From positions 135,155-199,154 of the forward strand of contig CALOEN010000021.1 in NCBI GenBank assembly GCA_942492335.1: a DNA stretch of 64,000 bases. Direction: 5' to 3'. How positions within the stretch are numbered: position 1 is the stretch's first letter; each line of letters begins with the position of its first letter. Below the pieces are notes generated by a model. That model was not told where the DNA came from, ran no database searches, and saw nothing but the letters and a program-made list of their open reading frames with translations. Both the position numbers and the translations under genes were made by a program. Source of the stretch: an uncultured beta proteobacterium. Lineage in GTDB: Bacteria > Pseudomonadota > Gammaproteobacteria > Burkholderiales > SG8-41. Shown here piece after piece: positions 1 through 64,000 of this stretch.

Positions 1-1555
1 GTTTCTCGACGTGCATGCCAACATGGCCGTAGGCCTCTGCCAGCTTGACGAAATCGGGCAGCGCATCCATATATGATTCGGCGTAGCGATTGCCGTGAAA
101 AAACTGCTGCCACTGCCGCACCATGCCCATGTACCTGTTGTTCAGATTGACGATCTTGATCGGCAGGCGGTACTGCTTGCAGGTGGACAGTTCCTGGATG
201 CACATCTGTATGCTCGCCTCGCCGGTCACGCACGCCACCGTCGATTTGGGATGCGCAAGCTGCACGCCCATCGCATAGGGCAGTCCCACTCCCATCGTGC
301 CCAGCCCGCCTGAATTGATCCAGCGCCGCGGCTTGTCGAACTTATAGAACTGCGCGGCCCACATCTGGTGCTGCCCGACGTCGGAAGTGATAAATGCCTC
401 GCCCTTGGTAATCTCGTAGAGCTTCTCGATTACGAATTGGGGCTTGATGAGCTTGCTCGACCGGTCGTACTTGAGACAATCGCGGCCGCGCCACGTTTTG
501 ATCTGCGCCCACCAGGCTTTTAGCACCGCCGGGTCCGGCTTGTCTTTGGCTGCCTGAAACTGGCGGATCATCTCCTGCAGCACGTCGCGCACATTGCCAA
601 CGACCGGGATATCAACTCTCACGCGCTTGGAAATCGATGAAGGGTCGATGTCGACATGAATGATCTTTCGAGATTGTTCGAAAAAATGCTCGGGGTTCCC
701 GATTACCCGGTCATCGAACCGCGCACCAATGGCAATCAGCACGTCGCAATGCTGCATCGCCATGTTGGCTTCATAAGTGCCGTGCATGCCCAGCATACCG
801 ACGAACTGGGCATCGGTCGCAGGATAGCCGCCCAGGCCCATCAGCGTATTGGTGCACGGGAAGCCCAGAAGCTTCACCAGTTTGGTGAGTTCCGCAGATG
901 CATCGCCCAGGATCACCCCGCCGCCGGCGTAGATCATCGGGCGCTGTGCCGAAAGCAACACCTGCATGGCTTTCTTGATCTGCCCTGCGTGTCCTTTGAC
1001 GACCGGATTGTAGGAGCGCATCACCACCTTGTCGGGATAGATGAACTCCGTCTTCTCGGCCGTGATGTCTTTTGGAATGTCCACCACCACAGGCCCCGGA
1101 CGCCCGGTGGCGGCGATATAAAAAGCCTTCTTGATCGTGGATGCAATGTCCCCGACATCCTTGACCAGAAAGTTGTGTTTCACGCACGGGCGCGTAATGC
1201 CGACGGTATCGCACTCCTGGAACGCGTCCTGGCCGATCGCATGCGTCGGTACCTGGCCGGAGATGATCACCACCGGCACCGAATCCATATAGGCGGTTGC
1301 AATACCGGTCACTGCATTGGTCAGGCCCGGCCCCGAGGTCACCAGCGCGACGCCAACCTTGTCCGTCGAGCGCGCATAACCGTCCGCGGCATGCACCGCA
1401 CCCTGTTCGTGACGAACCAGGATGTGCTTGACCTTGCTCTGCTTGAACAACTCGTCGTATATGAACAGGACCGCGCCGCCCGGGTAGCCGAACACGTGCT
1501 CGACCCCCTCCTCCTGTAAGCACCGGATCACAATCTCAGCGCCAGTCAATTGCAT
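1..1555 (-). CDS. ilvI: Acetolactate synthase (acetohydroxyacid synthase) large subunit, 3' end cut by window edge
   Basis: Reverse strand from ATG (1555..1553) reads [30 protein letters not shown]...[29 protein letters not shown]. It is still open at position 1 (...[19 protein letters not shown]), a typical TPP-enzyme ALS sequence. Missing from the ORF track because no stop lies inside the window. Confidence 0.9.
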
Positions 1556-1587
1556 AGCCCTACTCGATTCAAAAACGGGAACACGAA

Positions 1588-1616
1588 ACATTACCGTTTG
1601 GCAGCACTTTGGTCAA
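1588..1616 (-). promoter_or_regulatory. Candidate sigma70 promoter for ilvI (TTGACC-N17-TAATGT)
   Basis: Minus-sense reads TTGACC aaagtgctgccaaacgg TAATGT, about 30 nt upstream of the ilvI ATG. Sequence match only. Confidence 0.35.
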
Positions 1617-1875
1617 GCAAAATATCCCTGTAAACAGTATGATAGGCATAGCGTTGGCCCTGCGGCACGGCCTTGCTTGCGCCCTGCCGACGATTTGTTA
1701 AGATGCGTTCGAACGCGCCCGTCACGCTTGCTGAACAGCAGGGGCTCGAACCCGAGCGGATACGCAGTGCATTGCGCAAGCCTCAAAAAAAACAGACAAG
1801 GCACCACCACTGGCTACCCACAAGGAACTCTCCGATTTCCTCGCCGCAGTTGAACGCCGCGCCTTCAAGCAGGCG

Positions 1876-2379
1876 GTGTTTGCCATCCGTGACGAACATC
1901 AGGCGCTGGATATCGTCCAGGATTCCATGTTGAAACTTGCGGACAAGTATTCGGGCCGACCGGCGCAGGAACTGCCGCTGCTGTTCCAGCGCATCATGCA
2001 GAATACGATTCGCGATTTTTTCCGCCGCCAGAAGGTGCGCTCCACGTGGACGCCGCCGATGTCATCGCTGTTCGGTGGCGGCGACGGTGACGAAGATCAT
2101 GATCCGCTGGAAACTTTGGAGATCGAAACCGACTCTAAATTTGGCGAGTCTCCTGCTGCACAGATGGAACGCTCACAACTGCTTGAATTTATTGAGAAAG
2201 CGCTGGTAAATCTGCCGGGGCGTCAACGCCAGGCCTTCCTGTTGCGTTACTGGGAGGAAATGGACGTCGCGGAAGCGGCAGCGGTTATGGGTTGCTCGGA
2301 GGGGAGCGTGAAAACGCACTGCTCGCGCGCGACCCATGCACTTGCTGCGATTCTGAAGAAACAGGGAATCAAGCTATGA
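1876..2379 (+). CDS. ECF (sigma-70 family, RpoE-like) RNA polymerase sigma factor; true start probably upstream (see finding)
   Basis: DIVQDSMLKLADKY... (region 2) and RQRQAFLLRYWEEMDVAEAAAVMGCSEGSVKTHCSRATHAL (region 4 HTH). The first listed start is GTG 1876, but in-frame codons from 1810 also look coding. Confidence 0.85.
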   Translation: MFAIRDEHQALDIVQDSMLKLADKYSGRPAQELPLLFQRIMQNTIRDFFRRQKVRSTWTPPMSSLFGGGDGDEDHDPLETLEIETDSKFGESPAAQMERSQLLEFIEKALVNLPGRQRQAFLLRYWEEMDVAEAAAVMGCSEGSVKTHCSRATHALAAILKKQGIKL

Positions 2380-2762
2380 ATCCACAAGAAGAGCGTGAAC
2401 TGGCCGGGAAAATCGTCCAGCACCTGAACTACGGGGCGGATCAGATTGGCGCGGCAACTCGCGAGCATTTGCTCGCGGCGCGCAAGAAAGCATTGTCGCA
2501 TTACAAGGACAAGCCCGAATCGGTGTGGGGTCTGGCGTGGGCCGGGCACAGCGTGCGTGTCGGTGGCCATCGTTTCGAGACGCGCCATCTGATCGCGGTT
2601 GCGGCACTGATTGCAGCGCTGATCGCCGTAGCTTTTTGGCAAAACCGGGTGCCATCGAACGATATTGCAGAGATAGACCTGGGATTGCTCACTGACGACC
2701 TGCCGATCAATGCCTACCTCGACCGGGGTTTCGATTCGTGGCTAAAACGCTCTTCTCGTTGA
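2376..2762 (+). CDS. DUF3619-type membrane protein (sigma-factor-associated, possible anti-sigma partner)
   Basis: ATG 2376 overlaps the sigma stop (ATGA). MNPQEERELAGKIVQHLNYGADQIGAATREHLLAARKKAL plus one hydrophobic helix (LIAVAALIAALIAVAF). Family assignment is from memory of this conserved sigma/DUF3619/DUF3106 trio. Confidence 0.65.
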   Translation: MNPQEERELAGKIVQHLNYGADQIGAATREHLLAARKKALSHYKDKPESVWGLAWAGHSVRVGGHRFETRHLIAVAALIAALIAVAFWQNRVPSNDIAEIDLGLLTDDLPINAYLDRGFDSWLKRSSR

Positions 2763-3214
2763 TCGTTGTGCTGTGCCTAGCCTTCCCCGTTGCCGCCGCG
2801 CAAAGCAAAACTGAATCCAGGAAACCTGCGAAGCCTGCGTGGACGGAACTTACCGCTGCTCAGCGGCAGGTGCTTGCGCCGATTGCCGGCGAGTGGGAGA
2901 CGCTGGACACCACGCGTCGCAAAAAATGGGTTGCGATCGCCAAGAAATACCCGAAAATGACGCCAAGCCAGCAACAGCGCCTGCAAACGCGGATGAAAGC
3001 GTGGGCCGCGCTGACCCCGGAACAACGCCGCGCGGCGCGGGAAAAATATCGGACCGTCAAGAAACTACCGCCGGACAAACGCAAGGAAGTCAAACTCAAA
3101 TGGCAGCAGTACCAGAAATCGCTCGCGACCCAGGACGAAACCCTGGGTAGGGATCTGGCAGCCCCGGAACCCGCAGCCGAGACAACCGCCCCCCCCGCCA
3201 CAAACGCAAACTAG
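2738..3214 (+). CDS. DUF3106 domain protein, signal peptide
   Basis: Signal-like N-terminus MAKTLFSLIVVLCLAFPVAAA. Repeated W..L...QR / KW motifs (WTELTAAQRQVL, RRKKWVAIAKKY, LTPEQRRAAREKY) typical of DUF3106. Confidence 0.65.
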   Translation: MAKTLFSLIVVLCLAFPVAAAQSKTESRKPAKPAWTELTAAQRQVLAPIAGEWETLDTTRRKKWVAIAKKYPKMTPSQQQRLQTRMKAWAALTPEQRRAAREKYRTVKKLPPDKRKEVKLKWQQYQKSLATQDETLGRDLAAPEPAAETTAPPATNAN

Positions 3215-3242
3215 TCGTATCGGGCTTTTACAGATCCTTGCA

Positions 3243-3683
3243 GTGATAACCGATAACACGGCAGCAAACCGCGCACAGCCGGCAAGTCTCTCCAGACGTT
3301 TCTTAAGTATCGTCTACGAAGCCTTGCTGCTCGCAGCAATCCTGTTCGCCGGTACGCTTCCCGTCCTGCTCTTGATGCAACACGCCGGAGCGGGACTCAC
3401 CCGTCCCCTTCTGCAACTCTATCTTCCACTGTTATGCGGCGCTTATTTTGTATGGCAATGGCTGAATGGCGGCCAGACGCTGCCGATGAAAGCGTGGCGC
3501 CTCAGACTCGTCACGCGTGATGGCGCGCCCCTGACCATGCGCCACGCCATTTACCGCTTCATATTAGCACTGCTCAGCCTGGCGCTATTCGGTACGGGTT
3601 TTTTGTGGGCCTTCATCGACCGCGACCGGCAGTTCCTGCACGACCGTCTGGCAGGAACGAGAATAATCAGGGATGAACGATAA
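3243..3683 (+). CDS. RDD family membrane protein
   Basis: 146 aa with three hydrophobic helices. Has R..RLV..DG and FIDRDRQFLHDRLAGTRI, as in RDD-domain proteins. Confidence 0.6.
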   Translation: MITDNTAANRAQPASLSRRFLSIVYEALLLAAILFAGTLPVLLLMQHAGAGLTRPLLQLYLPLLCGAYFVWQWLNGGQTLPMKAWRLRLVTRDGAPLTMRHAIYRFILALLSLALFGTGFLWAFIDRDRQFLHDRLAGTRIIRDER

Positions 3684-3757
3684 CTGGTGCGACGCCAACG
3701 GGACATTTCATCCCTCATCCCCCATCAAGTGAAACGTATCCTTTAGTGCCCTCATCC

Positions 3758-4831
3758 TTATCTTCTTTCCTGCCACCACATCATGCCTACCGCCATTGCG
3801 AAAAAAATTAGCGTTGGCAGCACGGCACTCAGCACCGGCAGCCAATCGTTGAGCAGCCCGAGATAGGCGAACAGGCGGTTGAGAAAATAAAACGCGAGCC
3901 CCAGCATGATGCCGGAAAAGATCTTGGCACCGACGCCGCCCTGGCGTTTCTGATAGACGGCAAAGGGCAGCGCCAGCACCATCATCACCAGCACGGCGAG
4001 CGGGTACATGATCTTGGTCCATAGCGCGATTTCGTATCGCAGGGCTTTTTGGTGATTATCCCGAAGGTGCTGGGCATATGAATACAGCGCCCAGGCTGAC
4101 ATCTGCTCCGGCTTTACCAGCAGCGTATTGAGCAGTTCGGGATCCAGAACCGACCGCCATCTCACCTCCGCTATAGTGCTGACATTGGTCTTCCTGTCCT
4201 CGAAAGTCGTCCGCACCACATCCTTAAGCAACCATTGACGTCCGCCCTGATATTCGCCCCGCTTGGCAAAACTGATCGAACGCAGCTGGGTTGCATCATC
4301 AAAATCGTAAACCCTGACGCCCTTGAGCGAGGTGTCCGGCAACACCTCCAGGACATTGATGAAGCTTTTCCCGTCCTTGACCCATAACCCGGAGCGAAAC
4401 TCCTTCGCCACAACGCCGGTGGTCGCCAGTGACCGTAGGCGCTGTGCAAGTTGCTCCGCAGGAGGCGCGACAAACTCGCCAAACACAAAAGCCATCACCG
4501 CAAACACCAGGCCCAGGCTCCCCAGCATGACTGACATGCGTATCAGCGACACGCCGCTGGTACGCATCACGGTGTATTCCGAACTCGAAACAAGCTGCGC
4601 CAGCGAAAACAGAGTGCCTATCAGCACCGCGATGGGAAAAATCTCATAAACACGATGCGGCGCCGAAAGCAGCACAAATATCAGCATGTGGGGCAGCCGG
4701 TAGTTTCCCTGTCCCAGGCTCCCAATCTCTTTGATGAGATCGAAAAACGCGAACAGCATCAACAGCGCCATGAACACCAGCGCGGTGGCGCCTGCAATTT
4801 CTCTGACGAGGTAGCGCCGCAGTGTCCTCAT
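3758..4831 (-). CDS. lptG: LPS export ABC transporter permease LptG
   Basis: Start taken at MRTLRRYLVREIAGATALVF (ATG 4831, 4-nt ATGA overlap with the lptF stop). YjgP/YjgQ permease architecture. Synteny lptF-lptG divergent from pepA as in E. coli. The 450-aa track ORF has a spurious 5' extension. Confidence 0.85.
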   Translation of the reverse strand: MRTLRRYLVREIAGATALVFMALLMLFAFFDLIKEIGSLGQGNYRLPHMLIFVLLSAPHRVYEIFPIAVLIGTLFSLAQLVSSSEYTVMRTSGVSLIRMSVMLGSLGLVFAVMAFVFGEFVAPPAEQLAQRLRSLATTGVVAKEFRSGLWVKDGKSFINVLEVLPDTSLKGVRVYDFDDATQLRSISFAKRGEYQGGRQWLLKDVVRTTFEDRKTNVSTIAEVRWRSVLDPELLNTLLVKPEQMSAWALYSYAQHLRDNHQKALRYEIALWTKIMYPLAVLVMMVLALPFAVYQKRQGGVGAKIFSGIMLGLAFYFLNRLFAYLGLLNDWLPVLSAVLPTLIFFAMAVGMMWWQERR

Positions 4832-5907
4832 TTGATCAGGCGAAACACTGAAAACACCATGAGGCGGCGGTAATACATCAGCAGCAGCAGCACCAGCATG
4901 CCTAAATGAACCACCCATAGCCCGACAGCAAGACTGACCTTCGATTGTGCGATCGATACCTGCACGACGGACAGCAGATTGCTGTAAATCATGTAAATCA
5001 GCAGCGCCAGCACGAGATTCATTGAGCGCCCGGCACGGGGATTGACGAAAGACAGTGGAATGGCAAGCAGGGACAGAATCAGCGCGGAAACGGGCAGTCC
5101 GATGCGCCACGACAGTTCGGCAAGGTTGGGCGGCGTGGGTTGGCGCAGCAGTCCGATGGTAGTCATGGTTTTGGTGCCCGGGGTGCGCCCCGCCGCCTCG
5201 TGAGCCTCGATGCGCATCGCATAGCGCTCGAACTCGAAAATCCTGTATTCAGCAGTGCCGGGTTCGCCCTCGTAGCGCCGGCCATTGCGCAAAACGAGGA
5301 AACGGTCGCCGTTGGGCATCGTTTCCTGGAATCCGCGACGCGCAACCATCACGCCCATCTTCTGGTTCTGGACTGAACTGACAAAGACGTTGGCCACCAG
5401 GTTCTCAGCGCCCATGACCTCTTCGACAAAATAGACCCGTTCCGACTGGTGTGATTCGCGGAAAATTCCGGGAGATACCGCCGAAACATCATCACGGCTT
5501 TCCATCATGCGACGGAATTCTTCCGCCTTTTGCACCGCCCAGGGCGAAAGCACGAAGGACAGCAGGGTGATGGTAAACACCAGTGGTGCCGCAAACATCA
5601 GTACCGGCCGGATCCAACTGGTCAGACTCATACCGCACGAGAACCACACCACCATTTCCGAGTCGCGATAACTGCGGGTCAGGGTCATCAGCACGGCGAT
5701 GAACAAGGTCAGCGACAGCAGCACCGGCAGATAGCTCACCAGCATCAGGCCGATCAGCGCCAAAACACCGGTTGACGTAATCGCACCGGATGCCGCCTCG
5801 CCGAGCAGTCGAACCAACTGTGTCGTCAGCGCAATGCCCAGCAACACCAAAAATGTGCCGACCGCCGAAGTGGCGAGTTCGCGCAACATGGATTTTCGAA
5901 AGATCAT
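4828..5907 (-). CDS. lptF: LPS export ABC transporter permease LptF
   Basis: MIFRKSMLRELATSAVGTFLVLLGIALTTQLVRLLGEAA..., YjgP/YjgQ family. Divergent from pepA. Confidence 0.85.
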   Translation of the reverse strand: MIFRKSMLRELATSAVGTFLVLLGIALTTQLVRLLGEAASGAITSTGVLALIGLMLVSYLPVLLSLTLFIAVLMTLTRSYRDSEMVVWFSCGMSLTSWIRPVLMFAAPLVFTITLLSFVLSPWAVQKAEEFRRMMESRDDVSAVSPGIFRESHQSERVYFVEEVMGAENLVANVFVSSVQNQKMGVMVARRGFQETMPNGDRFLVLRNGRRYEGEPGTAEYRIFEFERYAMRIEAHEAAGRTPGTKTMTTIGLLRQPTPPNLAELSWRIGLPVSALILSLLAIPLSFVNPRAGRSMNLVLALLIYMIYSNLLSVVQVSIAQSKVSLAVGLWVVHLGMLVLLLLMYYRRLMVFSVFRLIK

Positions 5908-5984
5908 TCAGGCGCTTTACTTTTGGCGAACAATGCACCGATAATCAGGGCGATATCAAACCTATTTTAGTGCGGGAGCAGATT

Positions 5985-7478
5985 GTGGAATTTAGCATAA
6001 AAAGCGGCTTGCCGGAGAGCCGAAAAATCGACTGCACCATAGTGGGAATTTTCGATTCGCGCAAACTCAGCGCCACAGCAGCAACGCTTGATCGCTCTGC
6101 CAAAGGGTATATCACCCGCATCGTCAAGCGCGGCGATATGAACGGCAAGCTGGGCGCCACGCTCGTTTTGCACAATGTCCCGCATCTTTCGTGCGAACGC
6201 GTGCTGCTGGTCGGACTCGGGCCAGAGGCGGATTTTCACGACAAGCAGTATCGCGATGCCGTCGCGGCGGCGATAAAAACATTGGTCGCGACTGGCGCAA
6301 AGGAAGCATCGCTCCATCTCACCGAACTGGGCGCGGTCAAGCGCGATATCCGCTGGCGGGTCAGTCATGCGGTCACGGTAGCGCGTGATGTGATCTACCG
6401 CTTTGACCGGATGAAAAGCAAACCCGAGGCGGCACCACCGGCATTGCACCGGCTGGTGATCGGCGTGGGTGAAAAATCTGCCCAGCGGCAGGCCGCAGCA
6501 GGACTGGAGCAGGGATTGGCCGTGGCTCACGGCATGAGTCTCGCCAAGGACCTGGGCAATCTGCCGGGGAACGTATGCACTCCGGCCTACCTCGCAGAGC
6601 AGGCGCGCGAGCTTGCAAAACGCTATCGCATGAAGGTGCAGGTGCTCGAGCGCAAGGACATGGAAAAGCTCGGCATGGGCACGCTGCTGTCGGTCGCACA
6701 GGGCAGCGCCCAGCCTCCGAAGCTGATTACGCTCGAGTACCGTGGCGCGGGAAAATCGCAGAAACCCGTAGTATTGGTAGGCAAGGGGGTCACCTTCGAT
6801 ACCGGCGGCATCTCGATCAAACCCTCCCCCGAAATGGACGAGATGAAGTTCGACATGTGCGGCGCAGCGAGCGTGCTGGGCACACTCAAGGCGGTCGCCG
6901 AAATGAAACTGCCGGTAAATGTGGTCGGCATCATCCCGACAACCGAGAACATGCCCGGAGGCCGCGCCACCAAACCGGGCGACATTGTCACCAGCATGTC
7001 GGGACAGACCATAGAGATACTCAATACCGATGCAGAAGGGCGGCTCATCCTGTGCGACGCGCTGACCTACGCGGAGCGCTTCGAGCCTGATGCGGTGGTG
7101 GATATCGCAACCCTTACCGGTGCCTGCGTGATTGCGCTTGGCCATGTCGCGAGCGGGTTGTTCTCGAATGACGAGGCGGTCGCCAAAGAATTGATCGCCG
7201 CGGGCGACACCGCCGGCGACCGCGTCTGGCACATGCCGTTATGGGACGATTATCAGGAGCAGCTCAAAAGCAATTTTGCCGATTTCGCCAACATCGGCGG
7301 ACGCGCCGCGGGCAGCATTACCGCGGCATGTTTCCTGGCCCGCTTTGCCAGAAAATTCAAATGGGCGCATCTCGACATCGCCGGCACCGCATGGAAATCA
7401 GGCAAGGAAAAAGGCTCGACCGGGCGGCCGGTGCCGTTGCTTACGCAGTTCCTGATCAATCGCACAAAGAAAGCGTGA
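5985..7478 (+). CDS. pepA: Leucyl aminopeptidase (M17)
   Basis: GTG 5985 gives MEFSIKSGLPESRKIDCTIVGIF (E. coli PepA starts MEFSVKSGSPEKQR). M17 motifs VGKGVTFDTGGISIKP and NTDAEGRLILCDAL. Confidence 0.92.
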   Translation: MEFSIKSGLPESRKIDCTIVGIFDSRKLSATAATLDRSAKGYITRIVKRGDMNGKLGATLVLHNVPHLSCERVLLVGLGPEADFHDKQYRDAVAAAIKTLVATGAKEASLHLTELGAVKRDIRWRVSHAVTVARDVIYRFDRMKSKPEAAPPALHRLVIGVGEKSAQRQAAAGLEQGLAVAHGMSLAKDLGNLPGNVCTPAYLAEQARELAKRYRMKVQVLERKDMEKLGMGTLLSVAQGSAQPPKLITLEYRGAGKSQKPVVLVGKGVTFDTGGISIKPSPEMDEMKFDMCGAASVLGTLKAVAEMKLPVNVVGIIPTTENMPGGRATKPGDIVTSMSGQTIEILNTDAEGRLILCDALTYAERFEPDAVVDIATLTGACVIALGHVASGLFSNDEAVAKELIAAGDTAGDRVWHMPLWDDYQEQLKSNFADFANIGGRAAGSITAACFLARFARKFKWAHLDIAGTAWKSGKEKGSTGRPVPLLTQFLINRTKKA

Positions 7479-7570
7479 ACAGCAAGCGGTGAGCGGTAAC
7501 AAGCCAGAAAAACATCGTGTTTCCGATTGGGGTTTTCCGCTAACCGCTTACGATTTACCGCTTACCGGAT

Positions 7571-7999
7571 ATGACACAGATTGATTTTTACACCGGTGTC
7601 GAAGACAAGATGCACACCGCCTGCAGGCTCGCCGCCAAGGCGTTCAGCCTCGATCTGCGCGTGATGGTTTTCTGTTCCGAAGCGCAAACTGCTCAACGCT
7701 TTGACCGTATGCTCTGGACGACGCCGGCAACCGGCTTTATTCCCCACTGTTTTAGCGGCGATACGCTGGCTGCGGTAACGCCGATTGTTGTCGACCACGA
7801 CGGAGGCGATCCGCCTCACGACCAGGTATTACTGAATCTGCGCCCGGAATGGCCGTCATTTTTCAGCCGCTTTCAGAGGCTCATCGAAATCGTGACCTTG
7901 AATGACGAGGACAAGGCGAACGCGCGCGCGCGCTACAAATTCTACCGCGACCGCGGGTATGAAATTCGCACCCACGACCTGTCGCAGGCAGGCCAATAG
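7571..7999 (+). CDS. holC: DNA polymerase III chi subunit
   Basis: [25 protein letters not shown]...[16 protein letters not shown]. pepA-holC-valS synteny. Confidence 0.85.
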
Positions 8000-8012
8000 G
8001 CAGGGCACAGTG

Positions 8013-8591
8013 ATGGCATCCCCACCCAACCAGGAAGAGGACGACGAAGGCCTGCTCAAACGGGCGGATGCGTTGCTGGCGCGCCACCGCCGGCAGGCGG
8101 GATTGGGGGGCGATGATACGGTCGTGCCCACGCTCACCGATGCGGTTAACGACGACGAGACGGCCGCGGTAGTGCCTTTATTGACCGATGTTATGGATCC
8201 CGTTGCACCCGTGACGCCAGCCGAACCCGGGCCGGATCTCACTACCAGCTCTGAAATCATCTCGCGCGTGCAGTCGCAGAATCTTGAGCACAAAGTCTAC
8301 CTGAAGCTGAAAAAGGGACTCGATGACCAAATCGCCGGCGTGATGCAGGAGAAATTCATGCCGGAGATCGGCGCCGCGCTGGACCAGGCGCTGCAGAAAA
8401 TCACCCTGGACCTCAGGACCAATATCAGCGCCATGGTGCGCACGTCCATTGAAGATACGCTGCAGGCCCAGCTCAAAAACCTGCAACTTACCCTCGACCC
8501 GGGCACGGGAACGCGGTCAGCCGATCCCGTAAGCCCCTCAGGGTCGGGTATAATGCCGGACTTTTCTGCTACCCTTTCCCCCGCTACAGAG
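8013..8591 (+). CDS. Hypothetical coding region, in frame with valS and lacking its own stop codon
   Basis: ATG 8013 ([25 protein letters not shown]...). Strong G/C third-position bias through [64 protein letters not shown]. It reads straight into the valS Met at 8592. Confidence 0.5.
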
Positions 8592-11387
8592 ATGGAACTC
8601 GCCAAGAGTTTTGAGCCGGCCGCGATTGAAGCGCGCTGGTACCCGGCCTGGGAGAGCAACGGCTATTTCAAGGCCGGTCTCGACCAGTCGAACCCGAACA
8701 GCTACTGCATTCTGCTGCCGCCGCCCAACGTCACCGGTACGCTGCACATGGGCCACGGGTTCAATCAGACCATCATGGACGCCCTTACCCGTTATCACCG
8801 GATGAGCGGCGACAACACGCTGTGGCAGCCGGGCACCGATCATGCGGGCATTGCCACCCAGATCGTGGTCGAACGCCAGCTGGAAGCGCAGGGTGTGTCG
8901 CGCCATGAGCTCGGTCGAGGAAAATTTGTCGAGAAAGTATGGGAATGGAAGGAGCACTCCGGCTCTACCATCACGCGCCAGATGCGCCGCCTCGGCACGT
9001 CCTGCGACTGGTCGCGCGAACGCTTTACGATGGACCCGGGCCTGTCCAAGATCGTCACCGAGACTTTCGTCCGCCTTTACAACGAGGGGCTGATCTACCG
9101 CGGCAAGCGGCTGGTGAACTGGGACCCCAGGCTGCTCACCGCCGTGTCCGACCTGGAGGTGGAAAGCGAGGAGGAGGACGGCTTCCTGTGGCATGTTCGC
9201 TATCCACTAACCGACGGCTCGGGTCATCTGACAGTGGCCACGACGCGGCCGGAGACCATGCTTGGCGACACCGCAGTCGCCGTGAACCCGGATGACGCGC
9301 GCTACGCGCACCTCGTCGGCAAGACCATACGCCTGCCGCTGACCATACGCGAGATACCGATCATCGCCGACGCTTACGTCGACATGGCATTCGGCACCGG
9401 CTGCGTGAAGATCACGCCGGCGCACGACTTCAATGACTACCAGATCGGCCAGCGACACCGGCTGTCGACGATCAACATCCTGACGCTGGACGCAAAAATA
9501 AACGACAACGGCCCGATCCCCTACCGTGGACTCGACCGTTATGAAGCACGCCGGAAGATCGTCGCCGACCTCGAGACCCGGGGACTGCTGGAGAAAACCG
9601 AGAAATACCGGCTCAAGGTACCGCGCTGCGGCCGAACCGGGGAAGTGGTCGAACCCATGCTCACCGACCAGTGGTTCGTCGCCATGAGCAAACCCGGCGC
9701 CGACGGTAAATCCATCGCCGGCAAAGCTCTTGAGTGCGTAGCCTCGGGTGAGATAAGGTTTGTGCCGGAAAACTGGGTCAACACCTATAACCAGTGGCTC
9801 AACAACATCCAGGACTGGTGCATCTCGCGCCAATTGTGGTGGGGGCACCAGATCCCGGCGTGGTATGACGACAAGGGCAATGTTTACGTTGCCTTTGACG
9901 AGAACACCGCCAAAGCGCAGGCTGCGGCACAAGGCCACAGCGGCACCCTGAGGCGCGATGAGGACGTGCTCGACACCTGGTACTCCTCGGCGCTGTGGCC
10001 CTTTTCCACGCTCGACTGGACACCCGACTATCCGGCCAAGTCGAATCCCGCGCTTGATCTTTACCTGCCGTCTTCGGTGCTGGTCACAGGGTTCGACATC
10101 ATTTTCTTCTGGGTGGCGCGCATGGTCATGATGACCAAGCACATCACCGGCAAGATCCCGTTCAGGCATGTCTATGTCCACGGTCTGATCCGCGACGCCG
10201 AAGGACAAAAGATGTCGAAGTCCAAGGGCAATGTGCTCGACCCGATCGACCTGATCGACGGCATCGGCATCGAGGATCTGGTCAGAAAGCGCACCACCGG
10301 ACTCATGGACCCGCGCCAGGCGCAGACTATTGAAAAGCACACCCGCAAGGAATTCCCGCAAGGGATACCCGCTTTCGGCACCGATGCGCTGCGTTTCACC
10401 TTCGCCAGCCTTGCCTCTCCCGGCCGCGACATCAAGTTCGATCTCGCGCGCTGCGACGGTTATCGCAATTTCTGCAACAAGCTGTGGAACGCCACGCGCT
10501 TCGTACTGATGAACTGTTCGGGCAAAGACACCGGGCTGGACGATATGCTGCCGGTCGAATTATCGACCGCCGACAAATGGATGGTAAGCCGGCTGCAACG
10601 CGCGGAAGCAGACGCGCAACAGGCGTTCCAAGACTACCGTTTTGACAATCTGGCGCGCGGCCTGTACGAGCTGGTCTGGGATGAGTACTGCGACTGGTAC
10701 GTCGAATTGGCGAAAGTGCAGCTTGGCGCAGGCAGCGATGAGCAACAGCGCGGTACACGGCGAACGTTGGTCCGCGTACTGGAAACCATCCTGCGGCTCG
10801 CGCATCCATTGATTCCGTTCATTACCGAGGAACTGTGGCAGAAAGTTGCGCCGCTTGCGGGGAAAAGCGGTAACTCCGTCATGCTGCAGCCGTACCCCGC
10901 GCCGCAGCCGGAGCGCATCGACGAGGCCGCGGAGATGGATGTCGCGATCCTCAAGCAACTGGTGACGGCCTGCCGCACTTTGAGAAGCGAGATGGGCATC
11001 TCGCCTTCACAGAAACTGCCGTTGCTGGCGCAGGGCGACCCGGCGCGCCTCACGACCTATACCCCCTACCTCGCCGCGCTGGCGCGTCTGTCGGTAGTGG
11101 TCATCGCCAATCCGTTGCCCTCGGCTGACGCGCCGGTTTCCATCGTCGGCGAGTACCGGCTCATGCTCAAGGTGGAAATCGATCTGGTTGCAGAGCGCGA
11201 GCGGCTCAACAAAGAACTGGCCCGGCTCGAGAATGAAATCAGCAAATCCCGGGCCAAGCTCGACAATCCGGGATTCGTCGAACGCGCGCCACCGCCGGTC
11301 GTCGCTCTGGAAAGGCAGCGGCTTGAAAAATTCAGCTCGACGTTGGACGAAGTCAGGCAGCAGCTTGCCAAGCTCGGCGGTGTTTAA
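8592..11387 (+). CDS. valS: Valine--tRNA ligase (core enzyme; the ORF is open upstream to 8013/7902)
   Basis: [30 protein letters not shown] motif ([12 protein letters not shown]), KMSKS motif, C-terminal coiled coil. Confidence 0.93.
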
Positions 11388-11395
11388 CCCCAGTG

Positions 11396-11479
11396 GACAG
11401 GATTTACAAACCAGGAAATTTCTTAAAACATTAAGTTGAATTCATCCTGTTAATTCTGATCACTCCTGTAAATCCTGTC
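11396..11479. repeat. 13-bp perfect inverted repeat (GACAGGATTTACA ... TGTAAATCCTGTC) downstream of valS
   Basis: Arms at 11396..11408 and 11467..11479, followed by TATTTT. Lies between the valS stop and the MFS gene start. Possible terminator or operator. Confidence 0.5.
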
Positions 11480-11502
11480 TATTTTCAGATTGGGCCCGAG
11501 GC

Positions 11503-12762
11503 ATGAAACATTCGCTTCGCGCATTCCGCCACCGCAACTACCGGCTGTTTTTCTTCGGGCAATCGCTGTCCGTCATCGGCAGCTGGACCCAGCAGATAGC
11601 GATGAGCTGGCTGGTTTACCGTCTCACCGGTTCAGCCTGGCTGCTGGGCGTCACCGCTTTTTCCGGTCAGATTGCGATTTTGCTCATTGCGCCCTTCGGC
11701 GGCATCTGGGCCGATCGCCTCGACCGCCGCAAACTGTTGATCGTGACCCAGAGCCTGGCCATGGCCCAGGCCATCGCCCTCGCAGCCCTGACCTATGCGG
11801 GACTGGTCGAGGTTTGGCATGTTATCGCAATGGCCGCACTGCTCGGCGTCGTGATTGCCTTCGACACGCCGGTCCGCCAGTCCTTCACGCCGGAAATGGT
11901 GCCGTCGAAACAAGACCTGCCGAGCGCCATCGCATTCAATGCCGTAATGCAAAACAGCGGTCGCATGATCGGACCGACCATAGCCGGCATATTGCTCACG
12001 ATGTCGAGCGAGGCGTTCTGTTTTCTGGCGAATGGCATTTCCAAGCTCGCCGTCATCGCCAGCCTCACCATGATAGTCGTTGCGCCCCACGTCAAGCCGC
12101 TGACAAAAACCCGGCTCTGGACAAGTTTCAGGGAGGGCGCAACTTACACCTGGGATCTGGTGCCGATCCGGTTGCTGCTGCCCATGGTGGCGCTCGCGAG
12201 TTTCATGTTGACGCCGTATCAGACATTGATGCCGATCTTTGCGGCGGAGATATTCAGCGGCGATGCGCGCACGCTGGGCTTCCTGATCAGCGGCGCAGGC
12301 TTGGGCGCCATCATCGGCATGTTCTACCTGGCATCACGGCGCGACGTGCGCGGGCTCGCACGCTGGATCGTGTTCGCCGCGGCACTCGCCGGCGCGGCGA
12401 TCATCGGATTCGCCTATTCGCGGCTGTTGCCGCTGTCGCTCCTGCTGATCACGGTGACCGGCTTCGGCATCATCGTCATGGCCAATTCGACCAGCCAGAT
12501 CCTGCAAACCATCGTCGCAGACGACAAGCGTGGCCGCGTCATGAGCTTCTTCGTCATGGCGTTTCTCGGCATGCAGCCGATCGGCAGTCTTGCTGCCGGG
12601 GCGCTGGCATCGTGGATCGGCGCCACGCATACGCTCGCACTGGGTGGATTGTGCACCATGGCCGGGGCCTACGCGCTGTGGCGCCAGCTGCCCTTGCTGA
12701 GACGACATATCCAGCCGATCTACATCAAGCTCGGCATCATTCCCACGCCGTCGCCAGACTAG
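11503..12762 (+). CDS. MFS transporter (MFS_3 / enterobactin-exporter-like family)
   Basis: MKHSLRAFRHRNYRLFFFGQSLSVIGSWTQQIAMSWLVYRLTGSAWLLG. About 12 hydrophobic helices. Confidence 0.8.
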   Translation: MKHSLRAFRHRNYRLFFFGQSLSVIGSWTQQIAMSWLVYRLTGSAWLLGVTAFSGQIAILLIAPFGGIWADRLDRRKLLIVTQSLAMAQAIALAALTYAGLVEVWHVIAMAALLGVVIAFDTPVRQSFTPEMVPSKQDLPSAIAFNAVMQNSGRMIGPTIAGILLTMSSEAFCFLANGISKLAVIASLTMIVVAPHVKPLTKTRLWTSFREGATYTWDLVPIRLLLPMVALASFMLTPYQTLMPIFAAEIFSGDARTLGFLISGAGLGAIIGMFYLASRRDVRGLARWIVFAAALAGAAIIGFAYSRLLPLSLLLITVTGFGIIVMANSTSQILQTIVADDKRGRVMSFFVMAFLGMQPIGSLAAGALASWIGATHTLALGGLCTMAGAYALWRQLPLLRRHIQPIYIKLGIIPTPSPD

Positions 12763-12854
12763 ACCTGTCTTTCAGACCCGGCGCGCACTATCGGCATTGC
12801 CGTGTCCGCCAGGCTCAAGATAGACTGGTCGTCTATGCGGTGTCATGGAAACAT

Positions 12855-13454
12855 ATGGATCCGATCGCTGTAGTGGCCATGGCCGCAGGGCTGGGATGGG
12901 CAAGCGGCATGCGGCTATATGCCGTGCTGTTCTTTCTCGGTGTCCTGCACTACACCGGCGCATATGCCCTTCCGGCAGATCTGCAAGTGCTCGCTCACCC
13001 CACCGTGATGGCGATTACGGGGTTTTTGTTTTTCGTCGAATTCTTCGCCGACAAGATCCCGGGCTTTGATACGCTGTGGGACGCGCTGCAAACCTTCATC
13101 CGTATTCCGGGCGGCGCGCTGCTTGCCGCAGCGGCGATCGCGGGCGGCGATCCCGCACTCGGCATTGCTGCCGGCCTGCTGGGAGGGGCGATGGCTGCAG
13201 GCAGCCACCTCACCAAGTCCGGCAGCCGGGCGCTGATCAACACCTCTCCGGAACCGATAAGCAACTGGGTCGCCTCCTTCAGCGAAGATACGCTGGCGTT
13301 GGCCGGGTTGTGGGTAGCATTGAAATACCCGCTGATTTTTCTCATCCTGCTCACGCTGTTCATAACTTGTGCATTGTGGCTGCTGCCCAAGCTGTGGCGC
13401 AGCATAAAACGCGTTTTCGGCGGAATTCGTCGCTTGTCCGGCCCCGGCGTGTAG
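12855..13454 (+). CDS. DUF4126 family membrane protein
   Basis: ATG 12855: MDPIAVVAMAAGLGWASGMRLYAVLFFLGVL...FFVEFFADKIPGFDTLWDALQTFIRIPGGALLAAA. It is only the 3' part of the 654-aa track ORF 11490..13454. Confidence 0.7.
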   Translation: MDPIAVVAMAAGLGWASGMRLYAVLFFLGVLHYTGAYALPADLQVLAHPTVMAITGFLFFVEFFADKIPGFDTLWDALQTFIRIPGGALLAAAAIAGGDPALGIAAGLLGGAMAAGSHLTKSGSRALINTSPEPISNWVASFSEDTLALAGLWVALKYPLIFLILLTLFITCALWLLPKLWRSIKRVFGGIRRLSGPGV

Positions 13455-13460
13455 CCTAGG

Positions 13461-13524
13461 CCTAACCATTACCGCGTGAGTAAATCGCCTCCGTCGTACC
13501 ATGTGGTAATGGTTAACAGGCCCT
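13461..13524. repeat. Imperfect palindromic element between convergent genes; related to the palindrome at 53685..53732
   Basis: CCTAACCATTACC (13461..13473) pairs with GGTAATGGTTA (13505..13515). The right half GTGGTAATGGTTAACAGGCCCT matches GTGGTAATTGTTAACAGTCCCT at 53711..53732 in 20 of 22 positions. Confidence 0.7.
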
Positions 13525-13915
13525 ACTCGCCGCCCCAGCCGTACTGTCCGCAAAACAGCTTCATTTTTTCGACGATCTCCGCTTGCTCGAAAAAGCGGTC
13601 GGCGCGGGAGCGCCTGGCCTCGTCGCGTACATCGGGCGTTCCACCAAAGCAGATGATGGCGATGTTGAGCATCATCTCCATCCGGACCTGGCGGATGACA
13701 TCGAGCGCATCGTATGACTCGTGATCGTCGAGGTCGAGCAGGATAAAGCGATATTGCAGAATATCCTGGAAGCCACCGAGCGTCGCGAGGTCCGAGGTTG
13801 CCGCCATCTCCCAACCGGAGGGCAATGCATCGCTCAAGCGGGCGATTATCGCCTTGTCTTCGCTCACGACAATAAAGCGACGCTGCAGGCGCGAGGCCGG
13901 AGTCGGTATGGCCAT
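13523..13915 (-). CDS. Single-domain response-regulator receiver-like protein (degenerate)
   Basis: FIVVSEDKAII..., FILLDLDD (candidate phospho-acceptor Asp). No clear conserved Lys. 130 aa. Confidence 0.5.
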   Translation of the reverse strand: MAIPTPASRLQRRFIVVSEDKAIIARLSDALPSGWEMAATSDLATLGGFQDILQYRFILLDLDDHESYDALDVIRQVRMEMMLNIAIICFGGTPDVRDEARRSRADRFFEQAEIVEKMKLFCGQYGWGGE

Positions 13916-13917
13916 GG

Positions 13918-14577
13918 CTAGTATTTCCCCGGCATGAACGGCGGCCGGCGGCCCACCAGACTTTCCAGCAACACCAGTTCGGCGTCGGTATGGTTGATCA
14001 CCGGCGCGGTTTCGATCATGCGCGGCATACCCTTGGGGTAGATATAACGCGGCTGGTCATGGTGCCCGGTGCGCACAGTTTCCGCCTCCTGCGGATCGTC
14101 CAGCGGCACGAGTTCCGCTGTGCCGTAGCACGTGCAGACGTAAGTGCGGGCTGCTTCGGCCTCGATGTATACCGCGGTGCCGCGGATGCCTATCGCCGCG
14201 GTCTGGGTCCGGATTTGCCTGATGCTGCCCGGTTTAAATACCGAGAGCAGCGCGCCGGTCGCCACGCGTAGCAGGCTGGCCGCCGTCTGACCCGCCCGCG
14301 TCGTGAACTCGACGCTCGTATCGCCGCGCATGAGGTACGCATCGCGCGCCATGACTACGACGAGTTCCGCATCGCGTCCCGTGGTGATCAAGCTTCCGGG
14401 CTTGACCCGCATCCCGCGCCTGGCAGGCATGCCATTAATGTGCGCCTCGCCCTGCAAGCTATGCACACCTTCTTTCACCACGCCCGCCGCCAGCGCCTGC
14501 CGCAGCCCCGCCAGGCCCAGCGCCATGCCGCCCGCTGCCGCACCCTTGAGCCATATTCTTCTCGAACTCACATTCAT
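13918..14577 (-). CDS. FecR-domain-like protein with Tat-type signal peptide
   Basis: MNVSSRRIWLKGAAAGGMALGLAGL (twin-Arg). GSLITTGRDAELVVVMARDAYLMRGDTSVEF resembles the FecR beta-domain. Confidence 0.55.
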   Translation of the reverse strand: MNVSSRRIWLKGAAAGGMALGLAGLRQALAAGVVKEGVHSLQGEAHINGMPARRGMRVKPGSLITTGRDAELVVVMARDAYLMRGDTSVEFTTRAGQTAASLLRVATGALLSVFKPGSIRQIRTQTAAIGIRGTAVYIEAEAARTYVCTCYGTAELVPLDDPQEAETVRTGHHDQPRYIYPKGMPRMIETAPVINHTDAELVLLESLVGRRPPFMPGKY

Positions 14578-14604
14578 TAATCCTTAAAAACGCAACTCAG
14601 TCCT

Positions 14605-15462
14605 TCAACCCGTGCGAAGCTGTCGGCTGATCACCACGCCGTCGCGCACCAGGCTCAACTCAATGCCGTCCGGCTGGCGCCGCTCGTGAAGAAACATGCC
14701 CGCCTTGATTTTCAAACCGTCCTTCAACATTTTTGTGCCGCTTGCCGCGGCCGTTTGAGCGGACTCCAGCAATGCTTCGTCGCGCGCCGCAAGTTCAGCC
14801 GCGCTCAAGACGAAATCGGCAAGCCGCCAACCCAGCTCTTTCTCTGCCGCAACGCGAAACGCATCGCGCAGGGTACTTTCCTCCGGCGGGAGCTGGTGGC
14901 TTTCCCAGTCGGTCATCGCCTGCGCCAGTGCCGCCAGCAGCCATACGCGAAACTCGGTTGAAGGGCTGGCGATGCAGCGCGCGAAACGTTCGGCCGGAAA
15001 GCGCAGAAGAAAGCTGCTTGCGAATACCGCGCAGCGTCCAATGGTTGCCGCGCCGCTGCCGGCGATCTTGCGTCCGGCGAGCCACAGATCCTGCTCGCGA
15101 CGCTCGACCGGCAATCCAAAGTGGCGGTAAGTCGCGAGCGCGGGCGCAAGACCCCATTCAAACCAGTCGGAGGGACGGGGCGGTGCATGCTCCAGCGGTG
15201 CAATCAGCACAAAACAATATTGCGACTCATCGACCCACACCGCGCCACCGCCAAGCGGTCGCGTGATGACCGGCACCTCGAGTCCCGCAGCCAACTCGGC
15301 GCAACGATCCTGGCTCTGTCCGAGAGAAATGTGCGGCGTGCTGCGGCCCCATAACACGACAGGAGCATCACCTCGCTGCAGTACATCGGCGATACCCGTG
15401 TACGTCGCGTGAAACTGCGCCGGTCCGACCAGCCCGATATCCACCATTCGCGCGGCTTTCAT
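14605..15462 (-). CDS. Biotin/lipoate A/B protein ligase (BPL_LplA_LipB) family protein, second copy in the window
   Basis: VVLWGRSTPHISLGQSQ...LEVPVITRPLGGGAVWVDESQYCFVLI...DLWLAGRKIAGSGAATIG. These are the LplA-type catalytic-core motifs, including the GRKI-G-S lysine. Confidence 0.65.
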   Translation of the reverse strand: MKAARMVDIGLVGPAQFHATYTGIADVLQRGDAPVVLWGRSTPHISLGQSQDRCAELAAGLEVPVITRPLGGGAVWVDESQYCFVLIAPLEHAPPRPSDWFEWGLAPALATYRHFGLPVERREQDLWLAGRKIAGSGAATIGRCAVFASSFLLRFPAERFARCIASPSTEFRVWLLAALAQAMTDWESHQLPPEESTLRDAFRVAAEKELGWRLADFVLSAAELAARDEALLESAQTAAASGTKMLKDGLKIKAGMFLHERRQPDGIELSLVRDGVVISRQLRTG

Positions 15463-15554
15463 TGCGCTGTGGCACCAAGGCGATGGATTGTATAAATAAT
15501 CAATATAATCAGGTTGTTATATTATTATCAGCTGGTTCGAAAGCGGACCGGCCG

Positions 15555-15827
15555 TCACTGCTCGATCAGAACACCGGCCTCTCTCACAGCCTGATTCCAG
15601 TGTTGCATGACGTTGGCGGCCTTATCGATGAGCAAGGTGTTTCCGCCACGGTCCACCAGCACGGCGAGCCGGTTGATGGTGGCCGCGGCCTCATACTGCA
15701 ACGCGATGAGCGCGGCCTTGGGTTTGGACATGCTTTTCCCCGCCAATTCGACTTTTTCAGCAAAGGACTCGACCGACCGGGCTTGTTCAACCACCCGCAA
15801 CCGTTCCGCCACTGGGATTCTGCTCAT
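15555..15827 (-). CDS. Hypothetical small protein (90 aa)
   Basis: Strong RBS (AGGAGG 7 nt before the ATG at 15827). No family recognised. Confidence 0.55.
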   Translation of the reverse strand: MSRIPVAERLRVVEQARSVESFAEKVELAGKSMSKPKAALIALQYEAAATINRLAVLVDRGGNTLLIDKAANVMQHWNQAVREAGVLIEQ

Positions 15828-15882
15828 ACCTTACCTCCTGATGGCAAGTTAGCTTGGAGATGACACTTCGGGCTGATGCGTA

Positions 15883-16287
15883 TCAGTTGCACTTGTCACC
15901 CGCCTTGAAAAATTTCTCGAAGTAGAACTCGCGTTTGGCCAGCGCTTCCAGTTCATGCGCGCGCTGCACCATGCCTTCATTGAGGATGGCCGCCAGGTGC
16001 TCGCCCTGCTCGGCGTCGAGGACATGGATCTGGGAAGCAAATGGCATGCCGTTCAAATCCTCGTCGACCCTGATGATGTCGGCGGCAAGCCCTTCCAGCG
16101 GCTGCATATGCAGCAGCCAGGCCTTGCACTCCGGGTCTTCAGGATCCAATGGGCACAGCACGATCTTGCCCAGCCATGCCAGCCGCGACACCTGGTTGAA
16201 CAGGCGGATGTCGAGCTTCTTGCCCTTGCGGTATTTGTTGAGCTCGTTTTTGATCTTGCCGATATCGGTTACCGCAATAGTCTTCAT
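15883..16287 (-). CDS. Hypothetical protein (134 aa)
   Basis: Start taken at MKTIAVTDIGKIKNELNKYRKGKK (ATG 16287). Coding-like codon bias. No family recognised. Confidence 0.5.
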   Translation of the reverse strand: MKTIAVTDIGKIKNELNKYRKGKKLDIRLFNQVSRLAWLGKIVLCPLDPEDPECKAWLLHMQPLEGLAADIIRVDEDLNGMPFASQIHVLDAEQGEHLAAILNEGMVQRAHELEALAKREFYFEKFFKAGDKCN

Positions 16288-16344
16288 AGCCCTGCTTTCA
16301 CGTCGCTGGAGTTGTTGCAAGCATATCACCCGGCCGGCGGACAC

Positions 16345-16377
16345 AAAAGAAAAGGGCTGTGTATCACAGCCCTTTTC
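16345..16377 (-). terminator. Rho-independent terminator after the FadL-like gene (bidirectional hairpin)
   Basis: GGGCTGTG-tat-CACAGCCC (16354..16372) flanked by A and T runs. Minus-sense reads hairpin + TTTTCTTTTG. Confidence 0.75.
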
Positions 16378-16402
16378 ACTTCCAGTTCGTTAAAATTTCA
16401 GG

Positions 16403-17725
16403 CTACATTTTCCAGCCGTATGAGATGCCGAAGGAGTCCTGGTGCATTTTCAGGGTTTCAGTCCCGAAATTAGCACCACCCGTAAACGTGGTTATGGCAG
16501 AGGGCCCGGTAACCTTATTTTGAAACGCGTGCATGTAGGCAAAGGTAAGCTCGCCACCAGTACTGGTCTTGTAGGTCGACCCCAATGTCAGATGTTTTTC
16601 AACCACGCCGGGAGCGATGATGTTGAAAGTGACATCGTCGGCCGTTTTGCCTATGGGCGACTTGCCGTAGTTGAACCCGCCGCGCAGCGTCAAGGCATTG
16701 CTGTACTGATGTTCGAGACCGAGTTTATATACGGTCTGATCCTCCCAGTGGAAACCTGAGCCGCAGTTCGAGCCGAGCGGACAGGCGGGCGGCGCCGAGA
16801 GGCTGTTGAGCACGCCGTTGGAGACAGATGTGACGCCGCCGTAGTTGATGCGCTGGACATCGAACGCGATCATCATCTTGGGCGACGCCTGCACAGCGAT
16901 GCCGAGGTTGTAGTTCTCGGGAATATCAAAACCACCCTGTTGGGCGAACAGCCCCTTGTATTTGTTGAAGTCGCCCATATTCACTTTGCTGGAATAGGCT
17001 GCGCCCAGGCTTACGGTATTGGTTACCTTGCCCATCCAGCCCACACGTACACCGAAGCCAGTGGAACTGTCATAGCCCTGGTCGGTGAGATCGTTGGGGT
17101 TTGAACTGACGGCCTTGAACGCCTGCAGGCCACTGACCTTGAAACGTTGATACGCCAGCAGCGGGGAAATACCAATGGAATTATTGGCATTGACCTTGTA
17201 TGCGGCGGTGGGCGCAACGATGAGCTGCATCAAATCCACCCCCAGATTGCCGCAGCCCAACAGCATGTTTGCCTGGCCGCCGCCGCATTCCGGCGCAAAC
17301 GAAGGGCCGGCCAACGTTGAGTTGAAGTCGGTGTTCATGCCGCCATTGCCATAGACGGTCACCCCCAGCGCCAGGTTGGGATTGATCATTTTGTTGTAGC
17401 CGAACTCCGGAATAACGAAATAGTTACTGTCGCTTTTCACACTGCCATTGTAAACGCCACCGAACGCGGTCTCGCCCTGCCGCGACACCGAGCGCCGCGG
17501 GCTGAACAGATCAGCGCCGAAGTCGATGCGGTCGCCGACCCACACCATCTTGGCGGGATTGACCGCGCCGCCGAAGGTGTCTTCGGCCGTTGCGGTCGCA
17601 GCGCCCCCCATGCCCTTGGCTTTCATGCCGTAGCCATGTGAAAAATAACCGTTGGTCGCAAATGAGAATGCCGGCGCGCAGCACGCGGCGACGACTGCCA
17701 GCTTGATGCCGTTCTTCAGTTTCAT
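16403..17725 (-). CDS. Outer-membrane transport protein, OMPP1/FadL/TodX family
   Basis: Signal peptide MKLKNGIKLAVVAACCAPAFSFA. TNGYFSHGYGMKAKGMGGAATA N-terminal hatch motif. Alternating beta-strand pattern to the C-terminus. Confidence 0.85.
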   Translation of the reverse strand: MKLKNGIKLAVVAACCAPAFSFATNGYFSHGYGMKAKGMGGAATATAEDTFGGAVNPAKMVWVGDRIDFGADLFSPRRSVSRQGETAFGGVYNGSVKSDSNYFVIPEFGYNKMINPNLALGVTVYGNGGMNTDFNSTLAGPSFAPECGGGQANMLLGCGNLGVDLMQLIVAPTAAYKVNANNSIGISPLLAYQRFKVSGLQAFKAVSSNPNDLTDQGYDSSTGFGVRVGWMGKVTNTVSLGAAYSSKVNMGDFNKYKGLFAQQGGFDIPENYNLGIAVQASPKMMIAFDVQRINYGGVTSVSNGVLNSLSAPPACPLGSNCGSGFHWEDQTVYKLGLEHQYSNALTLRGGFNYGKSPIGKTADDVTFNIIAPGVVEKHLTLGSTYKTSTGGELTFAYMHAFQNKVTGPSAITTFTGGANFGTETLKMHQDSFGISYGWKM

Positions 17726-17767
17726 GGCGTACCCCTTCTTCAGATGTTGCGTTACGATCAGATCAGA

Positions 17768-18370
17768 TCAAATGTACAAGCTGACGTCGGAATCCTTGGC
17801 TATGGGCAGGAATGAGGCCGCGCCGACATACTCCGTGACCTCGGGAATAAAATCTTTTTTGTCGTAGCCGAACAAATCAACGGTCATCTGGCAGGCGATC
17901 ATGTTGACGCCGGCCTCGAGTGCCAGGCCGCGCAACTCTCCGATCTCGGCAACGCCCGCGTTCTTGATGGTCTGCTTCATGAAACTGGTCGCCATAGCTT
18001 CGAACCCCGGCACGATGGCCTGTACCGCGTTCGGGATGTTCCATTTAATGCCGCGAAACCACTGCGGACCGAACGGCATTTTCATCGGCATCGCCGGATT
18101 GCCGAGCGGGCTGACTTGCGCGTCGAGGTCTTTCTTGAGCAGGTTGAGTCCGTAGAAAGTAAAGAATACCGACACGTCCCAACCGAGGGCGGCGGCAGTG
18201 GAAGCGAGAATGAAAGGTGGATAGGCCCAGTCCAGCGTGCCTTTGGTGGCGATGATGGTCATCGACGGCGTTTTGTTGGCCGCGATTTCTTCCAGCTTTT
18301 TCGGCAACAATGCTTCCAGCCGCTTTTCAATGATTTCGTCGATGCGACTCAGTTCTATCATTTCCGACAT
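17768..18370 (-). CDS. DsrE/DsrF/DrsH-like family protein (DrsE_2/YrkE-like)
   Basis: MTIIATKGTLDWAYPPFILASTAAALGWDVSVFFTFYGLNLL...MIACQMTVDLFG. DsrE-fold pattern with a conserved Cys. Confidence 0.7.
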   Translation of the reverse strand: MSEMIELSRIDEIIEKRLEALLPKKLEEIAANKTPSMTIIATKGTLDWAYPPFILASTAAALGWDVSVFFTFYGLNLLKKDLDAQVSPLGNPAMPMKMPFGPQWFRGIKWNIPNAVQAIVPGFEAMATSFMKQTIKNAGVAEIGELRGLALEAGVNMIACQMTVDLFGYDKKDFIPEVTEYVGAASFLPIAKDSDVSLYI

Positions 18371-18897
18371 TCAATTCTCCGGTTTGGCAGCACCGTCCGG
18401 CAGGACACTCACGCTGAATAGTATAGGCACTGTTTAATAATATGGAAATATGCTTATGCTGAGCAGGGATGACCCTCTCATGGTTAATATATATATTATA
18501 CAATGTGTTATACGTATATTGTGCGATGGGTACTGGTCGCAGCCCGCCATTCAGGGCACCCAGATGTCGCACTTACGCAACATTTTGTCTGACCACTGCC
18601 GCGATGCTGTGATAGCCATTTGAGTTGGCAAGCAGGATTATTTACCGGGGCATGAGGCCACATCGCCCGGTACCTTGTCCACCTGCAATCCCGCCCACAT
18701 CGCATTTTTCATCATCCACCCCAGATGGTTGATTAAAAACTCCGGCCGGATCGCCACTCTGCAACTGGCTTACCAGGCAAGTGAGATTATGAGCAAATTA
18801 CCATTTAATGATATTTAGGACTTTGATATGAATCAAAACCCAGACACTCAATTAAGTTTCAGGACGCTACGGGTCGGGATTAACCGTGTCAGTCAAT

Positions 18898-20028
18898 TCA
18901 CAAACCCGCTTTGACGTCCTCGCCGTTCATTTGCCGCTGCACGCGCGCGACATCGCGATGCTTGAGCGCAAACGGAAATGACAGGATATCGGTCGGGCTG
19001 GAGTCCCCATAGGGACGGTTGCATGCCGACACGTTATCTGCCTTGCCGGGGCAACCCGAGGTTTGAAAGGGCGTGCCGGAACTGATCAGCGCCTCGAGTT
19101 TCTGCTGTGATACTCCGTAGCCTGTGACGCGGCCGTCATCGTCGAATTCCATGTCGTTAAAACTGCCGCCGGCATAGTCGATGATGTAACGCGCAAGCTG
19201 CACGCGCCGCCACTGTCCGCGGTCGACCGGCGGCCAGTCTTCCATCAGCGAACCGCGTTCCGGATAAAACGCGAACATGTGATTGTGCCCGCCCAGGTCG
19301 CGGATTTTCTGCGCCACTTCCAGGATCTCGCGCTCGGTCTCGCCCATGCCGCCGATCAGGTGCGCGCCGAATTTTTCCGGCCCGTACACTTCGGCCGCCC
19401 ATTCGATGGCGCGCCAGTAATGCTCGTACTTGTGCGGACTGTCCACGCCTTTGCCGCGGGTGCGCTCGAAAATTTCCGGGGTCACCGCATCCAGTGCGAC
19501 GGTGAATATATCGGCGCCCATCTCGCGCATGCGCACGAGGTCGGCCTTTTCCAGCGTCGTCGGGTTGGACAGGATGGACACCGGGACCTTTGGCACATTT
19601 TTCACCCATTTTTCGAGCAGCACGAAAGTGTCGGCGTTCGAGTTCGGATGGGTGATCATCGAAATGCACATGCGCTGGAACTGCCCCTTGTCGGCGCCGG
19701 CTTTGACGCGTTCGATCACCTCGTCATAGCGCGCGGTCGGCCAGTCGACGCGGATGAAATTCCGGTCGGCGTAGTCGCGCGATTCCTCGCGGTGGCGCGC
19801 CAGTCCGCAGTACGCACAGTTGGCGCGGCAACCTTCGGGATAAGTGACCAGCAGATTCAGGCAATGTGTGCACGAGGTGCGATGCATCTTGCCCGCAACC
19901 AGGCCCAGCGTGATCGCCGCCGCCGTGCTCATCTGCACATATTCGGGAGAGCGCATCTCCGGCGTTTTGACGTGGTAGTCGGGGCGGTAAAAGCGTATCG
20001 GTTGCGCGTTGTCGAGTACGGTGTCCAT
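18898..20028 (-). CDS. lipS2: Radical SAM protein of the sHdr-linked lipoate assembly pathway (probably LipS2; S1/S2 assignment uncertain)
   Basis: Start at MDTVLDNAQ (AAGGA RBS). CX3CX2C motif CRANCAYC. Last gene of the lipS1-slpl(AB)-lipT-...-lipS2 block. Confidence 0.75.
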   Translation of the reverse strand: MDTVLDNAQPIRFYRPDYHVKTPEMRSPEYVQMSTAAAITLGLVAGKMHRTSCTHCLNLLVTYPEGCRANCAYCGLARHREESRDYADRNFIRVDWPTARYDEVIERVKAGADKGQFQRMCISMITHPNSNADTFVLLEKWVKNVPKVPVSILSNPTTLEKADLVRMREMGADIFTVALDAVTPEIFERTRGKGVDSPHKYEHYWRAIEWAAEVYGPEKFGAHLIGGMGETEREILEVAQKIRDLGGHNHMFAFYPERGSLMEDWPPVDRGQWRRVQLARYIIDYAGGSFNDMEFDDDGRVTGYGVSQQKLEALISSGTPFQTSGCPGKADNVSACNRPYGDSSPTDILSFPFALKHRDVARVQRQMNGEDVKAGL

Positions 20029-20041
20029 AACCATTCCTTGA

Positions 20042-20551
20042 TTAAAATTCGATGCTGTCCCGGATGGCGGCAATGCCGGCCGCGGCGCACGCGTCGTCGC
20101 GGTCGCCGCCGGGCGCCCCCGATACGCCGATGCCGCCCAACAAGGTGCCGGCGCCTTCTATCATCAAACCGCCCGCCACCACCGTAACACGCGGACGATG
20201 GCGGATGCCGCTTTGCGGCATGCCCGGTTGAGTAACGCGCTCCAGATCAGCCGTAGGGGTGCGAAACGATACCGCCGTCCATGCTTTGTCCACCGCCATG
20301 CGCGGCGTGTGTGCGCCGGCAAAGCGGTCACGCAGTATGACTTGCGTGACGCCGCTGCGGTCGACCACCGCCACCGCCACCTGATACCCTTCGTCGCGGC
20401 ACTTCTTGAGTGCTGCCTGGGCGGCTTTGAGTGCCGTCTCCGGCGTCAGCATTTTTACCGCAAACGTCGCCTCCTGCGCCTGTGCTGCGCTCATGGCCAG
20501 TAAAGCGCACGCCGCCGCAAGCATCAGTGTTCTCGATGGTTCCCGCTTCAT
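20042..20551 (-). CDS. GlcG/HbpS-like (DUF336) haem-binding-type protein with signal peptide
   Basis: Signal MKREPSRTLMLAAACALLAMSAAQA. VAVAVVDRSGV...DKAWTAVSFRT...GGLMIEGAGTLLGGIGVSGAPGGDRDDACA is the DUF336 signature. Confidence 0.75.
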   Translation of the reverse strand: MKREPSRTLMLAAACALLAMSAAQAQEATFAVKMLTPETALKAAQAALKKCRDEGYQVAVAVVDRSGVTQVILRDRFAGAHTPRMAVDKAWTAVSFRTPTADLERVTQPGMPQSGIRHRPRVTVVAGGLMIEGAGTLLGGIGVSGAPGGDRDDACAAAGIAAIRDSIEF

Positions 20552-20727
20552 TTCTGCTGTTCCTCCTGTTCGCGCTTCTTATCGGCCGACTGTTGCAGCA
20601 CCTGCTCTACGCCTTTTGCTTTTTCCATCGCTTGGCGCTGGGTCTTCACCAGATCAGGCGGCGTGCTGCCGCTGTTGCATGCAGTAAGCAACAACAAGGT
20701 CATCAGAATCAAGCCGCGTCGCGACAT
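20548..20727 (-). CDS. Small lipoprotein (59 aa), not in the ORF track
   Basis: MSRRGLILMTLLLLTACNSGSTPPDLVKTQRQAMEKAKGVEQVLQQSADKKREQEEQQK. Lipobox LLTAC. Its stop overlaps the downstream ATG (ATGA), and its start overlaps the lipT 3' end by 19 nt. Confidence 0.55.
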   Translation of the reverse strand: MSRRGLILMTLLLLTACNSGSTPPDLVKTQRQAMEKAKGVEQVLQQSADKKREQEEQQK

Positions 20728-21803
20728 GTCGCACCTCCGGAGTAATAATCGTCAAAAGCGATCCAGCCGCGGCGATGGACGACATCGCGTTTCGCGGCAG
20801 GCGTATTCCATGCACGTTCTAGTTCATGTCGCCGCTCGACCGCGCGGGCCAGCGACTCCGCGAACTGGTCGCGAATATCCTCTTCGTAATCCGCGAGCGC
20901 ATTTTGGTTGCTTTCATGCAGTAATGCGTGTGCCGCCTCGCCTGCACGCTCGCCGGAAACCACTGCGGCCGCAATGCCGGCACCGGTGATCGGGTGCGTG
21001 AGTCCCGCGGCATCGCCCGCGAACAGCACCTTGCCGACGACCAGATGATCACGCATACCGCCAACCGGAATGGCGCCACCGGTTCGAAACAGGATCTCGC
21101 CTCCCACTCTGCCTGCATCCACCAGTTGCCGGTGCAGTGCATCCAAAGGGGTTTTCATGTCGGCGGAAAAGCGCGGATCCATGCCCAGTCCGAGGTTGGC
21201 TTCAACCCCTTTCGGGAACAGCCAGGCGTAACCGCCGGGATAGTCCTCCGACAACCAGATATCGGTGACGTTATAAGGGGAAACCAGCGGTACGGTGTAT
21301 TGCCGGGTGTTGACGGTGGCCAGCCGCGGCAGACCCATGGCACCGGCTATCATCGAATGCGGGCCATCGGCGGCAATCAGCAGCCGGTAACGGACATGTG
21401 CCATGCCTTGCGGCGTGCGTATGGTTGCTGTCAAAGTCTGCGCATCCAGTTCAGTGACGACGCTGTCCGTGTTGATTGTCGCGCCCGCCTCTTGTGCGGC
21501 ACGCGCCAGCGCCTGGTCAAAGGCCGCACGGTCCACCATCAATCCCGAAAAAGGCGTGGCGACCGCGGTACCCGAGGGCAATACGCTTTTCATGCTGGTA
21601 ATTTTCTGCAGCAGCACGCCTGCGGACTGGGCATGGCGCGACAAGGGCAGCGGGATGAATTCGGCGCACTGCACCGGCACACCCACCGTTTTCTTTTTCT
21701 CTATGGCCACGACAGTGAGCCCCAGGCGCGCCGCGGCGAGCGCAGCGGCGCCACCGGCGGGCCCCAGCCCCACCACCAGCACATCACAAATGACAGTCTT
21801 CAT
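20709..21803 (-). CDS. lipT: FAD-dependent oxidoreductase, geranylgeranyl-reductase family (LipT)
   Basis: Start MKTVICDVLVVGLGPAGGAAALAAARLG (GxGxxG). ATGA overlap with the slpl(AB) stop. The 433-aa track ORF has a spurious extension. Confidence 0.8.
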   Translation of the reverse strand: MKTVICDVLVVGLGPAGGAAALAAARLGLTVVAIEKKKTVGVPVQCAEFIPLPLSRHAQSAGVLLQKITSMKSVLPSGTAVATPFSGLMVDRAAFDQALARAAQEAGATINTDSVVTELDAQTLTATIRTPQGMAHVRYRLLIAADGPHSMIAGAMGLPRLATVNTRQYTVPLVSPYNVTDIWLSEDYPGGYAWLFPKGVEANLGLGMDPRFSADMKTPLDALHRQLVDAGRVGGEILFRTGGAIPVGGMRDHLVVGKVLFAGDAAGLTHPITGAGIAAAVVSGERAGEAAHALLHESNQNALADYEEDIRDQFAESLARAVERRHELERAWNTPAAKRDVVHRRGWIAFDDYYSGGATCRDAA

Positions 21804-22873
21804 GGGTGCGGCATGAGCAGCGGCTGTTTGAGCGCAAGCCGCAGCACGGCGACAAAATCGTCGGGCGTCAGCGACAGCATGTCCACCTCGCGATCGGTAA
21901 AGAATGTGCGAATCCGGGGCTCGAGCTTGTCGAGCGGGGTGTCGCGCAGCGCCGCCTCGAGATCGGCGATGGTGCGGCGCGGGCTCACGAAAATATCGCC
22001 GGTGAACCATACCTGCCTGAGCGTCTGGGTCAGCGTGTCGAAGCTGACTGCAGCACGCAACAGCCCGCCCGCGAATTTCTGCACTGCTTCCAGAATCGGC
22101 ATACCGGATGCCGGGCGCGATGCGAGCGCTATCCAGTCGGGCGTATCGATCTCGCGCAGCGCCACCTGGTAGCGCGCATGCTCGGAAAGCGTCAATTCGT
22201 CGTCGTGAAATTCGACGTTGAACTCGCTTTCGAATGCCTCTGTGAGATAGCGCCGGATCTGGCCGACATCAGGCTGGCGGCCCAGCAGTTCTTTCAGGTT
22301 GGTCACGCGCTCGCGCGCCGAAGCGATGGCCTTGTCGGACAGTTTTTCCGCCGGGATGCGCAATACGCGCAGCATTTTCTCGACGTCGAACTCGATCAAC
22401 AGCGTACCCTGGAACAGCAGCGCATTGCCGTCGAATGCACCGCCGGTACCGGAAATCTTGCGCCCGTCGACTTCGATATCGTTGCGCGGTCGGTAGCGCG
22501 CATCCACACCGAGCGCGCTGATAGCGGTGGCCGCGGCGTGGCAGATGCGTTTCGATATGGCCTGCATGTCGGAGGTGCCGACGTCGTGCTTGTGCAGATA
22601 AAGTTCCCACCCGATCTGGGTCTCGTCGAAATAGATCGCGCCGCCACCGGTGATGCGCCGCTGCACCGCGATGCCGTTGGCCTTGCAATAATCGAGGTTG
22701 AGTTCCTGCTCGGCGCTCTGGTGATAGCCGAGCAGCGCCGAGGGCGTGAAGCGCAAAAAGCGCAGCGTGCTGGGAATCTCGTCGGCCTGGCGCGCTTCGA
22801 GCAATGCCCGATTCAACGCAATATTTTGCGCCGGGGGCCGCAGGCCGGTGTCCAGAACTCTCCAGGAATCCAT
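21800..22873 (-). CDS. slpl(AB): Lipoate:protein ligase, fused LplA-LplB type (sLpl(AB))
   Basis: LRFLRFTPSALLGYHQS...GIAVQRRITGGGAIYFDETQIGWELY...GRKISGTGGAF. 357 aa including the C-terminal accessory domain. Confidence 0.85.
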   Translation of the reverse strand: MDSWRVLDTGLRPPAQNIALNRALLEARQADEIPSTLRFLRFTPSALLGYHQSAEQELNLDYCKANGIAVQRRITGGGAIYFDETQIGWELYLHKHDVGTSDMQAISKRICHAAATAISALGVDARYRPRNDIEVDGRKISGTGGAFDGNALLFQGTLLIEFDVEKMLRVLRIPAEKLSDKAIASARERVTNLKELLGRQPDVGQIRRYLTEAFESEFNVEFHDDELTLSEHARYQVALREIDTPDWIALASRPASGMPILEAVQKFAGGLLRAAVSFDTLTQTLRQVWFTGDIFVSPRRTIADLEAALRDTPLDKLEPRIRTFFTDREVDMLSLTPDDFVAVLRLALKQPLLMPHP

Positions 22874-22880
22874 AATATAA

Positions 22881-24020
22881 TCAGGCCGTTACAACTTTTA
22901 TGCCAGATAAGCGCGCATCCGGTGCGCGAACACGGACGCGCTCCTTCTCGATGATGCGCTGCACGTCGATTGCGATGCCCTGGTCTTCGCCCAACGCCAG
23001 CACTTCATCGCCCAGCGCAATGCTGCAGCACGCCGGCGTGACGCGCACCTCGCGCGCGAGGCGCGCGGCAAGTTCGACCATGCCGTCGGCGGGATGGGCG
23101 ATGCCGTTGAGACCCGCCATCACCGCGTAAGCATCGATCTGCATTTTCGCCCTGCCCGGCGGACGCGCGCAGCCCAGCAGCAACGGCATGTCGGGCAGGG
23201 TTTCGCGCGCATCCATGAAAAAACGCCCCACCTGGTGCGGGTCGGGCGTCACAAACGGACGCGACGCAGGCGCATAGAACGGCATCACCACCACCAGCAC
23301 CAGCGCATCGGGCCGGTGACGTTTGACCATTTCCAGCGCGTTCCATTCGCCTAGCATGCGGCCGTAATGCAAACCAATCACGATGTGGGGAACGACCTTG
23401 AGCGCGGTCTGCGTGAGGTGCTCCAGAGAGCGCTCGAAATCTTCCACGCTGCGTTTGAGGTGATAGACCTGGGCCACGGTGTCCTGTGCGCCGATCACAT
23501 CCATCATCGCCGCATCGATGCCGGAGGCTTCCATGCGCTGCGCGATATCGTGGTCGACCAGTGCGGTATGCATGGCGATCTTGAACGCCGGAAAAGCGTC
23601 TTTGATGCGGCGTATGGTCGGGTAGAACGCGTCGTACTCGACTTCGTCACGGTGATTGGAGCCGCCGGTAAGCAACATGCCCTGTGCGCCGCCGGCGATC
23701 TGTTCGTTGACGACCCGCCACAGTGCCTCGGGGGTGCGCGCCGGAATCATCGGCTCGAGAATTTTCGCCTTGCAGTGATCGCACGCGAGTTTGCACTCGC
23801 CGCCGGTAATGGACACCGCCGGCCACGCGCTCTTGCCGCATCCGGCCAGTTCGGACGTGGCGTAGGCCTTGAAAGTGGGGGTATAGAAATTGATGCGCGC
23901 GGCGGTATCCGCGCTCGGGCCCGCGCGCCGCCGCTGCATGTCGGCCACCAGCCGCGCATTGAGACCGATTCCATCGAGCGGCTCGATCTGCCCGACTATC
24001 CCCTGCCAGTCATTCATCAT
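22881..24020 (-). CDS. lipS1: Radical SAM protein of the lipoate assembly pathway (probably LipS1; S1/S2 assignment uncertain)
   Basis: SITGGECKLACDHCKAKIL (CX3CX2C). Immediately downstream of lbpA and upstream of slpl(AB). Confidence 0.75.
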   Translation of the reverse strand: MMNDWQGIVGQIEPLDGIGLNARLVADMQRRRAGPSADTAARINFYTPTFKAYATSELAGCGKSAWPAVSITGGECKLACDHCKAKILEPMIPARTPEALWRVVNEQIAGGAQGMLLTGGSNHRDEVEYDAFYPTIRRIKDAFPAFKIAMHTALVDHDIAQRMEASGIDAAMMDVIGAQDTVAQVYHLKRSVEDFERSLEHLTQTALKVVPHIVIGLHYGRMLGEWNALEMVKRHRPDALVLVVVMPFYAPASRPFVTPDPHQVGRFFMDARETLPDMPLLLGCARPPGRAKMQIDAYAVMAGLNGIAHPADGMVELAARLAREVRVTPACCSIALGDEVLALGEDQGIAIDVQRIIEKERVRVRAPDARLSGIKVVTA

Positions 24021-24047
24021 CCGGTGCTGTCAATATCCACGCGGTGC

Positions 24048-24491
24048 TCAGGCCTGACAGCCGGCGAATCCGTCGGCATTCATTTTCGCTTCGAATGCAG
24101 CGGCAACCGCGCCGCCCGTGATCAGCGCTGCAGAATCCCCATCCCAGTTCGCCGGCTTCAGTTTCACCATCCAGCCGGAGCCGTAGGGATCGGTATTGAT
24201 GGTGCCGGGACTGGAGGTCACCGCCTCGTTGATCGCCACCACTTCACCTGACACCGGAGCTTTCACCGGCCCCACCCATTTTCCGGATTCGACAGTCGCC
24301 GCGGATTTGTTCTGCTCGACGCTGCGGCCGACTTTTTTCGGCGTGCACGACACGATCTGCCCCGCCAACGCCGCGGCATACACCGTCATGCCTATGGTCA
24401 CGGTGCCGTCGTCTTCGCGCCGCGCCCACACATTGTTTTCGACATTGTAAAAAAGATCATCAGGAATATTGCAGCCTTTGACTGTTGCCAT
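24048..24491 (-). CDS. lbpA: Lipoate-binding protein LbpA (GcvH-like), copy 1
   Basis: GcvH fold with lipoyl-lysine motif TVESGKWVGPV. Followed by PYGSGWMVKLKP. Confidence 0.85.
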   Translation of the reverse strand: MATVKGCNIPDDLFYNVENNVWARREDDGTVTIGMTVYAAALAGQIVSCTPKKVGRSVEQNKSAATVESGKWVGPVKAPVSGEVVAINEAVTSSPGTINTDPYGSGWMVKLKPANWDGDSAALITGGAVAAAFEAKMNADGFAGCQA

Positions 24492-24517
24492 CGTTCAGCT
24501 CCTTGTATAAATGCGCC

Positions 24518-24913
24518 CTAGAAAAAAAGTGACTTGTCGCAACTCAGAATCAGGTCCGCGAGCACGCCGCCGCTCGAGATCTCGTCTACTTCAGCGATGA
24601 CGTTGTCGACCTCCATCTCGTAGCCGGGCAGCGCCGGCTGACACAGGTACAGCTTGGCGCCGGCGGACTTCGCATCGCGCATGAACTCGATTATTCTCTT
24701 GCCGCCGTCCATCGCCGTCAAATTTTCGGGCACGCCCTTCTGGCACAGCCTGACGCCTTCCATGGTGAAAAAGATCTTCACATCGGCATCCATCGAAGCC
24801 AGGATCGCGGCCATGTAAAACGGCGTGGCGCAGCGGTGCGGCGTCGACGGCCCGCTGGTCATCACGATGACCACCGATTTTTCTTCGTTATCGAGATATT
24901 TCTGCTCAGCCAT
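24518..24913 (-). CDS. dsrE3: DsrE3-type sulfurtransferase
   Basis: VVIVMTSGPSTPHRCATPFYMAAILASMDADVKIFFTMEGV. DsrE fold with an active-site Cys. Located between the two lbpA genes. Confidence 0.8.
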   Translation of the reverse strand: MAEQKYLDNEEKSVVIVMTSGPSTPHRCATPFYMAAILASMDADVKIFFTMEGVRLCQKGVPENLTAMDGGKRIIEFMRDAKSAGAKLYLCQPALPGYEMEVDNVIAEVDEISSGGVLADLILSCDKSLFF

Positions 24914-24927
24914 ATCAGTCTCAATGC

Positions 24928-25005
24928 GTGATTAAGTGATTGAGCGATTGAGCGATTCGGTGATATACACGTTACCGTTGTGCAATGACTCAATCACTTA
25001 ATCAC
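24928..25005. repeat. 17-bp perfect inverted repeat in the lbpA-dsrE3 spacer
   Basis: GTGATTAAGTGATTGAG (24928..24944) and CTCAATCACTTAATCAC (24989..25005). The left flank contains tandem GATTGAGC units. Confidence 0.8.
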
Positions 25006-25038
25006 TGGTTCTTCCACATCCTCGTCCGCAACCCTCCG

Positions 25039-25476
25039 TTATAGCCGTTTGCACCTGATGTCGTCGCGCCGGCAACGTTCACAATACCCTGCAAAAGCGG
25101 CATCGCCGGTTACCAGAACCCCCAATGCCTCCTTCTGCTGTACCGGTCGCACACGTGCAATCCATGCATCGTAGGGTTGTATATTGAGCAGCGCCGGGTT
25201 GTCCAGCACCTCATGATTAGCATTGATGATGCTGCAGTCAAACAGGTTGGGTACCGGTCCCGCCCATTTTCCGCTCTCAACGGTGGCGACAGGTTTACCG
25301 GCGGGTCGCAGCGTGCCTGGTTTTCTGACCCTTACATGCAGGATCTTACCGGCTATGGTCTGCGATATGTCGGTCATGCCCACTGCCAGCGTACCATCGT
25401 CCTCGATGCGCACCCAGATCTGGTACTGATCGTCGTAATAGAGCTCGGACCGAAATTCGCAACCGTTGCATTCCAT
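25039..25476 (-). CDS. lbpA: Lipoate-binding protein LbpA (GcvH-like), copy 2, Cys-rich termini
   Basis: TVESGKWAGPV lipoyl-lysine motif. N-terminal MECNGCEF and C-terminal YCERCRRDDIRCKRL. Confidence 0.85.
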   Translation of the reverse strand: MECNGCEFRSELYYDDQYQIWVRIEDDGTLAVGMTDISQTIAGKILHVRVRKPGTLRPAGKPVATVESGKWAGPVPNLFDCSIINANHEVLDNPALLNIQPYDAWIARVRPVQQKEALGVLVTGDAAFAGYCERCRRDDIRCKRL

Positions 25477-25487
25477 GAGCCTAGTTT

Positions 25488-25662
25488 AACCGCCAAGCCG
25501 CCAAGGCCGCCAAGAAAGACAAACAAACCCCTTCTCAAATTTACTGCAACTGTGCTGCCAACCGAACAATTCTGCGTTTGTAATGGTTTTCTTGACTAGA
25601 TCTTTCCACTTGGCGCTTCGGATATATTAGATTTTCTTGGCGGCCTTGGCGTCTTGGCGGTT
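25488..25662. repeat. About 30-bp inverted repeat built from tandem CGCCAAG units in the shdrB2-lbpA spacer
   Basis: AACCGCCAAGCCGCCAAGGCCGCCAAGAAA (25488..25517) against TTTCTTGGCGGCCTTGGCGTCTTGGCGGTT (25633..25662). One mismatch; the loop is about 115 nt. Confidence 0.8.
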
Positions 25663-26573
25663 CAAATAACGCCCTTCTCATGCAGAAAATCCAGAGAGTC
25701 CGAAATGTTCTCGTGTATGGCCAGCTTACGGGCCGACAATCCCAGCGCCAGTCCCAGCAACTGGGTGAAATACAGGATCTTGACCTTGGTCTTGATGCCG
25801 AACTGGGTTTCGGCGCGTATCTGGTGCATTTCCAGGCCGGAATGGCAGGTCGGGCATTCCGTCGCGATCACTTCCGCGCCCGAGTCTTCCGCGGCCTGCA
25901 ACAGATTAAGCACCAGCTGGGTCGAAGTATCGGAATCAGACAGGGTGTGCGCACCGCCGCAGCATGCGGTCTTGAGCGGGAAGTCGACGTTGACCGCGCC
26001 TGCCGCTTCCAGCAGGTCATCCATGAAATGCGGCTTGTGCGACGACTCCGAACCCGGGCCCTGATCTTTTTCAGGAAAAATCTGGCGTGGCCGCGTGTAC
26101 ATGCAGCCGTAGTAATTCGCGATCTTCATGCCATTGAGGCTTTTGCTGATGCGCTGCTTGACGCCCTCGGGTCCGAGTTCTTCCATCAGCCACTCGAGCA
26201 GATGAATGGTGCGCACGTCACCCTTGTAGACCGGGTCACCGGCTTTTTCCGCAAGGTCCTGCACCGTCTGCATCGCCTCGGGCGAGGTCGCGCACTCGTA
26301 CTCGGCTTTCTTCAGGTTGTGATAACAGCCGTTGCAGGGCGCCATCACGGTGTCGAAACCCATTTTCTCCGAGGCGATCGCCATATTGCGCGCCGACATG
26401 TAGGTCTGGAGCATGGGATGGATGTTCTTCACTTCCATCGCGCCGCAGCAGTTCCAGTCGGCGAGGTTCGTCATCTCGAGATCGAGCGCCTTGACCAGCG
26501 CCCGCGTCGAGCGGTCATAGGGTCCGCCCGAACCTTCGAGCGCGCAACCGGGGTAGTAAGCTACTTTAGCCAT
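25662..26573 (-). CDS. shdrB2: sHdrB2 (heterodisulfide-reductase-like, CCG-domain subunit)
   Basis: Start MAKVAYYPGCALEGSGG (ATG 26573). CCG motifs NCCGAMEV and TACCGGAH. Confidence 0.88.
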   Translation of the reverse strand: MAKVAYYPGCALEGSGGPYDRSTRALVKALDLEMTNLADWNCCGAMEVKNIHPMLQTYMSARNMAIASEKMGFDTVMAPCNGCYHNLKKAEYECATSPEAMQTVQDLAEKAGDPVYKGDVRTIHLLEWLMEELGPEGVKQRISKSLNGMKIANYYGCMYTRPRQIFPEKDQGPGSESSHKPHFMDDLLEAAGAVNVDFPLKTACCGGAHTLSDSDTSTQLVLNLLQAAEDSGAEVIATECPTCHSGLEMHQIRAETQFGIKTKVKILYFTQLLGLALGLSARKLAIHENISDSLDFLHEKGVI

Positions 26574-26601
26574 AATTTTTCCAGAAAACCCAAAATCTTG
26601 A

Positions 26602-26696
26602 ACGCGAAGGTCGCGAAGGACACAAAGGAAAAACGACATCCTTACGACAGAAATACTGAATATTTATTCTAGTCTTTCCTTCGCGAACCTTTGCGC
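26602..26696. repeat. Inverted repeat built from CGCGAAGG units in the shdrC2-shdrB2 spacer
   Basis: TCGCGAAGGA (26611..26620) pairs perfectly with TCCTTCGCGA (26677..26686). Flanking ACGCGAAGG / CCTTTGCGC extend it with a bulge. AT-rich loop. Confidence 0.65.
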
Positions 26697-26743
26697 ACCC
26701 GTCAAGCGGGTATTAAACAGAACCCTTTGCGTCAATGCTTTAA

Positions 26744-27514
26744 TCAGTGGCGCGCCAGCGCCTTCTGCTCTTTCACATACTGCCGCAGCACTTCGCCGGT
26801 CCTGCCCCAGGACTGGGTGCGCGGCTTGAACACCATCATCAACCCCATTTTCATGGGTCCGAGTATCGGCATGCGCGCCAGGAATTTCACTATCTTGCCT
26901 TGCTTCAGCAGCGGCCATTTGTTCATGCGCGCGACCAGGATGCCGAGCCAGCCATTCTTCACCAGATCAACGATGTCCTCCCCGGTTTTCTTGAAGAAAT
27001 TATGGATGACCTCGGTATCTTCGATGCGGCCGCGCTCCAGGCACTGGCGCGCAAACTCCTCGTCGAACAGCGTCGAGTTTGATTTGGGCGCGTGGCCTTC
27101 GGCTTCCATCCAGTGCTGCAGCGCCTTCATCACGCCTTCCGGCCGCACGTCCTTGGGGCAGATGTTAGTGCACTTATTGCACGACACGCACTGCCAGATA
27201 ATGTCCCTGTCCTTGAGCAGCTCGTCCTTCATGCCGAGGTTGACGAGATAAATCCAGTAGCGCGGGTTGAAGTCGGTATTGATCGCGTACATGGTGCAGG
27301 CATTGGTGCACGAACCGCACTGCCAGCAGCGATGCACGTTCTCGCCGCCGCCATAGCTCTGTATGGTCTTGTAGAAATCCGGATCATAGTCGCTGATATA
27401 ACGCGGCTTGATCATCGTGTTCCAGTGCCCGGAAACATCGACGCCGTCCACCACCAGCTTGTCGCTGGTGATCAGGTCTTCAGGCGCGATCAGCGATTTT
27501 TCATGTATGGCCAT
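26744..27514 (-). CDS. shdrC2: sHdrC2 (4Fe-4S dicluster subunit)
   Basis: CWQCGSCTNACTM and CVSCNKCTNICP ferredoxin-type motifs. Confidence 0.88.
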   Translation of the reverse strand: MAIHEKSLIAPEDLITSDKLVVDGVDVSGHWNTMIKPRYISDYDPDFYKTIQSYGGGENVHRCWQCGSCTNACTMYAINTDFNPRYWIYLVNLGMKDELLKDRDIIWQCVSCNKCTNICPKDVRPEGVMKALQHWMEAEGHAPKSNSTLFDEEFARQCLERGRIEDTEVIHNFFKKTGEDIVDLVKNGWLGILVARMNKWPLLKQGKIVKFLARMPILGPMKMGLMMVFKPRTQSWGRTGEVLRQYVKEQKALARH

Positions 27515-27532
27515 TGCATCAACCTCTAGTCA

Positions 27533-28423
27533 TCATTGCCTTGCACCGGCGCTCTCCATGCCGGTTTTCCTGACGCGCGAGCGCCCTGCGGCAGGCGGGG
27601 TGTCGATCCCCAGCAGTTTTCTCATCTGTTCATACGCCGGTCCGCCGCGGCCGAAATCAGCGCCGAGGCTGCCTTCCGTGACCGAACGGAAATAAGTGGT
27701 GTAGGCCTCGGCCATCACCAGGTCGATCCAGTACGGAATATCGCGGTAAATGCCTTGTTCCGCAATCTGCTCCGCCAGCCACTTGCGCCCGCCTTCGAAC
27801 AATTCGGGCGTGTTGTTGAAGGGAATTTCTCCCATGGCATCCGAACCGCGGATGAATTCGCGCAGCGCCCCGCTTTGCGTGCTCTGGTCCCATACCCAGC
27901 GCGACATCAGCGGATACTTTTCCGGATCGTTGAAATGCACCAGTTCCGATGCAAAATCCCATGCCGCACGTCTTACTTTGGCCGCCGCATTGATGCTGTC
28001 CCGACCCATGCCCTCCGCCCCCGGCATGGCATCAACAAACCCCTGGATACGGCTGCCCAGCGGCGCGGCGCCGTACAATAATTCTCCGACCAGGGCGGCT
28101 GCGCATGCGACACCCATAGACTCCAACGCCGGAAACATGCGGCGGCGCGCGGTGAACACACGATCAAGCAAAGACTCGAGGTCGTCCAGCGTCAACCGCT
28201 CAAGCCGGGATCGCTCCAGCAGTTCGGCATAAGCGTGGTGCTTGGCGCCCAGGCTTGCCAGATAGGCTTCGATCCCGCCGTCCTGCTCTACCGTCGCCAG
28301 CATCCGGGTAAAGTAGAGCTTGAACAGTTCGCGGTCGAGCGCCAGCGGCAACTCGGCCGGCCTGATCTGATCGGCGATCACGGGTAACGCTGCCGCCTCG
28401 GGCTGTTTCTTGAACCAGAACAT
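27533..28423 (-). CDS. shdrH: sHdrH (conserved hypothetical 'hyp' of the shdrC1B1AHC2B2 set)
   Basis: Position between shdrA and shdrC2; 296 aa with no cofactor motif. Matches the canonical gene order. Confidence 0.75.
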   Translation of the reverse strand: MFWFKKQPEAAALPVIADQIRPAELPLALDRELFKLYFTRMLATVEQDGGIEAYLASLGAKHHAYAELLERSRLERLTLDDLESLLDRVFTARRRMFPALESMGVACAAALVGELLYGAAPLGSRIQGFVDAMPGAEGMGRDSINAAAKVRRAAWDFASELVHFNDPEKYPLMSRWVWDQSTQSGALREFIRGSDAMGEIPFNNTPELFEGGRKWLAEQIAEQGIYRDIPYWIDLVMAEAYTTYFRSVTEGSLGADFGRGGPAYEQMRKLLGIDTPPAAGRSRVRKTGMESAGARQ

Positions 28424-29472
28424 CAGGCCGCTTTTTGTCCCATGCCGGAAAGATCCCCCACCGCACGCATGGCCATGGCCAGCCCGTGAGAAATACTGGT
28501 GTCGATGTCTTCCGGCGCGAGCGCCGAACCGCCGACATAGATGCCGCGCCGCGTGCTGGCAAAACTGCTGGTGTACTGCTCGCCGCGGTCCAGGAACCCG
28601 TGCTTCTCGAGACCGACACCGAATACTTTCGCGATCTGTGGATTGTCGAGATTGGGGTCCATGCCGATCGCATGCACCACCAGGTCCATCGGAATCACGA
28701 TCGGGCGCTTGACCAGCGTATCCTCGCCCTTGACCAGCAACCGCTTGTCCGGGCCCTGGGTCACCTCGGCGATGCGTGCCTTCACGAACTTGGTGCGGAA
28801 TTCCTCCTGCGCCCGCCAGTAGTACTTGTCCTCGTAGAGTCCGAAGGTGCGGATATCCATGTAGTAGATGAACACGTCGGTCTTGGGCGAGAGTTCCTTG
28901 ATTTCCATCGCCAGATTTGTCGAGACCGTGCAGCAGATTTTAGAGCACCACTCGCGTCCGATCTGGCGGTCACGCGAACCGACGCACAGCAGGATGCACA
29001 CCCGCTCCGGCACGCGGCCGTCCGACGGGCAGGCGATCTTGCCGGCGGACACCATCTGCTCGACCTGGGTCGTGGTCACGACATCTTCATAGGTGCCGAA
29101 GCCCCACTCGGGCTTGTTGATGGAATCGAAATGGGTGAAGCCGGTGCCCAGGATGATCGCTCCGGCGTGGACGGTCTGGCCATTGGATAGCGTCGCGGTA
29201 AAATTGCCGAAATCGCCATCGACCTTGGTCACGGTTGCACTTTTGTGGATGGTGATCCGCGAGTCGTCCTCGACCCGCTTGACCATGCGGCCGATCGCGT
29301 CCTTCGCCCACTCGCCGGAAGGCACGAGCTTGGCGTACCCTGAAAGAATCGGTGCGCCGCCCAGCTTGCTCTCTTTTTCGACCAGCACCACTTTCTTGCC
29401 GACCGAGGCCACGCCCGCTGCAGCCGACAGGCCGGTTGGACCGGCGCCGACAACCAATACCGTTTCGTTCAT
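28423..29472 (-). CDS. shdrA: sHdrA (FAD/FeS flavoprotein subunit)
   Basis: MNETVLVVGAGPTGLSAAAG (dinucleotide fold). Cys cluster CVGSRD...CSKICC. Confidence 0.9.
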   Translation of the reverse strand: MNETVLVVGAGPTGLSAAAGVASVGKKVVLVEKESKLGGAPILSGYAKLVPSGEWAKDAIGRMVKRVEDDSRITIHKSATVTKVDGDFGNFTATLSNGQTVHAGAIILGTGFTHFDSINKPEWGFGTYEDVVTTTQVEQMVSAGKIACPSDGRVPERVCILLCVGSRDRQIGREWCSKICCTVSTNLAMEIKELSPKTDVFIYYMDIRTFGLYEDKYYWRAQEEFRTKFVKARIAEVTQGPDKRLLVKGEDTLVKRPIVIPMDLVVHAIGMDPNLDNPQIAKVFGVGLEKHGFLDRGEQYTSSFASTRRGIYVGGSALAPEDIDTSISHGLAMAMRAVGDLSGMGQKAA

Positions 29473-29493
29473 TCTTCTCTCCGTGAGATGGGG

Positions 29494-29549
29494 GGCGTAA
29501 GGCGTGAGGCGTTTTAACGCGCGAGGCTTTACGCCTCACCCCTCACGCT
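29494..29549. repeat. Inverted repeat built from GCGT(A/G)AG units in the shdrB1-shdrA spacer
   Basis: GTGAGGCGT (29504..29512) pairs with ACGCCTCAC (29531..29539). Tandem GCGTAAG-GCGTGAG on the left, CCTCAC-CCCTCAC-GCTTCAC on the right. Starts right after the shdrB1 stop. Confidence 0.65.
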
Positions 29550-30890
29550 TCACCGACTAATTGCAAGTGCCGGATCGTACAGATACTCGATCCGCCCGGC
29601 TTCGACTTCTTTCAGGTAGGCCTCGAAATTTTTCTTGGCCTCGGTCCACGAAATGCCCATTTTCTCTACCACTTCCTCGCACGGGCTGGCGTGCCACTGC
29701 AATTGCACGATCTTGAGCGGGTCGGCGCCGCAGGCGAGTGCTGCGAACTGGATGTCGGCCATGATGGGCACCGAGAAGTTCTTCTCGTGCGCCTTGCCTA
29801 TCCACTGATTCTTGTCCATGGTGGTGATGCAGCCGGTATCGATGCCGAGCATGACGTCGGCGTTGGCTTCCTCGCGCGCGACCTTGATCTTGCGGTCCAT
29901 GGTGAAGGAACGCGTGAACTCGCGTTCGGAAATAATATGGCGGAAACCGAAGCCGCAGCAATCGTACCAGGTCGAGTAGTCGATCACCTGGGCGCCCAGC
30001 GCCTGGGCCACCGATGTGCCGACCGCAGTGCGGTTGCCGCCGAGCACGGTCGGGTCATAAATCGCATCCTCGTGCACCATTTTGTAATAGTGGCACGCGG
30101 TATGCACCGTGGTGCGGATGTTTGAAACATCGATCGTCTGAAGTTCGGAGGCGATGCGGTTGCGCATCACGTGCACCCATTCCGAGTAATGCACGATTTC
30201 TTCCGGGATCACGAGTTTGCCGTCGACCAGGCGCCCGAGTTTGGCGAGAATCTTGCGCACTTTCTCGCGCAGTTCAGGCGACTCGATCAGATATTTTCGC
30301 ACTTCCTTGTAGTTGCCGTAGGACGTGCCACAGTGCACCAGCGGGAAGAAATGGCCCGGCTCGTGACCATGATTCTTGCCTGAAACGTACGCCTGATGGA
30401 AGTTGCGCAGGAACACCGCGGCGAGCGACTCGATATTGCCGATGCCCGAGCCGTGGTAATTCCACGCCGTGCACGAAGTCTGATCGGTCTCGTCGAGATA
30501 GTCTGTGCCCGGGACCATGCCCAGCTTGTTCATGGTCCACAGCAGCGCAGTCGGGTAGCCGGGAATGTTGCCGCACTGGCCGCACGATTTGTGGTGCCAC
30601 AACTGCATGGTGGGTATTTTCTTGTTCCAGCCGAACAGCGTCTGAACGTCGATCGGTTGATGCGCATCCGATATGCGGTGGACGATGATCTCGCCCTCTT
30701 TCTCCAGCGCCCACATATGGTCACGCACATCATCCATGCGTTCGCTCAGATCCATGGTGCGGCGATCGACGTGCTTGCGCACCCACTCCGTAGCCTTGGC
30801 CGCTTCCTCCGGCGCCAGATTCGTCGGCTGGAAAAAACTGCCGTGGCCGGCCGTGCCGGTGCCATCGCTGGGATACTGTTCAGTCGTCAT
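29550..30890 (-). CDS. shdrB1: sHdrB1 (CCG-domain catalytic subunit)
   Basis: Start MTTEQYPSDG (GGAGGAG RBS, ATG 30890). CCG-type motifs CTAWNYHG and DCCGFGFRH. Confidence 0.88.
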   Translation of the reverse strand: MTTEQYPSDGTGTAGHGSFFQPTNLAPEEAAKATEWVRKHVDRRTMDLSERMDDVRDHMWALEKEGEIIVHRISDAHQPIDVQTLFGWNKKIPTMQLWHHKSCGQCGNIPGYPTALLWTMNKLGMVPGTDYLDETDQTSCTAWNYHGSGIGNIESLAAVFLRNFHQAYVSGKNHGHEPGHFFPLVHCGTSYGNYKEVRKYLIESPELREKVRKILAKLGRLVDGKLVIPEEIVHYSEWVHVMRNRIASELQTIDVSNIRTTVHTACHYYKMVHEDAIYDPTVLGGNRTAVGTSVAQALGAQVIDYSTWYDCCGFGFRHIISEREFTRSFTMDRKIKVAREEANADVMLGIDTGCITTMDKNQWIGKAHEKNFSVPIMADIQFAALACGADPLKIVQLQWHASPCEEVVEKMGISWTEAKKNFEAYLKEVEAGRIEYLYDPALAISR

Positions 30891-30987
30891 GGTTCTACTC
30901 CTCCGGACGCATTTGTTCATCCTGTGTGCTTATCGTTTCGAAGCGCTGCTCGATATCAGGAAATTTGCCGAAAGCAAATAGTCTAGA

Positions 30988-31677
30988 CTACTCGTCCTTG
31001 TCCTCTTGTTCCGCCAGCGACTCCTCGTACTCTTCCCGCTTTTCATCGATGAAATCCTCGATGACGTCGTACAGATTCTCGTCCATCACGGCCAGGGACT
31101 TCAGCACCCCGGTCATTTCCCAGATGGTGTACATCTCGACCGACGTCTTGAGCGACACCTCCCACGCGGTATCGGTGGTCTGCAAGGTGCGCATCGGTAT
31201 GGCCTTGCGCAGCGTCTTGAGGTTGCCTTCCACCTTCTGGATGTTGGGGCCCCAGTCGGGGAAATGATCGGGTTGTATCATGTCCGGCGAAAGCTGGTTA
31301 CCGGTGGTGATGAGCTTCAGCATCACGCGCCCGAATGGTCGCAGCACGTCTTTCGCCGACTGCATGCCGTGCTTGATCGCAACTTCGCGCATGATTGCGA
31401 CCAGGCCTCCCGGCGAGTTCTTGAACGGGCAGCGTGCGGCACAGGTCATGCACTGGGCGCAGGCCCAGATCTTCTCCTGCATTGCATCGTAGATCTGCTC
31501 GACGTTCTCGGTCCACAGTAACTGCACGATTTCGCGCGGACTGTAATCATAGAAATGCGCGGACGGACAGGTCGCCGTACAGATGCCGCAGTTCAGGCAG
31601 CCGTTGAGCTCGTGCTCGTAGCGGAAATCACTTTTGATGTCCGCCAGGACTTCCTGCATTTCGGCATAAGTCGCCAT
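30988..31677 (-). CDS. shdrC1: sHdrC1 (4Fe-4S dicluster subunit)
   Basis: CLNCGICTATCP and CAQCMTCAARCP motifs. First Hdr gene after tusA. Confidence 0.88.
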   Translation of the reverse strand: MATYAEMQEVLADIKSDFRYEHELNGCLNCGICTATCPSAHFYDYSPREIVQLLWTENVEQIYDAMQEKIWACAQCMTCAARCPFKNSPGGLVAIMREVAIKHGMQSAKDVLRPFGRVMLKLITTGNQLSPDMIQPDHFPDWGPNIQKVEGNLKTLRKAIPMRTLQTTDTAWEVSLKTSVEMYTIWEMTGVLKSLAVMDENLYDVIEDFIDEKREEYEESLAEQEDKDE

Positions 31678-31700
31678 GCTTCAGACCCGGGCTTTGCCGC

Positions 31701-31929
31701 TTATTTCCGTTTCATGAAGAAAATGAATTCTTTCTCGGCCGTGTCCGATGACAACAGTTCATTTCCGGTCTGCTTGCAGAATGCCTGGAAATCCTTGACC
31801 GACCCCGGATCCGTGGCCAGGATCTTCAGCACCTGCCCCGATGTCATGTCGGTCAACGCTTTTTTTGGCCCGGAGTATGGGAAGCGGGCAATTCAGGCCC
31901 CGTGCATCAAGTTCTTTATCGAATTGCAT
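31701..31929 (-). pseudogene. tusA: TusA-family sulfur carrier, reading frame broken by a 1-nt excess in an A7 run (or an assembly error)
   Basis: ATG 31929: MQFDKELDARGLNCPLPILRAKK, the TusA Cys-Pro-x-Pro motif. After the T7/A7 run at 31860..31866 the frame shifts. The -1 frame continues ...TDMTSGQVLKILATDPGSVKDFQAFCKQTGNELLSSDTAEKEFIFFMKRK*. Both halves are under 60 aa, so neither appears in the track. Confidence 0.8.
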
Positions 31930-31958
31930 GGCGTATCCTCACATTAATAATTAGTTTA

Positions 31959-31999
31959 CAATTAAACTCTAATATACTGTTAATTGCCGCCGGTCGCAA
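31959..31999 (-). promoter_or_regulatory. Candidate sigma70 promoter of the tusA-shdr operon (TTGCGA-N17-TATATT) overlapped by a 7-bp inverted repeat
   Basis: Minus-sense TTGCGA (31999..31994), 17-nt spacer, TATATT (31976..31971). CAATTAA (31959..31965) and TTAATTG (31980..31986) flank the -10 region and the predicted start site. Confidence 0.4.
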
Positions 32000-32280
32000 G
32001 ACACCCTCGATGTCGTGCGCTGTGGACTGATGCAGCATGCGCGGAATCGGGCTGGGCGACTTTTACTTTCTGTGATCTGATTTAATTATAAGCGCATAAG
32101 CACAGCGTGGCGGCGCTAAACTCTTAATCCATTATCGCCCTGAATCCAGAATGGTTATTTCCCATACCGAACCATGTAGCGCACTCTGAACCGGGATAGA
32201 GGGTCGTCCGCTTCATCAGAATGGACGCGCAAGTCCCTGACCGGTTCCAGTCAGGTTATCCTGACAGTTTGAATTTCCTG

Positions 32281-32667
32281 ATGGCACGAACGGAACGGCC
32301 CGGGAGTTTGGTTTTATTTTACCTGCCCGGCCACAAAGCACGGTCCCCGCACTGGAAAGCTATGGACAAAAACGACTTCAAACCCGACACCCGTTACACG
32401 ATCACCTGGCAGGCACCCGATGGCAAAGTGCAGCCGGCGAATATCTACGTCTATCGTGTTTATGATGCCTTCATGGTGACGCGCCTGACCGGCGCCGACG
32501 GGCTGCTGCGGAAAATCACCTATCCCGAGATACTGAAAATTGTTGCGGCGAAAGCAATCGAGCCCAACCAGCGCTACGCCGTGCCCGCGCCGCTGCTGGA
32601 TGAAAAAACATGGCGCGATCGCGCGGTCATGGAGCACTACTCGAGTTCACCACGGCTCGGGAAGTAG
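32281..32667 (+). CDS. Hypothetical protein; start ambiguous (ATG at 32221, 32281 or 32362)
   Basis: ORF 32221..32667. The conserved-looking core starts near MDKNDFKPDTRYTITWQAPDGKVQPANIYVYRV. No family recognised. Confidence 0.45.
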   Translation: MARTERPGSLVLFYLPGHKARSPHWKAMDKNDFKPDTRYTITWQAPDGKVQPANIYVYRVYDAFMVTRLTGADGLLRKITYPEILKIVAAKAIEPNQRYAVPAPLLDEKTWRDRAVMEHYSSSPRLGK

Positions 32668-32692
32668 CCGTCGTGCACCGCGCGGCGGCGCG

Positions 32693-34021
32693 TTAAAAAA
32701 CGCTGATGTTTCGTTCCGCCAGCAGTTGTGACAACCGCGTGTTGGCCATGGTCAGGCGCTCAACCAGCAACTCAAGAAATGCGCCATGGAAATGATGCCG
32801 GCAGATTTCCGAGGCCTGCGCCAGGGTTTCGGCGCGGATTTCAATCGCCGTGATGTCCGACATTGAAATGACGCTCGCCGAACGCTGAAATTTCTGCTTG
32901 CCGAGATAGGCCATTTCACCAAAGCATTCGCCAGATTTGAGCACATTTAGCAGTCGGTCGCTCTTGATGACCTTGACCTCACCTTCCGCGAGGATAAAGA
33001 AAGATGATCCGACGTCGCCTTCCTGTATCAGCTCCGCATCCCGCGGATGCTTGCGCCAGACCGCGAGCCGCAGCACCTCCCATAGCTCGACATCGCTGAA
33101 AAAACGGAAAAACCCGAGCTTGCGCAGCGTATCGAACTTTTCACTTTCCGGCACCCCTTCGCGCGGCTTCTTTTGCCCGCCGAGAGCGGACACCAGATCA
33201 TGGGTGAATTCTTCCCAGCTTTGGTAGCGGTCGGCGGTTGCTTTTTCCAGTGCGCGTTTCACGATCACGTCTATCCGCGGCGGCACTTCATTGCGAAACT
33301 CGCTCGGCGGCGGAGGGTCCACATTGATGATCTGGTAAATCATGCTGAAGTTGTTGGTGCCGTGAAAAGGCAGCTTGCCTGTAAGCAACTGGTACATCAC
33401 CACGCCCATAGAAAAAATGTCGGTCTGATGCGTCAGCGGCAGTTCCTTGACCTGTTCGGGCGACATGTACGCGGGCGAACCGACCCCCGTCACCTGGGTG
33501 GTTTGCGAGGTCAGCGTTAACGCCGCGCCGAAATCGGATATTTTGATGTCGGACTCGCCTGACATCAGGATATTTGCGGGTTTGATATCGCGATGGATCA
33601 CGCCCTGGCGCGCTGCATAATCCAGTGCGCGCGCACTTTTGAAAATGATTTCGACAATCAACTGGATGGGCAGCAGGTTATCGAAGCTCGTGAATTTCTC
33701 CAGCGTGGAACCGTCGACATATTCCATTACGATGTAGCTTGCCTCGTCATCGGCCACCGCGTCATAAATCGCGACGATATGCGGGTGCGAGAGCTTGCCT
33801 GCCAGCGATGCTTCGGTCACAAACAGTTTGCGGTAGCGTTTGCCGAGTTCATTGTCCTTGAGCGCTTCGGCCAACACCACCTTGATCGCGACATGGCGGT
33901 TCTGGAAAGGATCGACGGCTTCGTAAACAACGCTGGTTGCGCCCTTGCCGAGTTCCTTGATGATTTCGTATTTGCCGATTTTCTGCATGGATTCAGGCTC
34001 CGGTGAACGCCTGATATTCAA
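32693..34021 (-). CDS. Hanks-type Ser/Thr protein kinase fused to a C-terminal cyclic-nucleotide-binding domain
   Basis: Kinase motifs: GKGATSVVYEA...VAIK, HRDIKPANIL, DFGAA, SPAYMSPE. cNMP domain: FFILAEGEVKV...GECFGEMAYL...RSASV. Confidence 0.88.
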   Translation of the reverse strand: MNIRRSPEPESMQKIGKYEIIKELGKGATSVVYEAVDPFQNRHVAIKVVLAEALKDNELGKRYRKLFVTEASLAGKLSHPHIVAIYDAVADDEASYIVMEYVDGSTLEKFTSFDNLLPIQLIVEIIFKSARALDYAARQGVIHRDIKPANILMSGESDIKISDFGAALTLTSQTTQVTGVGSPAYMSPEQVKELPLTHQTDIFSMGVVMYQLLTGKLPFHGTNNFSMIYQIINVDPPPPSEFRNEVPPRIDVIVKRALEKATADRYQSWEEFTHDLVSALGGQKKPREGVPESEKFDTLRKLGFFRFFSDVELWEVLRLAVWRKHPRDAELIQEGDVGSSFFILAEGEVKVIKSDRLLNVLKSGECFGEMAYLGKQKFQRSASVISMSDITAIEIRAETLAQASEICRHHFHGAFLELLVERLTMANTRLSQLLAERNISVF

Positions 34022-34144
34022 ACGAACACAATATCATAATTGGCATTCTCTCTGTCGTTTCTTAAACCCGAATTGGCATGATATGGTTGCGTCGTTAAAT
34101 AATCCACATTCCCTCTATACGCCGCGGCCAGGGATCTCCGACTG

Positions 34145-35512
34145 ATGATCATCGACGACAAACTCCCTCCTCCGCCCAAAGTCTCCCTGGGTATAGCGTT
34201 CCGCTACTGGCTCAGGCTGGGATTGATCAGCTTCGGCGGGCCCGCCGGGCAAATTTCCATCATGCATCAGGACCTGGTCGAGCGTAAGCGCTGGATTTCG
34301 GAGCGCCGCTTCCTGCATGCGCTCAACTATTGCATGGTGCTGCCGGGCCCCGAGGCGCAGCAGCTGGCAACCTATATCGGCTGGATGATGCACAAGACCT
34401 GGGGCGGCGTCATCGCCGGCGGCCTGTTTGTTTTGCCGTCGCTGCTGATCCTGATTGCGCTGTCGTGGATTTACATGGCGTTCGGCAATGTGCCGGCGGT
34501 CGCGGGCATACTTTACGGAATAAAACCGGCAGTGACTGCCATCGTCGTGTTTGCGGCTTACCGCATCGGCACCCGGGCGCTGAAGAACAGCGTGTTGTGG
34601 ACCATGGCCGCGGCAGCGTTCATCGCCATTTTCGCGATCAAGATACCGTTCCCGGTGATCGTGATCAGCGCCGGCATCATCGGTTTCATCGGCGGCCGCT
34701 GGGCGCCGGACAAGTTTGCCACCGGCGGCGGTCACGGCGCCGCCGACAAGCATTTCGGCGCTGCGCTGATCGATGATGATACGCCGACGCCGGAGCACGC
34801 CTTGTTCAAATGGCCGCGGTTCGTCCGAATCTGCGCCGCCGCGCTGCTGCTATGGGGCGGCGCGATGGCGGCGCTGCTCGCGCTCTACGGCTGGGAAGGC
34901 ACGCTCACCCAAATGGGTTGGTTCTTCACCAAGGCCGCCCTGCTGACATTCGGCGGTGCCTACGCCGTGCTGCCTTACGTCTACCAGGGCGGCGTCGAGC
35001 ACTATGAGTGGTTGAGTGCTGCGCAGATGATCGATGGCCTGGCGCTGGGCGAGACCACGCCGGGGCCGCTGATCATGGTGGTCGCGTTCGTCGGCTTCGT
35101 CGGTGGCTGGGCCAAGGAAGTATTTGGGCCTGACAATCTGTTTGTTGCGGGCGCCGTCGCTGCCGCTGTGGTCACCTACTTCACTTTCCTCCCGAGTTTT
35201 ATATTCATCCTGCTCGGCGCGCCACTGGTCGAATCCACGCACGGTGAATTGAAGTTCACCGCGCCGCTGACCGGCATCACCGCCGCGGTGGTGGGCGTGA
35301 TCCTCAACCTCGCGGTATTTTTCGCATGGCACGTGCTGTGGCCTGAAGCGACTGACGCCATGCCGTTCTCCGGGCCGTTCGAATGGGCAACGCTCGCGAT
35401 CGGCACCGCCGCGTTCATCGCGCTGTTTCGGTTCAAGGCCGGCATCATCCCGCTGATCGGCGCGTGTGCTGCAGCGGGCCTGATCTATACCCTGGCCAAG
35501 CCGCTGCTATAA
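34145..35512 (+). CDS. chrA: Chromate transporter (CHR family, duplicated-domain ChrA)
   Basis: ISFGGPAGQISIMHQDLVERKRWISERRFLHALNYCMVLPGPEAQQLATYIGW. The second half has FGGAYAVLPYV...LALGETTPGPLIMV. Confidence 0.9.
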   Translation: MIIDDKLPPPPKVSLGIAFRYWLRLGLISFGGPAGQISIMHQDLVERKRWISERRFLHALNYCMVLPGPEAQQLATYIGWMMHKTWGGVIAGGLFVLPSLLILIALSWIYMAFGNVPAVAGILYGIKPAVTAIVVFAAYRIGTRALKNSVLWTMAAAAFIAIFAIKIPFPVIVISAGIIGFIGGRWAPDKFATGGGHGAADKHFGAALIDDDTPTPEHALFKWPRFVRICAAALLLWGGAMAALLALYGWEGTLTQMGWFFTKAALLTFGGAYAVLPYVYQGGVEHYEWLSAAQMIDGLALGETTPGPLIMVVAFVGFVGGWAKEVFGPDNLFVAGAVAAAVVTYFTFLPSFIFILLGAPLVESTHGELKFTAPLTGITAAVVGVILNLAVFFAWHVLWPEATDAMPFSGPFEWATLAIGTAAFIALFRFKAGIIPLIGACAAAGLIYTLAKPLL

Positions 35513-35521
35513 GGAGGTCAA

Positions 35522-35689
35522 ATGAACCGGACCATTACTTCTGCCGAACTTGCAGCGTTGCTCGAACGCCTGGCTGCTCGCCATGGGCTTCCTCGCGCGG
35601 TTCATCGAGGGCGGCATATGGATGCCTGGAAAGACGCCGGGGGCGCGCTTGCCGCCAAGCCAAAAATAACCCAATCCTCATCAGAATAA
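35522..35689 (+). CDS. Possible small ORF (55 aa) after chrA, not in the ORF track
   Basis: AAGGAGG 6 nt before ATG 35522. MNRTITSAELAALLERLAARHGLPRAVHRGRHMDAWKDAGGALAAKPKITQSSSE. No family recognised. Confidence 0.3.
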   Translation: MNRTITSAELAALLERLAARHGLPRAVHRGRHMDAWKDAGGALAAKPKITQSSSE

Positions 35690-35755
35690 AATAATTATTA
35701 TAAACAATGAGTTGCGATCATAGCGCCCCGCTCTAAGCGGAGAAGAAGTGATGCC

Positions 35756-35827
35756 ATGCAATGGATCACCTGAGAAAGCCCGAAGATAGACCGTATCGTC
35801 CGCGCTTGGCTTGTCGCTGAGGTTTGA
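35756..35827 (+). pseudogene. Possible remnant of a chromate-resistance (ChrB-type) gene N-terminus with an in-frame stop
   Basis: MQWIT*ESPKIDRIVRAWLVAEV resembles the WITRE.PKIDRIACPWLI motif as I remember it. Only about 24 codons survive. Confidence 0.3.
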
Positions 35828-35940
35828 AAATGACCATGACAATGCCCGCTCACGGCAGGGTGATGAATGACGCGCTATATGCCTGGTACCGGGAGCAAAC
35901 AGCAGGCAGCGGTTCTGCAGGCATAAGCGCCGCCGGCGAC

Positions 35941-37380
35941 TCAGCGCTTACCCGCTTCTTCCTTGCGCAACTCGTCGCGCTTGCGCCGAAGTTCCCTGAG
36001 CCTCGCCTCGGTCGCCGAAAGCTGGTAGAAATCTCCATCGCCGCTTTTCACGGCGATCTGCAATTGTTCGACCGCGGCTGGAATATTACTCATCCTGACA
36101 TAGGCCTCGGCCTGGGCGCGGTGCTCCGCCAATCCCTTGTTGAGCATCGCGTAACTGCGCGCCTGCAACAGATAAAGCCGGTAATCCTCGGTGAAGGTCT
36201 GCAGCCGCCCCTCGACCAGCTTCAGCGCCTCCTGGGGCTGGCGGGACCGCAGCAACGCGTCGGCATAATCGTAAATCAGCGCGCGGTAATTGGGGTAGGT
36301 TGTCAGCGCTTCGCGATAGCAGGCCAGTGCGCCACCGGTTTCTCCGGCGGCCCCCCTCAACCCGCAGGCCAGAGTCACGATGATAGGGCTGGCATAGCCG
36401 AGGTTGCGCAATGCGGCGAACTCCCTTTTTGCGCGCGTGAAATCTCTGGTCCGCATGAGGCTCACGACCAGGCCGTAACGGCTCGCCACCTCGCTCAGAA
36501 ATTTCCGTTCACCCAGGCTCTCTTCAAAGAAAGCAACTGCCGCCCGCGGGTCGTCGAAACTTGCCCTGAGTTTGGCGCGTATCAATTGGAACGCCAAACT
36601 GTCCGGAATCTGGCGGTATGGCATGCCCTGGACCCGGTTCTGAATATCGGCCAGTCGCTCATAGGTCAGCGGATGGGTGCGCAGGTAAGACGGCGCACCG
36701 CTCTCATAAAGCCGGGTCGAACGCTGCAGGCGCTCGAAAAACGTCGGCATCGCGTATGGGTCTAAACCCGATCGCTCCAGGATCTGCACGCCCACGCGGT
36801 CGGCTTCCTGTTCGTTAGCGCGTGTAAAATCGAGCTGGTTCTGTATAGCGCCCGCCTGTCCGAACGCAATGGCGGCCTCTGAAACCTGGGAATTCGAGCG
36901 CGCGGCGAGAAGGGCAACCGCCAGGGACGCGAGCGATATGATCTGGCTTTGCTTCTGCTGGTTGATGAGCCGTGCGATATGGCGTTGGGTAACGTGCGCT
37001 ATTTCGTGAGCCATCACGCTTGCCACTTCGGATTCGCCATGGGAAGAGAGAATCAACCCGGTGTTGATGCCAATAAACCCCCCCGGTAACGCGAAGGCGT
37101 TTATCTGATCATCCCTGATCAGGAAAAACTCGAAGTCCTGGCGCGTATCCGTCCCGCGGGTGACCAGCCGGTTGCCAAGACTGTTGATGTAATCAACGGC
37201 CTCGGCATCCTCATAATAGCTGGGGTCGCTGCGAATTTCGCGCATAATGCTCTCGCCGAGCCGCCGCTCCTCCCCCGCTGAAAAACCGGCTTGAGACGCC
37301 TCGCCGAGCTCAGGCAGGCCTTCCGCGATGGCGCGGGGAATGGCCAAAAGCATGAATATCAACAGAAAATGTAAACGCAC
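35941..37380 (-). CDS. bepA: Periplasmic M48 metalloprotease with C-terminal TPR domain (BepA/YfgC-like)
   Basis: Signal peptide. HEXXH motif MAHEIAHVTQRH. TPR-like C-terminal half. Confidence 0.8.
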   Translation of the reverse strand: MRLHFLLIFMLLAIPRAIAEGLPELGEASQAGFSAGEERRLGESIMREIRSDPSYYEDAEAVDYINSLGNRLVTRGTDTRQDFEFFLIRDDQINAFALPGGFIGINTGLILSSHGESEVASVMAHEIAHVTQRHIARLINQQKQSQIISLASLAVALLAARSNSQVSEAAIAFGQAGAIQNQLDFTRANEQEADRVGVQILERSGLDPYAMPTFFERLQRSTRLYESGAPSYLRTHPLTYERLADIQNRVQGMPYRQIPDSLAFQLIRAKLRASFDDPRAAVAFFEESLGERKFLSEVASRYGLVVSLMRTRDFTRAKREFAALRNLGYASPIIVTLACGLRGAAGETGGALACYREALTTYPNYRALIYDYADALLRSRQPQEALKLVEGRLQTFTEDYRLYLLQARSYAMLNKGLAEHRAQAEAYVRMSNIPAAVEQLQIAVKSGDGDFYQLSATEARLRELRRKRDELRKEEAGKR

Positions 37381-37472
37381 GGTGATATGATAAATTGAGT
37401 GGCGGAGAGTTCCTAGGGCCAGTTAATATTTACCGCATCTCACGTGGAAATTGTTGACAGGTTCGATAACCC

Positions 37473-37976
37473 ATGAAAAAAAAACTCACACATTTCGATG
37501 CGCAAGGCCAGGCGCATATGGTCGATGTCGCGGCCAAGGCAGAAACCCATCGTGTCGCCAAGGCCGGGGGACGCGTCAGCATGTTGCCGGCAACGCTCAA
37601 GCAGATCCTGGCCGGATCCGCCAAGAAAGGCGATGTGCTGGGCGTGGCGCGCCTTGCCGCAATCCAGGCAGCCAAGCGCACCTCCGACCTGATCCCGTTA
37701 TGCCATCCGCTGGCGTTAACCCGGATCGACATCGAGTTTGCGACTGACCGCAAGTCATCCGCGATCGAGTGTTTCGCTACTGTCGAAACCGTGGGCCGCA
37801 CCGGTGTCGAAATGGAAGCGCTCACCGCGGTAGCGGCAGCATTGCTCACCATCTACGATATGTGCAAAGCGATCGATCGCGGCATGTGCCTGGAGCATAT
37901 TCGGTTGCTTGAAAAAAAAGGCGGTAAATCAGGGCATTGGCTCGCCAATCGCGCGCGCATGACAAGCAAATCGTAA
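37473..37976 (+). CDS. moaC: Cyclic pyranopterin monophosphate synthase MoaC
   Basis: [25 protein letters not shown]...[10 protein letters not shown]...[23 protein letters not shown]. Confidence 0.92.
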
Positions 37977-38053
37977 ATTATTTGCGCATGGGCGGCGTTG
38001 CCGGCGTGATGGCCTCCTCGGTTTTTCTGATGGCCCTATAAAATTCCTTTTTG

Positions 38054-38082
38054 TGGACAAGGTTCGCGATCCTGTCTAGGAT
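38054..38082 (+). promoter_or_regulatory. Candidate sigma70 promoter for soxYZAX(B) (TGGACA-N17-TAGGAT)
   Basis: Sequence match about 105 nt upstream of the soxY ATG. No other support. Confidence 0.3.
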
Positions 38083-38186
38083 GGGCGAAAATAAGTCAAA
38101 AACAAATACGTATAAGTAAGTGCGCAGAGGAGCGGTGGCCAGCGGCTGCCAGACTTTCATCGAATTATCACCACCAAGGAGTTTCC

Positions 38187-38654
38187 ATGAACGTATTACG
38201 CAGAAGCTTTCTCAAGCTGACCGCGGGCGCAAGCGCACTGACAGCCGCCACGGCTGCCGGGCTCGTCACCAGTGGCCAGGCTTGGGCCGCGGCCTGGAAC
38301 AAGACCGGCTTCGAATCCAAAGCAGTCGCCGACGCGCTGAAGAGCTTGGGCGCATCAAACCTGATCGAAAGCAAGGACATCACGATCACGGCGCCGGACA
38401 TCGCCGAGAACGGTGCGGTAGTGCCGATTGCGGTCACCAGCAAGATTCCCAACACGCAAAGCATTGCCATCGTGGCCGAAAACAACCCGTTTCCGCTGGC
38501 CGCGTCTTTCGATATCAGCAGTGGCCTCGAAGGCTATGTCTCGACCCGGATCAAGATGGGCAAAACGTCCAATGTGCGAGCAATAGTCAAGGCTGACGAC
38601 AAGTTCTATACCGCCACCAAGGAAATCAAAGTCACGGTCGGCGGTTGCGGCTGA
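38187..38654 (+). CDS. soxY: Sulfur carrier protein SoxY
   Basis: Tat signal RRSFLKLTAGASALTAATA. C-terminal carrier motif VTVGGCG*. Confidence 0.92.
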   Translation: MNVLRRSFLKLTAGASALTAATAAGLVTSGQAWAAAWNKTGFESKAVADALKSLGASNLIESKDITITAPDIAENGAVVPIAVTSKIPNTQSIAIVAENNPFPLAASFDISSGLEGYVSTRIKMGKTSNVRAIVKADDKFYTATKEIKVTVGGCG

Positions 38655-38710
38655 TCCCGCGTCAGGCCGAACCGCCACCAGAAAATAACGAGAAAAGGAA
38701 GGAAACCAGA

Positions 38711-39028
38711 ATGGCTGAACCGATGAAAATCCGCGCGAAGATGCAGGGCGATGTCGCCGATGTCCGGATCCTGATGCTGCACCCGATGGAAACCGGGCAA
38801 CGCAAAGCTCAGGGCAAACTCGTCCCTGTCCACTTCATCCAGAGCGTGGTCGTCACGCACAACGGCAATACCGTGCTCGACGCGCAATGGAGCCAGGCGA
38901 TTGCGCGCAATCCATTCCTCGGCCTGCGCGTAAAGGGCGCCAAGGCCGGCGACAAGATTTCCGTCACCTGGACGGATAACAAGGGTGACAAGCGGACAGA
39001 CGAAGTCGCGGTGGCCGCAGGCTCATAG
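38711..39028 (+). CDS. soxZ: SoxZ
   Basis: ATG 38711: MAEPMKIRAKMQGDVADVRILMLHPMETGQRK... Directly follows soxY. Confidence 0.9.
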   Translation: MAEPMKIRAKMQGDVADVRILMLHPMETGQRKAQGKLVPVHFIQSVVVTHNGNTVLDAQWSQAIARNPFLGLRVKGAKAGDKISVTWTDNKGDKRTDEVAVAAGS

Positions 39029-39083
39029 CGAACAGCGGTTTTACACCCGCACTTCAAAATAAAACCAGGAGGAGGTAAAGACC

Positions 39084-39881
39084 ATGCTGAAGTTACGCTG
39101 CGGCATTGCCGCAATTGCTTTCATTTGTATGAGCGGCAGTGCACTAGCCGCCGATCCGCTGGCAGTGGGCCGCCAGATGCTCGCCGAGGACAACCCGGGC
39201 GATCTGTTCTTGGACCGTGCCAAGGCGCTGTTTCATGAAAAGCGCGGCCCCAAGAAGGTCTCACTGGAACAGTGCGACTTCGGCCTGGGGCCGGGAAAGA
39301 TCGAAGGCGCCGCTGCCCAACTGCCCCGCTACTTCTCCGACACCGACAGCGTGCAGGACTTGGAATCCCGGCTGGTGACCTGCATGGTTCAACTGCAGGG
39401 GTTCAACCGCAAAGACGTCATCAAAAAGGCGATGAGTCCCTCGCGTAGCCGTGGTTCGGATGTGGAACTCGCGGCGTTGTACATCACTTCCAGGTCGAAC
39501 GGGAAGAAAATGGATGTCTCGCTCAGCCACCAGAAAGAGTACGACATGTACAAGGCCGGCGAGTATCTGTTCTACCGGCGCAGTGGTCAAACCGACTTCG
39601 GGTGCGTCACCTGCCACGGTGAGTCCGGCAAGCGCATACGCCTGCAGGACCTGATGAATATGACCGATAAAAAGCAAACCCAGGAGGTTGTCTCGACCTG
39701 GCCCGCGTATCGCGGCGCGCATTACACGATCCGAACCATGCAGTGGCGGCTTTCCGATTGTCTGTGGCAGATGCGGCTGCCCGATCTGGACTATGCATCG
39801 GATTTCACCATCGCGATGACCACGTATCTCCACTATCAAGGCAACGGGGCCGTGATTCAGGTTCCCGGCTTCAAACGCTAA
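39084..39881 (+). CDS. soxA: SoxA c-type cytochrome (single CXXCH visible)
   Basis: Signal peptide. CVTCHG haem motif. Downstream conserved Cys in RLSDCLWQMRLPD. Confidence 0.88.
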   Translation: MLKLRCGIAAIAFICMSGSALAADPLAVGRQMLAEDNPGDLFLDRAKALFHEKRGPKKVSLEQCDFGLGPGKIEGAAAQLPRYFSDTDSVQDLESRLVTCMVQLQGFNRKDVIKKAMSPSRSRGSDVELAALYITSRSNGKKMDVSLSHQKEYDMYKAGEYLFYRRSGQTDFGCVTCHGESGKRIRLQDLMNMTDKKQTQEVVSTWPAYRGAHYTIRTMQWRLSDCLWQMRLPDLDYASDFTIAMTTYLHYQGNGAVIQVPGFKR

Positions 39882-39896
39882 GGAAGAGAGGAACGC

Positions 39897-40535
39897 ATGC
39901 AAAATAAAATATGGTTGAAATGCACGCTGCTGGTTGTCCCGGCACTGATTGCCGCGGGCTGCGCGACTTATCCGGATCAGGCAACCACGCACCAGATCGC
40001 GGAAAAAATGGTGAAGGACAGCTTCACCGCCACGCCACAAACCGCGAAGCGCCTGGTGCAGGACAAATCGCAGCAGATCTGCAGCAAGATCGGGGATGAA
40101 AAACTCACGGAGGCGGAAGCCGCCGAAGTGGTCAAACTGGCACGCGCTTCCTTCAAGTATCCGGCATCCGGCAAGCTCGTGGGCAACTGGAAGGTCGGCG
40201 ACAAGCTCGCGCATAACGGCGCCGGTGACCGTATTCGCAGAGGCAAGCTCGAAAAGCGCAAGGAAAACGGTGCGCTCTGCCAGAACTGCCATGGCCTCGC
40301 AGCCGGAGAAGTGAACGTGGGCAATGTGGGGCCGAGCCTTACCGGCTACGGCGCGCAGCGCGGCAATTCCGATGCGATTGCGAAATACACGTACGAGAAA
40401 ATCTACAACGCCTGGGCGGTTTTTCCGTGTTCCAACATGCCGCGCCTCGGCGCCACCGGCCATCTCACGCCGGAACAGATCACCCACGTGGTGGCGTATC
40501 TGATCGATCCGCAATCACCGGTCAACAAGAAATAG
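39897..40535 (+). CDS. soxX: SoxX monohaem cytochrome c
   Basis: Lipoprotein-like signal (LIAAGC). CQNCHG haem motif. ...CSNMPRLG. Confidence 0.85.
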   Translation: MQNKIWLKCTLLVVPALIAAGCATYPDQATTHQIAEKMVKDSFTATPQTAKRLVQDKSQQICSKIGDEKLTEAEAAEVVKLARASFKYPASGKLVGNWKVGDKLAHNGAGDRIRRGKLEKRKENGALCQNCHGLAAGEVNVGNVGPSLTGYGAQRGNSDAIAKYTYEKIYNAWAVFPCSNMPRLGATGHLTPEQITHVVAYLIDPQSPVNKK

Positions 40536-40563
40536 CCGCACCTTAATCAGGGCACGATTTCCG

Positions 40564-40592
40564 GAGGCTTGGGCAACCAAGCCTCTTTTTTT
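40564..40592 (+). terminator. Rho-independent terminator/attenuator between soxX and soxB
   Basis: GAGGCTTGG-gcaa-CCAAGCCTC followed by T7 (40586..40592). Confidence 0.75.
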
Positions 40593-40608
40593 CAGGGTAC
40601 TAACCATT

Positions 40609-42327
40609 ATGAGCATGTCACGTAGGGAATTTCTGCAAATGCTGGCGGTAGCCGCAGGTTCAGGCTTTGCCTTGGACAGCAACAAAGTCTGGTCGGCAAA
40701 CCAGGGCAACGGCTTATATGACCTGCACAAGTTCGGCAACAACGTGACGCTGATGCACTTCACCGACTGCCATGCGCAACTGCTGCCGATTTATTACCGC
40801 GAACCCGATATCAACCTCGGCAGCTACAACAGCCGGGGCAAGCCGCCACACCTGGTCGGCGAAGCACTGCTCAAGTATTTCAAGATCAGCCCGAACTCGC
40901 GCCTGGCGCATGCCTTCACCTATCTCGATTTCGAGAAAGCAGCCCGCACCTACGGCAAGGTCGGCGGCTTCGCGCATCTGGCGGCGCTGGTCAAGCGCGT
41001 GCGCGCGCAGCGCCCCGGCGCGCTGTTGCTCGATGGCGGCGACACCTGGCAGGGGTCGGCCACGGCATTGTGGACCAACGCACAGGACATGGTCGATGCC
41101 TCCAAACTGTTGGGGGTGGACATCATGACCGGGCACTGGGAATTCACCTATGGCGCTGACCGCGTAAAGGAAATCGTCACCAAGGATTTCTCCGGGAAAA
41201 TCGAGTTTCTGGCACAAAACATCAGAACCGCCGATTTCGGGGATCCGGTGTTCAAGTCTTATGTCATGCGCGAAATCAACGGCGTGCCGGTGGCCATCAT
41301 CGGCCAGGCCTTCCCCTACACGCCGATTGCCAACCCGCGCCACAAAGTGGCCGAATGGACTTTCGGCATCCAGGAAGAGAACCTCCAGAAAACCGTGAAC
41401 GAGGTTATCAGGAAAGGCGCGCAGGCGGTGGTCCTGCTGTCGCACAACGGCATGGACGTCGACCTCAAGCTGGCCTCGCGCGTCACCGGCATCACCGCGA
41501 TCCTCGGCGGCCATACCCACGACGCGATACCCGAACCGGTGCTGGTCAAAAATTCCGCAGGCACTACCCTGGTGACCAATGCAGGATCCAACGGCAAGTT
41601 TCTGGCGGTGCTCGATCTTGACGTGCGCGGCGGCGCGGTGAAAGGTTTCCAGTACCGGCTGCTGCCAGTGTTTGCCAATCTGCTGGAGCCCGACCAGGAA
41701 ATGGCGAAGCTGATCAGCAAGATGCGCGCCCCTTACGAGGCCAAACTGGCCGAGAAGCTCGCCGTCAGCGAAGGGCTGCTCTACCGCCGCGGCAATTTCA
41801 ACGGCACGTTCGATCAACTCATTCTCGATGCGCTGATGGAAGTCAAAGGCGCCGAGATCGCGTTCTCCCCCGGCTTCCGCTGGGGCACGACGATACTGCC
41901 CAACCAGGCCATCACCATGGAAAATGTGATGGACCAGACCGCGATCACCTACCCCAATGTCACCGTAACCGAGATGCCCGGGGAAACCATCAAGACCATA
42001 CTCGAAGACGTGTGCGACAACCTGTTCAACCCCGATCCGTACTATCAGCAGGGCGGCGACATGGTGCGCATCGGCGGCATGCAATATACCTGCGATCCGC
42101 GCCAGAAAATCGGCGCCCGTATCAGCAACATGACGCTCAAGGGCAAGCCGATCGAAGCCGGCAAGAAATACAAGCTGGCGAGCTGGGCACCGGTTGCCGA
42201 GGGCGCAACCGGCGAACCGGTGTGGGAGGTGGTGACCACCTACTTGCGCGACAAGAAAGTCATACGCCCGCCCCGGCTCAACCGGCCGACGCTGCTGGGA
42301 GTCAAAGGCAATCCCGGCATAGCCTGA
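40609..42327 (+). CDS. soxB: Thiosulfohydrolase SoxB
   Basis: Tat signal MSMSRREFLQMLAVAAGSGFAL. Metallophosphoesterase motifs FTDCHAQL, GGDTWQGS, GHWEF. 5'-nucleotidase-like C-terminal domain. Confidence 0.92.
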   Translation: MSMSRREFLQMLAVAAGSGFALDSNKVWSANQGNGLYDLHKFGNNVTLMHFTDCHAQLLPIYYREPDINLGSYNSRGKPPHLVGEALLKYFKISPNSRLAHAFTYLDFEKAARTYGKVGGFAHLAALVKRVRAQRPGALLLDGGDTWQGSATALWTNAQDMVDASKLLGVDIMTGHWEFTYGADRVKEIVTKDFSGKIEFLAQNIRTADFGDPVFKSYVMREINGVPVAIIGQAFPYTPIANPRHKVAEWTFGIQEENLQKTVNEVIRKGAQAVVLLSHNGMDVDLKLASRVTGITAILGGHTHDAIPEPVLVKNSAGTTLVTNAGSNGKFLAVLDLDVRGGAVKGFQYRLLPVFANLLEPDQEMAKLISKMRAPYEAKLAEKLAVSEGLLYRRGNFNGTFDQLILDALMEVKGAEIAFSPGFRWGTTILPNQAITMENVMDQTAITYPNVTVTEMPGETIKTILEDVCDNLFNPDPYYQQGGDMVRIGGMQYTCDPRQKIGARISNMTLKGKPIEAGKKYKLASWAPVAEGATGEPVWEVVTTYLRDKKVIRPPRLNRPTLLGVKGNPGIA

Positions 42328-42380
42328 TCGTCAGACCAGCCGGGAAAGCAGAGGCCCGCACCCACCAGCCCTGGAGCAGG

Positions 42381-44072
42381 TCACCGTGAGGTTGGGGCCG
42401 TCTTCTTTGGTTGCAGCAATCCGCTGCCGGGATGTTCCAGGCGGCTGAGTTCATAGTTGCCACCCAAATATCCCAGTTTTGATGCCCGACGGTACAGCGC
42501 TTTTGCTTCCGGCAACCGGCCCAGGTGTTCCAGGGCCAGGCCGAGACGATGATGCGTGACTCCGTCATCGGGCTGCAGCTCACGCGCACGCTCTAGAAAC
42601 GGCCGGGCGAGTTCATACTGTTCCAGCTGCAGGTGAATTGCGCCGCGCGCATAGTAGCAATGGAAGGTATTCGGGTAACGCGCCAGGCACAGATCAGTGA
42701 GGGCTATCGCCCGTTCCGGCCGCCCGTCGTACAGGTATTCCCGGCCGAGATTGTAGAGCGTGCGCGAGCCCCACGGCACCGGCTTTTCTGGAAGTCTGGC
42801 GACCGCGTCCTCCCACAATCGCAGCGAACTGGAAAAGGTCACAAGGCGATCGTGTGCCTGGAACAACAACACCGGTACCACGAAAACGAATGCTGTGAGC
42901 GCGGCGCGGCGCGGAATGGCACTGAGCGCCGCCGCGAGCGCAATAAACAGACCCGGCGCCCAGAGATAACTACGGTACAGCACAAACGGTTCCTGGAAAC
43001 GCGCCGTGCTGAACTCGACCAGATACAACACCCAGACGTAAAGCAAGCCGAATCCAATGAGCCCGGCCCGGCCGCCGCGCCGCAACAGCAGAAAACCGAT
43101 GATGCCGTACGCGGCAAATGCACCCACCTTGAGCGCGATCCAGCCTGCGGACCACGTGCCGAGAAAATCAACGCGCAAATCGATCGACATCGCCTGAACA
43201 TCGGGCCACAGCCACAGCGCGAGATAGTTGAAAAACAGACCGGCCTGAGTGACCGCGCTCAGCGACCAGGGAAACGCCCCAATATCCTGCCCGAACACGC
43301 TCTCGAGTTGGGTGGCCACCTGGCCGAAATCCGGTTCGTAGGATGCGCCAATCAGCCCCTTGCTGAGCAGCGCCACGAAGATGGCCGCAGGCGCGCAGAT
43401 CAGCAAATAGATGATCACATGACGCACGGCAAAGCGCCGCTCGACCGCCACCAGCGGTACTGCGAGTATGGCTACTGCGGGCAGCAACACGCTGTGCTCT
43501 TTGCTCAGCACCGCAAGCGAAAATAACAGTGCCGCCGATATCGCATCGGCATGGCTGCGGCGCGTCAAACCCCGGATGAACAGGATTGCCGACAACAGCG
43601 AAAACAGAGTGGCAAGAACAATGCTGCGCTGGATCAGATAACCCGCGCCGTAGACCGCCGCCGGCTGAATGACGAATAACACTGCGCCGATCGAGGCCCA
43701 GGCTGCGGCGTGAGTCGCCATGCCGTGCTGCTCTCCGGAACCATCTGGACGTCGCGCTGCGAGGAACAGATCGAAAATCAGCTTGTACAGCGCCAGCGCG
43801 CAAGCTACGTGCAGCGCAAGACCCAGAATACGGTGCGCTTCTATGCGCCCCCATAAGACCTCGACGAACGCAAGAGAAAAATAGGAGGGAATTCTCAACC
43901 CCCACCCCAGCGGATGCGTGGCGAAATACGACAGCAACCGTCCTGAGAAAAACCCTTTGTCGTCAAATACCGGCGGATTGCCCAGGAATGGCAGATACAG
44001 CGCGCAGGCCAGCACCACGATCACGCTTACGCCGATCAGATGCTGAAAACGCCGGGTGAAATTCATAGTCAT
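42381..44072 (-). CDS. Polytopic membrane protein with C-terminal TPR repeats (GT-C/PMT-like architecture; candidate pilin-modifying enzyme)
   Basis: About 10 or more hydrophobic helices in the first ~400 aa, then TPR-like repeats (YNLGREYLYDGRPERAI..., YYARGAIHLQLEQYELA..., HHRLGLALEHLGRLPEA...). Immediately downstream of the pilin genes. Confidence 0.6.
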   Translation of the reverse strand: MTMNFTRRFQHLIGVSVIVVLACALYLPFLGNPPVFDDKGFFSGRLLSYFATHPLGWGLRIPSYFSLAFVEVLWGRIEAHRILGLALHVACALALYKLIFDLFLAARRPDGSGEQHGMATHAAAWASIGAVLFVIQPAAVYGAGYLIQRSIVLATLFSLLSAILFIRGLTRRSHADAISAALLFSLAVLSKEHSVLLPAVAILAVPLVAVERRFAVRHVIIYLLICAPAAIFVALLSKGLIGASYEPDFGQVATQLESVFGQDIGAFPWSLSAVTQAGLFFNYLALWLWPDVQAMSIDLRVDFLGTWSAGWIALKVGAFAAYGIIGFLLLRRGGRAGLIGFGLLYVWVLYLVEFSTARFQEPFVLYRSYLWAPGLFIALAAALSAIPRRAALTAFVFVVPVLLFQAHDRLVTFSSSLRLWEDAVARLPEKPVPWGSRTLYNLGREYLYDGRPERAIALTDLCLARYPNTFHCYYARGAIHLQLEQYELARPFLERARELQPDDGVTHHRLGLALEHLGRLPEAKALYRRASKLGYLGGNYELSRLEHPGSGLLQPKKTAPTSR

Positions 44073-44075
44073 GGG

Positions 44076-44107
44076 AAAAAAAAAGGTACCCCGTAGGGTA
44101 CCTTTTT
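44076..44107 (-). terminator. Rho-independent terminator after pilin copy 1
   Basis: GGTACCC-cgta-GGGTACC (44085..44102). Minus-sense is followed by a T9 run. Confidence 0.8.
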
Positions 44108-44124
44108 CCTAAGCCAGTTGGCTA

Positions 44125-44592
44125 TTACGAACCGCGGCAGGAGCCGGGCAGGTACTTGGGCGGCAGGGTCGTGCCGTCTGCCGGCAGACCGCAGCGCCAG
44201 CCGTTGGGACCCGTGCCCATATTGGCAGCAGTATTCGCCGCAGCGGCGCCAATCATCGGCACCAGCGTTACGAACGTGCCGTCGACGTCGGACTTGATGT
44301 TGGCGCCCACGGTAACGGTAACCTTGCCGTCGGCATCAGTCGCAATACCGGCGACGTATTTCGAGGTCGCGCCTTCGCAGCCCCAGTTGTTCGCGCCGGG
44401 CGGCGTGCCGCCAGTCTGGTAGACCTCGGTAATACCGGTGCGGCAGGCACTCGCCGCCAGGATCACCTCGGACATTTTCGCGCGGACGGTATAGTCCTGA
44501 TACGCGGGCAGCGCAACCGCCGCCAGAATACCGATGATCGCGACCACGATCATCAGTTCGATCAATGTAAAACCCTGTTGTAACTTTTTCAT
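44125..44592 (-). CDS. pilE: Type IV (type IVa) major pilin, copy 1
   Basis: [34 protein letters not shown] (class III signal, G-1/F+1/E+5). Four Cys. C-terminal ...GSCRGS. Confidence 0.9.
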
Positions 44593-44655
44593 GATAAAGA
44601 TCCTAAGAGAGTTGAGGGAAAACACAAACTTTCGTTTGCGTTTGATTAACTAGAA

Positions 44656-44671
44656 CGCAATAACTGTACCA
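44656..44671 (-). promoter_or_regulatory. Sigma54 (-24/-12) promoter for pilin copy 1
   Basis: Minus-sense TGGTAC-AGTTA-TTGCG (GG-N10-GC), about 65 nt upstream of the ATG. Confidence 0.65.
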
Positions 44672-44898
44672 GCACAGTCGTAAAAACATCTCTTTTTTGT
44701 TTATCTATCTAATACAGCAGGATAGCCTGTCTTCCCCAAGCGAGCTATCTATGCGACTGAGACATTTATCACTATGGGGATCCGCACCCCTGCGTTAAGC
44801 ACAACTATTCAGGGCACATAGTGACTGTTTCTGTCAGTCCAGTTTCCATCGCTTGATTGAACGGTACTTACTGCCTAGCTTGGTTGATGGCCTGAACT

Positions 44899-45021
44899 TT
44901 ACCCTTGCACGGCAAGCGTCAAATCGGTTGTCCACCTGTATAGCACCGGCGCGCCGGCAAGTGTGCCGATCACGCCTGTGCTGATTACATGCTGAAAACG
45001 CTCGTTGAAATTCATAATCAT
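44899..45021 (-). pseudogene. 5' remnant of a duplicated copy of the TPR membrane-protein gene
   Basis: MIMNFNERFQHVISTGVIGTLAGAP... against the full-length MTMNFTRRFQHLIGVSVIVVLACAL.... The DNA at 44961..45021 parallels 44020..44072. It stops after 40 codons. Confidence 0.65.
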
Positions 45022-45025
45022 GAGC

Positions 45026-45055
45026 AAAAAAAGGCACCCCGCAGGGTGCCTTTTT
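45026..45055 (-). terminator. Rho-independent terminator after pilin copy 2
   Basis: GGCACCC-cgca-GGGTGCC (45033..45050) flanked by A7 and T5 runs. Paralogous to the hairpin at 44085..44102. Confidence 0.8.
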
Positions 45056-45072
45056 CCCAAGCCAGTTGGCTA

Positions 45073-45540
45073 TTACGAGCCGCGGCAGGAACCGGGCAGG
45101 TACTTGGGCGGCAGGGTCGTGCCGTCAGCCGGCAGACCGCAACGCCAGCCGTTGGGGCCCGTGCCCATATCGGTTCCCGTATTCGCCGCATTGGCGCCGA
45201 TCATCGGCACCAGCGTTACGAACGTGCCGTCGACGTCGGACTTGATGTTGTTGCCCACGGTGACGGTAACCTTGCCATTGGCATCAGTCGCGATATTGGC
45301 GACGTATTTCGAGGACGCGCCTTCGCAGCCCCAGTTGTTCGCGCCGGGCGGCGTGCCGCCGGATTGATAGACTTCGGTAATACCGGTGCGGCAGGCACTC
45401 GCCGCCAGGATCACCTCGGACATTTTCGCGCGGACGGTATAGTCCTGATACGCGGGCAGCGCAACCGCCGCCAGAATGCCGATGATCGCGACCACAATCA
45501 TCAGCTCGATCAGGGTGAAGCCCTGTTGTAACTGTTTCAT
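45073..45540 (-). CDS. pilE: Type IV (type IVa) major pilin, copy 2
   Basis: [25 protein letters not shown].... Differs from copy 1 at 10 of 155 residues (my count), nine of them in the globular domain. Confidence 0.9.
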
Positions 45541-45600
45541 TAAAATATCTCCTGAAAGTTGATGGAAAACACAAACTTTCGTTTGCGTCTCACGCCATAG

Positions 45601-45616
45601 AGCAATATCGGTGCCA
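45601..45616 (-). promoter_or_regulatory. Sigma54 (-24/-12) promoter for pilin copy 2
   Basis: Minus-sense TGGCAC-CGATA-TTGCT, a near-perfect match to TGGCAC-N5-TTGCW. Same distance to the ATG as in copy 1. Confidence 0.75.
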
Positions 45617-45879
45617 GCAATGGGAAAATAATTATTTTATTTCTTATTATCATGATGTTGCGAGACAACGCGACGGCGACATACAAACTACTTTGATTTC
45701 AATGGTTTGCTCCCGTCCCGCTATTTATCTTTATTATTCAATAAGATAACCTAGTCATTCCTGATGGGTGTAACCATCGCCTGTGATATAGGTCACGTAC
45801 TGGGATTTGCTTCATAACATTTCGCGTGACATCACAGGGCATGATGTGACATTTTTTGTCAGTCCAATAACTGCCCTCT

Positions 45880-46560
45880 TCAAGCAACCTGGCCCGCCAC
45901 ACTGAGCATGCGCTCGCGTTCGGCGCGCCACGCATCGGCATATTCACATTCCCGGTATGAGTCGAAGTACGGCCCACCCAGGGTAAAGTGGACCAAAGCC
46001 GCATCGTCCCTGGGGGCGCTATAGCCTACGAGGTGGTTCCAGCGGTCCGGCAACGCACCGATCAGCGCCTCATTCTCCAGCCACTTGAACTGATGCAGTT
46101 CAAGTCCGGAGGCGGTGTTGACGTACTCGGGCGTCAGGGCACGGCATCGGGTATTGTTGAACAGCATGACGCTCGACCAGTTCTTTTTCTCGTACTTGCT
46201 TTGCGGCTCCCCGAGAAACTTGGTGGTTTCCTGCGGCACATGGTTGTGCTTGACCACCATTACCGCATAACGGTCGTCGCGCAGACTGAACAGTTTGGCA
46301 ATGTCGTCGAGCATCAGCATGTCGCAATCCATGAACAGCGACCAGCCCGCATAGTCCGAAAGACTGGGCGTCAAAAATCGCGAGAACGAGAAATCGGTGC
46401 TTTGCAGCGGATGGCGCTCCCGGGGCAATACGCGATTCAACTGGCTCAGCATGAGCGGGGCGACGGTGACAGGCTCCGACGCGCGTGACTGTATGCTATA
46501 GGCCAGGACACTGAATGCCACGGCCTCGCGTGGGTCGTAGCCAATAAACACATTGATCAT
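45880..46560 (-). CDS. Glycosyltransferase-like protein (GT8-like fold, DxD motif)
   Basis: MINVFIGYDPREAVAFSVLAYSIQ...WSLFMDCDMLMLDDIAKLF (DCD). 226 aa. Confidence 0.6.
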   Translation of the reverse strand: MINVFIGYDPREAVAFSVLAYSIQSRASEPVTVAPLMLSQLNRVLPRERHPLQSTDFSFSRFLTPSLSDYAGWSLFMDCDMLMLDDIAKLFSLRDDRYAVMVVKHNHVPQETTKFLGEPQSKYEKKNWSSVMLFNNTRCRALTPEYVNTASGLELHQFKWLENEALIGALPDRWNHLVGYSAPRDDAALVHFTLGGPYFDSYRECEYADAWRAERERMLSVAGQVA

Positions 46561-46587
46561 GAATTGCCGTTCTCTCGACGCATTACT

Positions 46588-48237
46588 TTAATGCAAGGGG
46601 GGCGGCACATAACCCGGGATTTTTGAGAGATCGACTTTGTCAATCTGCCCCGGATCGAGGAACTGCCTCGCATATTTCTCGTAAACCTTTGCCCACATGA
46701 ACACATCGAACAGGTCGGGATCGACATGCCCGCCAAGCTTGAATTTCCCAAGTATGGTCAGCGACTCGGTCAGCGATTTTCCCTTCTTGTACGGACGGTC
46801 TTTTGCTGTCAGTGCCTCGAAAATATCGGCGATGCCCATGCAGCGCGCTTGTATCGACATCTGTTCGCGGGTAAGGCCCCGCGGATAGCCTTTGCCGTCC
46901 ATACGCTCGTGGTGCCCGCCGGCATACTCGGAAACACGTGTCAGATGCTTGGGCCAGGGCAGTGACTCCAGCATCTGGATCGTCACCTCGATATGATGGT
47001 TGATGATGCCGCGTTCCTCTTTAGTCAGAGTGCCTGCGCGTATCGTCAGGTTCTTGACCTCATCCGCCGAAAGAAAATCAGCCATTTCCCCAGTCGGATC
47101 GCGCCATGAATATTTTTTTGCGATTGCACACACGCGTTTCTGGTCGGCCTCCGCCATCAACTCGCCGCCAATATTGACGCGGCGCAGGAACGTCCGGTCG
47201 TCGTCGATCGCCTTGAGTTGATCGCTCGGGTCAAGGCCATTGCGCAGGGCTTCGAGTTCGATATCACGCCGGATCACTTCAAAGCGGGTATCGATCAGAC
47301 CGATACGGTCAAAAATGGTCTGCAGCTTGGTGGCCTTGTCGACCACATGCACCGGTGTTGTCACCTTGCCGCAATCGTGAAGCAGTCCCGCGATCTTGAG
47401 TTCGTAGCGATCACGGTCGCTCATCGTGAAATCCTTGAGCGGCCCGACACCACAGCTGTTGACGGCCTCGGCCAGCATCATCGTCAGCACCGGGACGCGC
47501 TCGCAGTGTCCTCCCGTATAGGGCGACTTGTCGTCTATAGCTGCGTTGATCAGGCTGATGAACGACTCGAACAGTGTTTCGAGGTGATTGATCAGCAGCC
47601 GGTTGGTCAGTGCAATAGCGGCCTGCGAGGCAAGCGATTCGGCGAGCTGCTGATCGGCGTCGGAAAATGCCGAAACTTCGGCAGTAACCGGGTGTTTGGC
47701 ATTGATGAGCTGAAGAACGCCGATGATTTCGTTCTCGTGATTCTTCATCGGCACCGTTAAAAATGATCGGGAACGGTATCCCGTTTTTTTATCGAAATTC
47801 TTGGTGCCGGAAAAATCGAAGCCGTCCTCGACATAAGCATCGGCGATATTGATGGACTTGTCGTGGTGCACCGCATAGGCCACCACCATGGAGTTGATCG
47901 GCTGGTTATCCTTGTCGTGAAGGTGGATCGGGTAAAATGGGATTTCAACGCCGCTGGTACCGCCCATGGCGATACCCAGCGTGTCGTTGCGCATGATCTC
48001 GAATTTGAGCGTGCCTTCCTCGGTCATGCGGTAAAGTGTGCCGCCATCCGCGTTGGTGATATCTTTGGCCGCAACCAGGATGGTTTCGAGCAGCTTGTTG
48101 ATGTCGCGCTCCTTGGAGAGCGCAACGCCGATGCCCAGCAGCTGGTCGAGCCGACGCAGGAGATCGTCTGATTCCGGGGCAAGCTGCGTCCGGCTCATGG
48201 CGGGTCGCGGCGCGCGGCTATTTGATGCAGACCGCAC
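46588..48237 (-). CDS. GAF domain + HD-GYP domain protein (predicted c-di-GMP phosphodiesterase); start ambiguous (GTG 48237 or ATG 48198)
   Basis: GAF: ILVAAKDITNADGGTLYRM...LTVPMKNHENEIIGVLQLINAKH. HD-GYP: LLHDCGKVTTP...GGHHERMDGKGYPRGL. Confidence 0.85.
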   Translation of the reverse strand: MRSASNSRAPRPAMSRTQLAPESDDLLRRLDQLLGIGVALSKERDINKLLETILVAAKDITNADGGTLYRMTEEGTLKFEIMRNDTLGIAMGGTSGVEIPFYPIHLHDKDNQPINSMVVAYAVHHDKSINIADAYVEDGFDFSGTKNFDKKTGYRSRSFLTVPMKNHENEIIGVLQLINAKHPVTAEVSAFSDADQQLAESLASQAAIALTNRLLINHLETLFESFISLINAAIDDKSPYTGGHCERVPVLTMMLAEAVNSCGVGPLKDFTMSDRDRYELKIAGLLHDCGKVTTPVHVVDKATKLQTIFDRIGLIDTRFEVIRRDIELEALRNGLDPSDQLKAIDDDRTFLRRVNIGGELMAEADQKRVCAIAKKYSWRDPTGEMADFLSADEVKNLTIRAGTLTKEERGIINHHIEVTIQMLESLPWPKHLTRVSEYAGGHHERMDGKGYPRGLTREQMSIQARCMGIADIFEALTAKDRPYKKGKSLTESLTILGKFKLGGHVDPDLFDVFMWAKVYEKYARQFLDPGQIDKVDLSKIPGYVPPPLH

Positions 48238-50591
48238 GCACCTGTTTCATATCGGTTATTCCCATCAGGACTTTTTCGATGCCGTCCTGTTTGAGGGTGC
48301 GCATGCCGTTCTCAAGCGCAGTCGCCAGCATCTGTGCCACTCGGGCATGCTCCTGGATATTCTTCTTGATGATGTCCGTGCCCATCAGCAGCTCATGGAG
48401 ACCGAGGCGCCCCTTGTAGCCGCTGTTGTTGCAGACAGGGCAACCCTTTGCCGCCTGGATCACAAATTCCCCCTGCTCATTGGCAAAGCTCTTTTTCCAT
48501 TCATCCATGATCTTTGCGCGCTCACCTGCCGCGTCTTTTTTCCAGGCCTCGGTATTCTGCAATTCGAGCGAATATTCATCCATCAGGAGTTCAACCTCCT
48601 CTGGTGCCAATACCTGGGGTTCTTTGCACTTCCCGCACAAGCGCTTGGCCAGACGCTGGGCCAGGATCCCGAGCAGCGCATCCGCAAAATTAAACGGGTC
48701 CATGCCCATGTCCAGCAAGCGGATGATGGATTCCGGCGCGCTGTTGGTATGCAGCGTCGCGAACACAAGGTGGCCCGTGAGCGAGGCTTCGATGCCGGTC
48801 GAAACCGTTTCCTTGTCCCGCATCTCGCCAACCATGATGATGTCCGGATCGGCGCGCAGGAAGGCTTTCATCGCAATCGCGAACGTCAGTCCGGCTTTCG
48901 GATTCATCTGCACTTGGCGCAGGCCCCGTTGCGTGATCTCGACCGGGTCTTCCGCGGTCCAGATTTTGGTGGCCGGCTTGTTAAGATAGCCCAGCACAGA
49001 GTGCAGCGTCGTGGTCTTGCCCGATCCGGTCGGACCGCAGACAAAGAACAGTCCATACGGCTTCTCGATGGCCTCCTTGAACATCTGGAGGTTGCGCGGT
49101 CAGCCCCAGTTTGTCGAGCGGAATCGGCTCGCCGGCGGCGAGTATACGCATCACGATATCCTCGACGCCGCCCGCCGAAGGTATCGTCGCCACCCTCAAT
49201 TCGATATCGAGGGGGCCGAACTTTTTGAACTTGATCTTGCCGTCCTGCGGCTTGCGACGCTCTGATATATCAAGGTCGCACATGATTTTGAGGCGTGCAG
49301 CGAGCGCGTTGCGGTAATTCGCAGGCACCGAAATATACGGCGTCAGCGTTCCGTCCTTGCGAAAGCGGATCTCGGTCTTGGCTTTTCCCGGATACGGCTC
49401 AATATGGATATCCGAGGCGCCCTGCTGGTAAGCATCGATGATGACCTTGTTGACGAGTTTCACCAGTTCGTTGTCGCTCGCCGCGGAAGCGATGTCATCG
49501 CCCCCCCCCACGCCCTCTTCCATTTCATCGTCCAGCGTGCCCAGCAGATCCTGAACATTACCGCTGTCCTCCATCGCGCTGCCGCCGAACATCTGGTCGA
49601 GCGTTGCCGCAAACTCGCGATTGGTGCAAACCGTGTAGACGACTTTGCTTTTCGGATAGACGTTGTTGACCATTTTCGACGATTTGGTCTTTTCCGGATC
49701 GATGGTCAGCACCACGATCCCTTCTTTCGTGTCCTCGAGCGGAATCCACATATTGTTGTGGCAGAATTCCCGGTTCATGTTTTTCATGAGATCGGGCTGC
49801 CTGATGCGATCCTGCTTGGGCGGCTCATACGGCACGCCAAAATAGGCAGAGAGCGCCTCTCCGAGCGCCGGCACTTTGACCTGAAATTCGTCGATCAGCA
49901 CCGTTTCGATATCGAGATTCTTGCGACGAGCGGAACGTTGGGCAAGCTCCAGCTCTTCAGCAGAGATGATGGCCTCGGTAACCAGCCCGTCGTATTTGCT
50001 GCGCACCTGCAGCGTCGGATTCTGCCGCTGCCGCATTGCAATCGCCAGTGTTTCGCACAGCTGCAAAACGCCCTCTTCCATGATCGGCAGGAACGGCTGG
50101 CCGGTCTTGGAATTGATGATCTGAACCACCCCTATGAGCTCCCGGGTCTTGGCTTCGAGCACGGGCGCCACCAGCATCTGCTTGGTGCGATAGCCGGTTT
50201 TGCTGTCGACCGCCTTCAGAAAATGCAACTGTCCACTGTAGGACTTGAGCTCACCATCGTCATAGACATCGCGGATGTTTATGATTCGTTTATGCACTGC
50301 GACGAACCCGGCGATCGACTGTTCGTTGATCGGCAACCTGATATCCTTGAAGGAATTCAGGCCGGTCTTGACCTTGGACACGATCGAACTCTTGTCCTCG
50401 GTCACTATATAAAGCGTAAAGCGGTCGGAATTGAACAGGCTGCACAAATCCTGCGAGAGCTCGAGGATAATCTCGTCGATGTTGGTTGTGGCGTGTATCC
50501 GGTTGGTGACCGATTGCAGTTTTTGCTGGAAATTCAGCTTCTCGGCCAGGTTGTCCTGGGCCACCGGCTTGCTTCGGAGTACAGTGCTCAT
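48218..50591 (-). pseudogene. GAF + GspE_N + GspE/PilB-type secretion ATPase, split by one frameshift near 49094..49100
   Basis: ORF 48981..50591 carries GAF (ILELSQDLCSLFNSDRFTLYIV...LVAPVLEAKTRELIGVVQIINSK), the T2SSE N-domain and the ATPase N-lobe, ending ...DKLGLT. ORF 48218..49084 continues (RNLQ)MFKEAIEKPYGLFFVCGPTGSGKTTTL (Walker A) ...CGKC...CPVC. The two frames join only by a 1-nt insertion or 2-nt deletion at ctgaccGCGCaacctc. Confidence 0.85.
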
Positions 50592-50661
50592 ATCGCCCTC
50601 ATCTCAGGTCAGCATACCGCGTCGACATCATGAGCTGCGGCAAGAAATTCATGCTATCGGT

Positions 50662-51426
50662 TCAAAATTCAAAGATCTGGTTGTTCTGCAGCATGCGCGG
50701 CCGCCATTTTGCCGCGCACTCCTCGATCTCGCGCATCGTCAATTCGATTTCACCTGGTTTCAGGTGGGTGATATAAATCTCCGCCGGCCGCTCAAGCTTG
50801 GACAACTCCTCGGCGAGCATGCTCGGGCACAGATGCTTGGACGCGACAGCCAGATCCTTTTCACGATTACAGAACGCCGTCTCGATGATCAGATAACGCA
50901 AATTGGCGATGCGGTTGACTTCTCGCCACAACGGATCGTTAGTCGTGGTATCGCCTGAAAAAACCAGGCTGGCACGGCCGGAATCGAGTTGAAATCCCAC
51001 CGCAGGCACCACGTGGTTAGCCGGCAACGGCGTTATTATTCTGCCTTTCAATTCGACAGCTTTCCCCAGCGTGATGGTTTCAAATTTCAGCACGGGGTTT
51101 TTCGCATCTGGAATCTCTGTGAAATCCGGCCACAGCTTCCAGTTGAACAGGTGTTTTTTTAGAATATCAGTCGTCTGCTCCGTTGCATGAATGGTGATCG
51201 GCTTGTCACGCATCCAGCCTACGGTGTCAGCAAGGAACGGGATGGACGTCACATGATCCATGTGGGAATGCGTAACGAAGACATGGTCGATCAGCGACAG
51301 CTCGCTGACCAGCAAATCTCCCACGCCGGTGCCCGCGTCGATCAGGATGTCATGATCGAGCAGAATTGACGTCGTGCGCAGATTGCCGCCGATTCCACCA
51401 CTGCAGCCGAGTATTTTCAGTCTCAT
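50662..51426 (-). CDS. Class-II-like 3',5'-cyclic-nucleotide phosphodiesterase (MBL fold)
   Basis: MRLKILGCSGGIGG...THSHMDHVTSIPFLAD. Near match to the class-II PDE signature HxHLDH as I recall it. Confidence 0.75.
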   Translation of the reverse strand: MRLKILGCSGGIGGNLRTTSILLDHDILIDAGTGVGDLLVSELSLIDHVFVTHSHMDHVTSIPFLADTVGWMRDKPITIHATEQTTDILKKHLFNWKLWPDFTEIPDAKNPVLKFETITLGKAVELKGRIITPLPANHVVPAVGFQLDSGRASLVFSGDTTTNDPLWREVNRIANLRYLIIETAFCNREKDLAVASKHLCPSMLAEELSKLERPAEIYITHLKPGEIELTMREIEECAAKWRPRMLQNNQIFEF

Positions 51427-51429
51427 TAT

Positions 51430-53667
51430 TTACTTGGTTTCAAAAGTATAGGCGCCGTCCCAGTCCGAACCCGGCGGGCTCACCCGGAAATGCGCAATAC
51501 GCTCAAGGTACACATTGTAGAGCCCGGCGTCATCGGCTGTTTTCTTTAGGTTGATCAGCTGCAATTCGGCCATATCCCAATCCTGTGCACGGTACAATTT
51601 AAGTGATTGTTTCCAAAGACCTATTTCATCAATAACGGCTTTGTCGACCTGGCCTTCCAAGCCCAGCGGCTGGTAGATGGCCACCGGTTCCACCTTGCCT
51701 TTGACGCGAACCCGGTCGATTTCCCGGCACACGAAGCCTGAAATCAAACTCTTGGTGCCCTCGCCGATAATAATATCAGCCCCATATTGTTTTGTGATGC
51801 CCTCGAGCCGTGAAGCGATATTTACCGCATCACCCATTACAGTATAAGCCTTGCGGATCTGTGATCCCATATCGCCAACCCGCACCACCCCTGAGTTGAC
51901 CCCCACGCCAATCTTGAATGTCGGCCAGCCCTTTTCCTTGAATTTCTGATTCAGGATCTTGGCGGCGGCCTGCATATCGAGTGCTGCAAGCACGGCGTTT
52001 TTAGCGTGCTCGGGATCGGACACCGGCGCACCCCAGAAAGCCATCACCGCATCGCCTATGTATTTATCTAGTGTGCCGCGGTGTCCTTCCCGAATCACCA
52101 GGCTCATGGCCGTAAGATAATCATTGATATAGGCCGACAGGTCCTCCGGCGTCAAGCTTTCGGAAATCGTGGTAAATCCGCGCACATCGGAAAACAGTAT
52201 AGAGAGTTCCTCTGCGCGGGGCGCCATGTTGAATTTTTCCGGATTCTTTGCCATCTCATCGACCAACTCGGGCGGCACGTACTGGCCGAATAAACCCGTG
52301 ATCTGGCGCATGCCGCGGGCTTCAACAAAAAAACCATATGCCATGTTGTGGGTGAACAGCAGCAAAATCATGACCAGCCCCGAGGCCAGCGGCAGCACCA
52401 CGTTCCCGACATGAAACACAACCAGGTTGGTAACCAGCGCCAGGAGCAGCGCCAAGACAGTAGCCAGGGTCGACATCAGCGGGTTGAGCAAGGGCAGCAG
52501 CAGCGCAATCGCCAACCCCGAGAGCAGAAGAATCATGAACTCCGCGCCCACCACATACGGCGGTTTCTGCTTGATATTGCCGTCCAGAATTCCGGTGATC
52601 AGATTGGCGTGGACCTCGACCCCCGGGTAAACCGGGTCGACCGGCGTGGCCCGCAGGTCAAGCAGCCCGGGTGCTGTCGTGCCGACAAGCACGATTTTTC
52701 CCCGGAGTTCGGCGGCATCGATACGGTCGTTCAGAACATCGACGATGGATATATATCTGAAACTGCCCTTGCGCCCGCGATAAGGCACCAGTGACGCTGC
52801 GTATTCATCTACCGGGATCCTGAGTGATCCGATTTTAAGCCACTCGAATCCCGAGTAGCTGCCGGACAGACCCTGGTCCGTGAACACGGGCTGGATCGGC
52901 GGCATGCCTATCAGGGCGCGGACCATCGCCAGTGCCAGGGGTTCGTAATACTTGCCTTGATATTCGGCAAGCATCGGCACCCGGCGCGTGATGCCGTCGT
53001 CGTCGGTCCAGGGATTGAAATGCCCGGCGCTGGCGGCATTTTTCTGCAACTCGGCCAGATTCGCCGTGTAACCGGTCCACGAGGTGACGCCGATTTTCCG
53101 GCCGCCTAACGCGTCGGCGGCAAACACCGGCGGCGGCAACATGCCCTTCTTCGGGGCCAGCGCGGGGTCGTCGCTGGAAAACGTGAAGCCCAGCACAACC
53201 TGCCGCCCCTTCATTTTGCGGGCGAAAATATCATCATATTCGAGATTCGGCTTGATTTTATTCAGCGCCGACTGGAACTGCTGTACGTCCCTGAGTTCTT
53301 TCTGTCCGAGTTGCTCCAGCACGCGTATGCCCGATGATTCATCGCGTTCGGCAAACACCACGTCGAAACCGACGATAGCAACCTGGTATTTGTCGAAAAG
53401 CTTGTCCAGGAGCAGCGCCAGCCGGTCGCGCGACCATGGCCAGCGGCCTTCGCCACCTCTTTCCTTTTCAAGCAGGCTCTTTTCGTCGATATCGAGGATG
53501 ACGATGCGGCTGTCCACCGTGCGAGGCATGGTCAGCCGCAACCGCGTGTCATAGATAATGGACTCGAGGTTGTCTATGAGCGGCAGCCGGTAGAAGCCGA
53601 TGGTATGTCCAAGGAACAGCGCCACCAACGCCAAGCCTATGGCAATTCGGACGAGATTTCTCTTCAA
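51430..53667 (-). CDS. CHASE2 sensor domain + class III adenylate/guanylate cyclase
   Basis: TTG start with GAGGAGA RBS. CHASE2: IVILDIDEKSL...GRWPWSRD. TM block. Cyclase: LSILFSDVRGFTTISE...KYIGDAVMAFWGAP...GDAVNIASRLEG. Confidence 0.88.
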   Translation of the reverse strand: MKRNLVRIAIGLALVALFLGHTIGFYRLPLIDNLESIIYDTRLRLTMPRTVDSRIVILDIDEKSLLEKERGGEGRWPWSRDRLALLLDKLFDKYQVAIVGFDVVFAERDESSGIRVLEQLGQKELRDVQQFQSALNKIKPNLEYDDIFARKMKGRQVVLGFTFSSDDPALAPKKGMLPPPVFAADALGGRKIGVTSWTGYTANLAELQKNAASAGHFNPWTDDDGITRRVPMLAEYQGKYYEPLALAMVRALIGMPPIQPVFTDQGLSGSYSGFEWLKIGSLRIPVDEYAASLVPYRGRKGSFRYISIVDVLNDRIDAAELRGKIVLVGTTAPGLLDLRATPVDPVYPGVEVHANLITGILDGNIKQKPPYVVGAEFMILLLSGLAIALLLPLLNPLMSTLATVLALLLALVTNLVVFHVGNVVLPLASGLVMILLLFTHNMAYGFFVEARGMRQITGLFGQYVPPELVDEMAKNPEKFNMAPRAEELSILFSDVRGFTTISESLTPEDLSAYINDYLTAMSLVIREGHRGTLDKYIGDAVMAFWGAPVSDPEHAKNAVLAALDMQAAAKILNQKFKEKGWPTFKIGVGVNSGVVRVGDMGSQIRKAYTVMGDAVNIASRLEGITKQYGADIIIGEGTKSLISGFVCREIDRVRVKGKVEPVAIYQPLGLEGQVDKAVIDEIGLWKQSLKLYRAQDWDMAELQLINLKKTADDAGLYNVYLERIAHFRVSPPGSDWDGAYTFETK

Positions 53668-53684
53668 ACCGTCTCCTCTGCCTT

Positions 53685-53732
53685 AGGGACTGTTAACAAT
53701 TACCACATGAGTGGTAATTGTTAACAGTCCCT
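53685..53732. repeat. Perfect 22-bp-stem palindrome (4-nt loop) immediately upstream of the cyclase RBS
   Basis: AGGGACTGTTAACAATTACCAC-atga-GTGGTAATTGTTAACAGTCCCT. It ends 5 nt from the GAGGAGA RBS. Related to the element at 13461..13524. Confidence 0.9.
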
Positions 53733-53946
53733 GGGTATGGGGTTTGAGACCCACCCCCGGTTGTTGCTCGCCGGCCTGAGCATTTCCTGCCCTTTCCTGC
53801 TGACCAAAAAGCCGGGTCCTGACGGCATGCGCCGCAAGCCCGGCCCAGTGATTTCTTGCATCGTCCCGCGCCGCCGACTCAATGCCGGAAAGTCATATAA
53901 CTATTAAAATACAATGGATTACAGTTAATCCGGCACCCAGGATCGG

Positions 53947-54729
53947 CTATTTTGTTTTGATGAAAAATTCCATTTTCACGCCGGTAAGCTCTATCACATC
54001 GTGATCTTTGAGCGGGGATGCCTGCGCATCGAGCACCTTGCCGTTGATCACAGGGAAACTCGCGCCTTCAACATGCGTGATGAAATAGCCCTGAGGCCGG
54101 CGCGTGATGACTGCGACCTGCACGCCGGGCTTGCCAAGGGTGGTCAGATTCTTGGTGAGTTCAAGTTCCTTGCCCGCGCTCGGTCCATTCAGTATCTGAA
54201 CGGCAGCCAGCATTGGCGCAGCGGCGGCCGGCGGCGCAGCAGCAGCAGTAGTAGCAGTAGTAGTAGTAGTAGTTGCAGCGGGCTTCGCCGCTTCGGCGGC
54301 CGCTGCAGTTGCAGCGGCTGACGCTGCAAAGGCTTGCGTGTCGCCCGCTGATTTGGGGCCGGCGGGTTTCGCCATGGGTGATCGCAAGACCATGGTCTTC
54401 TCAAACTCATCGGCCGACGTCTGGCCCGCTGCCGGTACGTCGGCGATATATTTGAGCTTGTACTTGCCGACCTCGATCACGTCGTTATTCTGGAGAATAT
54501 GCTTCTTGATCGGGTTGCCGTTGACCAGCGTGCCGTTGGTGCTGCCCAGATCCTCAAGGAACGAATCGTTGAGTATCGTCACAATGCACGCGTGTTCGCT
54601 GCTCACCGCCAGGTTTTCAATCTGGATATCGTTCTGCGGTTTGCGCCCAATCGTTACCCGTTCCTTGTCGAGGGGAACTTCCCTGATTACCGACCCATCC
54701 AGACTTAGAATCAACTTCGCCATGGTCAT
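53947..54729 (-). CDS. Double FHA-domain protein with Ala/Thr-rich linker
   Basis: N-terminal FHA: VTIGRKPQNDIQIENLAVSSEHACIV...GSTNGTLVNGNPI. Linker: AAATAAAAEAAKPAATTTTTTATTAAAAPPAAAAP. The C-terminal second FHA-like domain ends ...DHDVIELTGVKMEFF. Confidence 0.85.
   Translation of the reverse strand: MTMAKLILSLDGSVIREVPLDKERVTIGRKPQNDIQIENLAVSSEHACIVTILNDSFLEDLGSTNGTLVNGNPIKKHILQNNDVIEVGKYKLKYIADVPAAGQTSADEFEKTMVLRSPMAKPAGPKSAGDTQAFAASAAATAAAAEAAKPAATTTTTTATTAAAAPPAAAAPMLAAVQILNGPSAGKELELTKNLTTLGKPGVQVAVITRRPQGYFITHVEGASFPVINGKVLDAQASPLKDHDVIELTGVKMEFFIKTK
54237..54276. repeat. Trinucleotide microsatellite (CAG)n(AGT)n inside the FHA linker
   Basis: cagcagcagcagtagtagcagtagtagtagtagtagttgc. 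On the coding strand it encodes AATTTTTTATTAAA. Confidence 0.85.
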
Positions 54730-54739
54730 ATCCCTTAGC

Positions 54740-55557
54740 TTATCTAAACCAAGCTTTTAATGTTTCCAACCATCCGGCGCGGGGCACCGGGAAATCTTTT
54801 ACTACACGAACCAGAATAACCGAAATATTGTCACGACCGCCATTGTCATTGGCCTGTTGCACCAGTTGCTCTGCCGCCAGCGGCAAATTTGCCTGCAGCG
54901 AGGACAACGTCAGCTGAATATCCTCGTCAGTCACCATGTCGCTCAATCCGTCCGAGCACAATAAATAGAGGTCGCCCGGCTGGACCGGATACGTATGCAC
55001 TTCCGCCTCAACTTCCGGATCGATGCCGACAGCGCGAGTCACCAGGTTCTTATTTTGCGAAAACTTCGCCTGCTCCCTGGTTATCATGCCGCTATCTATC
55101 TGTTCCTGCAACAAGGAATGGTCACGCGTCACCTGTTCAAAGGTGTCGTCCCGGAGCCGGTAAAGCCTGGAGTCCCCGATATGGCCAACTGTCATCTGAT
55201 TGTCATGCCATAACGCTACCACCAGAGTCGTGCCCATGCCGGAGTACTGCGACTGGCTCTGCGCCGCCTGGTAAATTGCAAGATTGGCTTGTACATGGCG
55301 TGCTCGCTGAGCAGAGATTCTGCACCCGCATCCGGGATCTTGCCGTTTTCGCCGCCCAGCATCTTCTTCATTTCAGCCGAAATCATGGCCACGGCAATAC
55401 CGCTCGCCACTTCGCCGGCATTGTAGCCACCCATGCCGTCGGCCAGCACGGCCAGCCCGATCTCGGCATCCGCGGCTATGCTGTCCTCGTTGTGCGAACG
55501 CACCATCCCGGAGTGGGTGGCGGTCGCGACGTCAAGGGCAGCGGTTAAATTTACCAA
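54740..55557 (-). pseudogene. PP2C-family Ser/Thr phosphatase, split by one frameshift near 55294..55297
   Basis: ORF 55216..55557: THSGMVRSHNEDS...LADGMGGYNAGEVAS... ORF 54740..55237: (VQANLAIYQAAQSQSQYS)GMGTTLVVALW...HIGDSRLY...LLCSDGLSDMV...DNGGRDNISVILV. The frames join between ...SLLSEHA and VQANLAIY. Confidence 0.85.
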
Positions 55558-55566
55558 AATCAGCTC

Positions 55567-58179
55567 CTAAAGATTGATATCCACCGAAACAGTGTTCGGT
55601 GCCGCACTGTTATCGATGCACTCGCGCAATGCCTTGGCCATTTCATCCCCGGTCTGATAGCGGCTCTCCGGCTGCTTGGCCAGCGCCCGGTTGATGACCG
55701 CGACCAGCGCCGGGGAAAGCGTGGGGCTGTAAGTAAGAATGTCAGTATGCGGCTCATTGGCGATTTTGAACATGAGTTGGGCCATCGAGTCGCCTTTGAA
55801 CGGCAGATACCCGCAGCACAGCTGGTAGAGCGTGGCTCCCAGCGAGAACAGATCAGACTTGCCTTCTATCTTCATCCCGGCAAGCTGCTCGGGAGACATA
55901 TAGGAGGGCGTGCCCAGCACCATGCCGGTCTTGGTCTTGGATGAATCCGTAATACGCGCAATGCCGAAATCGGTCACTTTGACGGTATCGCTTTCCAGCT
56001 CATACATGATGTTGGCGGGCTTGATATCGCGATGCACGACATTGTTACGGTGCGCATAACCCAGCGCTTCCGCGACGCGGGCGACGATGGATAAAACCGT
56101 CGGCAGCGGTAGCAGCTTGTCGGCTTTGGTATAAGGCGCCAGATCCCCGCCTTTCAAAAACTCCATGGCGATGAAAGCCAGGTCATGCTCTTCACCGGCA
56201 TCGAAAATCGTAACAATATTCGGATGGTTAAGCCGGCCGGCGGTTTCAGCTTCGCGGAAAAAACGTTCCTTGACGTCCTGCAACTCGTCAGCCTCGAATT
56301 CCTGTGACAATGCCATCGTCTTGATCGCCACGACGCGGCCGATCTTCGGATCCTTGCCAAGATAAACGATGCCCATCGCGCCTTTGCCCAACTCCTTCTC
56401 GACCTGATAGCGGCCAAGCATGGGCTTCTCCACGCCCCCTCCGGCCATGATCACCGTGCCTCCGGGATGACTGCCGCCGGAGCCAAGCATTACGGTTTCC
56501 GACATGGCTGTGGCGCGGTTGAGCCGCTGCTCGATGTCACGGAATTTCGGATTAAACTCGGACATGTAACGCAACGCCGATTCCGCCTTGTTGAACTGCC
56601 GCTTGCGCTCGAAGTCCAGCGCCAGGCTATAGAGGTTTTCCATTACCGCATCAGTAATCGGGCATTTGCGGAACATGTCCCAGGCCATATCCAGCTGCCC
56701 CTGCGCCTGATAGGCGATGCCGAGCATGCGGTTGCTCTCCGCTGATTGTGCATCCGAAGTTTCCTTGCCGCGCTCGGTGACAAGAAAGCGTTTGCTGATC
56801 AGCGCTGCATACCCTACCGCCAGCAACAACACCGACGTCATCATTTGTAACCACATCAACTGGGTCACCATCAACGCAAAATGCGCGCCGATCAGGGCAA
56901 TGGCAATGAAGAGGCTGACTATGCCCGCGACCGCTGCCTTCATGCGCGGCAGAATGGCAATCAGGTAAATGGCCACCAGCAGAAATACCAGCTTCTCTAC
57001 CCAGGGACTCCAGGTAGGGACAACGAAGAAATGCTCTCCCAAAATACTCGATACCGTATGCGCCAGGATCAGCACCGGCGCGGTCACGGGCGAAACCGGC
57101 GTCACCTGAGACGAGCCCAGTCCCGCTGCGGTTGCACCTATCAATACGATCTTGTCCCGATATTTCGCGGCCGGGATCTTGCCGCTGAGGACGTCGTAAA
57201 ATGAATCGACGGAAAATGCCGGTTTCGCGTCGCGATCACCGTAGAAAAAAGTATACATACGAAACTCGGGATCGGTCTTGACTCTGAGTTTGCCTATCCG
57301 CACTTCCTCTCCGGCAACGAGCTTGATATCTGCTATCTTGAGGTTGAGACTGCTTGCCGCCACCATCACCGCCAGCGCGGGAAAAGCCTTGTCGTAGTAG
57401 CGCAGAACCAGCGGCTCTGCACGCACCGCGCCATCGATATCGTTCGCTGAATTCAGATGCCCGATTCCGGTTGCGCTGCTTCCCAGAGCGGCAATAGGGT
57501 ACAGCGGATTGATGCCTGGAATGGGCAGATCAGCCGTTCTCGTGTCGAATGCCAGGCTGTTGGCCACCACGTAATCCGGCAACGGTTTGTCGGGATTACC
57601 CTGCGGCTCACTGAGTGACTGGAACACCATGGGCAGCATGACATTGCCGGCACGTTTGAACGCATCAGCCAGCTTGCGGTCGGTATTGAGCGCCTGCTCC
57701 GCTTCCTGCAGCAACGCGCCGAACTGAACGATATCGGGCCCGGCAGTCTGGGCATCTGGCACGGTGAGCGCTACCACCGGTTCAGGGACCGCAGTTTCAG
57801 AATGGGGTTGCGGCGCACTTCTCGTGTAAAGCTCCAGCAGCTTATTGATGTAGACCAGCCCCGGATCAATCTGAGGTTCAAAAAAGAAAGTGCTGTTAAC
57901 AATAACCTTGGCCTGTGCTGCCGCCAGAACATCGGTCATTTTGGCGTGAACATCGCGCGGCCAGGGCCAGCGCCCGATGTTGGAAATGCTCCGGTCATCG
58001 ATTGCAATGACGGCGACCTTGTCTGATGGCGTACGCGAAACAGCATTGACCCCCAAATCGTAGGCCTTGCGCTCAAGGCTTTGAATCAGGTCGCCACGGG
58101 CAGCAACCGCCATAACAAGCACGATCACTACCCCCAGAAACCAGTCAGATTTATAAAAAGCCCGTTTATTCATCCCCAT
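55567..58179 (-). CDS. CHASE2 sensor domain + transmembrane block + TPR-like segment + Hanks-type Ser/Thr kinase
   Basis: CHASE2: VAVIAIDDRSISNIGRWPWPRDVHA. Four or so TM helices. Kinase: GKGAMGIVYLGKD...VAIK, HRDIKPANIMY, DFGIAR, TPSYMSPEQ. Confidence 0.88.
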   Translation of the reverse strand: MGMNKRAFYKSDWFLGVVIVLVMAVAARGDLIQSLERKAYDLGVNAVSRTPSDKVAVIAIDDRSISNIGRWPWPRDVHAKMTDVLAAAQAKVIVNSTFFFEPQIDPGLVYINKLLELYTRSAPQPHSETAVPEPVVALTVPDAQTAGPDIVQFGALLQEAEQALNTDRKLADAFKRAGNVMLPMVFQSLSEPQGNPDKPLPDYVVANSLAFDTRTADLPIPGINPLYPIAALGSSATGIGHLNSANDIDGAVRAEPLVLRYYDKAFPALAVMVAASSLNLKIADIKLVAGEEVRIGKLRVKTDPEFRMYTFFYGDRDAKPAFSVDSFYDVLSGKIPAAKYRDKIVLIGATAAGLGSSQVTPVSPVTAPVLILAHTVSSILGEHFFVVPTWSPWVEKLVFLLVAIYLIAILPRMKAAVAGIVSLFIAIALIGAHFALMVTQLMWLQMMTSVLLLAVGYAALISKRFLVTERGKETSDAQSAESNRMLGIAYQAQGQLDMAWDMFRKCPITDAVMENLYSLALDFERKRQFNKAESALRYMSEFNPKFRDIEQRLNRATAMSETVMLGSGGSHPGGTVIMAGGGVEKPMLGRYQVEKELGKGAMGIVYLGKDPKIGRVVAIKTMALSQEFEADELQDVKERFFREAETAGRLNHPNIVTIFDAGEEHDLAFIAMEFLKGGDLAPYTKADKLLPLPTVLSIVARVAEALGYAHRNNVVHRDIKPANIMYELESDTVKVTDFGIARITDSSKTKTGMVLGTPSYMSPEQLAGMKIEGKSDLFSLGATLYQLCCGYLPFKGDSMAQLMFKIANEPHTDILTYSPTLSPALVAVINRALAKQPESRYQTGDEMAKALRECIDNSAAPNTVSVDINL

Positions 58180-58250
58180 CTCGTGATTTTTTGTATTCTT
58201 GTAAAGGGTTAACGCCGATCACTAATTCATTTTACGATATTTGTCTGAAA

Positions 58251-58280
58251 AGTATATGTTTTTTTTGACATGTATGCCAA
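58251..58280 (-). promoter_or_regulatory. Candidate sigma70 promoter for the kinase-PP2C-FHA unit (TTGGCA-N18-TATACT)
   Basis: Sequence match only, about 70 nt upstream of the kinase start. Confidence 0.3.
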
Positions 58281-58433
58281 TAATTTCACGTAAATACAGG
58301 CTATTACAACATCCCGCCACCCTCGAATCATGATCGATCCGAATCATAAGGCAGTGTTGCGGCACTGCGGCAGAGGCAAAAAATAGTGCACAAAATCAGG
58401 AACGTGGCTTTATGCGGCAGCGAAAAAACCGGT

Positions 58434-58462
58434 AAAAAAAGGCCGCGGTTCTCACCGCAGCC
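58434..58462 (-). terminator. Rho-independent terminator after the formyltransferase gene
   Basis: Minus-sense GGCTGCGG-tgagaa-CCGCGGCC followed by T7. About 30 nt after the stop at 58491. Confidence 0.7.
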
Positions 58463-58490
58463 CCCAGAACCCTGTTCGCAGAGTAAATTC

Positions 58491-59423
58491 TCAGGCGCCG
58501 AGTATGGCCCCGTTCGAAAGCCCCTGGCTACGAGCGAAATCACCGCCTGAAAGTTTCTTGCCGTTCTCGCCGCGCGCACGCAACACTTCGATCAGCCCGC
58601 CTTGCGCGGTGACCTTGAAGCTGTCCGCGGTCACGTCCGACACTTCGCCGATCTTGCCAACGACATCGGCAAACCGCCTGAACCCATGCTTGCGCGCATC
58701 GAATATCTGAATTTTCTTGCCGGCCAGCGTGGTCCAGGCCCCCGGCGCAGGATTGCAGCCACGGATCACGTTATAAACATGGTCCACCGGTTTTGCCCAG
58801 TCCAGCCGGCCTTCTGCGGCACGGCACCAGCCCTCATAGGTCGCCTGGGTTTCATCCTGCACGAGTTCCTTGTGCTTGCCCGCCACCACCAGGTCGGCCG
58901 CTTCCAGCATCGCCTTGACGCCCATGGGAAACAGTTTATTGAAATAGATCTCGCCTATGGTCTCATCCGGGCCGATCTCGCATTCTTTCTGCAAAATCAC
59001 CGGACCTTCGTCGAGGCCGTCGTTAGGACGGAAAATCGTCAGGCCGGTCCGGGTCGAACCCTGAATGATCGGCCAGTTGATCGAGGAAGGTCCGCGGTGC
59101 TTCGGCAGCAGCGAAGGGTGATACTGGATCGTGCCGTGTTTCGGAATGTTCACGAACTCCTGCGGTGCGAACAGCAGCACATAAGCCATAATGCCCAAGT
59201 CGACGTTCAGCGCCTTAAGCGCATCCTGTGCCTCGGGTTTCCGATAAGAAGCAAACTGAAACACCTGCAGCCCCTTTTCCTGGGCTGCCACTTTCAAAGG
59301 GTCGGGTTTTGCGCCCTCCTTGTCCGGCGCCACAAACACACCGGCGACGTCATCACCTCGCGCAAGAAAAGCATCGAGCACTCCCTTGCCAAAATCCTGT
59401 TGACCAATAATCGCTATCTTCAT
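58491..59423 (-). CDS. Formyltransferase-fold protein (Fmt / 10-formyl-THF dehydrogenase N-terminal-domain-like)
   Basis: MKIAIIGQQDFGKGVLDAF...GTIQYHPSLLPKHRGPSSINW (catalytic His) ...NDGLDEGPVILQ (Asp), plus a C-terminal Formyl_trans_C-like beta-domain. 310 aa. Confidence 0.8.
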   Translation of the reverse strand: MKIAIIGQQDFGKGVLDAFLARGDDVAGVFVAPDKEGAKPDPLKVAAQEKGLQVFQFASYRKPEAQDALKALNVDLGIMAYVLLFAPQEFVNIPKHGTIQYHPSLLPKHRGPSSINWPIIQGSTRTGLTIFRPNDGLDEGPVILQKECEIGPDETIGEIYFNKLFPMGVKAMLEAADLVVAGKHKELVQDETQATYEGWCRAAEGRLDWAKPVDHVYNVIRGCNPAPGAWTTLAGKKIQIFDARKHGFRRFADVVGKIGEVSDVTADSFKVTAQGGLIEVLRARGENGKKLSGGDFARSQGLSNGAILGA

Positions 59424-59521
59424 GACGGATCTCCCAACAGGATTTCAGTGGAGACTAATTTTTGCGAAGCAAAAGTTATGTTGGAACTAAAATCTTGCTG
59501 TCCAATAATCACTATTTTCAT
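59420..59521 (-). CDS. 33-codon upstream ORF mimicking the first 11 codons of the formyltransferase gene (leader peptide candidate)
   Basis: AGGAAC RBS. MKIVIIGQQDFSSNITFASQKLVSTEILLGDPS*. Its TGA overlaps the main ATG (ATGA). Not in the ORF track. Confidence 0.45.
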   Translation of the reverse strand: MKIVIIGQQDFSSNITFASQKLVSTEILLGDPS

Positions 59522-59629
59522 TTTCTGTTCCTAAAACATTAGGGCCGCCAGGAAATCACAAGCGCCCATGGTCAGCAGATTGGAACCATTATGGCGTCGT
59601 TGGCGCCTTGGTGGCCGCTTCAGTCCTGA

Positions 59630-60901
59630 TTACTTTGGTTTTTTCGGTGGCGCAGAAAATGCGCCGGCGCCTTTCAACTTACCGATCTGCTCATCGCCGT
59701 ACCCAAGCACGTCCTTGAGGATTTCCTCAGTGTGCTCGCCAAGCGTTGGAGAGCGCTTAATCTTCGCCGGCGAAGCGGACAGCTTGATCGGCATGCCTAC
59801 GTTCCACCATTTTCCGCGCTGTGGATGATCGAGTTCGACATACATTTCGCGGCCGCGAATATGTTCGTCGTTGGCGAGATCCTCGGTGGACATGATCGGT
59901 CCGCACGGCACGTTGAGCGGATTCAGGATCGCCATGAATTCGCGCTTGGTGTACTTCTCGGCAAATTTGTTGATCAGCGTCCACATCAGCTGCTGGTTCT
60001 TGCGCCGCTCGCCGATGGTGGCGAAATGCGGGTCAGCAGCCAGGTCGGGCATGCCAATGTCCGGTCCGATGCGCTTCGCGAGCGCACCCCAGACTGCTTC
60101 CTGCACAACCACGTAGAGCCAGTCGTTCGCGCCGTGCGGCTTGCAGTGGATGGCGTTGCCGAGCTGGCCCCCGCCGGAATCGTTGCCGGCGCGCGGCACG
60201 TCCCCCATGCCCTTATAGGTGGGCACGGAATACTCCGAGAGTTCGCCGCGCGTCAGGCGCTGGTGATCGCGCCATTTGACGCGACACAGGTTCATCACGC
60301 CGTCCATCATCGCCACCTCGACATACTGTCCCTGGCCGGTCTTCTCCGCCTGGCGCAAGGCAGCAAGCAAGCCTATTCCAAGGTGAAGACCGGTTCCCGA
60401 GTCGCCTATCTGTGCACCGGTAACGAACGGCGGGCCGTCGGGCACGCCGGTGGTGCTCATCGCACCGCCCATCGCCTGCGCCACGTTTTCGTAGGCCTTG
60501 AAATCAGCGTAGGGGCCCGTAGAGCCGAAACCCTTGATCGAGCCCATGACAATCTTGGGATTGATCTCGTGTATCTTTTCCCATGTGAAGCCGAAGCGGT
60601 CGAGCACGCCCGGGCCGAAGTTCTCCATGATAATGTCGCATTTCTTCAGCAGGTCGACGAACACTAACTTGCCTTCGGTCGATTTCATATTCACGGTGAT
60701 CGACCGCTTGTTGCAGTTGAGCATGGTGAAATACAGGCTGTCGGCATTGGGCACGTCGCGCAACTGGCCGCGCGTGGCATCGCCCATCGGATTTTCGAAT
60801 TTGATCACGTCCGCGCCCATCCACGCCAGCAGCTGCGAGCAGGTGGGCCCCGCCTGGACGTGGGTCATGTCGAGAATGCGAACCCCTTTGAGTGCTTCCA
60901 T
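59630..60901 (-). CDS. frc: Formyl-CoA:oxalate CoA-transferase
   Basis: MEALKGVRILDMTHVQAGPTCSQLLAWMGADVIKFE...ADSLYFTMLNCNKRSITVNMK. Class III CoA-transferase, Frc-like throughout. Confidence 0.9.
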   Translation of the reverse strand: MEALKGVRILDMTHVQAGPTCSQLLAWMGADVIKFENPMGDATRGQLRDVPNADSLYFTMLNCNKRSITVNMKSTEGKLVFVDLLKKCDIIMENFGPGVLDRFGFTWEKIHEINPKIVMGSIKGFGSTGPYADFKAYENVAQAMGGAMSTTGVPDGPPFVTGAQIGDSGTGLHLGIGLLAALRQAEKTGQGQYVEVAMMDGVMNLCRVKWRDHQRLTRGELSEYSVPTYKGMGDVPRAGNDSGGGQLGNAIHCKPHGANDWLYVVVQEAVWGALAKRIGPDIGMPDLAADPHFATIGERRKNQQLMWTLINKFAEKYTKREFMAILNPLNVPCGPIMSTEDLANDEHIRGREMYVELDHPQRGKWWNVGMPIKLSASPAKIKRSPTLGEHTEEILKDVLGYGDEQIGKLKGAGAFSAPPKKPK

Positions 60902-60964
60902 GTCTTGATCTCCAAAAATTTTGCGGCAGATAAAAGACGACCTGCCCTCGCTTGACCGTTTGAC

Positions 60965-62705
60965 TTATTTCTTTTTTGCGCTTTGCGGATTCAGGCTCGT
61001 GATGCGACCGCTTTCAGTGCCGGCGGTTTCGTCGATGACGGCATTGATGAGCGTGGGCTTGCGCGAGCGGATTGCTTCTTCCATGCTCTTTCGCAACTCG
61101 GCCGGGGTCGTGGCGTGTACGCCCACACCTCCGAAGGCCTCCATCAGCTTGTCATAGCGTGCGCCCTTGACGAACACGGTGGGCGCCACATCGCCGCCAG
61201 CCGGATTGACGTCGGTGCCGCGGTAGACGCCGTTGTTGTTGAAGACCACCACGCAGACCGGCAGATCGTAGCGGCAGATGGTCTCGACTTCCATGCCGGA
61301 GAAGCCGAAGGCGCTGTCGCCCTCAATCGCAATCACCGGCTGGCCGCTTACCACGGCGGCCGCGACGGAAAAGCCCATGCCGATGCCCATGATGCCCCAG
61401 GTGCCGACGTCCAGGCGCTTGCGCGGCCGGTACATGTCGACGATGCTGCGGGTGAAGTCCAGCGCGTTGGCACCTTCGTTGACGAGGTACGCGTCCGGGT
61501 TGGCCTTGATGATGTCGCGCACCACGTTCAGCGCGCTGTGGTAATTCATCGGCGTCGGATCCTTGGCCAGGGTCTCGGCCATCTTGGCGAGGTTCTTGTT
61601 CTTGCGCTCGGCGATCGCGGTAAGCCAGTCGGCCGGCGGCTTGGTCCAGTTGGAACCGATGCCGGCGAGCAGCGCTGACACGCAGGAACCGATGTCGCCG
61701 ACCAGCGGAGCATCGATGCGCACGTTGCTGTCCGCCTCCTGCGGCGAGATGTCGATCTGGATGAACTTCTGGCCGCCCCAGTCCTTGTGGTCCTTGCCGC
61801 CCCAGGTCTTGCCCTTGCCGTGCGAAAGCAGCCAGGTCAGGCGGGCACCGACCAGCACAACCACGTCAGCCCCGGGCAGCACGTAGGAGCGGGCGGCGGC
61901 GGCGGACTGCGCGTGCGTGTCGGGCAGCAGGCCCTTGGCCATGGACATGGGCAGATAGGGAATGCCGGTCTTCTCGACCAGCGCGCGGATGTCCGCGTCG
62001 GCCTGGGCGTAGGCAGCACCTTTGCCCAGCAGGATGAGCGGCCGCTTGGCGCCCTTGAGCAGATTCAGCGCGCGCTGCACGGCATCGGGCGCCGGAATCT
62101 GGCGCGGCGCCGGATCGACCACCTTGATCAGCGATTTCTTACCGGCTTCCGCGTCCATGGTCTGAGCGAACAATTTCGCCGGCAAATCGAGATAGACGCC
62201 GCCCGGGCGGCCAGAGACGGCGGCTCGGATGGCGCGCGCGATGCCCACGCCGATGTCCTCGGCGTGCAGCACGCGAAAGGCGGCCTTGGCACAGCGGCTT
62301 GGCGATGGCCAGCTGGTCCATCTCCTCGTAGTCACCCTGCTGCAGATCGACGATCTCGCGCTCGCTGGAGCCGCTGATGAGGATCATCGGAAAGCAATTG
62401 GTGGTGGCGTTGGCCAGTGCGGTCAGGCCGTTGAGGAAGCCGGGGGCGGACACCGTCAGGCAGATGCCGGGCTTTTGCGTCATGAAACCGGCGATGGCGG
62501 CGGCGTTGCCGGCGTTCTGCTCATGGCGAAACGAAATCACGCGCATGCCTTCGGCCTGCGCCTTGCGAGTGAGGTCGGTGATCGGGATACCGGGCAGACC
62601 GAAGATCGTGTCTATGCCGTTGAGTTTGAGGGCATCGATGACCAGGTGAAAACCATCGGTCAGTTCTAGTGATTGTGCATCGGTTGTCATGCTGAGATCC
62701 GTCAT
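60965..62705 (-). pseudogene. oxc: Oxalyl-CoA decarboxylase (TPP enzyme), split by a 1-nt insertion near 62288..62289
   Basis: ORF 62139..62705: [45 protein letters not shown]...[18 protein letters not shown] 60965..62335 continues [40 protein letters not shown]...[18 protein letters not shown]. The junction TGC-C-AAG-GCC needs one base removed. Confidence 0.88.
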
Positions 62706-62877
62706 GGTTAGATACCTCGCGAACTCGCCGTCAATTGAACAAGTGTTTTGGCTATGAATATCTGCCGTGGAAGGTAAAGAGGGCTGAATTCCCCCAATTC
62801 ACAGCAACTCCAGGCCACCTCAAATGTGGCTTTCATTTACACCTGCGAATCATAGGGGACTGCATGCCCATACACCC

Positions 62878-62891
62878 TTGACCACGGTCAA
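62878..62891. promoter_or_regulatory. Crp/Fnr-type palindromic box TTGAC-CACG-GTCAA in the oxc / regulator divergent intergenic region
   Basis: Perfect 14-bp palindrome. An extended -10 (TGgTATACT, 62905..62913) lies about 14 nt downstream on the plus strand. Confidence 0.5.
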
Positions 62892-62953
62892 TTTTTCCGG
62901 TTTTTGGTATACTAACGGGTCGCGTCGATTCTCGCCGCCCCGCAGCAAATTCT

Positions 62954-63562
62954 ATGTCACTGCTGGCCCAACATCCCGAAGCCCAGATCATCCGCGTCCA
63001 GCTGAGGCAGAACATGATGCTCAAGCAGCTCGAAGCGGCCCACTGGGAGGAGTTGGAGACCCTGCTGGATATCGTGGATTACCCGAAGGGCGAGGCGCTT
63101 GAACACCAAGGCGACGAGTCGATGGAGCAGTATTTCATCATCGACGGCATCCTCAAGCGCGTAGTGTCGAACGCCCAGGGTAAGGAAATGATCCTGCGCT
63201 TCGCTGCCGAGAGTGAAATCGACACGAGCTATGCGGCATGGCGGCTCAAAACCCCGATCCCCTACTCAATCCGGGCCGTAACCAAGGTGCGCGCCGCCAA
63301 GCTGTCGATGCAACAGTGGGTCCAGTTCATGGAACGCTACGACTCGATCAAAAGCGAATTCGAATTCGAGATCATGAAGCTGATGAGCGAAGTCATGGGA
63401 CATACGATCACGCTGCATCTGCTCGATGCGCCTGGCCGTGTGCAGCGCTTCATGCGCAAGCACCCCGCGCTGGCCGAACGCCTGCCGAAGAAAGAACTCG
63501 CTTCCTACCTCAACCTCTCTCCCGAAACGCTAAGCCGGCTGAAACGAAGCGGGAAAATATGA
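62954..63562 (+). CDS. Crp/Fnr family transcriptional regulator
   Basis: N-terminal cNMP-binding-like beta-barrel (YPKGEALEHQGDESMEQYFIIDGILKRV). C-terminal HTH (KKELASYLNLSPETLSRLKRSG). The start may be an internal ATG (MMLKQLE). Confidence 0.8.
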   Translation: MSLLAQHPEAQIIRVQLRQNMMLKQLEAAHWEELETLLDIVDYPKGEALEHQGDESMEQYFIIDGILKRVVSNAQGKEMILRFAAESEIDTSYAAWRLKTPIPYSIRAVTKVRAAKLSMQQWVQFMERYDSIKSEFEFEIMKLMSEVMGHTITLHLLDAPGRVQRFMRKHPALAERLPKKELASYLNLSPETLSRLKRSGKI

Positions 63563-63584
63563 TTTTCAGGCAGGCCTTCCCGGC

Positions 63585-64000
63585 TCAGACTGCGTTAGCG
63601 CGCTGGCGCAGTCTGCGGATTAGCCACGAAATCAGCGGCCAAAAGAGCAGTAGCAGCGCTAAGCTGGTGAGTGTGCCTACCAGCATGTTGGAGAAGAAGA
63701 TTGTCATGTCGCGATGCGACACCAGCATCGCCTGGCGGAACGAAGCTTCGGCCCGGTCCCCCAGCACCAGTGCCAGCACCAGTGGCGCAAGCGGATAGGC
63801 GAGTTTTTTGAACGTGTAACCGGCGATGCCAAACACCACCATCATGTAAATGTCGAAGGTGGCGTTATGCACCGTATAGGCCCCGATCGCGCAGATCACG
63901 ATGATGATCGGCGCGATCACCGAGAACGGAATCCTCAGGATCGCGGCGAACAGCGGCACGCAGGTCAGCACCACGATCAGTCCGGCAATGTTGCCGAGGT
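63585..64000 (-). CDS. tctA: Tripartite tricarboxylate transporter permease TctA, 5' end beyond the window
   Basis: The reading frame is open to position 64000 (...LGNIAGLIVVLTCVPLFAAILRIPFSVIAPIIIVICAIGAY...LGDRAEASFRQAMLVS). Typical TctA C-terminus. Confidence 0.75.
   Translation of the reverse strand, partial: LGNIAGLIVVLTCVPLFAAILRIPFSVIAPIIIVICAIGAYTVHNATFDIYMMVVFGIAGYTFKKLAYPLAPLVLALVLGDRAEASFRQAMLVSHRDMTIFFSNMLVGTLTSLALLLLFWPLISWLIRRLRQRANAV

Follow-up and report, generated by a model that had tools for sequence, protein, structure and literature searches.

Seven consecutive minus-strand genes encoding a kinase, a PP2C phosphatase, an FHA protein, a cyclase, a phosphodiesterase (PDE), an ATPase and an HD-GYP protein lie within a 64,000-nucleotide stretch of DNA, referred to here as the window. 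This arrangement raises the question of whether the genes form one signalling system and, if so, which messenger they use and what they control. With confidence a little above even, we read them as a conserved betaproteobacterial second-messenger cassette, in which a cAMP core drives a pilus motor and c-di-GMP turnover and a phosphothreonine arm is accessory.

Organization and conservation of the gene cluster

The intergenic gaps given in the preliminary description (9, 10, 279, 3, 70 and -20 nt) were reproduced for the genes as annotated. The final value holds for the called ORF, but the likely start of the HD-GYP protein is the ATG at 48198, giving 536 aa as in the relative L001, and with this start the gap to the ATPase gene is +19 rather than -20 nt. 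Pfam searches returned the expected domains for all seven products (CHASE2 and Pkinase; PP2C; FHA; CHASE2 and Guanylate_cyc; Lactamase_B_2/PDEase_II; GAF, MshEN and T2SSE; GAF and HD/HD_5), and the motifs GPTGSGKT, CGKC...CPVC and HHERMDGKGYP were all present in the translations (Table 1).

Table 1. Features of the cluster and its surroundings in the window
Feature	Position	Strand	Evidence
CHASE2 - transmembrane region - Hanks-type Ser/Thr kinase, 870 aa	55567..58179	-	Pfam CHASE2 1.8e-50, Pkinase 1.3e-54
PP2C (Stp1/IreP-type) phosphatase, frameshift-split	54740..55557	-	Two ORFs match adjacent parts of PP2C_2/PP2C
FHA protein: N-terminal FHA, variable Ala/Pro/Thr linker, C-terminal FHA-like beta domain	53947..54729	-	Pfam FHA 4.6e-21, residues 25-88
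CHASE2 - transmembrane region - class III (IIIb-type) adenylate cyclase, TTG start	51430..53667	-	Pfam CHASE2 1.2e-56, Guanylate_cyc 7.5e-23
MBL-fold class-II/Apyc1/YhfI-like cyclic-nucleotide phosphodiesterase, 254 aa	50662..51426	-	Pfam PDEase_II 6.4e-14, over cut-off
GAF - MshEN (degenerate) - PilB-like hexameric ATPase, frameshift-split	48218..50591	-	Pfam GAF, MshEN, T2SSE across two ORFs
GAF - HD-GYP phosphodiesterase, ~65-aa insertion in HD-GYP domain	46588..48237	-	Pfam GAF 1.4e-15, HD, HD_5 1.3e-38
Sigma70-like promoter candidate upstream of kinase gene	58251..58280	-	TTGGCA-18-TATACT, 10/12 matches
GT8-like glycosyltransferase, variable accessory	45880..46560	-	Pfam Glyco_transf_8 1.2e-4, under cut-off
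Type IVa pilin gene with sigma54 -24/-12 promoter (45601-45616)	45073..45616	-	NCBIfam prepilin domain; N-terminal sequence
Second pilin paralogue, at least 90% identical, sigma54-like box	44125..44680	-	NCBIfam prepilin domain
Polytopic membrane protein with C-terminal TPR	42381..44072	-	Pfam TPR at residues 440-530; hydrophobic multi-span N-terminal part

Of the 51 related loci that had enough flanking sequence to be scored, 33 show the full order from kinase to HD-GYP gene, which puts the arrangement in at least 33 genomes of related Betaproteobacteria, and the annotated order in the relatives L001 and L002 is identical to that in the window. In 67 of 70 loci the ATPase gene is immediately followed by the HD-GYP gene, and in 69 of 75 the PDE gene lies upstream of the ATPase gene. 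The seven genes are thus no chance juxtaposition but a tightly spaced cluster conserved across many Betaproteobacteria, and the lack of synteny that the preliminary description had named as grounds for rejecting it was not observed. Moreover, the genes are under purifying selection: dN/dS is 0.22 for the N-terminal part of the PP2C gene and 0.03-0.12 for both ATPase halves and the five remaining genes.

Two elements mentioned alongside the genes in the preliminary description are not conserved parts of the cluster. A perfect 21-bp inverted repeat (53686-53731) is specific to the window (0 of 82 related loci), and the GT8-like gene occurs in a minority of loci, at varying distance, and is absent from L001. 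The sigma70-like box upstream of the kinase gene is a candidate promoter; around it, an A-tract and the motifs CATAnACTTT and ATATCGTAAAAT are kept in many loci.

Two genes of the window's copy are frameshifted

The PP2C gene is divided into ORFs 55216-55557 and 54740-55237, and the ATPase gene into ORFs 48981-50591 and 48218-49084. Comparison with L001, an 89%-identical relative, placed a 2-nt gain at ~55291-55294 in the PP2C gene and a 2-nt loss at ~49099/49100 in the ATPase gene, five codons before Walker A. The ATPase had been described as having an intact Walker A and tetracysteine; both motifs are present, but owing to the 2-nt deletion the gene itself is not intact in this window. Likewise, the proposed pairing of the kinase with a PP2C eraser stands for the domains, both found by Pfam, but not for an intact phosphatase gene. 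Both lesions count against our reading of the cluster.

Either the window's copy was inactivated recently or the assembly is wrong here. Genuine loss of the system from this genome, with both frameshifts being real inactivating mutations of phosphatase and motor, is a serious possibility that we nevertheless rate below even. Each frameshift is due to a 2-nt indel that does not lie in a homopolymer, and sequencing errors most often take another form. A 536-aa truncated ATPase product is recorded from the deposited 310,603-bp contig, and either the kinase or the cyclase has disappeared from other lineages. However, selection shows no sign of relaxation (dN/dS 0.03-0.09 for the ATPase halves), and the C-terminal part of the PP2C is 95% identical to that of L001 with no additional stops. 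In addition, the ATPase ORF is intact in 74 related loci (homologues of ~790 aa at 79% identity or more) and both annotated relatives, L001 and L002, encode an unbroken PP2C homologue of 270 aa. A third split gene, for an unrelated TPP enzyme (60965-62705), lies within the same 64 kb, which fits a general indel problem of the assembly.

The cyclase, the phosphodiesterase and the candidate readers point to cAMP

The nearest solved chain to the cyclase was the engineered bacteriophytochrome-cyclase fusion 6FHT (6.7e-34), followed by CyaB of P. aeruginosa (3R5G, 6e-33). In the alignment with CyaB, the metal-binding Asp residues, the Asn and the Arg are all present, and the Lys of LDKYIGD and the Thr of AYTVMGD align with the Lys/Thr specificity residues. 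The proposed pairing of the cyclase, across a 3-nt gap, with a cyclic-nucleotide-phosphodiesterase-like enzyme held up. The top PDB sequence match of the latter was yeast PDE1 (4OJV), and Foldseek searches with its AF2 model (pLDDT 80) gave YhfI, Apyc1 (7U2R, 7U2S), RNase Z and PDE1 as the best structures (TM 0.72-0.79); its homologues are named 3',5'-cyclic-nucleotide phosphodiesterase by NCBI. The sequence evidence points to cAMP as the messenger of the cluster.

Sequence comparison also agreed with the assignment of both GAF domains to the cyclic-nucleotide-binding class, with CyaB2, PDE2A and PDE5 as best matches. The GAF domain of the ATPase is nearest to the cAMP-binding GAF domains of Anabaena CyaB2 (1YKD, 7e-26), then to PDE2A GAF-B, and its TGYR(T/S) segment does not vary across 74 relatives. 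The HD-GYP protein best matched PmGH (4MCW, 7e-31), V-cGAP3 and the PDE5 GAF in the PDB, and its GAF domain alone matched PmGH, PDE5 and CyaB2. The range of ligands bound by GAF domains is wide, however, and sequence likeness does not tell cAMP from cGMP or from some other molecule.

It is known that the GAF-HD-GYP protein Tlr0485 requires cAMP for c-di-GMP hydrolysis, and this cAMP-activated enzyme provides a precedent for the GAF-HD-GYP protein of the cluster. The earlier statement that no characterised example exists is therefore too broad for this component, although the searchable literature yielded no description of the cluster or of a GAF-PilB ATPase.

Alternatively, the cyclic nucleotide could be read by CAP-type receptors while the GAF domains sense another metabolite or only dimerise, which we consider unlikely. 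Candidate receptors are two kinds of protein encoded in variant loci, cNMP_binding-rhodanese and small cNMP_binding proteins, together with a Pkinase-cNMP_binding fusion encoded elsewhere in the window (32693-34021). In 28 of 75 loci, and also in the L064-type variant, CAP-type genes lie within the cluster or next to it. By eye, the HD-GYP GAF domain also lacks the GIAG segment of PmGH and PDE2A, and the PmGH GAF domain is itself without an identified ligand. However, both GAF domains scored best against cyclic-nucleotide-binding ones (CyaB2, PDE2A, PDE5, PDE10) rather than against haem, NO or 2-oxoglutarate types, and the conservation of TGYR(T/S) in the ATPase argues in the same direction. 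Furthermore, no CAP-type gene lies between the PDE and ATPase genes in the window, where the GAF domains are the sole candidate readers within the cluster.

The ATPase is PilB-like and often accompanied by pilin genes

The top PDB matches of the ATPase were PilB (3JC8, 4.6e-109) and then GspE, the leading ones coming from Myxococcus and Geobacter (PilB) and from Thermus (PilF). Both Walker motifs (A and B), the His box and the tetracysteine were found, the two Cys pairs being separated by an insertion of ~50 aa. In contrast to c-di-GMP-binding MshEN domains, the R/G/G/Q of the motif is replaced by D/E/F/Y.

It is improbable, in our assessment, that the ATPase is no type IV pilus extension motor and instead drives another GspE-family machine (T2SS-like, competence or a novel filament) or acts as a non-motor regulatory NTPase. 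Its NCBIfam scores fall under the curated cut-offs for PilB (489 vs 676 bits), GspE (437 vs 630 bits) and TfpB, and the insertion amid the Cys pairs and the additional GAF domain set it apart. Moreover, no pilC, pilD, pilT, pilM-Q or gsp gene was found in the 64-kb window or among the recurrent neighbours of 82 loci, which weighs against our reading as well, and in L064-type loci the ATPase gene adjoins a two-partner-secretion pair and FecR proteins, not pilins. On the other hand, PilB outscores GspE in both NCBIfam and the PDB, the N-domain is of the MshEN/N1D type found in PilB, MshE and PilF, and genes for type IVa pilins and of pilin-glycosylation type are found repeatedly downstream.

In the window, the first pilin gene is preceded by a perfect sigma54 box (TGGCAC-N5-TTGC, TGGCACcgataTTGCT) and followed by a terminator-like hairpin, and the second, the paralogue P0130, has a sigma54-like box, TGGTACagttaTTGCG, upstream and falls into the same 90% cluster as the first. 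The reported sigma54 pilins are thus present here, and a pilin gene lies downstream of the cluster in 28 of 52 loci, which favours a pilus link; adjacency in only about half of the loci and the pilins' own promoters count against it. Proteins with TPR, Wzy_C and PMT_2 domains are recurrent downstream in related loci, and the TPR membrane protein of the window is a possible pilin-glycosylation enzyme.

The kinase arm is accessory

The kinase carries the VAIK, HRD, DFG and SPE motifs, and the stitched PP2C protein reaches 253 bits against an NCBIfam Stp1_PP2C cut-off of 230. The FHA protein had been described as a double FHA protein. Pfam recognised a single FHA domain, however. This N-terminal domain is a canonical FHA with GR...SxxH...NGT invariant in 32 homologues, but the second, equally conserved domain can be regarded as no more than a degenerate FHA-like fold: its hhalign comparison with the first gave an E value of 0.0015 and a probability of 16%, and all its Foldseek matches were FHA domains, from a low-confidence model (pLDDT 54).

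A CHASE2 sensor is indeed present on both kinase and cyclase, but the two domains are only 27% identical and are distant paralogues, which does not support conversion of one envelope signal into phosphothreonine and cyclic nucleotide in parallel. Nor is the phosphothreonine arm central. The kinase is present at the same position in most related loci, but it is reduced to a 219-aa remnant by internal deletion in L032-type loci and is degraded or missing in several lineages, so that the arm is accessory rather than core and dispensable in some lineages. Some loci also lack the cyclase (Pelomicrobium-type loci), and the seven genes are therefore no obligate unit.

Proposed signalling scheme

The cluster is real, and the way in which it would place a pilus motor under second-messenger control is apparently a variant not described before. 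In the scheme that we propose, an unspecified envelope cue would act on the CHASE2-gated membrane class IIIb adenylate cyclase to make cAMP, and the neighbouring class-II/Apyc1-like PDE would return its level to baseline. The cAMP would be read by the GAF domains fused to two effectors, the PilB-like hexameric ATPase with its degenerate MshEN motif, most likely acting on a type IVa pilus machine encoded elsewhere, and the HD-GYP phosphodiesterase, which would decrease c-di-GMP. With both effectors reading cAMP, and with the presumed sign of regulation, a rise in cAMP would turn on pilus extension and turn down c-di-GMP jointly. Where it is retained, the second CHASE2 sensor-kinase, with the PP2C and the FHA adaptor, may add reversible phosphothreonine control through a putative FHA target.

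It is very improbable that these are functionally unrelated signalling genes that are merely co-located. Every domain family involved is common and promiscuous, and the FHA-cyclase spacer varies from 7 to 599 nt among loci and holds a terminator-like hairpin in the window. Nevertheless, the order is preserved at 60-80% protein identity in many species-level genomes with spacings of 3-70 nt, and the genes share a coherent theme of maker, breaker and reader domains for one messenger class. The CAP-type cyclic-nucleotide-binding genes that variant loci have acquired inside or next to the cluster also favour the cassette reading. Finally, a Pycsar-type anti-phage defence with its own Apyc1-like nuclease can be practically dismissed: PADLOC PycC models match the cyclase domain (best 9.8e-28) and the PDE resembles anti-Pycsar Apyc1 by fold and precomputed Pfam matches, but PADLOC matches were limited to generic cyclase and kinase domains with no Pycsar effector in the cluster, the cyclase carries the CyaB-like Lys/Thr adenylate-cyclase pair, and the cluster occupies a constant chromosomal site (formyltransferase ... 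sox genes) across species rather than a variable island.

Organization and conservation of the cassette

The seven genes and the intergenic gaps of the preliminary description were borne out by the window coordinates, and a domain HMM check by Pfam recovered every domain named in it.

Features of the window, in window coordinates
Feature	Position	Strand	Pfam domains or description
Cassette, seven co-directional genes	46588–58179	minus	gaps of 9, 10, 279, 3, 70 and −20 nt
Kinase		minus	CHASE2 and Pkinase
Phosphatase	55216–55557 and 54740–55237	minus	PP2C; two overlapping ORFs in different frames
FHA protein		minus	FHA
Cyclase		minus	CHASE2 and Guanylate_cyc; start codon at 53665–53667
PDE		minus	Lactamase_B_2 / PDEase_II
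ATPase	48981–50591 and 48218–49084	minus	GAF, MshEN and T2SSE; two overlapping ORFs in different frames
HD-GYP protein	46588–48237	minus	GAF and HD / HD_5
Type IVa pilin paralogues	44125–45540		two in tandem
Sigma54-type box	45601–45616		perfect
Inverted repeat	53686–53731		GGGACTGTTAACAATTACCAC; perfect, 21 bp, 4-nt loop
Related inverted repeat	13455–13525		longer loop
Conserved non-coding block	58183–58290		5′ of kinase
Kinase–cNMP_binding fusion	32693–34021	minus	Pkinase (2e-54), cNMP_binding (2e-15)
TPP enzyme, in two frames	60965–62705	minus	TPP_N, 62139–62705; TPP_M and TPP_C, 60965–62335
Sulfur-oxidation neighbourhood	17768–31677 and 38000–42327		sHdr-like and soxYZAXB-like genes

Homologues of the stitched ATPase, that is, the protein rebuilt across the frameshift of the window's gene, number in the thousands; the 120 best matches are all at least 79% identical and derive from metagenome-assembled genomes of Betaproteobacteria/Burkholderiales. 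A locus scan using the GAF-containing N-terminal 499 aa of the ATPase as query, with one genome per species, yielded at least 581 confirmed stretches. The best 80 of these all match residues ~1–498 at 61–82% identity, and the labels among them include Sulfuritalea, Gallionella, Propionivibrio, Methyloversatilis, Noviherbaspirillum, Pelomicrobium, Usitatibacteraceae, and Nitrosomonadales. Comparison of the window's proteins with the related loci by tblastn revealed synteny across Betaproteobacteria, with the full order kinase–PP2C–FHA–cyclase–PDE–ATPase–HD-GYP in 33 of the 51 loci with flanks of ≥8 kb on the upstream side and ≥2 kb on the downstream side. The HD-GYP gene lies immediately 3′ of the ATPase gene in 67/70 loci, the PDE gene is upstream of the ATPase gene in 69/75, and a pilin gene is found within about 10 kb downstream in 28/52. 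In addition, 28 loci carry a cNMP_binding-rhodanese gene between PDE and ATPase.

In one group of related loci (L032, positions 3364–4023; also L008, L038, L044, and L058), the kinase is a 219-aa internal-deletion remnant, in which the extreme N-terminus is fused to the kinase C-lobe, with loss of the CHASE2 domain, membrane region, and N-lobe. Pelomicrobium-type loci have neither kinase nor cyclase, and in a further locus (L033) the ATPase and HD-GYP alone are left, beside a ribosomal-protein/rpoA-like operon, as read by eye from the translations. In Noviherbaspirillum/Paucimonas-type loci (L064, L066, L069, and L077), transcription of the genes for the CHASE2 cyclase, HD-GYP, and PDE diverges from that of the ATPase gene, and the neighbours are a small cNMP-binding protein, FecR-domain proteins, a TPR protein, and a two-partner-secretion pair composed of a 1993-aa TPS-domain exoprotein and a ShlB/FhaC transporter. 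This last arrangement hints that the CHASE2 sensors may act with secreted or periplasmic protein partners. Because of these variant loci, the ATPase and HD-GYP, nearly always joined by the PDE and usually by the cyclase, are regarded as the invariant core, and the kinase/PP2C/FHA arm as accessory.

Two cassette genes are interrupted in the window

The preliminary description of the cassette is accurate except for two interrupted genes in this copy. Walker A and the Zn-tetracysteine of the ATPase had been described as intact; the reading frame of this gene is interrupted five codons ahead of Walker A, and the PP2C gene is likewise split. The region was aligned to L001 (GCA_030683105.1), the closest relative compared as DNA, with 89% nucleotide identity. 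Relative to L001, the window carries a 2-nt insertion in PP2C near 55291–55294 and a 2-nt deletion in the ATPase near 49099/49100, and the remaining indels in the 22 kb compared are compensated or multiples of three. For the deposited 310,603-bp contig, the ATPase is already recorded as a truncated product of 536 aa, indicating that the lesion is present in the public assembly. A gapped exact pattern spanning the ATPase lesion found no match in metagenome contigs, and the sole Logan relative was a 1.4-kb contig with the PDE only.

The two frameshifts may reflect real decay in this genome, as both are 2-nt indels outside homopolymers. Against decay, selection on the ATPase is not relaxed (dN/dS versus L001 of 0.086 and 0.034 for its two halves and 0.05–0.12 for intact neighbours), the C-terminal part of PP2C is 95% identical to L001, and neither broken gene shows secondary stops. 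Moreover, the ATPase is intact in the best 120 homologues listed, mostly at ~790 aa, its ORF is unbroken in 74 related loci, and a third gene split within the same 64 kb encodes an unrelated TPP enzyme.

Cyclase, PDE, and the predicted messenger

The solved chains closest to the cyclase were 6FHT, an engineered bacteriophytochrome–cyclase fusion (6.7e-34), and P. aeruginosa CyaB (3R5G, 6e-33). Both metal-binding Asp residues, the Asn, and the Arg are present, with the FSDVRGFT and AVNIASRLE segments aligning to CyaB. The substrate-specifying positions are Lys (LDKYIGD) and Thr (AYTVMGD), the same as in CyaB; the Lys position is occupied by Glu (DEFMGD) in the guanylate cyclase Cya2 (2W01). This residue set is the class IIIb adenylate-cyclase pattern of class III cyclases, and the protein is a predicted class III (IIIb) adenylate cyclase. 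In the window and 27 aligned loci, the cyclase start codon is mostly TTG/GTG, followed by AAG/AAA AAG/AAA, and this conserved non-ATG start may limit translation.

The PDE, a candidate cyclic-nucleotide phosphodiesterase, shares with class II phosphodiesterases (yeast Pde1) and Apyc1/YhfI the MBL HxHxDH metal motif, a match to Pfam PDEase_II (52 bits, gathering cut-off 23.7), and a similar fold. Its best PDB sequence match was yeast PDE1, and Foldseek analysis of the AF2 model (pLDDT 80) retrieved YhfI of B. subtilis, Apyc1 (7U2R and 7U2S), RNase Z, and PDE1 (TM 0.72–0.79), a fold that overlaps with short RNase Z-like enzymes and does not by itself discriminate from them. The window PDE scored far under the cut-off of NCBIfam NF041851 (44 vs. 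400 bits). The NCBI name of its homologues is 3′,5′-cyclic-nucleotide phosphodiesterase. A Pycsar-type defence system, for which a PycC cyclase with a cNMP-activated TM/TIR effector in a defence island was sought, was rejected, since no effector was found, PADLOC matched generic domains alone, and the chromosomal context is fixed across related loci.

GAF domains of the ATPase and HD-GYP proteins

The best solved relative of the ATPase GAF was the cAMP-bound tandem GAF of Anabaena CyaB2 (1YKD, 7e-26), followed by PDE2A GAF-B (3e-11). Its TGYR(T/S) segment is invariant in 74 relatives and aligns with TGFRT, a phosphate-contacting segment of PDE2A. The HD-GYP protein matched PmGH (7e-31), V-cGAP3 (1e-21), the PDE5 GAF (5e-16), and the CyaB2 GAF (3e-9). 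The two cassette GAF domains are 32% identical to each other, and by sequence similarity both are candidate members of the cNMP-binding class (PDE2/5/6/10 and CyaB1/2 type). The best-supported reading of these comparisons is that the cyclase would produce cAMP and that both GAF domains would read it.

The HD-GYP domain retains LLHDCGK and HHERMDGKGYPRG and matches HD_5 as a full-length domain (1.3e-38); it is a predicted phosphodiesterase of c-di-GMP (or cGAMP). An insertion of ~65 aa at residues ~328–391 separates the Pfam HD (242–327) and HD_5 (392–509) matches. A widely distributed insertion has been reported in the REC-GAF-HD-GYP proteins of Leptospira (PMC12943098). In Tlr0485 of Thermosynechococcus vulcanus, a GAF-HD-GYP protein, cAMP is required for c-di-GMP hydrolysis (Galperin and Chou preprint, 10.1101/2021.11.05.467447). 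The cassette HD-GYP has the GAF-HD-GYP architecture and the intact HD and GYP motifs in common with Tlr0485 and the PmGH family and is a candidate cAMP reader. It differs from them by its insertion and by its genetic coupling with the cyclase, the PDE, and the GAF-ATPase.

ATPase family and link to pili

Among NCBIfam models, the ATPase scored highest against PilB (488.8 bits), followed by GspE (436.5 bits, cut-off 630.25) and TfpB (380 bits, cut-off 850), and the PilB score lies under the curated cut-off of the equivalog TIGR02538 (675.65). The best PDB matches were M. xanthus PilB (4.6e-109), Geobacter PilB, and Thermus PilF, and then GspE. The translation contains GPTGSGKT (Walker A), DPDIIMVGEMRD, TAEDPVE, ATLHTN, and CGKC...CPVC. 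Walker A, Walker B, the Asp/His boxes, and the tetracysteine Zn motif, the Cys pairs of which are separated by an insertion of ~50 aa, are kept in 74 relatives.

The MshEN domain (Pfam 1e-9) aligns weakly to the MshEN of PilB (1.7e-4), and the N-domain of V. cholerae MshE had no match to the ATPase at E ≤ 10. The c-di-GMP receptor motif, defined as tandem RLGxx(L/V/I)(L/V/I)xxG(L/V/I)(L/V/I)xxxxLxxxLxxQ, is not present: in the alignment to M. xanthus PilB, read by eye, the first motif has no RLG, and the R/G/G/Q positions of the second are D/E/F/Y. In a search of 50%-identity representatives, proteins with one to three GAF domains followed by MshEN and T2SSE were found at 29–45% identity in many other clusters, indicating that the GAF-MshEN-T2SSE fusion is widespread; it is also unstudied.

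The preliminary description had raised the location of pilC, pilM-Q, and gsp partners as a question. No pilC, pilD, pilT, pilM-Q, or gsp gene was found in the 64-kb window, in L001 or L002 (two related loci from other genomes), or in the recurrent neighbour families of 82 loci. These families comprise TPR proteins, Wzy_C, GT2/GT4/PMT_2 glycosyltransferases, an M48 peptidase, and Sox proteins, with a type IVa pilin and pilin-glycosylation-type membrane proteins recurring downstream. The two tandem pilin paralogues of the window are at least 90% identical, and each has its own sigma54-type box, one perfect and the other a near-match. L001 has one pilin and no GT8-like gene; the window thus carries a recent pilin duplication and an insertion. 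The output of the ATPase is most likely a pilus, built through a machine encoded elsewhere.

Phosphothreonine arm

All catalytic motifs are present in the kinase translation, and the stitched PP2C, likewise rebuilt across its frameshift, scored over the Stp1/IreP cut-off. The double-FHA assignment held for the canonical N-terminal FHA, in which the FHA signature (GR...SxxH...NGT) is invariant. Beyond a variable Ala/Pro/Thr linker, the C-terminal beta domain is as conserved as the canonical FHA and aligns with it in register as a putative, degenerate FHA-like domain, but the pThr-binding residues are missing. The AF2 model of this protein is weak (pLDDT 54) and does not confirm the C-terminal fold. 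The kinase and cyclase had been thought to carry the same CHASE2 sensor; the two domains are just 27% identical, which rules out a recent duplication. A signal common to both is possible but is not indicated.

FHA/kinase/PP2A control of the archaellum and the PpkA/PppA/Fha1 triad of the T6SS are known counterparts of this arm. As in the T6SS pathway and among the archaeal regulators (the FHA protein ArnA, kinases, and PP2A), the triad lies beside a component of a secretion- or filament-type machine; the cassette differs in its CHASE2 sensor and in the second, degenerate FHA-like domain. The proposed parallel with PpkA/PppA/Fha1 thus stands for the triad, which would work alike, but not for membership: no T6SS genes were found in the window or related loci, and the FHA protein scored 50 bits against TIGR03354 VI_FHA (cut-off 120). 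The cassette triad is lost in some lineages.

A cytoplasmic Hanks kinase with a C-terminal CAP-type cNMP-binding domain is encoded ~12 kb from the cluster and represents a second kinase–cyclic-nucleotide link in the window.

Regulatory DNA

The palindrome in the 279-nt gap, listed in the preliminary description as a feature of the cluster, proved specific to the window. This inverted repeat lies just upstream of the cyclase RBS and is absent from L001 and all 82 loci, so that a conserved operator was rejected. Its absence from these loci, together with the related copy elsewhere in the window, which all related loci lack as well, makes it look like a genome-specific REP/MITE-like palindromic element. 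A conserved regulatory site between FHA and cyclase was also rejected, as the spacer, 7–599 nt long depending on the locus, is unalignable; given this short or variable spacer, all seven genes may form one operon in many genomes. In the window, a terminator-like hairpin with a T-run lies 3′ of the FHA gene.

The non-coding block 5′ of the kinase contains an A-tract, CATAnACTTT, ATATCGTAAAAT, and GCGTTAAC. It persists in relatives with proteins just 60–70% identical and is probably a promoter plus leader. No Rfam family was found at gathering scores, and the two sub-threshold matches were chance-like.

Comparison with known systems and proposed function

Pilus extension motors are known to respond to c-di-GMP through MshEN, to PilZ/FimX cofactors and, indirectly via Vfr, to cAMP. 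Control of PilB/MshE by c-di-GMP through MshEN is a known and reviewed system (PMC11656802). Like V. cholerae MshE, M. xanthus PilB, C. perfringens PilB2, and T. thermophilus PilF, the cassette ATPase combines a PilB-like hexameric core with an MshEN domain and carries a predicted N-terminal second-messenger sensor. In contrast to these proteins, it has an additional cNMP-type GAF ahead of MshEN, its MshEN c-di-GMP motif residues are replaced, and its gene lies beside a cyclase/PDE pair rather than pilC and pilD. cAMP has been linked to type IV pili through the CyaB/Vfr circuit (PMC11656802). CyaB is the closest natural solved structure to the cassette cyclase catalytic domain, but in P. aeruginosa it is driven by the Pil-Chp chemosensory pathway and cAMP acts via the transcription factor Vfr, whereas the cassette cyclase is itself fused to a CHASE2 sensor and cAMP would be read by GAF domains that form part of the enzymes.

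GAF domains are nowhere mentioned in the 2024 review of PilB regulation (PMC11656802), and no paper on the cassette or a GAF-PilB protein was found in the full-text literature searched, in which subscription journals are thinly covered and absence is no proof. The statement that no characterised example exists therefore agrees with the literature for the cassette as a whole, but not for its parts, which have precedents such as Tlr0485. The cassette is thus conserved, apparently undescribed, and probably cAMP-centred; it is assembled from known parts, and its pThr arm is optional. Of the original interpretation, a conserved cassette with a predicted cyclic-nucleotide core was supported; the pThr arm proved optional, and two of the genes are interrupted here.

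A more specific model, which we put forward tentatively and consider rather unlikely, is that a T4P extension motor is gated directly by cAMP via the fused GAF, functionally replacing c-di-GMP at MshEN, in one cassette with an envelope-sensing cyclase, a PDE, and a cAMP-activated c-di-GMP hydrolase, plus pThr/FHA tuning. If true, one envelope event would raise cAMP, lower c-di-GMP, and extend pili with no transcription factor.

A PilB-type ATPase that carries a cNMP GAF and is encoded alongside the enzymes of messenger synthesis and breakdown would open a new post-translational path from an envelope signal to pilus activity, and it would also hard-wire crosstalk from cAMP to c-di-GMP. The cassette also offers a tractable entry to the ligand of the CHASE2 domains. 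It occurs in at least 80 species-level genomes, among them Betaproteobacteria of groundwater, soil, and wastewater that bear the labels Sulfuritalea, Gallionella, Propionivibrio, Nitrosomonadales, and Pelomicrobium, and may therefore control attachment and biofilm behaviour in little-studied, environmentally important bacteria.

Wider neighbourhood

The split TPP enzyme, which bears the third frameshift of the window and the sole one in an unrelated gene, is oxalyl-CoA-decarboxylase-like in appearance and adjoins a family III CoA-transferase. The sulfur-oxidation neighbourhood contains an sHdr-like set, with DsrE, CCG-domain and 4Fe-4S proteins, a pyridine-nucleotide-disulphide oxidoreductase, two LplA-like lipoate ligases, and radical-SAM proteins, as well as soxYZAXB-like genes. 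This gene content suggests that the host is a sulfur-oxidising betaproteobacterium.

Follow-up and report, generated by a model that had tools for sequence, protein, structure and literature searches.

A stand-alone relative of the 10-formyl-tetrahydrofolate dehydrogenase N-terminal domain encoded beside frc, with a possible role in formyl transfer between folate and CoA

The window analyzed here is the whole 64,000-nt stretch of contig CALOEN010000021.1 (GCA_942492335.1) between positions 135,155 and 199,154, and all gene coordinates are given as window positions. It carries, in the order oxc, frc, and a formyltransferase gene (FT), three genes that the preliminary description had reported as co-oriented and that are indeed all found on the minus strand. 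The frc gene (59630 to 60901, minus strand, 423 aa) encodes a class III CoA-transferase that matches PF02515 at 7.7e-99 and exceeds the cut-offs of both TIGR03253, the NCBIfam equivalog for formyl-CoA transferase (561.8 bits for a cut-off of 504.2), and NF003809 (574 bits for a cut-off of 442), and is thus a formyl-CoA:oxalate CoA-transferase. The oxalyl-CoA decarboxylase gene oxc (60965 to 62705, minus strand) matches its models along its whole length and is broken into two ORFs, 62139 to 62705 and 60965 to 62335, with NF006721 scoring 260 bits on the N-terminal and 744 bits on the C-terminal part. This split, missed by the preliminary description, is due to a 1-nt insertion, an extra C at 62288/62289 by comparison with the closest relative, L001 (TGTGCCAAGG in the window vs TGTG-CAAGG in L001, whose oxc is intact), and the stitched protein of 579 aa is 96% identical to the intact one; the frameshift points to possible decay of the operon at this locus or to possible errors in the sequence. 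FT (58491 to 59423, minus strand, 310 aa) harbors the Pfam domains Formyl_trans_N and Formyl_trans_C. An intrinsic-terminator-like hairpin with a 12-bp GC-rich stem and a U-run lies directly after it (58432 to 58465, minus strand; −29.7 kcal/mol, z = −3.76, with 0 of 200 shuffles folding equally well), which makes FT the last gene of the oxc–frc unit. Divergently from oxc lies a gene for a Crp/FNR-type cNMP-binding regulator (62954 to 63562, plus strand, PF00027), whose place upstream of oxc is conserved in 37 of 80 related loci (cluster c2), followed by the 3′ portion of a gene for a TctA-type tripartite tricarboxylate transporter (63585 to 63974, minus strand), recognized from its ORF and from the clusters seen in relatives. 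The Tct clusters c3, c4, and c10 are present in 33 related loci, in the order TctC–TctB–TctA and then regulator and oxc, and the transporter probably serves oxalate uptake.

The spacer between frc and FT (59424 to 59629, minus strand) contains a leader element and insertions relative to L001, and its 206 nt are unusually long for a family in which the median is 26–36 nt. It holds an upstream ORF of 33 codons (59420 to 59521, minus strand), whose codons 1–11 (MKIVIIGQQDF) are a copy of those that begin FT and whose stop codon shares an ATGA overlap with the start codon of FT; the same unit of about 100 nt also occurs in four other loci (L006, L080, L091, and L092), and L107 has at least four tandem copies of it. 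Between the two starts, the anti-sequence TCTCCACTGAAATCCTGTTG (59435 to 59454, minus strand) is complementary to FT codons 8–12, with which it is predicted to be able to form a 14-bp helix enclosing the ribosome-binding site and AUG of FT. For this helix, 95.4% of cells are paired and the covariation score is 0.166 vs 0.108 in shuffles, none of 500 shuffles scoring that high; covariation was also sought for a pairing of the anti-sequence with the upstream decoy copy, and none was seen.

The preliminary description had called for co-occurrence statistics, and the linkage of frc and FT does recur. In the set drawn from 80 species genomes, 77 loci were informative: 62 of them have frc as the immediate upstream neighbor of FT on the same strand (median gap of 36 nt), 5 more have it within 10 kb, and 10 lack it within reach; among 80 metagenome loci selected through Frc, of which 78 were scored, FT follows Frc in 77. 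The adjacency is far above chance, with loci that are non-independent observations because of shared ancestry or horizontal transfer, and the linked loci come from Burkholderiales, Acidobacteria, Methylobacterium, and others. The TPP enzyme encoded upstream of frc in Acidobacteria is another member of the HACL/Oxc-like group, and the frc–FT pair is retained. Relatives of FT at 41–55% identity also adjoin class III CoA-transferases, often together with formate-THF ligase: a frc-like gene, FT, and fhs follow each other with overlapping stop and start codons in L083, a frc-like gene lies upstream in L084, L087 combines a class III CoA-transferase with a TPP enzyme, and an isolate plasmid of the Paracoccaceae carries oxc–frc–FT–fhs near annotated Tct transporter, ketopantoate reductase, glyA, ppc, and sucCD genes. 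One relative at 45% identity (P0128) has an unrelated gene context. Overall, formate-THF ligase is found near FT in 17 of 80 loci and an oxalate/formate antiporter in 13 of 80, and further neighbors encode NAD-dependent formate dehydrogenase subunits, PanE2-like reductases (2-dehydropantoate reductases), and glyoxylate aminotransferases or hydroxyacid dehydrogenases.

Judged from its sequence, FT, although annotated as a Met-tRNA formyltransferase (Fmt), is a free-standing homolog of the N-terminal domain of 10-formyl-tetrahydrofolate dehydrogenase (FDH/ALDH1L1), as had been surmised from its overall layout and the motifs YHPSLLPKHRGPSSINW (residues 101–117) and NDGLDEGPV (residues 134–142), both of which are present. 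That domain (PDB 4qpd, 1s3i, 2bw0, 7rlu) gives the best match in sequence and structure, with 37% identity and a TM of 0.87: phmmer against the PDB returns 4qpd at 1.5e-63 (218 bits) vs 1.3e-41 (146 bits) for the top Fmt, 4iqf, and Foldseek, run with a structure model of pLDDT 95.6, ranks 4qpd first (E 1e-38), the modeled fold being no nearer to FDH-N than to Fmt (TM 0.93). The two proteins share the motifs IxYHPSLLP, SxINW, and ATYEG and a shorter loop 1, and the FDH active-site residues His106, Ser108, Asp142, Tyr200, Phe89, and Arg114 (PMC4388273) correspond to His102, Ser104, Asp138, Tyr196, Phe85, and Arg110 of FT. A neighbor-joining tree sets an FDH-N-like superclade apart from Fmt and ArnA (83% bootstrap; 86% for the window clade), and does not resolve whether the window clade is the source of the eukaryotic FDH domain. 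Public annotation makes FT a second Met-tRNA(fMet) formyltransferase, which would agree with the two-domain architecture, a very similar fold, about 30% identity to Fmt, a common folate site including its catalytic His and Asp, and the fact that the top NCBIfam match of FT is the fmt model, relatives being labeled methionyl-tRNA formyltransferase in their sources. However, FT scores 166 bits on that model (TIGR00460), under the cut-off of 201.5, as six further FDH-N-like members do (131–175 bits), whereas four Fmt-clade controls reach 317–356 bits. Loop 1, which in Fmt recognizes the initiator tRNA, has 17 residues in FT and is five residues longer, at 22, in 10 of 10 Fmt sequences, and IQYHP replaces INVHG/A, Gln occupying the position of the catalytic Asn; C-terminal domain charge is no guide to which of the two types a protein belongs. 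The gene context differs as well, since fmt follows def in E. coli and FT follows frc, and the Prokka label fmt_2 on the plasmid copy implies another fmt in that genome. With model, alignment, and tree all placing FT outside bona fide Fmt proteins, a role in initiator tRNA formylation appears very improbable.

Other fates of the formyl group deserve more weight. FT could be a 10-formyl-THF hydrolase after the manner of PurU, a formyltetrahydrofolate deformylase of the same superfamily that acts on the same substrate, and by freeing formate and THF it would balance the folate pool when formate-THF ligase flux is high on oxalate. The isolated FDH N-domain, its nearest characterized homolog, hydrolyzes 10-formyl-THF in vitro, with catalytic residues that are all conserved in FT, and a link between a hydrolase and frc would not be absurd, formate being both substrate and product of Frc. 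Yet the in vitro hydrolysis needs an added thiol, a substitute for the physiological acceptor, and a hydrolase in one operon with formate-THF ligase, as in the overlapping genes of L083, would run an ATP-wasting futile cycle. Formate is moreover already plentiful during oxalate degradation; PurU carries an ACT domain at its N terminus and has a dedicated NCBIfam model, whereas FT has no ACT domain by Pfam and no match to that model; and hydrolysis leaves the near-obligate adjacency to frc, kept across phyla, unexplained. We thus regard this role as unlikely, and only slightly less so than a third one, in which FT formylates another acceptor, either an amine metabolite or the thiol of a carrier protein, possibly as part of a split bacterial FDH with a separate aldehyde dehydrogenase. 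The superfamily does include many enzymes that N-formylate sugars and other amines, and a few loci have suggestive neighbors: an ALDH1-class aldehyde dehydrogenase gene immediately upstream of FT (L058 and L063; the enzyme shares 44–45% identity with the C-terminal domain of FDH), genes for an HDAC-like amidohydrolase and an ALDH1-class enzyme, in this order, directly after FT (L069), or an HDAC-like gene a few genes downstream, without aldehyde dehydrogenase (L060 and L074). But only about 5 of the 80 loci show such contexts, the gene maps and neighbor Pfam scans of the general survey brought no carrier-protein gene to notice beside FT, and FT comes nowhere near the models for ArnA and sugar formyltransferases in score, while each of its dominant partners (Frc, Oxc/HACL-like enzymes, and Fhs) deals with formyl-CoA, formate, or 10-formyl-THF.

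On the basis of sequence, gene linkage, and analogy, we infer, with a confidence slightly above even, that FT is a reversible 10-formyl-THF:CoA formyltransferase (10-formyl-THF + CoA ↔ formyl-CoA + THF). The FDH N-domain is proposed to pass the formyl group from folate N10 to a thiol, that of beta-mercaptoethanol in the isolated domain and, as suggested, that of the 4′-phosphopantetheine arm in the full-length enzyme (PMC4388273), in line with the chemistry invoked in the preliminary description. In FT, His102 and Asp138, with Ser104, would polarize the formyl carbonyl of bound 10-formyl-THF, and the thiol of CoA, which carries the same phosphopantetheine moiety as the FDH arm, would attack the formyl carbon in a like manner. 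FDH differs in that FT is bacterial and lacks the carrier and aldehyde dehydrogenase domains, the acceptor would be free CoA and not an arm tethered to the protein, and the formyl-CoA produced would enter Frc/Oxc metabolism whereas FDH oxidizes the formyl group to CO2. The preliminary description was not aware of such an enzyme, and our literature search found no paper on it; the chemistry, though, has a precedent: the HypX N-domain (PDB 6j0p), involved in CO synthesis for [NiFe]-hydrogenase, is the sole described enzyme for which transfer from N10-formyl-THF to CoA has been proposed (PMC6802093). HypX shares the fold family and the His/Asp catalytic pair, but is distant from FT (E 5e-8, 18–20% identity, TM 0.69), carries a fused enoyl-CoA-hydratase-like decarbonylase domain, binds CoA as a prosthetic group, does not release its formyl-CoA, and belongs to a hydrogenase maturation context. 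Several observations weigh against this reading, among them the 10 loci that lack a nearby frc and the unrelated context of P0128: the similarity to HypX is too weak for CoA binding to be deduced from homology, no CoA-binding site was identified in FT, FDH-N employs a protein-tethered arm, three loci pair FT with HDAC-like amidohydrolase and aldehyde dehydrogenase genes, and the thiol-dependent hydrolysis by isolated FDH-N suggests that FT might hydrolyze as well.

While the gene arrangement, family resemblance, and frc linkage of the preliminary description stand, its rationale that passing formyl-CoA to THF would conserve activation energy is weak, because Frc/Oxc reuses the formyl-CoA thioester for the next oxalate, and a drain to THF costs another thioester. 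The Frc/Oxc cycle is known to require priming, and formyl-CoA is an unstable thioester whose half-life in quenched reaction mixtures is 1.9 h (PMC3720670). An accessory class III CoA-transferase of the system, a functional analog from a family unrelated to FT, primes the cycle when formyl-CoA is short, with a thioester drawn from acetyl-CoA rather than from the folate C1 pool (PMC3720670). Given the nearly invariable adjacency to frc in oxalate degraders and the relationship to FDH-N, FT probably moves formyl groups between CoA and folate, and would thereby join the Oxc/Frc formyl-CoA pool to the folate C1 pool. As to net direction, we lean modestly towards supply of formyl-CoA (FtfL, then FT, then Frc), a direction that the preliminary description had also allowed and that suits the neighboring genes, formate-THF ligase and PanE2-like reductases, at least as well as the reverse flow. 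Formate would then be converted by formate-THF ligase, FT, and Frc into 10-formyl-THF, formyl-CoA, and oxalyl-CoA in turn, with formate regenerated, amounting to an ADP-forming activation of oxalate that would prime the Frc/Oxc cycle and make good the thioester lost to hydrolysis or to the reduction of oxalyl-CoA to glyoxylate; in the opposite direction, the formyl group derived from Oxc could be passed directly to 10-formyl-THF for assimilation.

The 310-aa formyltransferase-fold protein (hereafter FT; 58491-59423, minus strand; Pfam Formyl_trans_N and Formyl_trans_C) comes from the last gene of an operon for making and using formyl-CoA. Before it lie frc, the gene of a formyl-CoA transferase (Frc; 59630-60901, minus strand), which scores 561.8 bits on the equivalog model TIGR03253 and thereby passes its cut-off of 504.2, and the oxalyl-CoA decarboxylase gene oxc (60965-62705, minus strand), the two pieces of which jointly cover the oxalyl-CoA decarboxylase (Oxc) models of NCBIfam. 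That FT is the last gene of this co-oriented unit is indicated by the strong hairpin with a U-run found 3' of it (58432-58465; -29.7 kcal/mol, z -3.76), together with a promoter-like site that the gene next after FT has of its own. A gene for a Crp-type regulator (62954-63562) is transcribed divergently, upstream of oxc, and the 3' end only of a TctA transporter gene is present at the window edge. A tblastn search of the 64-kb window returned no formate-THF ligase, PanE2-like gene, second frc, or genuine fmt; in relatives, the ligase gene fhs is located 8-10 kb upstream of FT, a distance that reaches past the window end.

Compared with L001, the closest of the related loci from other genomes and metagenomes (numbered with L), a single extra C at 62288/62289 splits the oxc of the window into ORFs of 188 and 456 aa, the intact oxc of L001 being 96% identical to it. 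The split results from an indel error in sequencing or assembly, or else the gene has recently become a pseudogene. A second apparent frameshift, in less than 8 kb of the window, affects the PP2C phosphatase gene downstream (54740-55557, minus strand), which is read here as two overlapping ORFs (55216-55557 and 54740-55237) and is a single gene of about 273 aa in relatives; taken together, the two frameshifts suggest assembly indel errors or gene decay. The PP2C gene is part of a signalling cluster (51430-58179) that also encodes a CHASE2 Ser/Thr kinase, an FHA protein, two CHASE2 adenylate/guanylate cyclases, and a GAF-MshEN-T2SSE ATPase. Of the 80 loci L001-L080, 32-37 have this cluster and the divergent Crp-type regulator, which is cNMP-binding, beside the oxalate operon; the signalling and regulator genes form gene clusters c5, c7, c9, c6, c8, and c2 there. 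Control of oxalate use by cNMP may lie behind this arrangement, or else the synteny may be inherited.

With regard to the identity of FT, its top matches in a phmmer search of the PDB are six entries for the N-terminal domain (FDH-N) of 10-formyl-THF dehydrogenase (FDH/ALDH1L1; best 1.5e-63, 218 bits), followed by Met-tRNA formyltransferase (Fmt; 1.3e-41, 146 bits), ArnA (about 1e-28), and HypX (5e-8). The preliminary description had judged FT to be closer to FDH-N than to Fmt and had called for a phylogeny including Fmt, ArnA, and FDH-N; its judgment is confirmed by these scores, by the motifs, by loop 1, and by the tree. The latter, a neighbor-joining (NJ) tree of 52 full-length sequences with E. 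coli Fmt, E. coli ArnA, and verified full-length FDHs as references, splits Fmt and ArnA with 83% bootstrap support from a superclade of FDH-N-like proteins, which unites eukaryotic FDH-N, the window clade (86% support), and other bacterial 310-aa proteins without resolving the branching among them. Fragmentary and chimeric representatives of 50%-identity clusters were left out of this tree, support being poor with them in. The catalytic motif reads IQYHPSLLP in FT, I(V/I)YHPSLLP in FDH, and INVH(G/A)SLLP in Fmt; the motifs SSINW and ATYEG are common to FT and FDH-N, and loop 1 spans 17 residues in 12 of 12 window-clade sequences and 16-17 in FDH-N. Furthermore, all six residues named as key by the zebrafish FDH-N structures (PMC4388273) are kept, His106, Ser108, and Asp142 corresponding to His102, Ser104, and Asp138 of FT, and Tyr200, Phe89, and Arg114 to its Tyr196, Phe85, and Arg110. 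These comparisons identify FT as an FDH-N-type folate enzyme whose active site is intact. Unlike a full FDH, in which phosphopantetheine carrier and aldehyde dehydrogenase domains are fused (PP-binding and Aldedh domains are present in true FDH representatives such as P0250, one of the proteins related to FT), FT possesses neither: its ORF ends at 310 aa and is followed by a stop and the terminator, which makes it a relative of the FDH domain and not an FDH.

The distinction from Fmt rests on several traits. On the fmt equivalog model TIGR00460, FT scores 166.2 bits, below the cut-off of 201.5, and six other FDH-N-like FTs score 131-175 bits, versus 317-356 bits for the four Fmt-clade controls that group with E. 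coli Fmt. The extended loop 1 that serves initiator-tRNA recognition in Fmt (E. coli residues about 34-49), and that gives a span of 22 residues in 10 of 10 Fmt-clade sequences, is absent from FT. So is the catalytic Asn of Fmt, two positions before the His in N-x-H-(G/A)-SLLP: Fmt and ArnA have N-(V/L)-H at this motif, and FT has I-Q-Y-H-P, with Gln100. A role for FT as a second Fmt was considered and rejected, FT falling outside Fmt in four membership tests. Other features do not discriminate. The two-domain architecture of FT (PF00551, 2.3e-32; PF02911, 4.9e-17) is common to Fmt, FDH-N, and ArnA-N, and the net charge of the C-terminal domain is uninformative. The AlphaFold model of FT is confident (pLDDT 95.6) and has the FDH-N structure 4qpd as its top Foldseek match (E 1e-38), the fold as such being unable to tell Fmt from FDH-N since Fmt superposes on FT as well or better (TM 0.93 for 4iqf, versus 0.87 for FDH-N). 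FT also scores below the cut-offs of the PurN (44.3 bits, cut-off 150.1), ArnA (121.9 bits, cut-off 777), and dTDP-sugar formyltransferase (29.6 bits, cut-off 238) models; among NCBIfam models it has no PurU match, and none of them claims the FDH-N-like group, as scored for FT and six members. The N-domain of HypX is a distant relative (E 5e-8, TM 0.69, 18-20% identity), and HypX differs further from FT by its C-terminal ECH-like decarbonylase domain and by its context of hyp genes, none of which occur around FT loci.

FT belongs to a large family: at E 1e-20, the homology search with FT gives over 8000 clusters at the 90% identity level, and at E 1e-30 or better it gives 780 clusters at the 50% level. 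The named clusters carry the label methionyl-tRNA formyltransferase in their sources, and, as judged from the sequences, this public name is a widespread mislabel of family members. Two FDH-N-type peptide motifs retrieved at least 600 matching stretches from species-representative genomes, 594 of which encode an FT relative. In the best 80 of these at least 594 species-representative loci (FT 63-95% identical), which come from Burkholderiales, Acidobacteria (Terriglobia, Bryobacteraceae), Methylobacterium, and Rhodospirillales, as well as from Mesorhizobium, Pseudaminobacter, Comamonadaceae, and Steroidobacteraceae, a same-strand frc lies directly upstream of FT in 62 of the 77 informative loci (median gap 36 nt) and elsewhere within 10 kb in 5 more. 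Conversely, when 80 metagenome loci were picked solely by the likeness of their Frc to that of the window (88-93% identical), FT was found directly after frc in 77 of 78 informative cases (median gap 26 nt, FT identity 62-88%). ORFs in the GC-rich loci were called by a GC3-GC2 coding score, as a greedy choice by length favoured antisense shadow ORFs. The co-orientation of oxc, frc, and FT seen in the preliminary description, all on the minus strand, is correct for the window, and the co-occurrence with frc that it proposed to check is borne out by both samples, the frc-FT pairing being conserved across phyla.

The genes around this pair vary. In Methylobacterium, FT comes after a classical Frc (705 bits), and no oxc is nearby. 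In Acidobacteria (L017-L024, L031, and L043; e.g. L021 6964-8676), frc-FT is kept downstream of a TPP enzyme that shares only about 27% identity with Oxc; the NCBIfam models that it matches best are 2-hydroxyacyl-CoA lyase (341 bits) and, ahead of it, PRK05858 "acetolactate synthase" (470 bits), both matches falling below cut-off, and the enzyme may be a different formyl-CoA-forming lyase. Between the acidobacterial loci L018 and L020 and the betaproteobacterial window, FT is 72% and Frc 81-83% identical, values suggesting that frc and FT travel together between phyla. In five Comamonadaceae loci (L057, L059, L068, L076, and L079), a TauE/SafE-family membrane protein precedes FT in place of frc; several kb further downstream come the Tct transporter genes, oxc, and a pair of frc-like paralogues (46% and 55-57% identical).

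Among six divergent relatives, at 39-55% identity, a class III CoA-transferase adjoins FT in four, the contigs of these representatives being mostly 2-7 kb long so that immediate neighbours alone are readable. L083 has a frc-like gene, FT, and a formate-THF ligase in this order with overlapping stop and start codons, L084 a frc-like gene upstream of FT, and L087 a CoA-transferase and a TPP enzyme beside FT; two others have an MFS transporter (L088) and an unrelated context (L086). The sixth locus, L085 (CP031587.1 65036-83947), is on plasmid pLA6_002 of the marine Paracoccaceae isolate strain La 6, in which the order oxc-frc_5-fmt_2-fhs_2 adjoins Tct transporter genes (TctBA), ketopantoate reductase, glyA2, ppc, and sucCD-annotated genes. 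The last are possibly a malate thiokinase, and the whole looks like an oxalate and serine-cycle island; its host is a cultured isolate and would be a good experimental system. The gene is also carried by the isolates Pelomicrobium sp. G1, Methylobacterium planeticum, and Pseudaminobacter salicylatoxidans. Overall, a formate-THF ligase is found near FT in 17 of 80 loci and an oxalate/formate antiporter in 13 of 80, other recurrent neighbours being NAD-dependent formate dehydrogenase subunits, glyoxylate aminotransferase, and hydroxyacid dehydrogenase. PanE2-like 2-dehydropantoate reductases also recur beside FT, and the PanE2 of M. extorquens, a CoA-acylating glyoxylate dehydrogenase, works as an oxalyl-CoA reductase (PMC7486775).

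The frc-FT spacer is itself unusual in the window, being 206 nt long where relatives have a median of 26-36 nt. Within it is an upstream ORF of 33 codons (59420-59521), the first 11 codons of which copy the FT start and the stop of which overlaps the FT AUG. This ORF is part of a leader unit of about 100 nt present in 14 of about 160 loci (the window, L006, L009, L056, L080, L091, L092, L093, L105, L107, L117, L120, L122, and L123), with at least four tandem copies in L107 (4821-5244). Besides an inner hairpin, the unit has the decoy copy of FT codons 1-11 with which the upstream ORF opens, and an anti-sequence, CTGAAATCTTGCTG (59435-59454), which forms a helix with FT codons 8-12 around the Shine-Dalgarno sequence and AUG. 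The helix between anti-sequence and FT is 95.4% paired, with covariation above 500 of 500 shuffles and all slid controls, CAACAGG in FT being matched by CCTGTTG in the anti-sequence of the window; for the pairing between anti-sequence and upstream decoy copy, no covariation was found. Rfam gave no match in 58300-63100 (E up to 1), hence the leader belongs to none of the known riboswitch classes, those for THF and ZTP included. It may be a new element that controls the translation of FT, a provisional reading of 14 related sequences.

From the gene context and the chemistry of FDH-N, we infer that FT would exchange a formyl group between N10 of THF and the CoA thiol. Two precedents speak for this chemistry. 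For FDH-N, attack of a thiol on the formyl group has been proposed, beta-mercaptoethanol taking this role in the isolated domain and the 4'-phosphopantetheine arm being suggested for it in full-length FDH (PMC4388273), and for the N-domain of HypX a formyl transfer from N10-formyl-THF to CoA has been proposed (PMC6802093). The ALDH1L1 cryo-EM paper offers no contacts between N-domain and 4'-phosphopantetheine arm that could be mapped onto FT. As for direction, the suggestion of the preliminary description that passing formyl from formyl-CoA to THF would save activation energy overlooks that Frc spends the formyl-CoA thioester on activating the next oxalate, so that each formyl-CoA drained to folate has to be replaced by another thioester. 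Supplying formyl-CoA, on the other hand, would meet a clear need, as the Frc/Oxc cycle requires priming. In quenched reaction mixtures, the half-life of the labile formyl-CoA is 1.9 h, and E. coli relies on YfdE for priming (PMC3720670); moreover, oxalyl-CoA reduced to glyoxylate for assimilation gives back no formyl-CoA. Together, formate-THF ligase, FT, and Frc would convert oxalate + CoA + ATP into oxalyl-CoA + ADP + Pi, with formate and THF catalytic, a route that would account for a dedicated fhs copy directly after FT. A thioester is somewhat more energetic than an N10-formyl amide. The reverse FTHFS reaction is given as only +5 kJ/mol in one review (PMC8085960). The formyl transfer should accordingly be reversible, and either the Oxc step, which is irreversible, or reactions that consume folate would decide its direction. 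We treat FT as reversible and lean towards a net direction of formyl-CoA supply.

This proposal has to be weighed against other activities. Hydrolysis of 10-formyl-THF by FT is chemically possible; however, a hydrolase would run a futile cycle with the formate-THF ligase of the same operon, and its specific tie to frc would go unexplained. That FT formylates another acceptor is hinted at by few of the loci: in two of them (L058 2276-3730; L063 8388-9887), the gene directly upstream of FT encodes an ALDH1-class dehydrogenase that shares 44-45% identity with the FDH C-domain, FT is followed in L069 (4236-7563) by an HDAC-like amidohydrolase and then by an aldehyde dehydrogenase of the same class (41% identical), and an HDAC-like gene occurs a few genes downstream of FT in L060 and L074. 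The arrangement in L058, L063, and L069 may be split FDH-like or an unrelated operon, and the aldehyde dehydrogenase pairing, with free CoA as carrier, could constitute a split FDH. Returning to formyl transfer between THF and CoA, its most novel version, which we regard as tentative and rather doubtful, is that FT is a freely reversible formyl-CoA:THF formyltransferase that would act with formate-THF ligase and Frc in a three-enzyme, ADP-forming activation of oxalate, formate and THF serving as catalytic carriers. FT would then be the free-living bacterial counterpart of the N-domain of ALDH1L1, whose tethered phosphopantetheine arm would mimic CoA.

In the full-text literature, in which subscription journals are thinly covered, neither a formyl-CoA:THF formyltransferase that stands alone nor any formyltransferase encoded within frc/oxc clusters was found to be described; the oxalotrophy studies examined mention neither a formyltransferase nor a CoA-folate formyl link, and a 2025 synthetic C1 study converts formyl-CoA to free formate, followed by the ATP-dependent formate-THF ligase FtfL, with no mention of such a link. 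The earlier remark that such an enzyme is not known to have been described agrees with this, the superfamily and thiol-formyl chemistry being already known. New, if real, would be that the enzyme stands alone, that its partner is free CoA, and that it has this metabolic role. If true, the reaction would provide a missing link between the two main activated C1 carriers, CoA thioesters and folates, and would explain both how the Frc/Oxc cycle of oxalotrophs is set going and replenished and how oxalyl-CoA withdrawn into assimilation is paid for. For pathway engineers, it would offer an ATP-free entry of formyl-CoA, the product of HACL/Oxc-type C1 chemistry, into the folate pool, and the same enzyme would be a folate-based route to formyl-CoA. 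Finally, it would put right an annotation error that is widespread and help to explain how the N-domain of ALDH1L1 arose.
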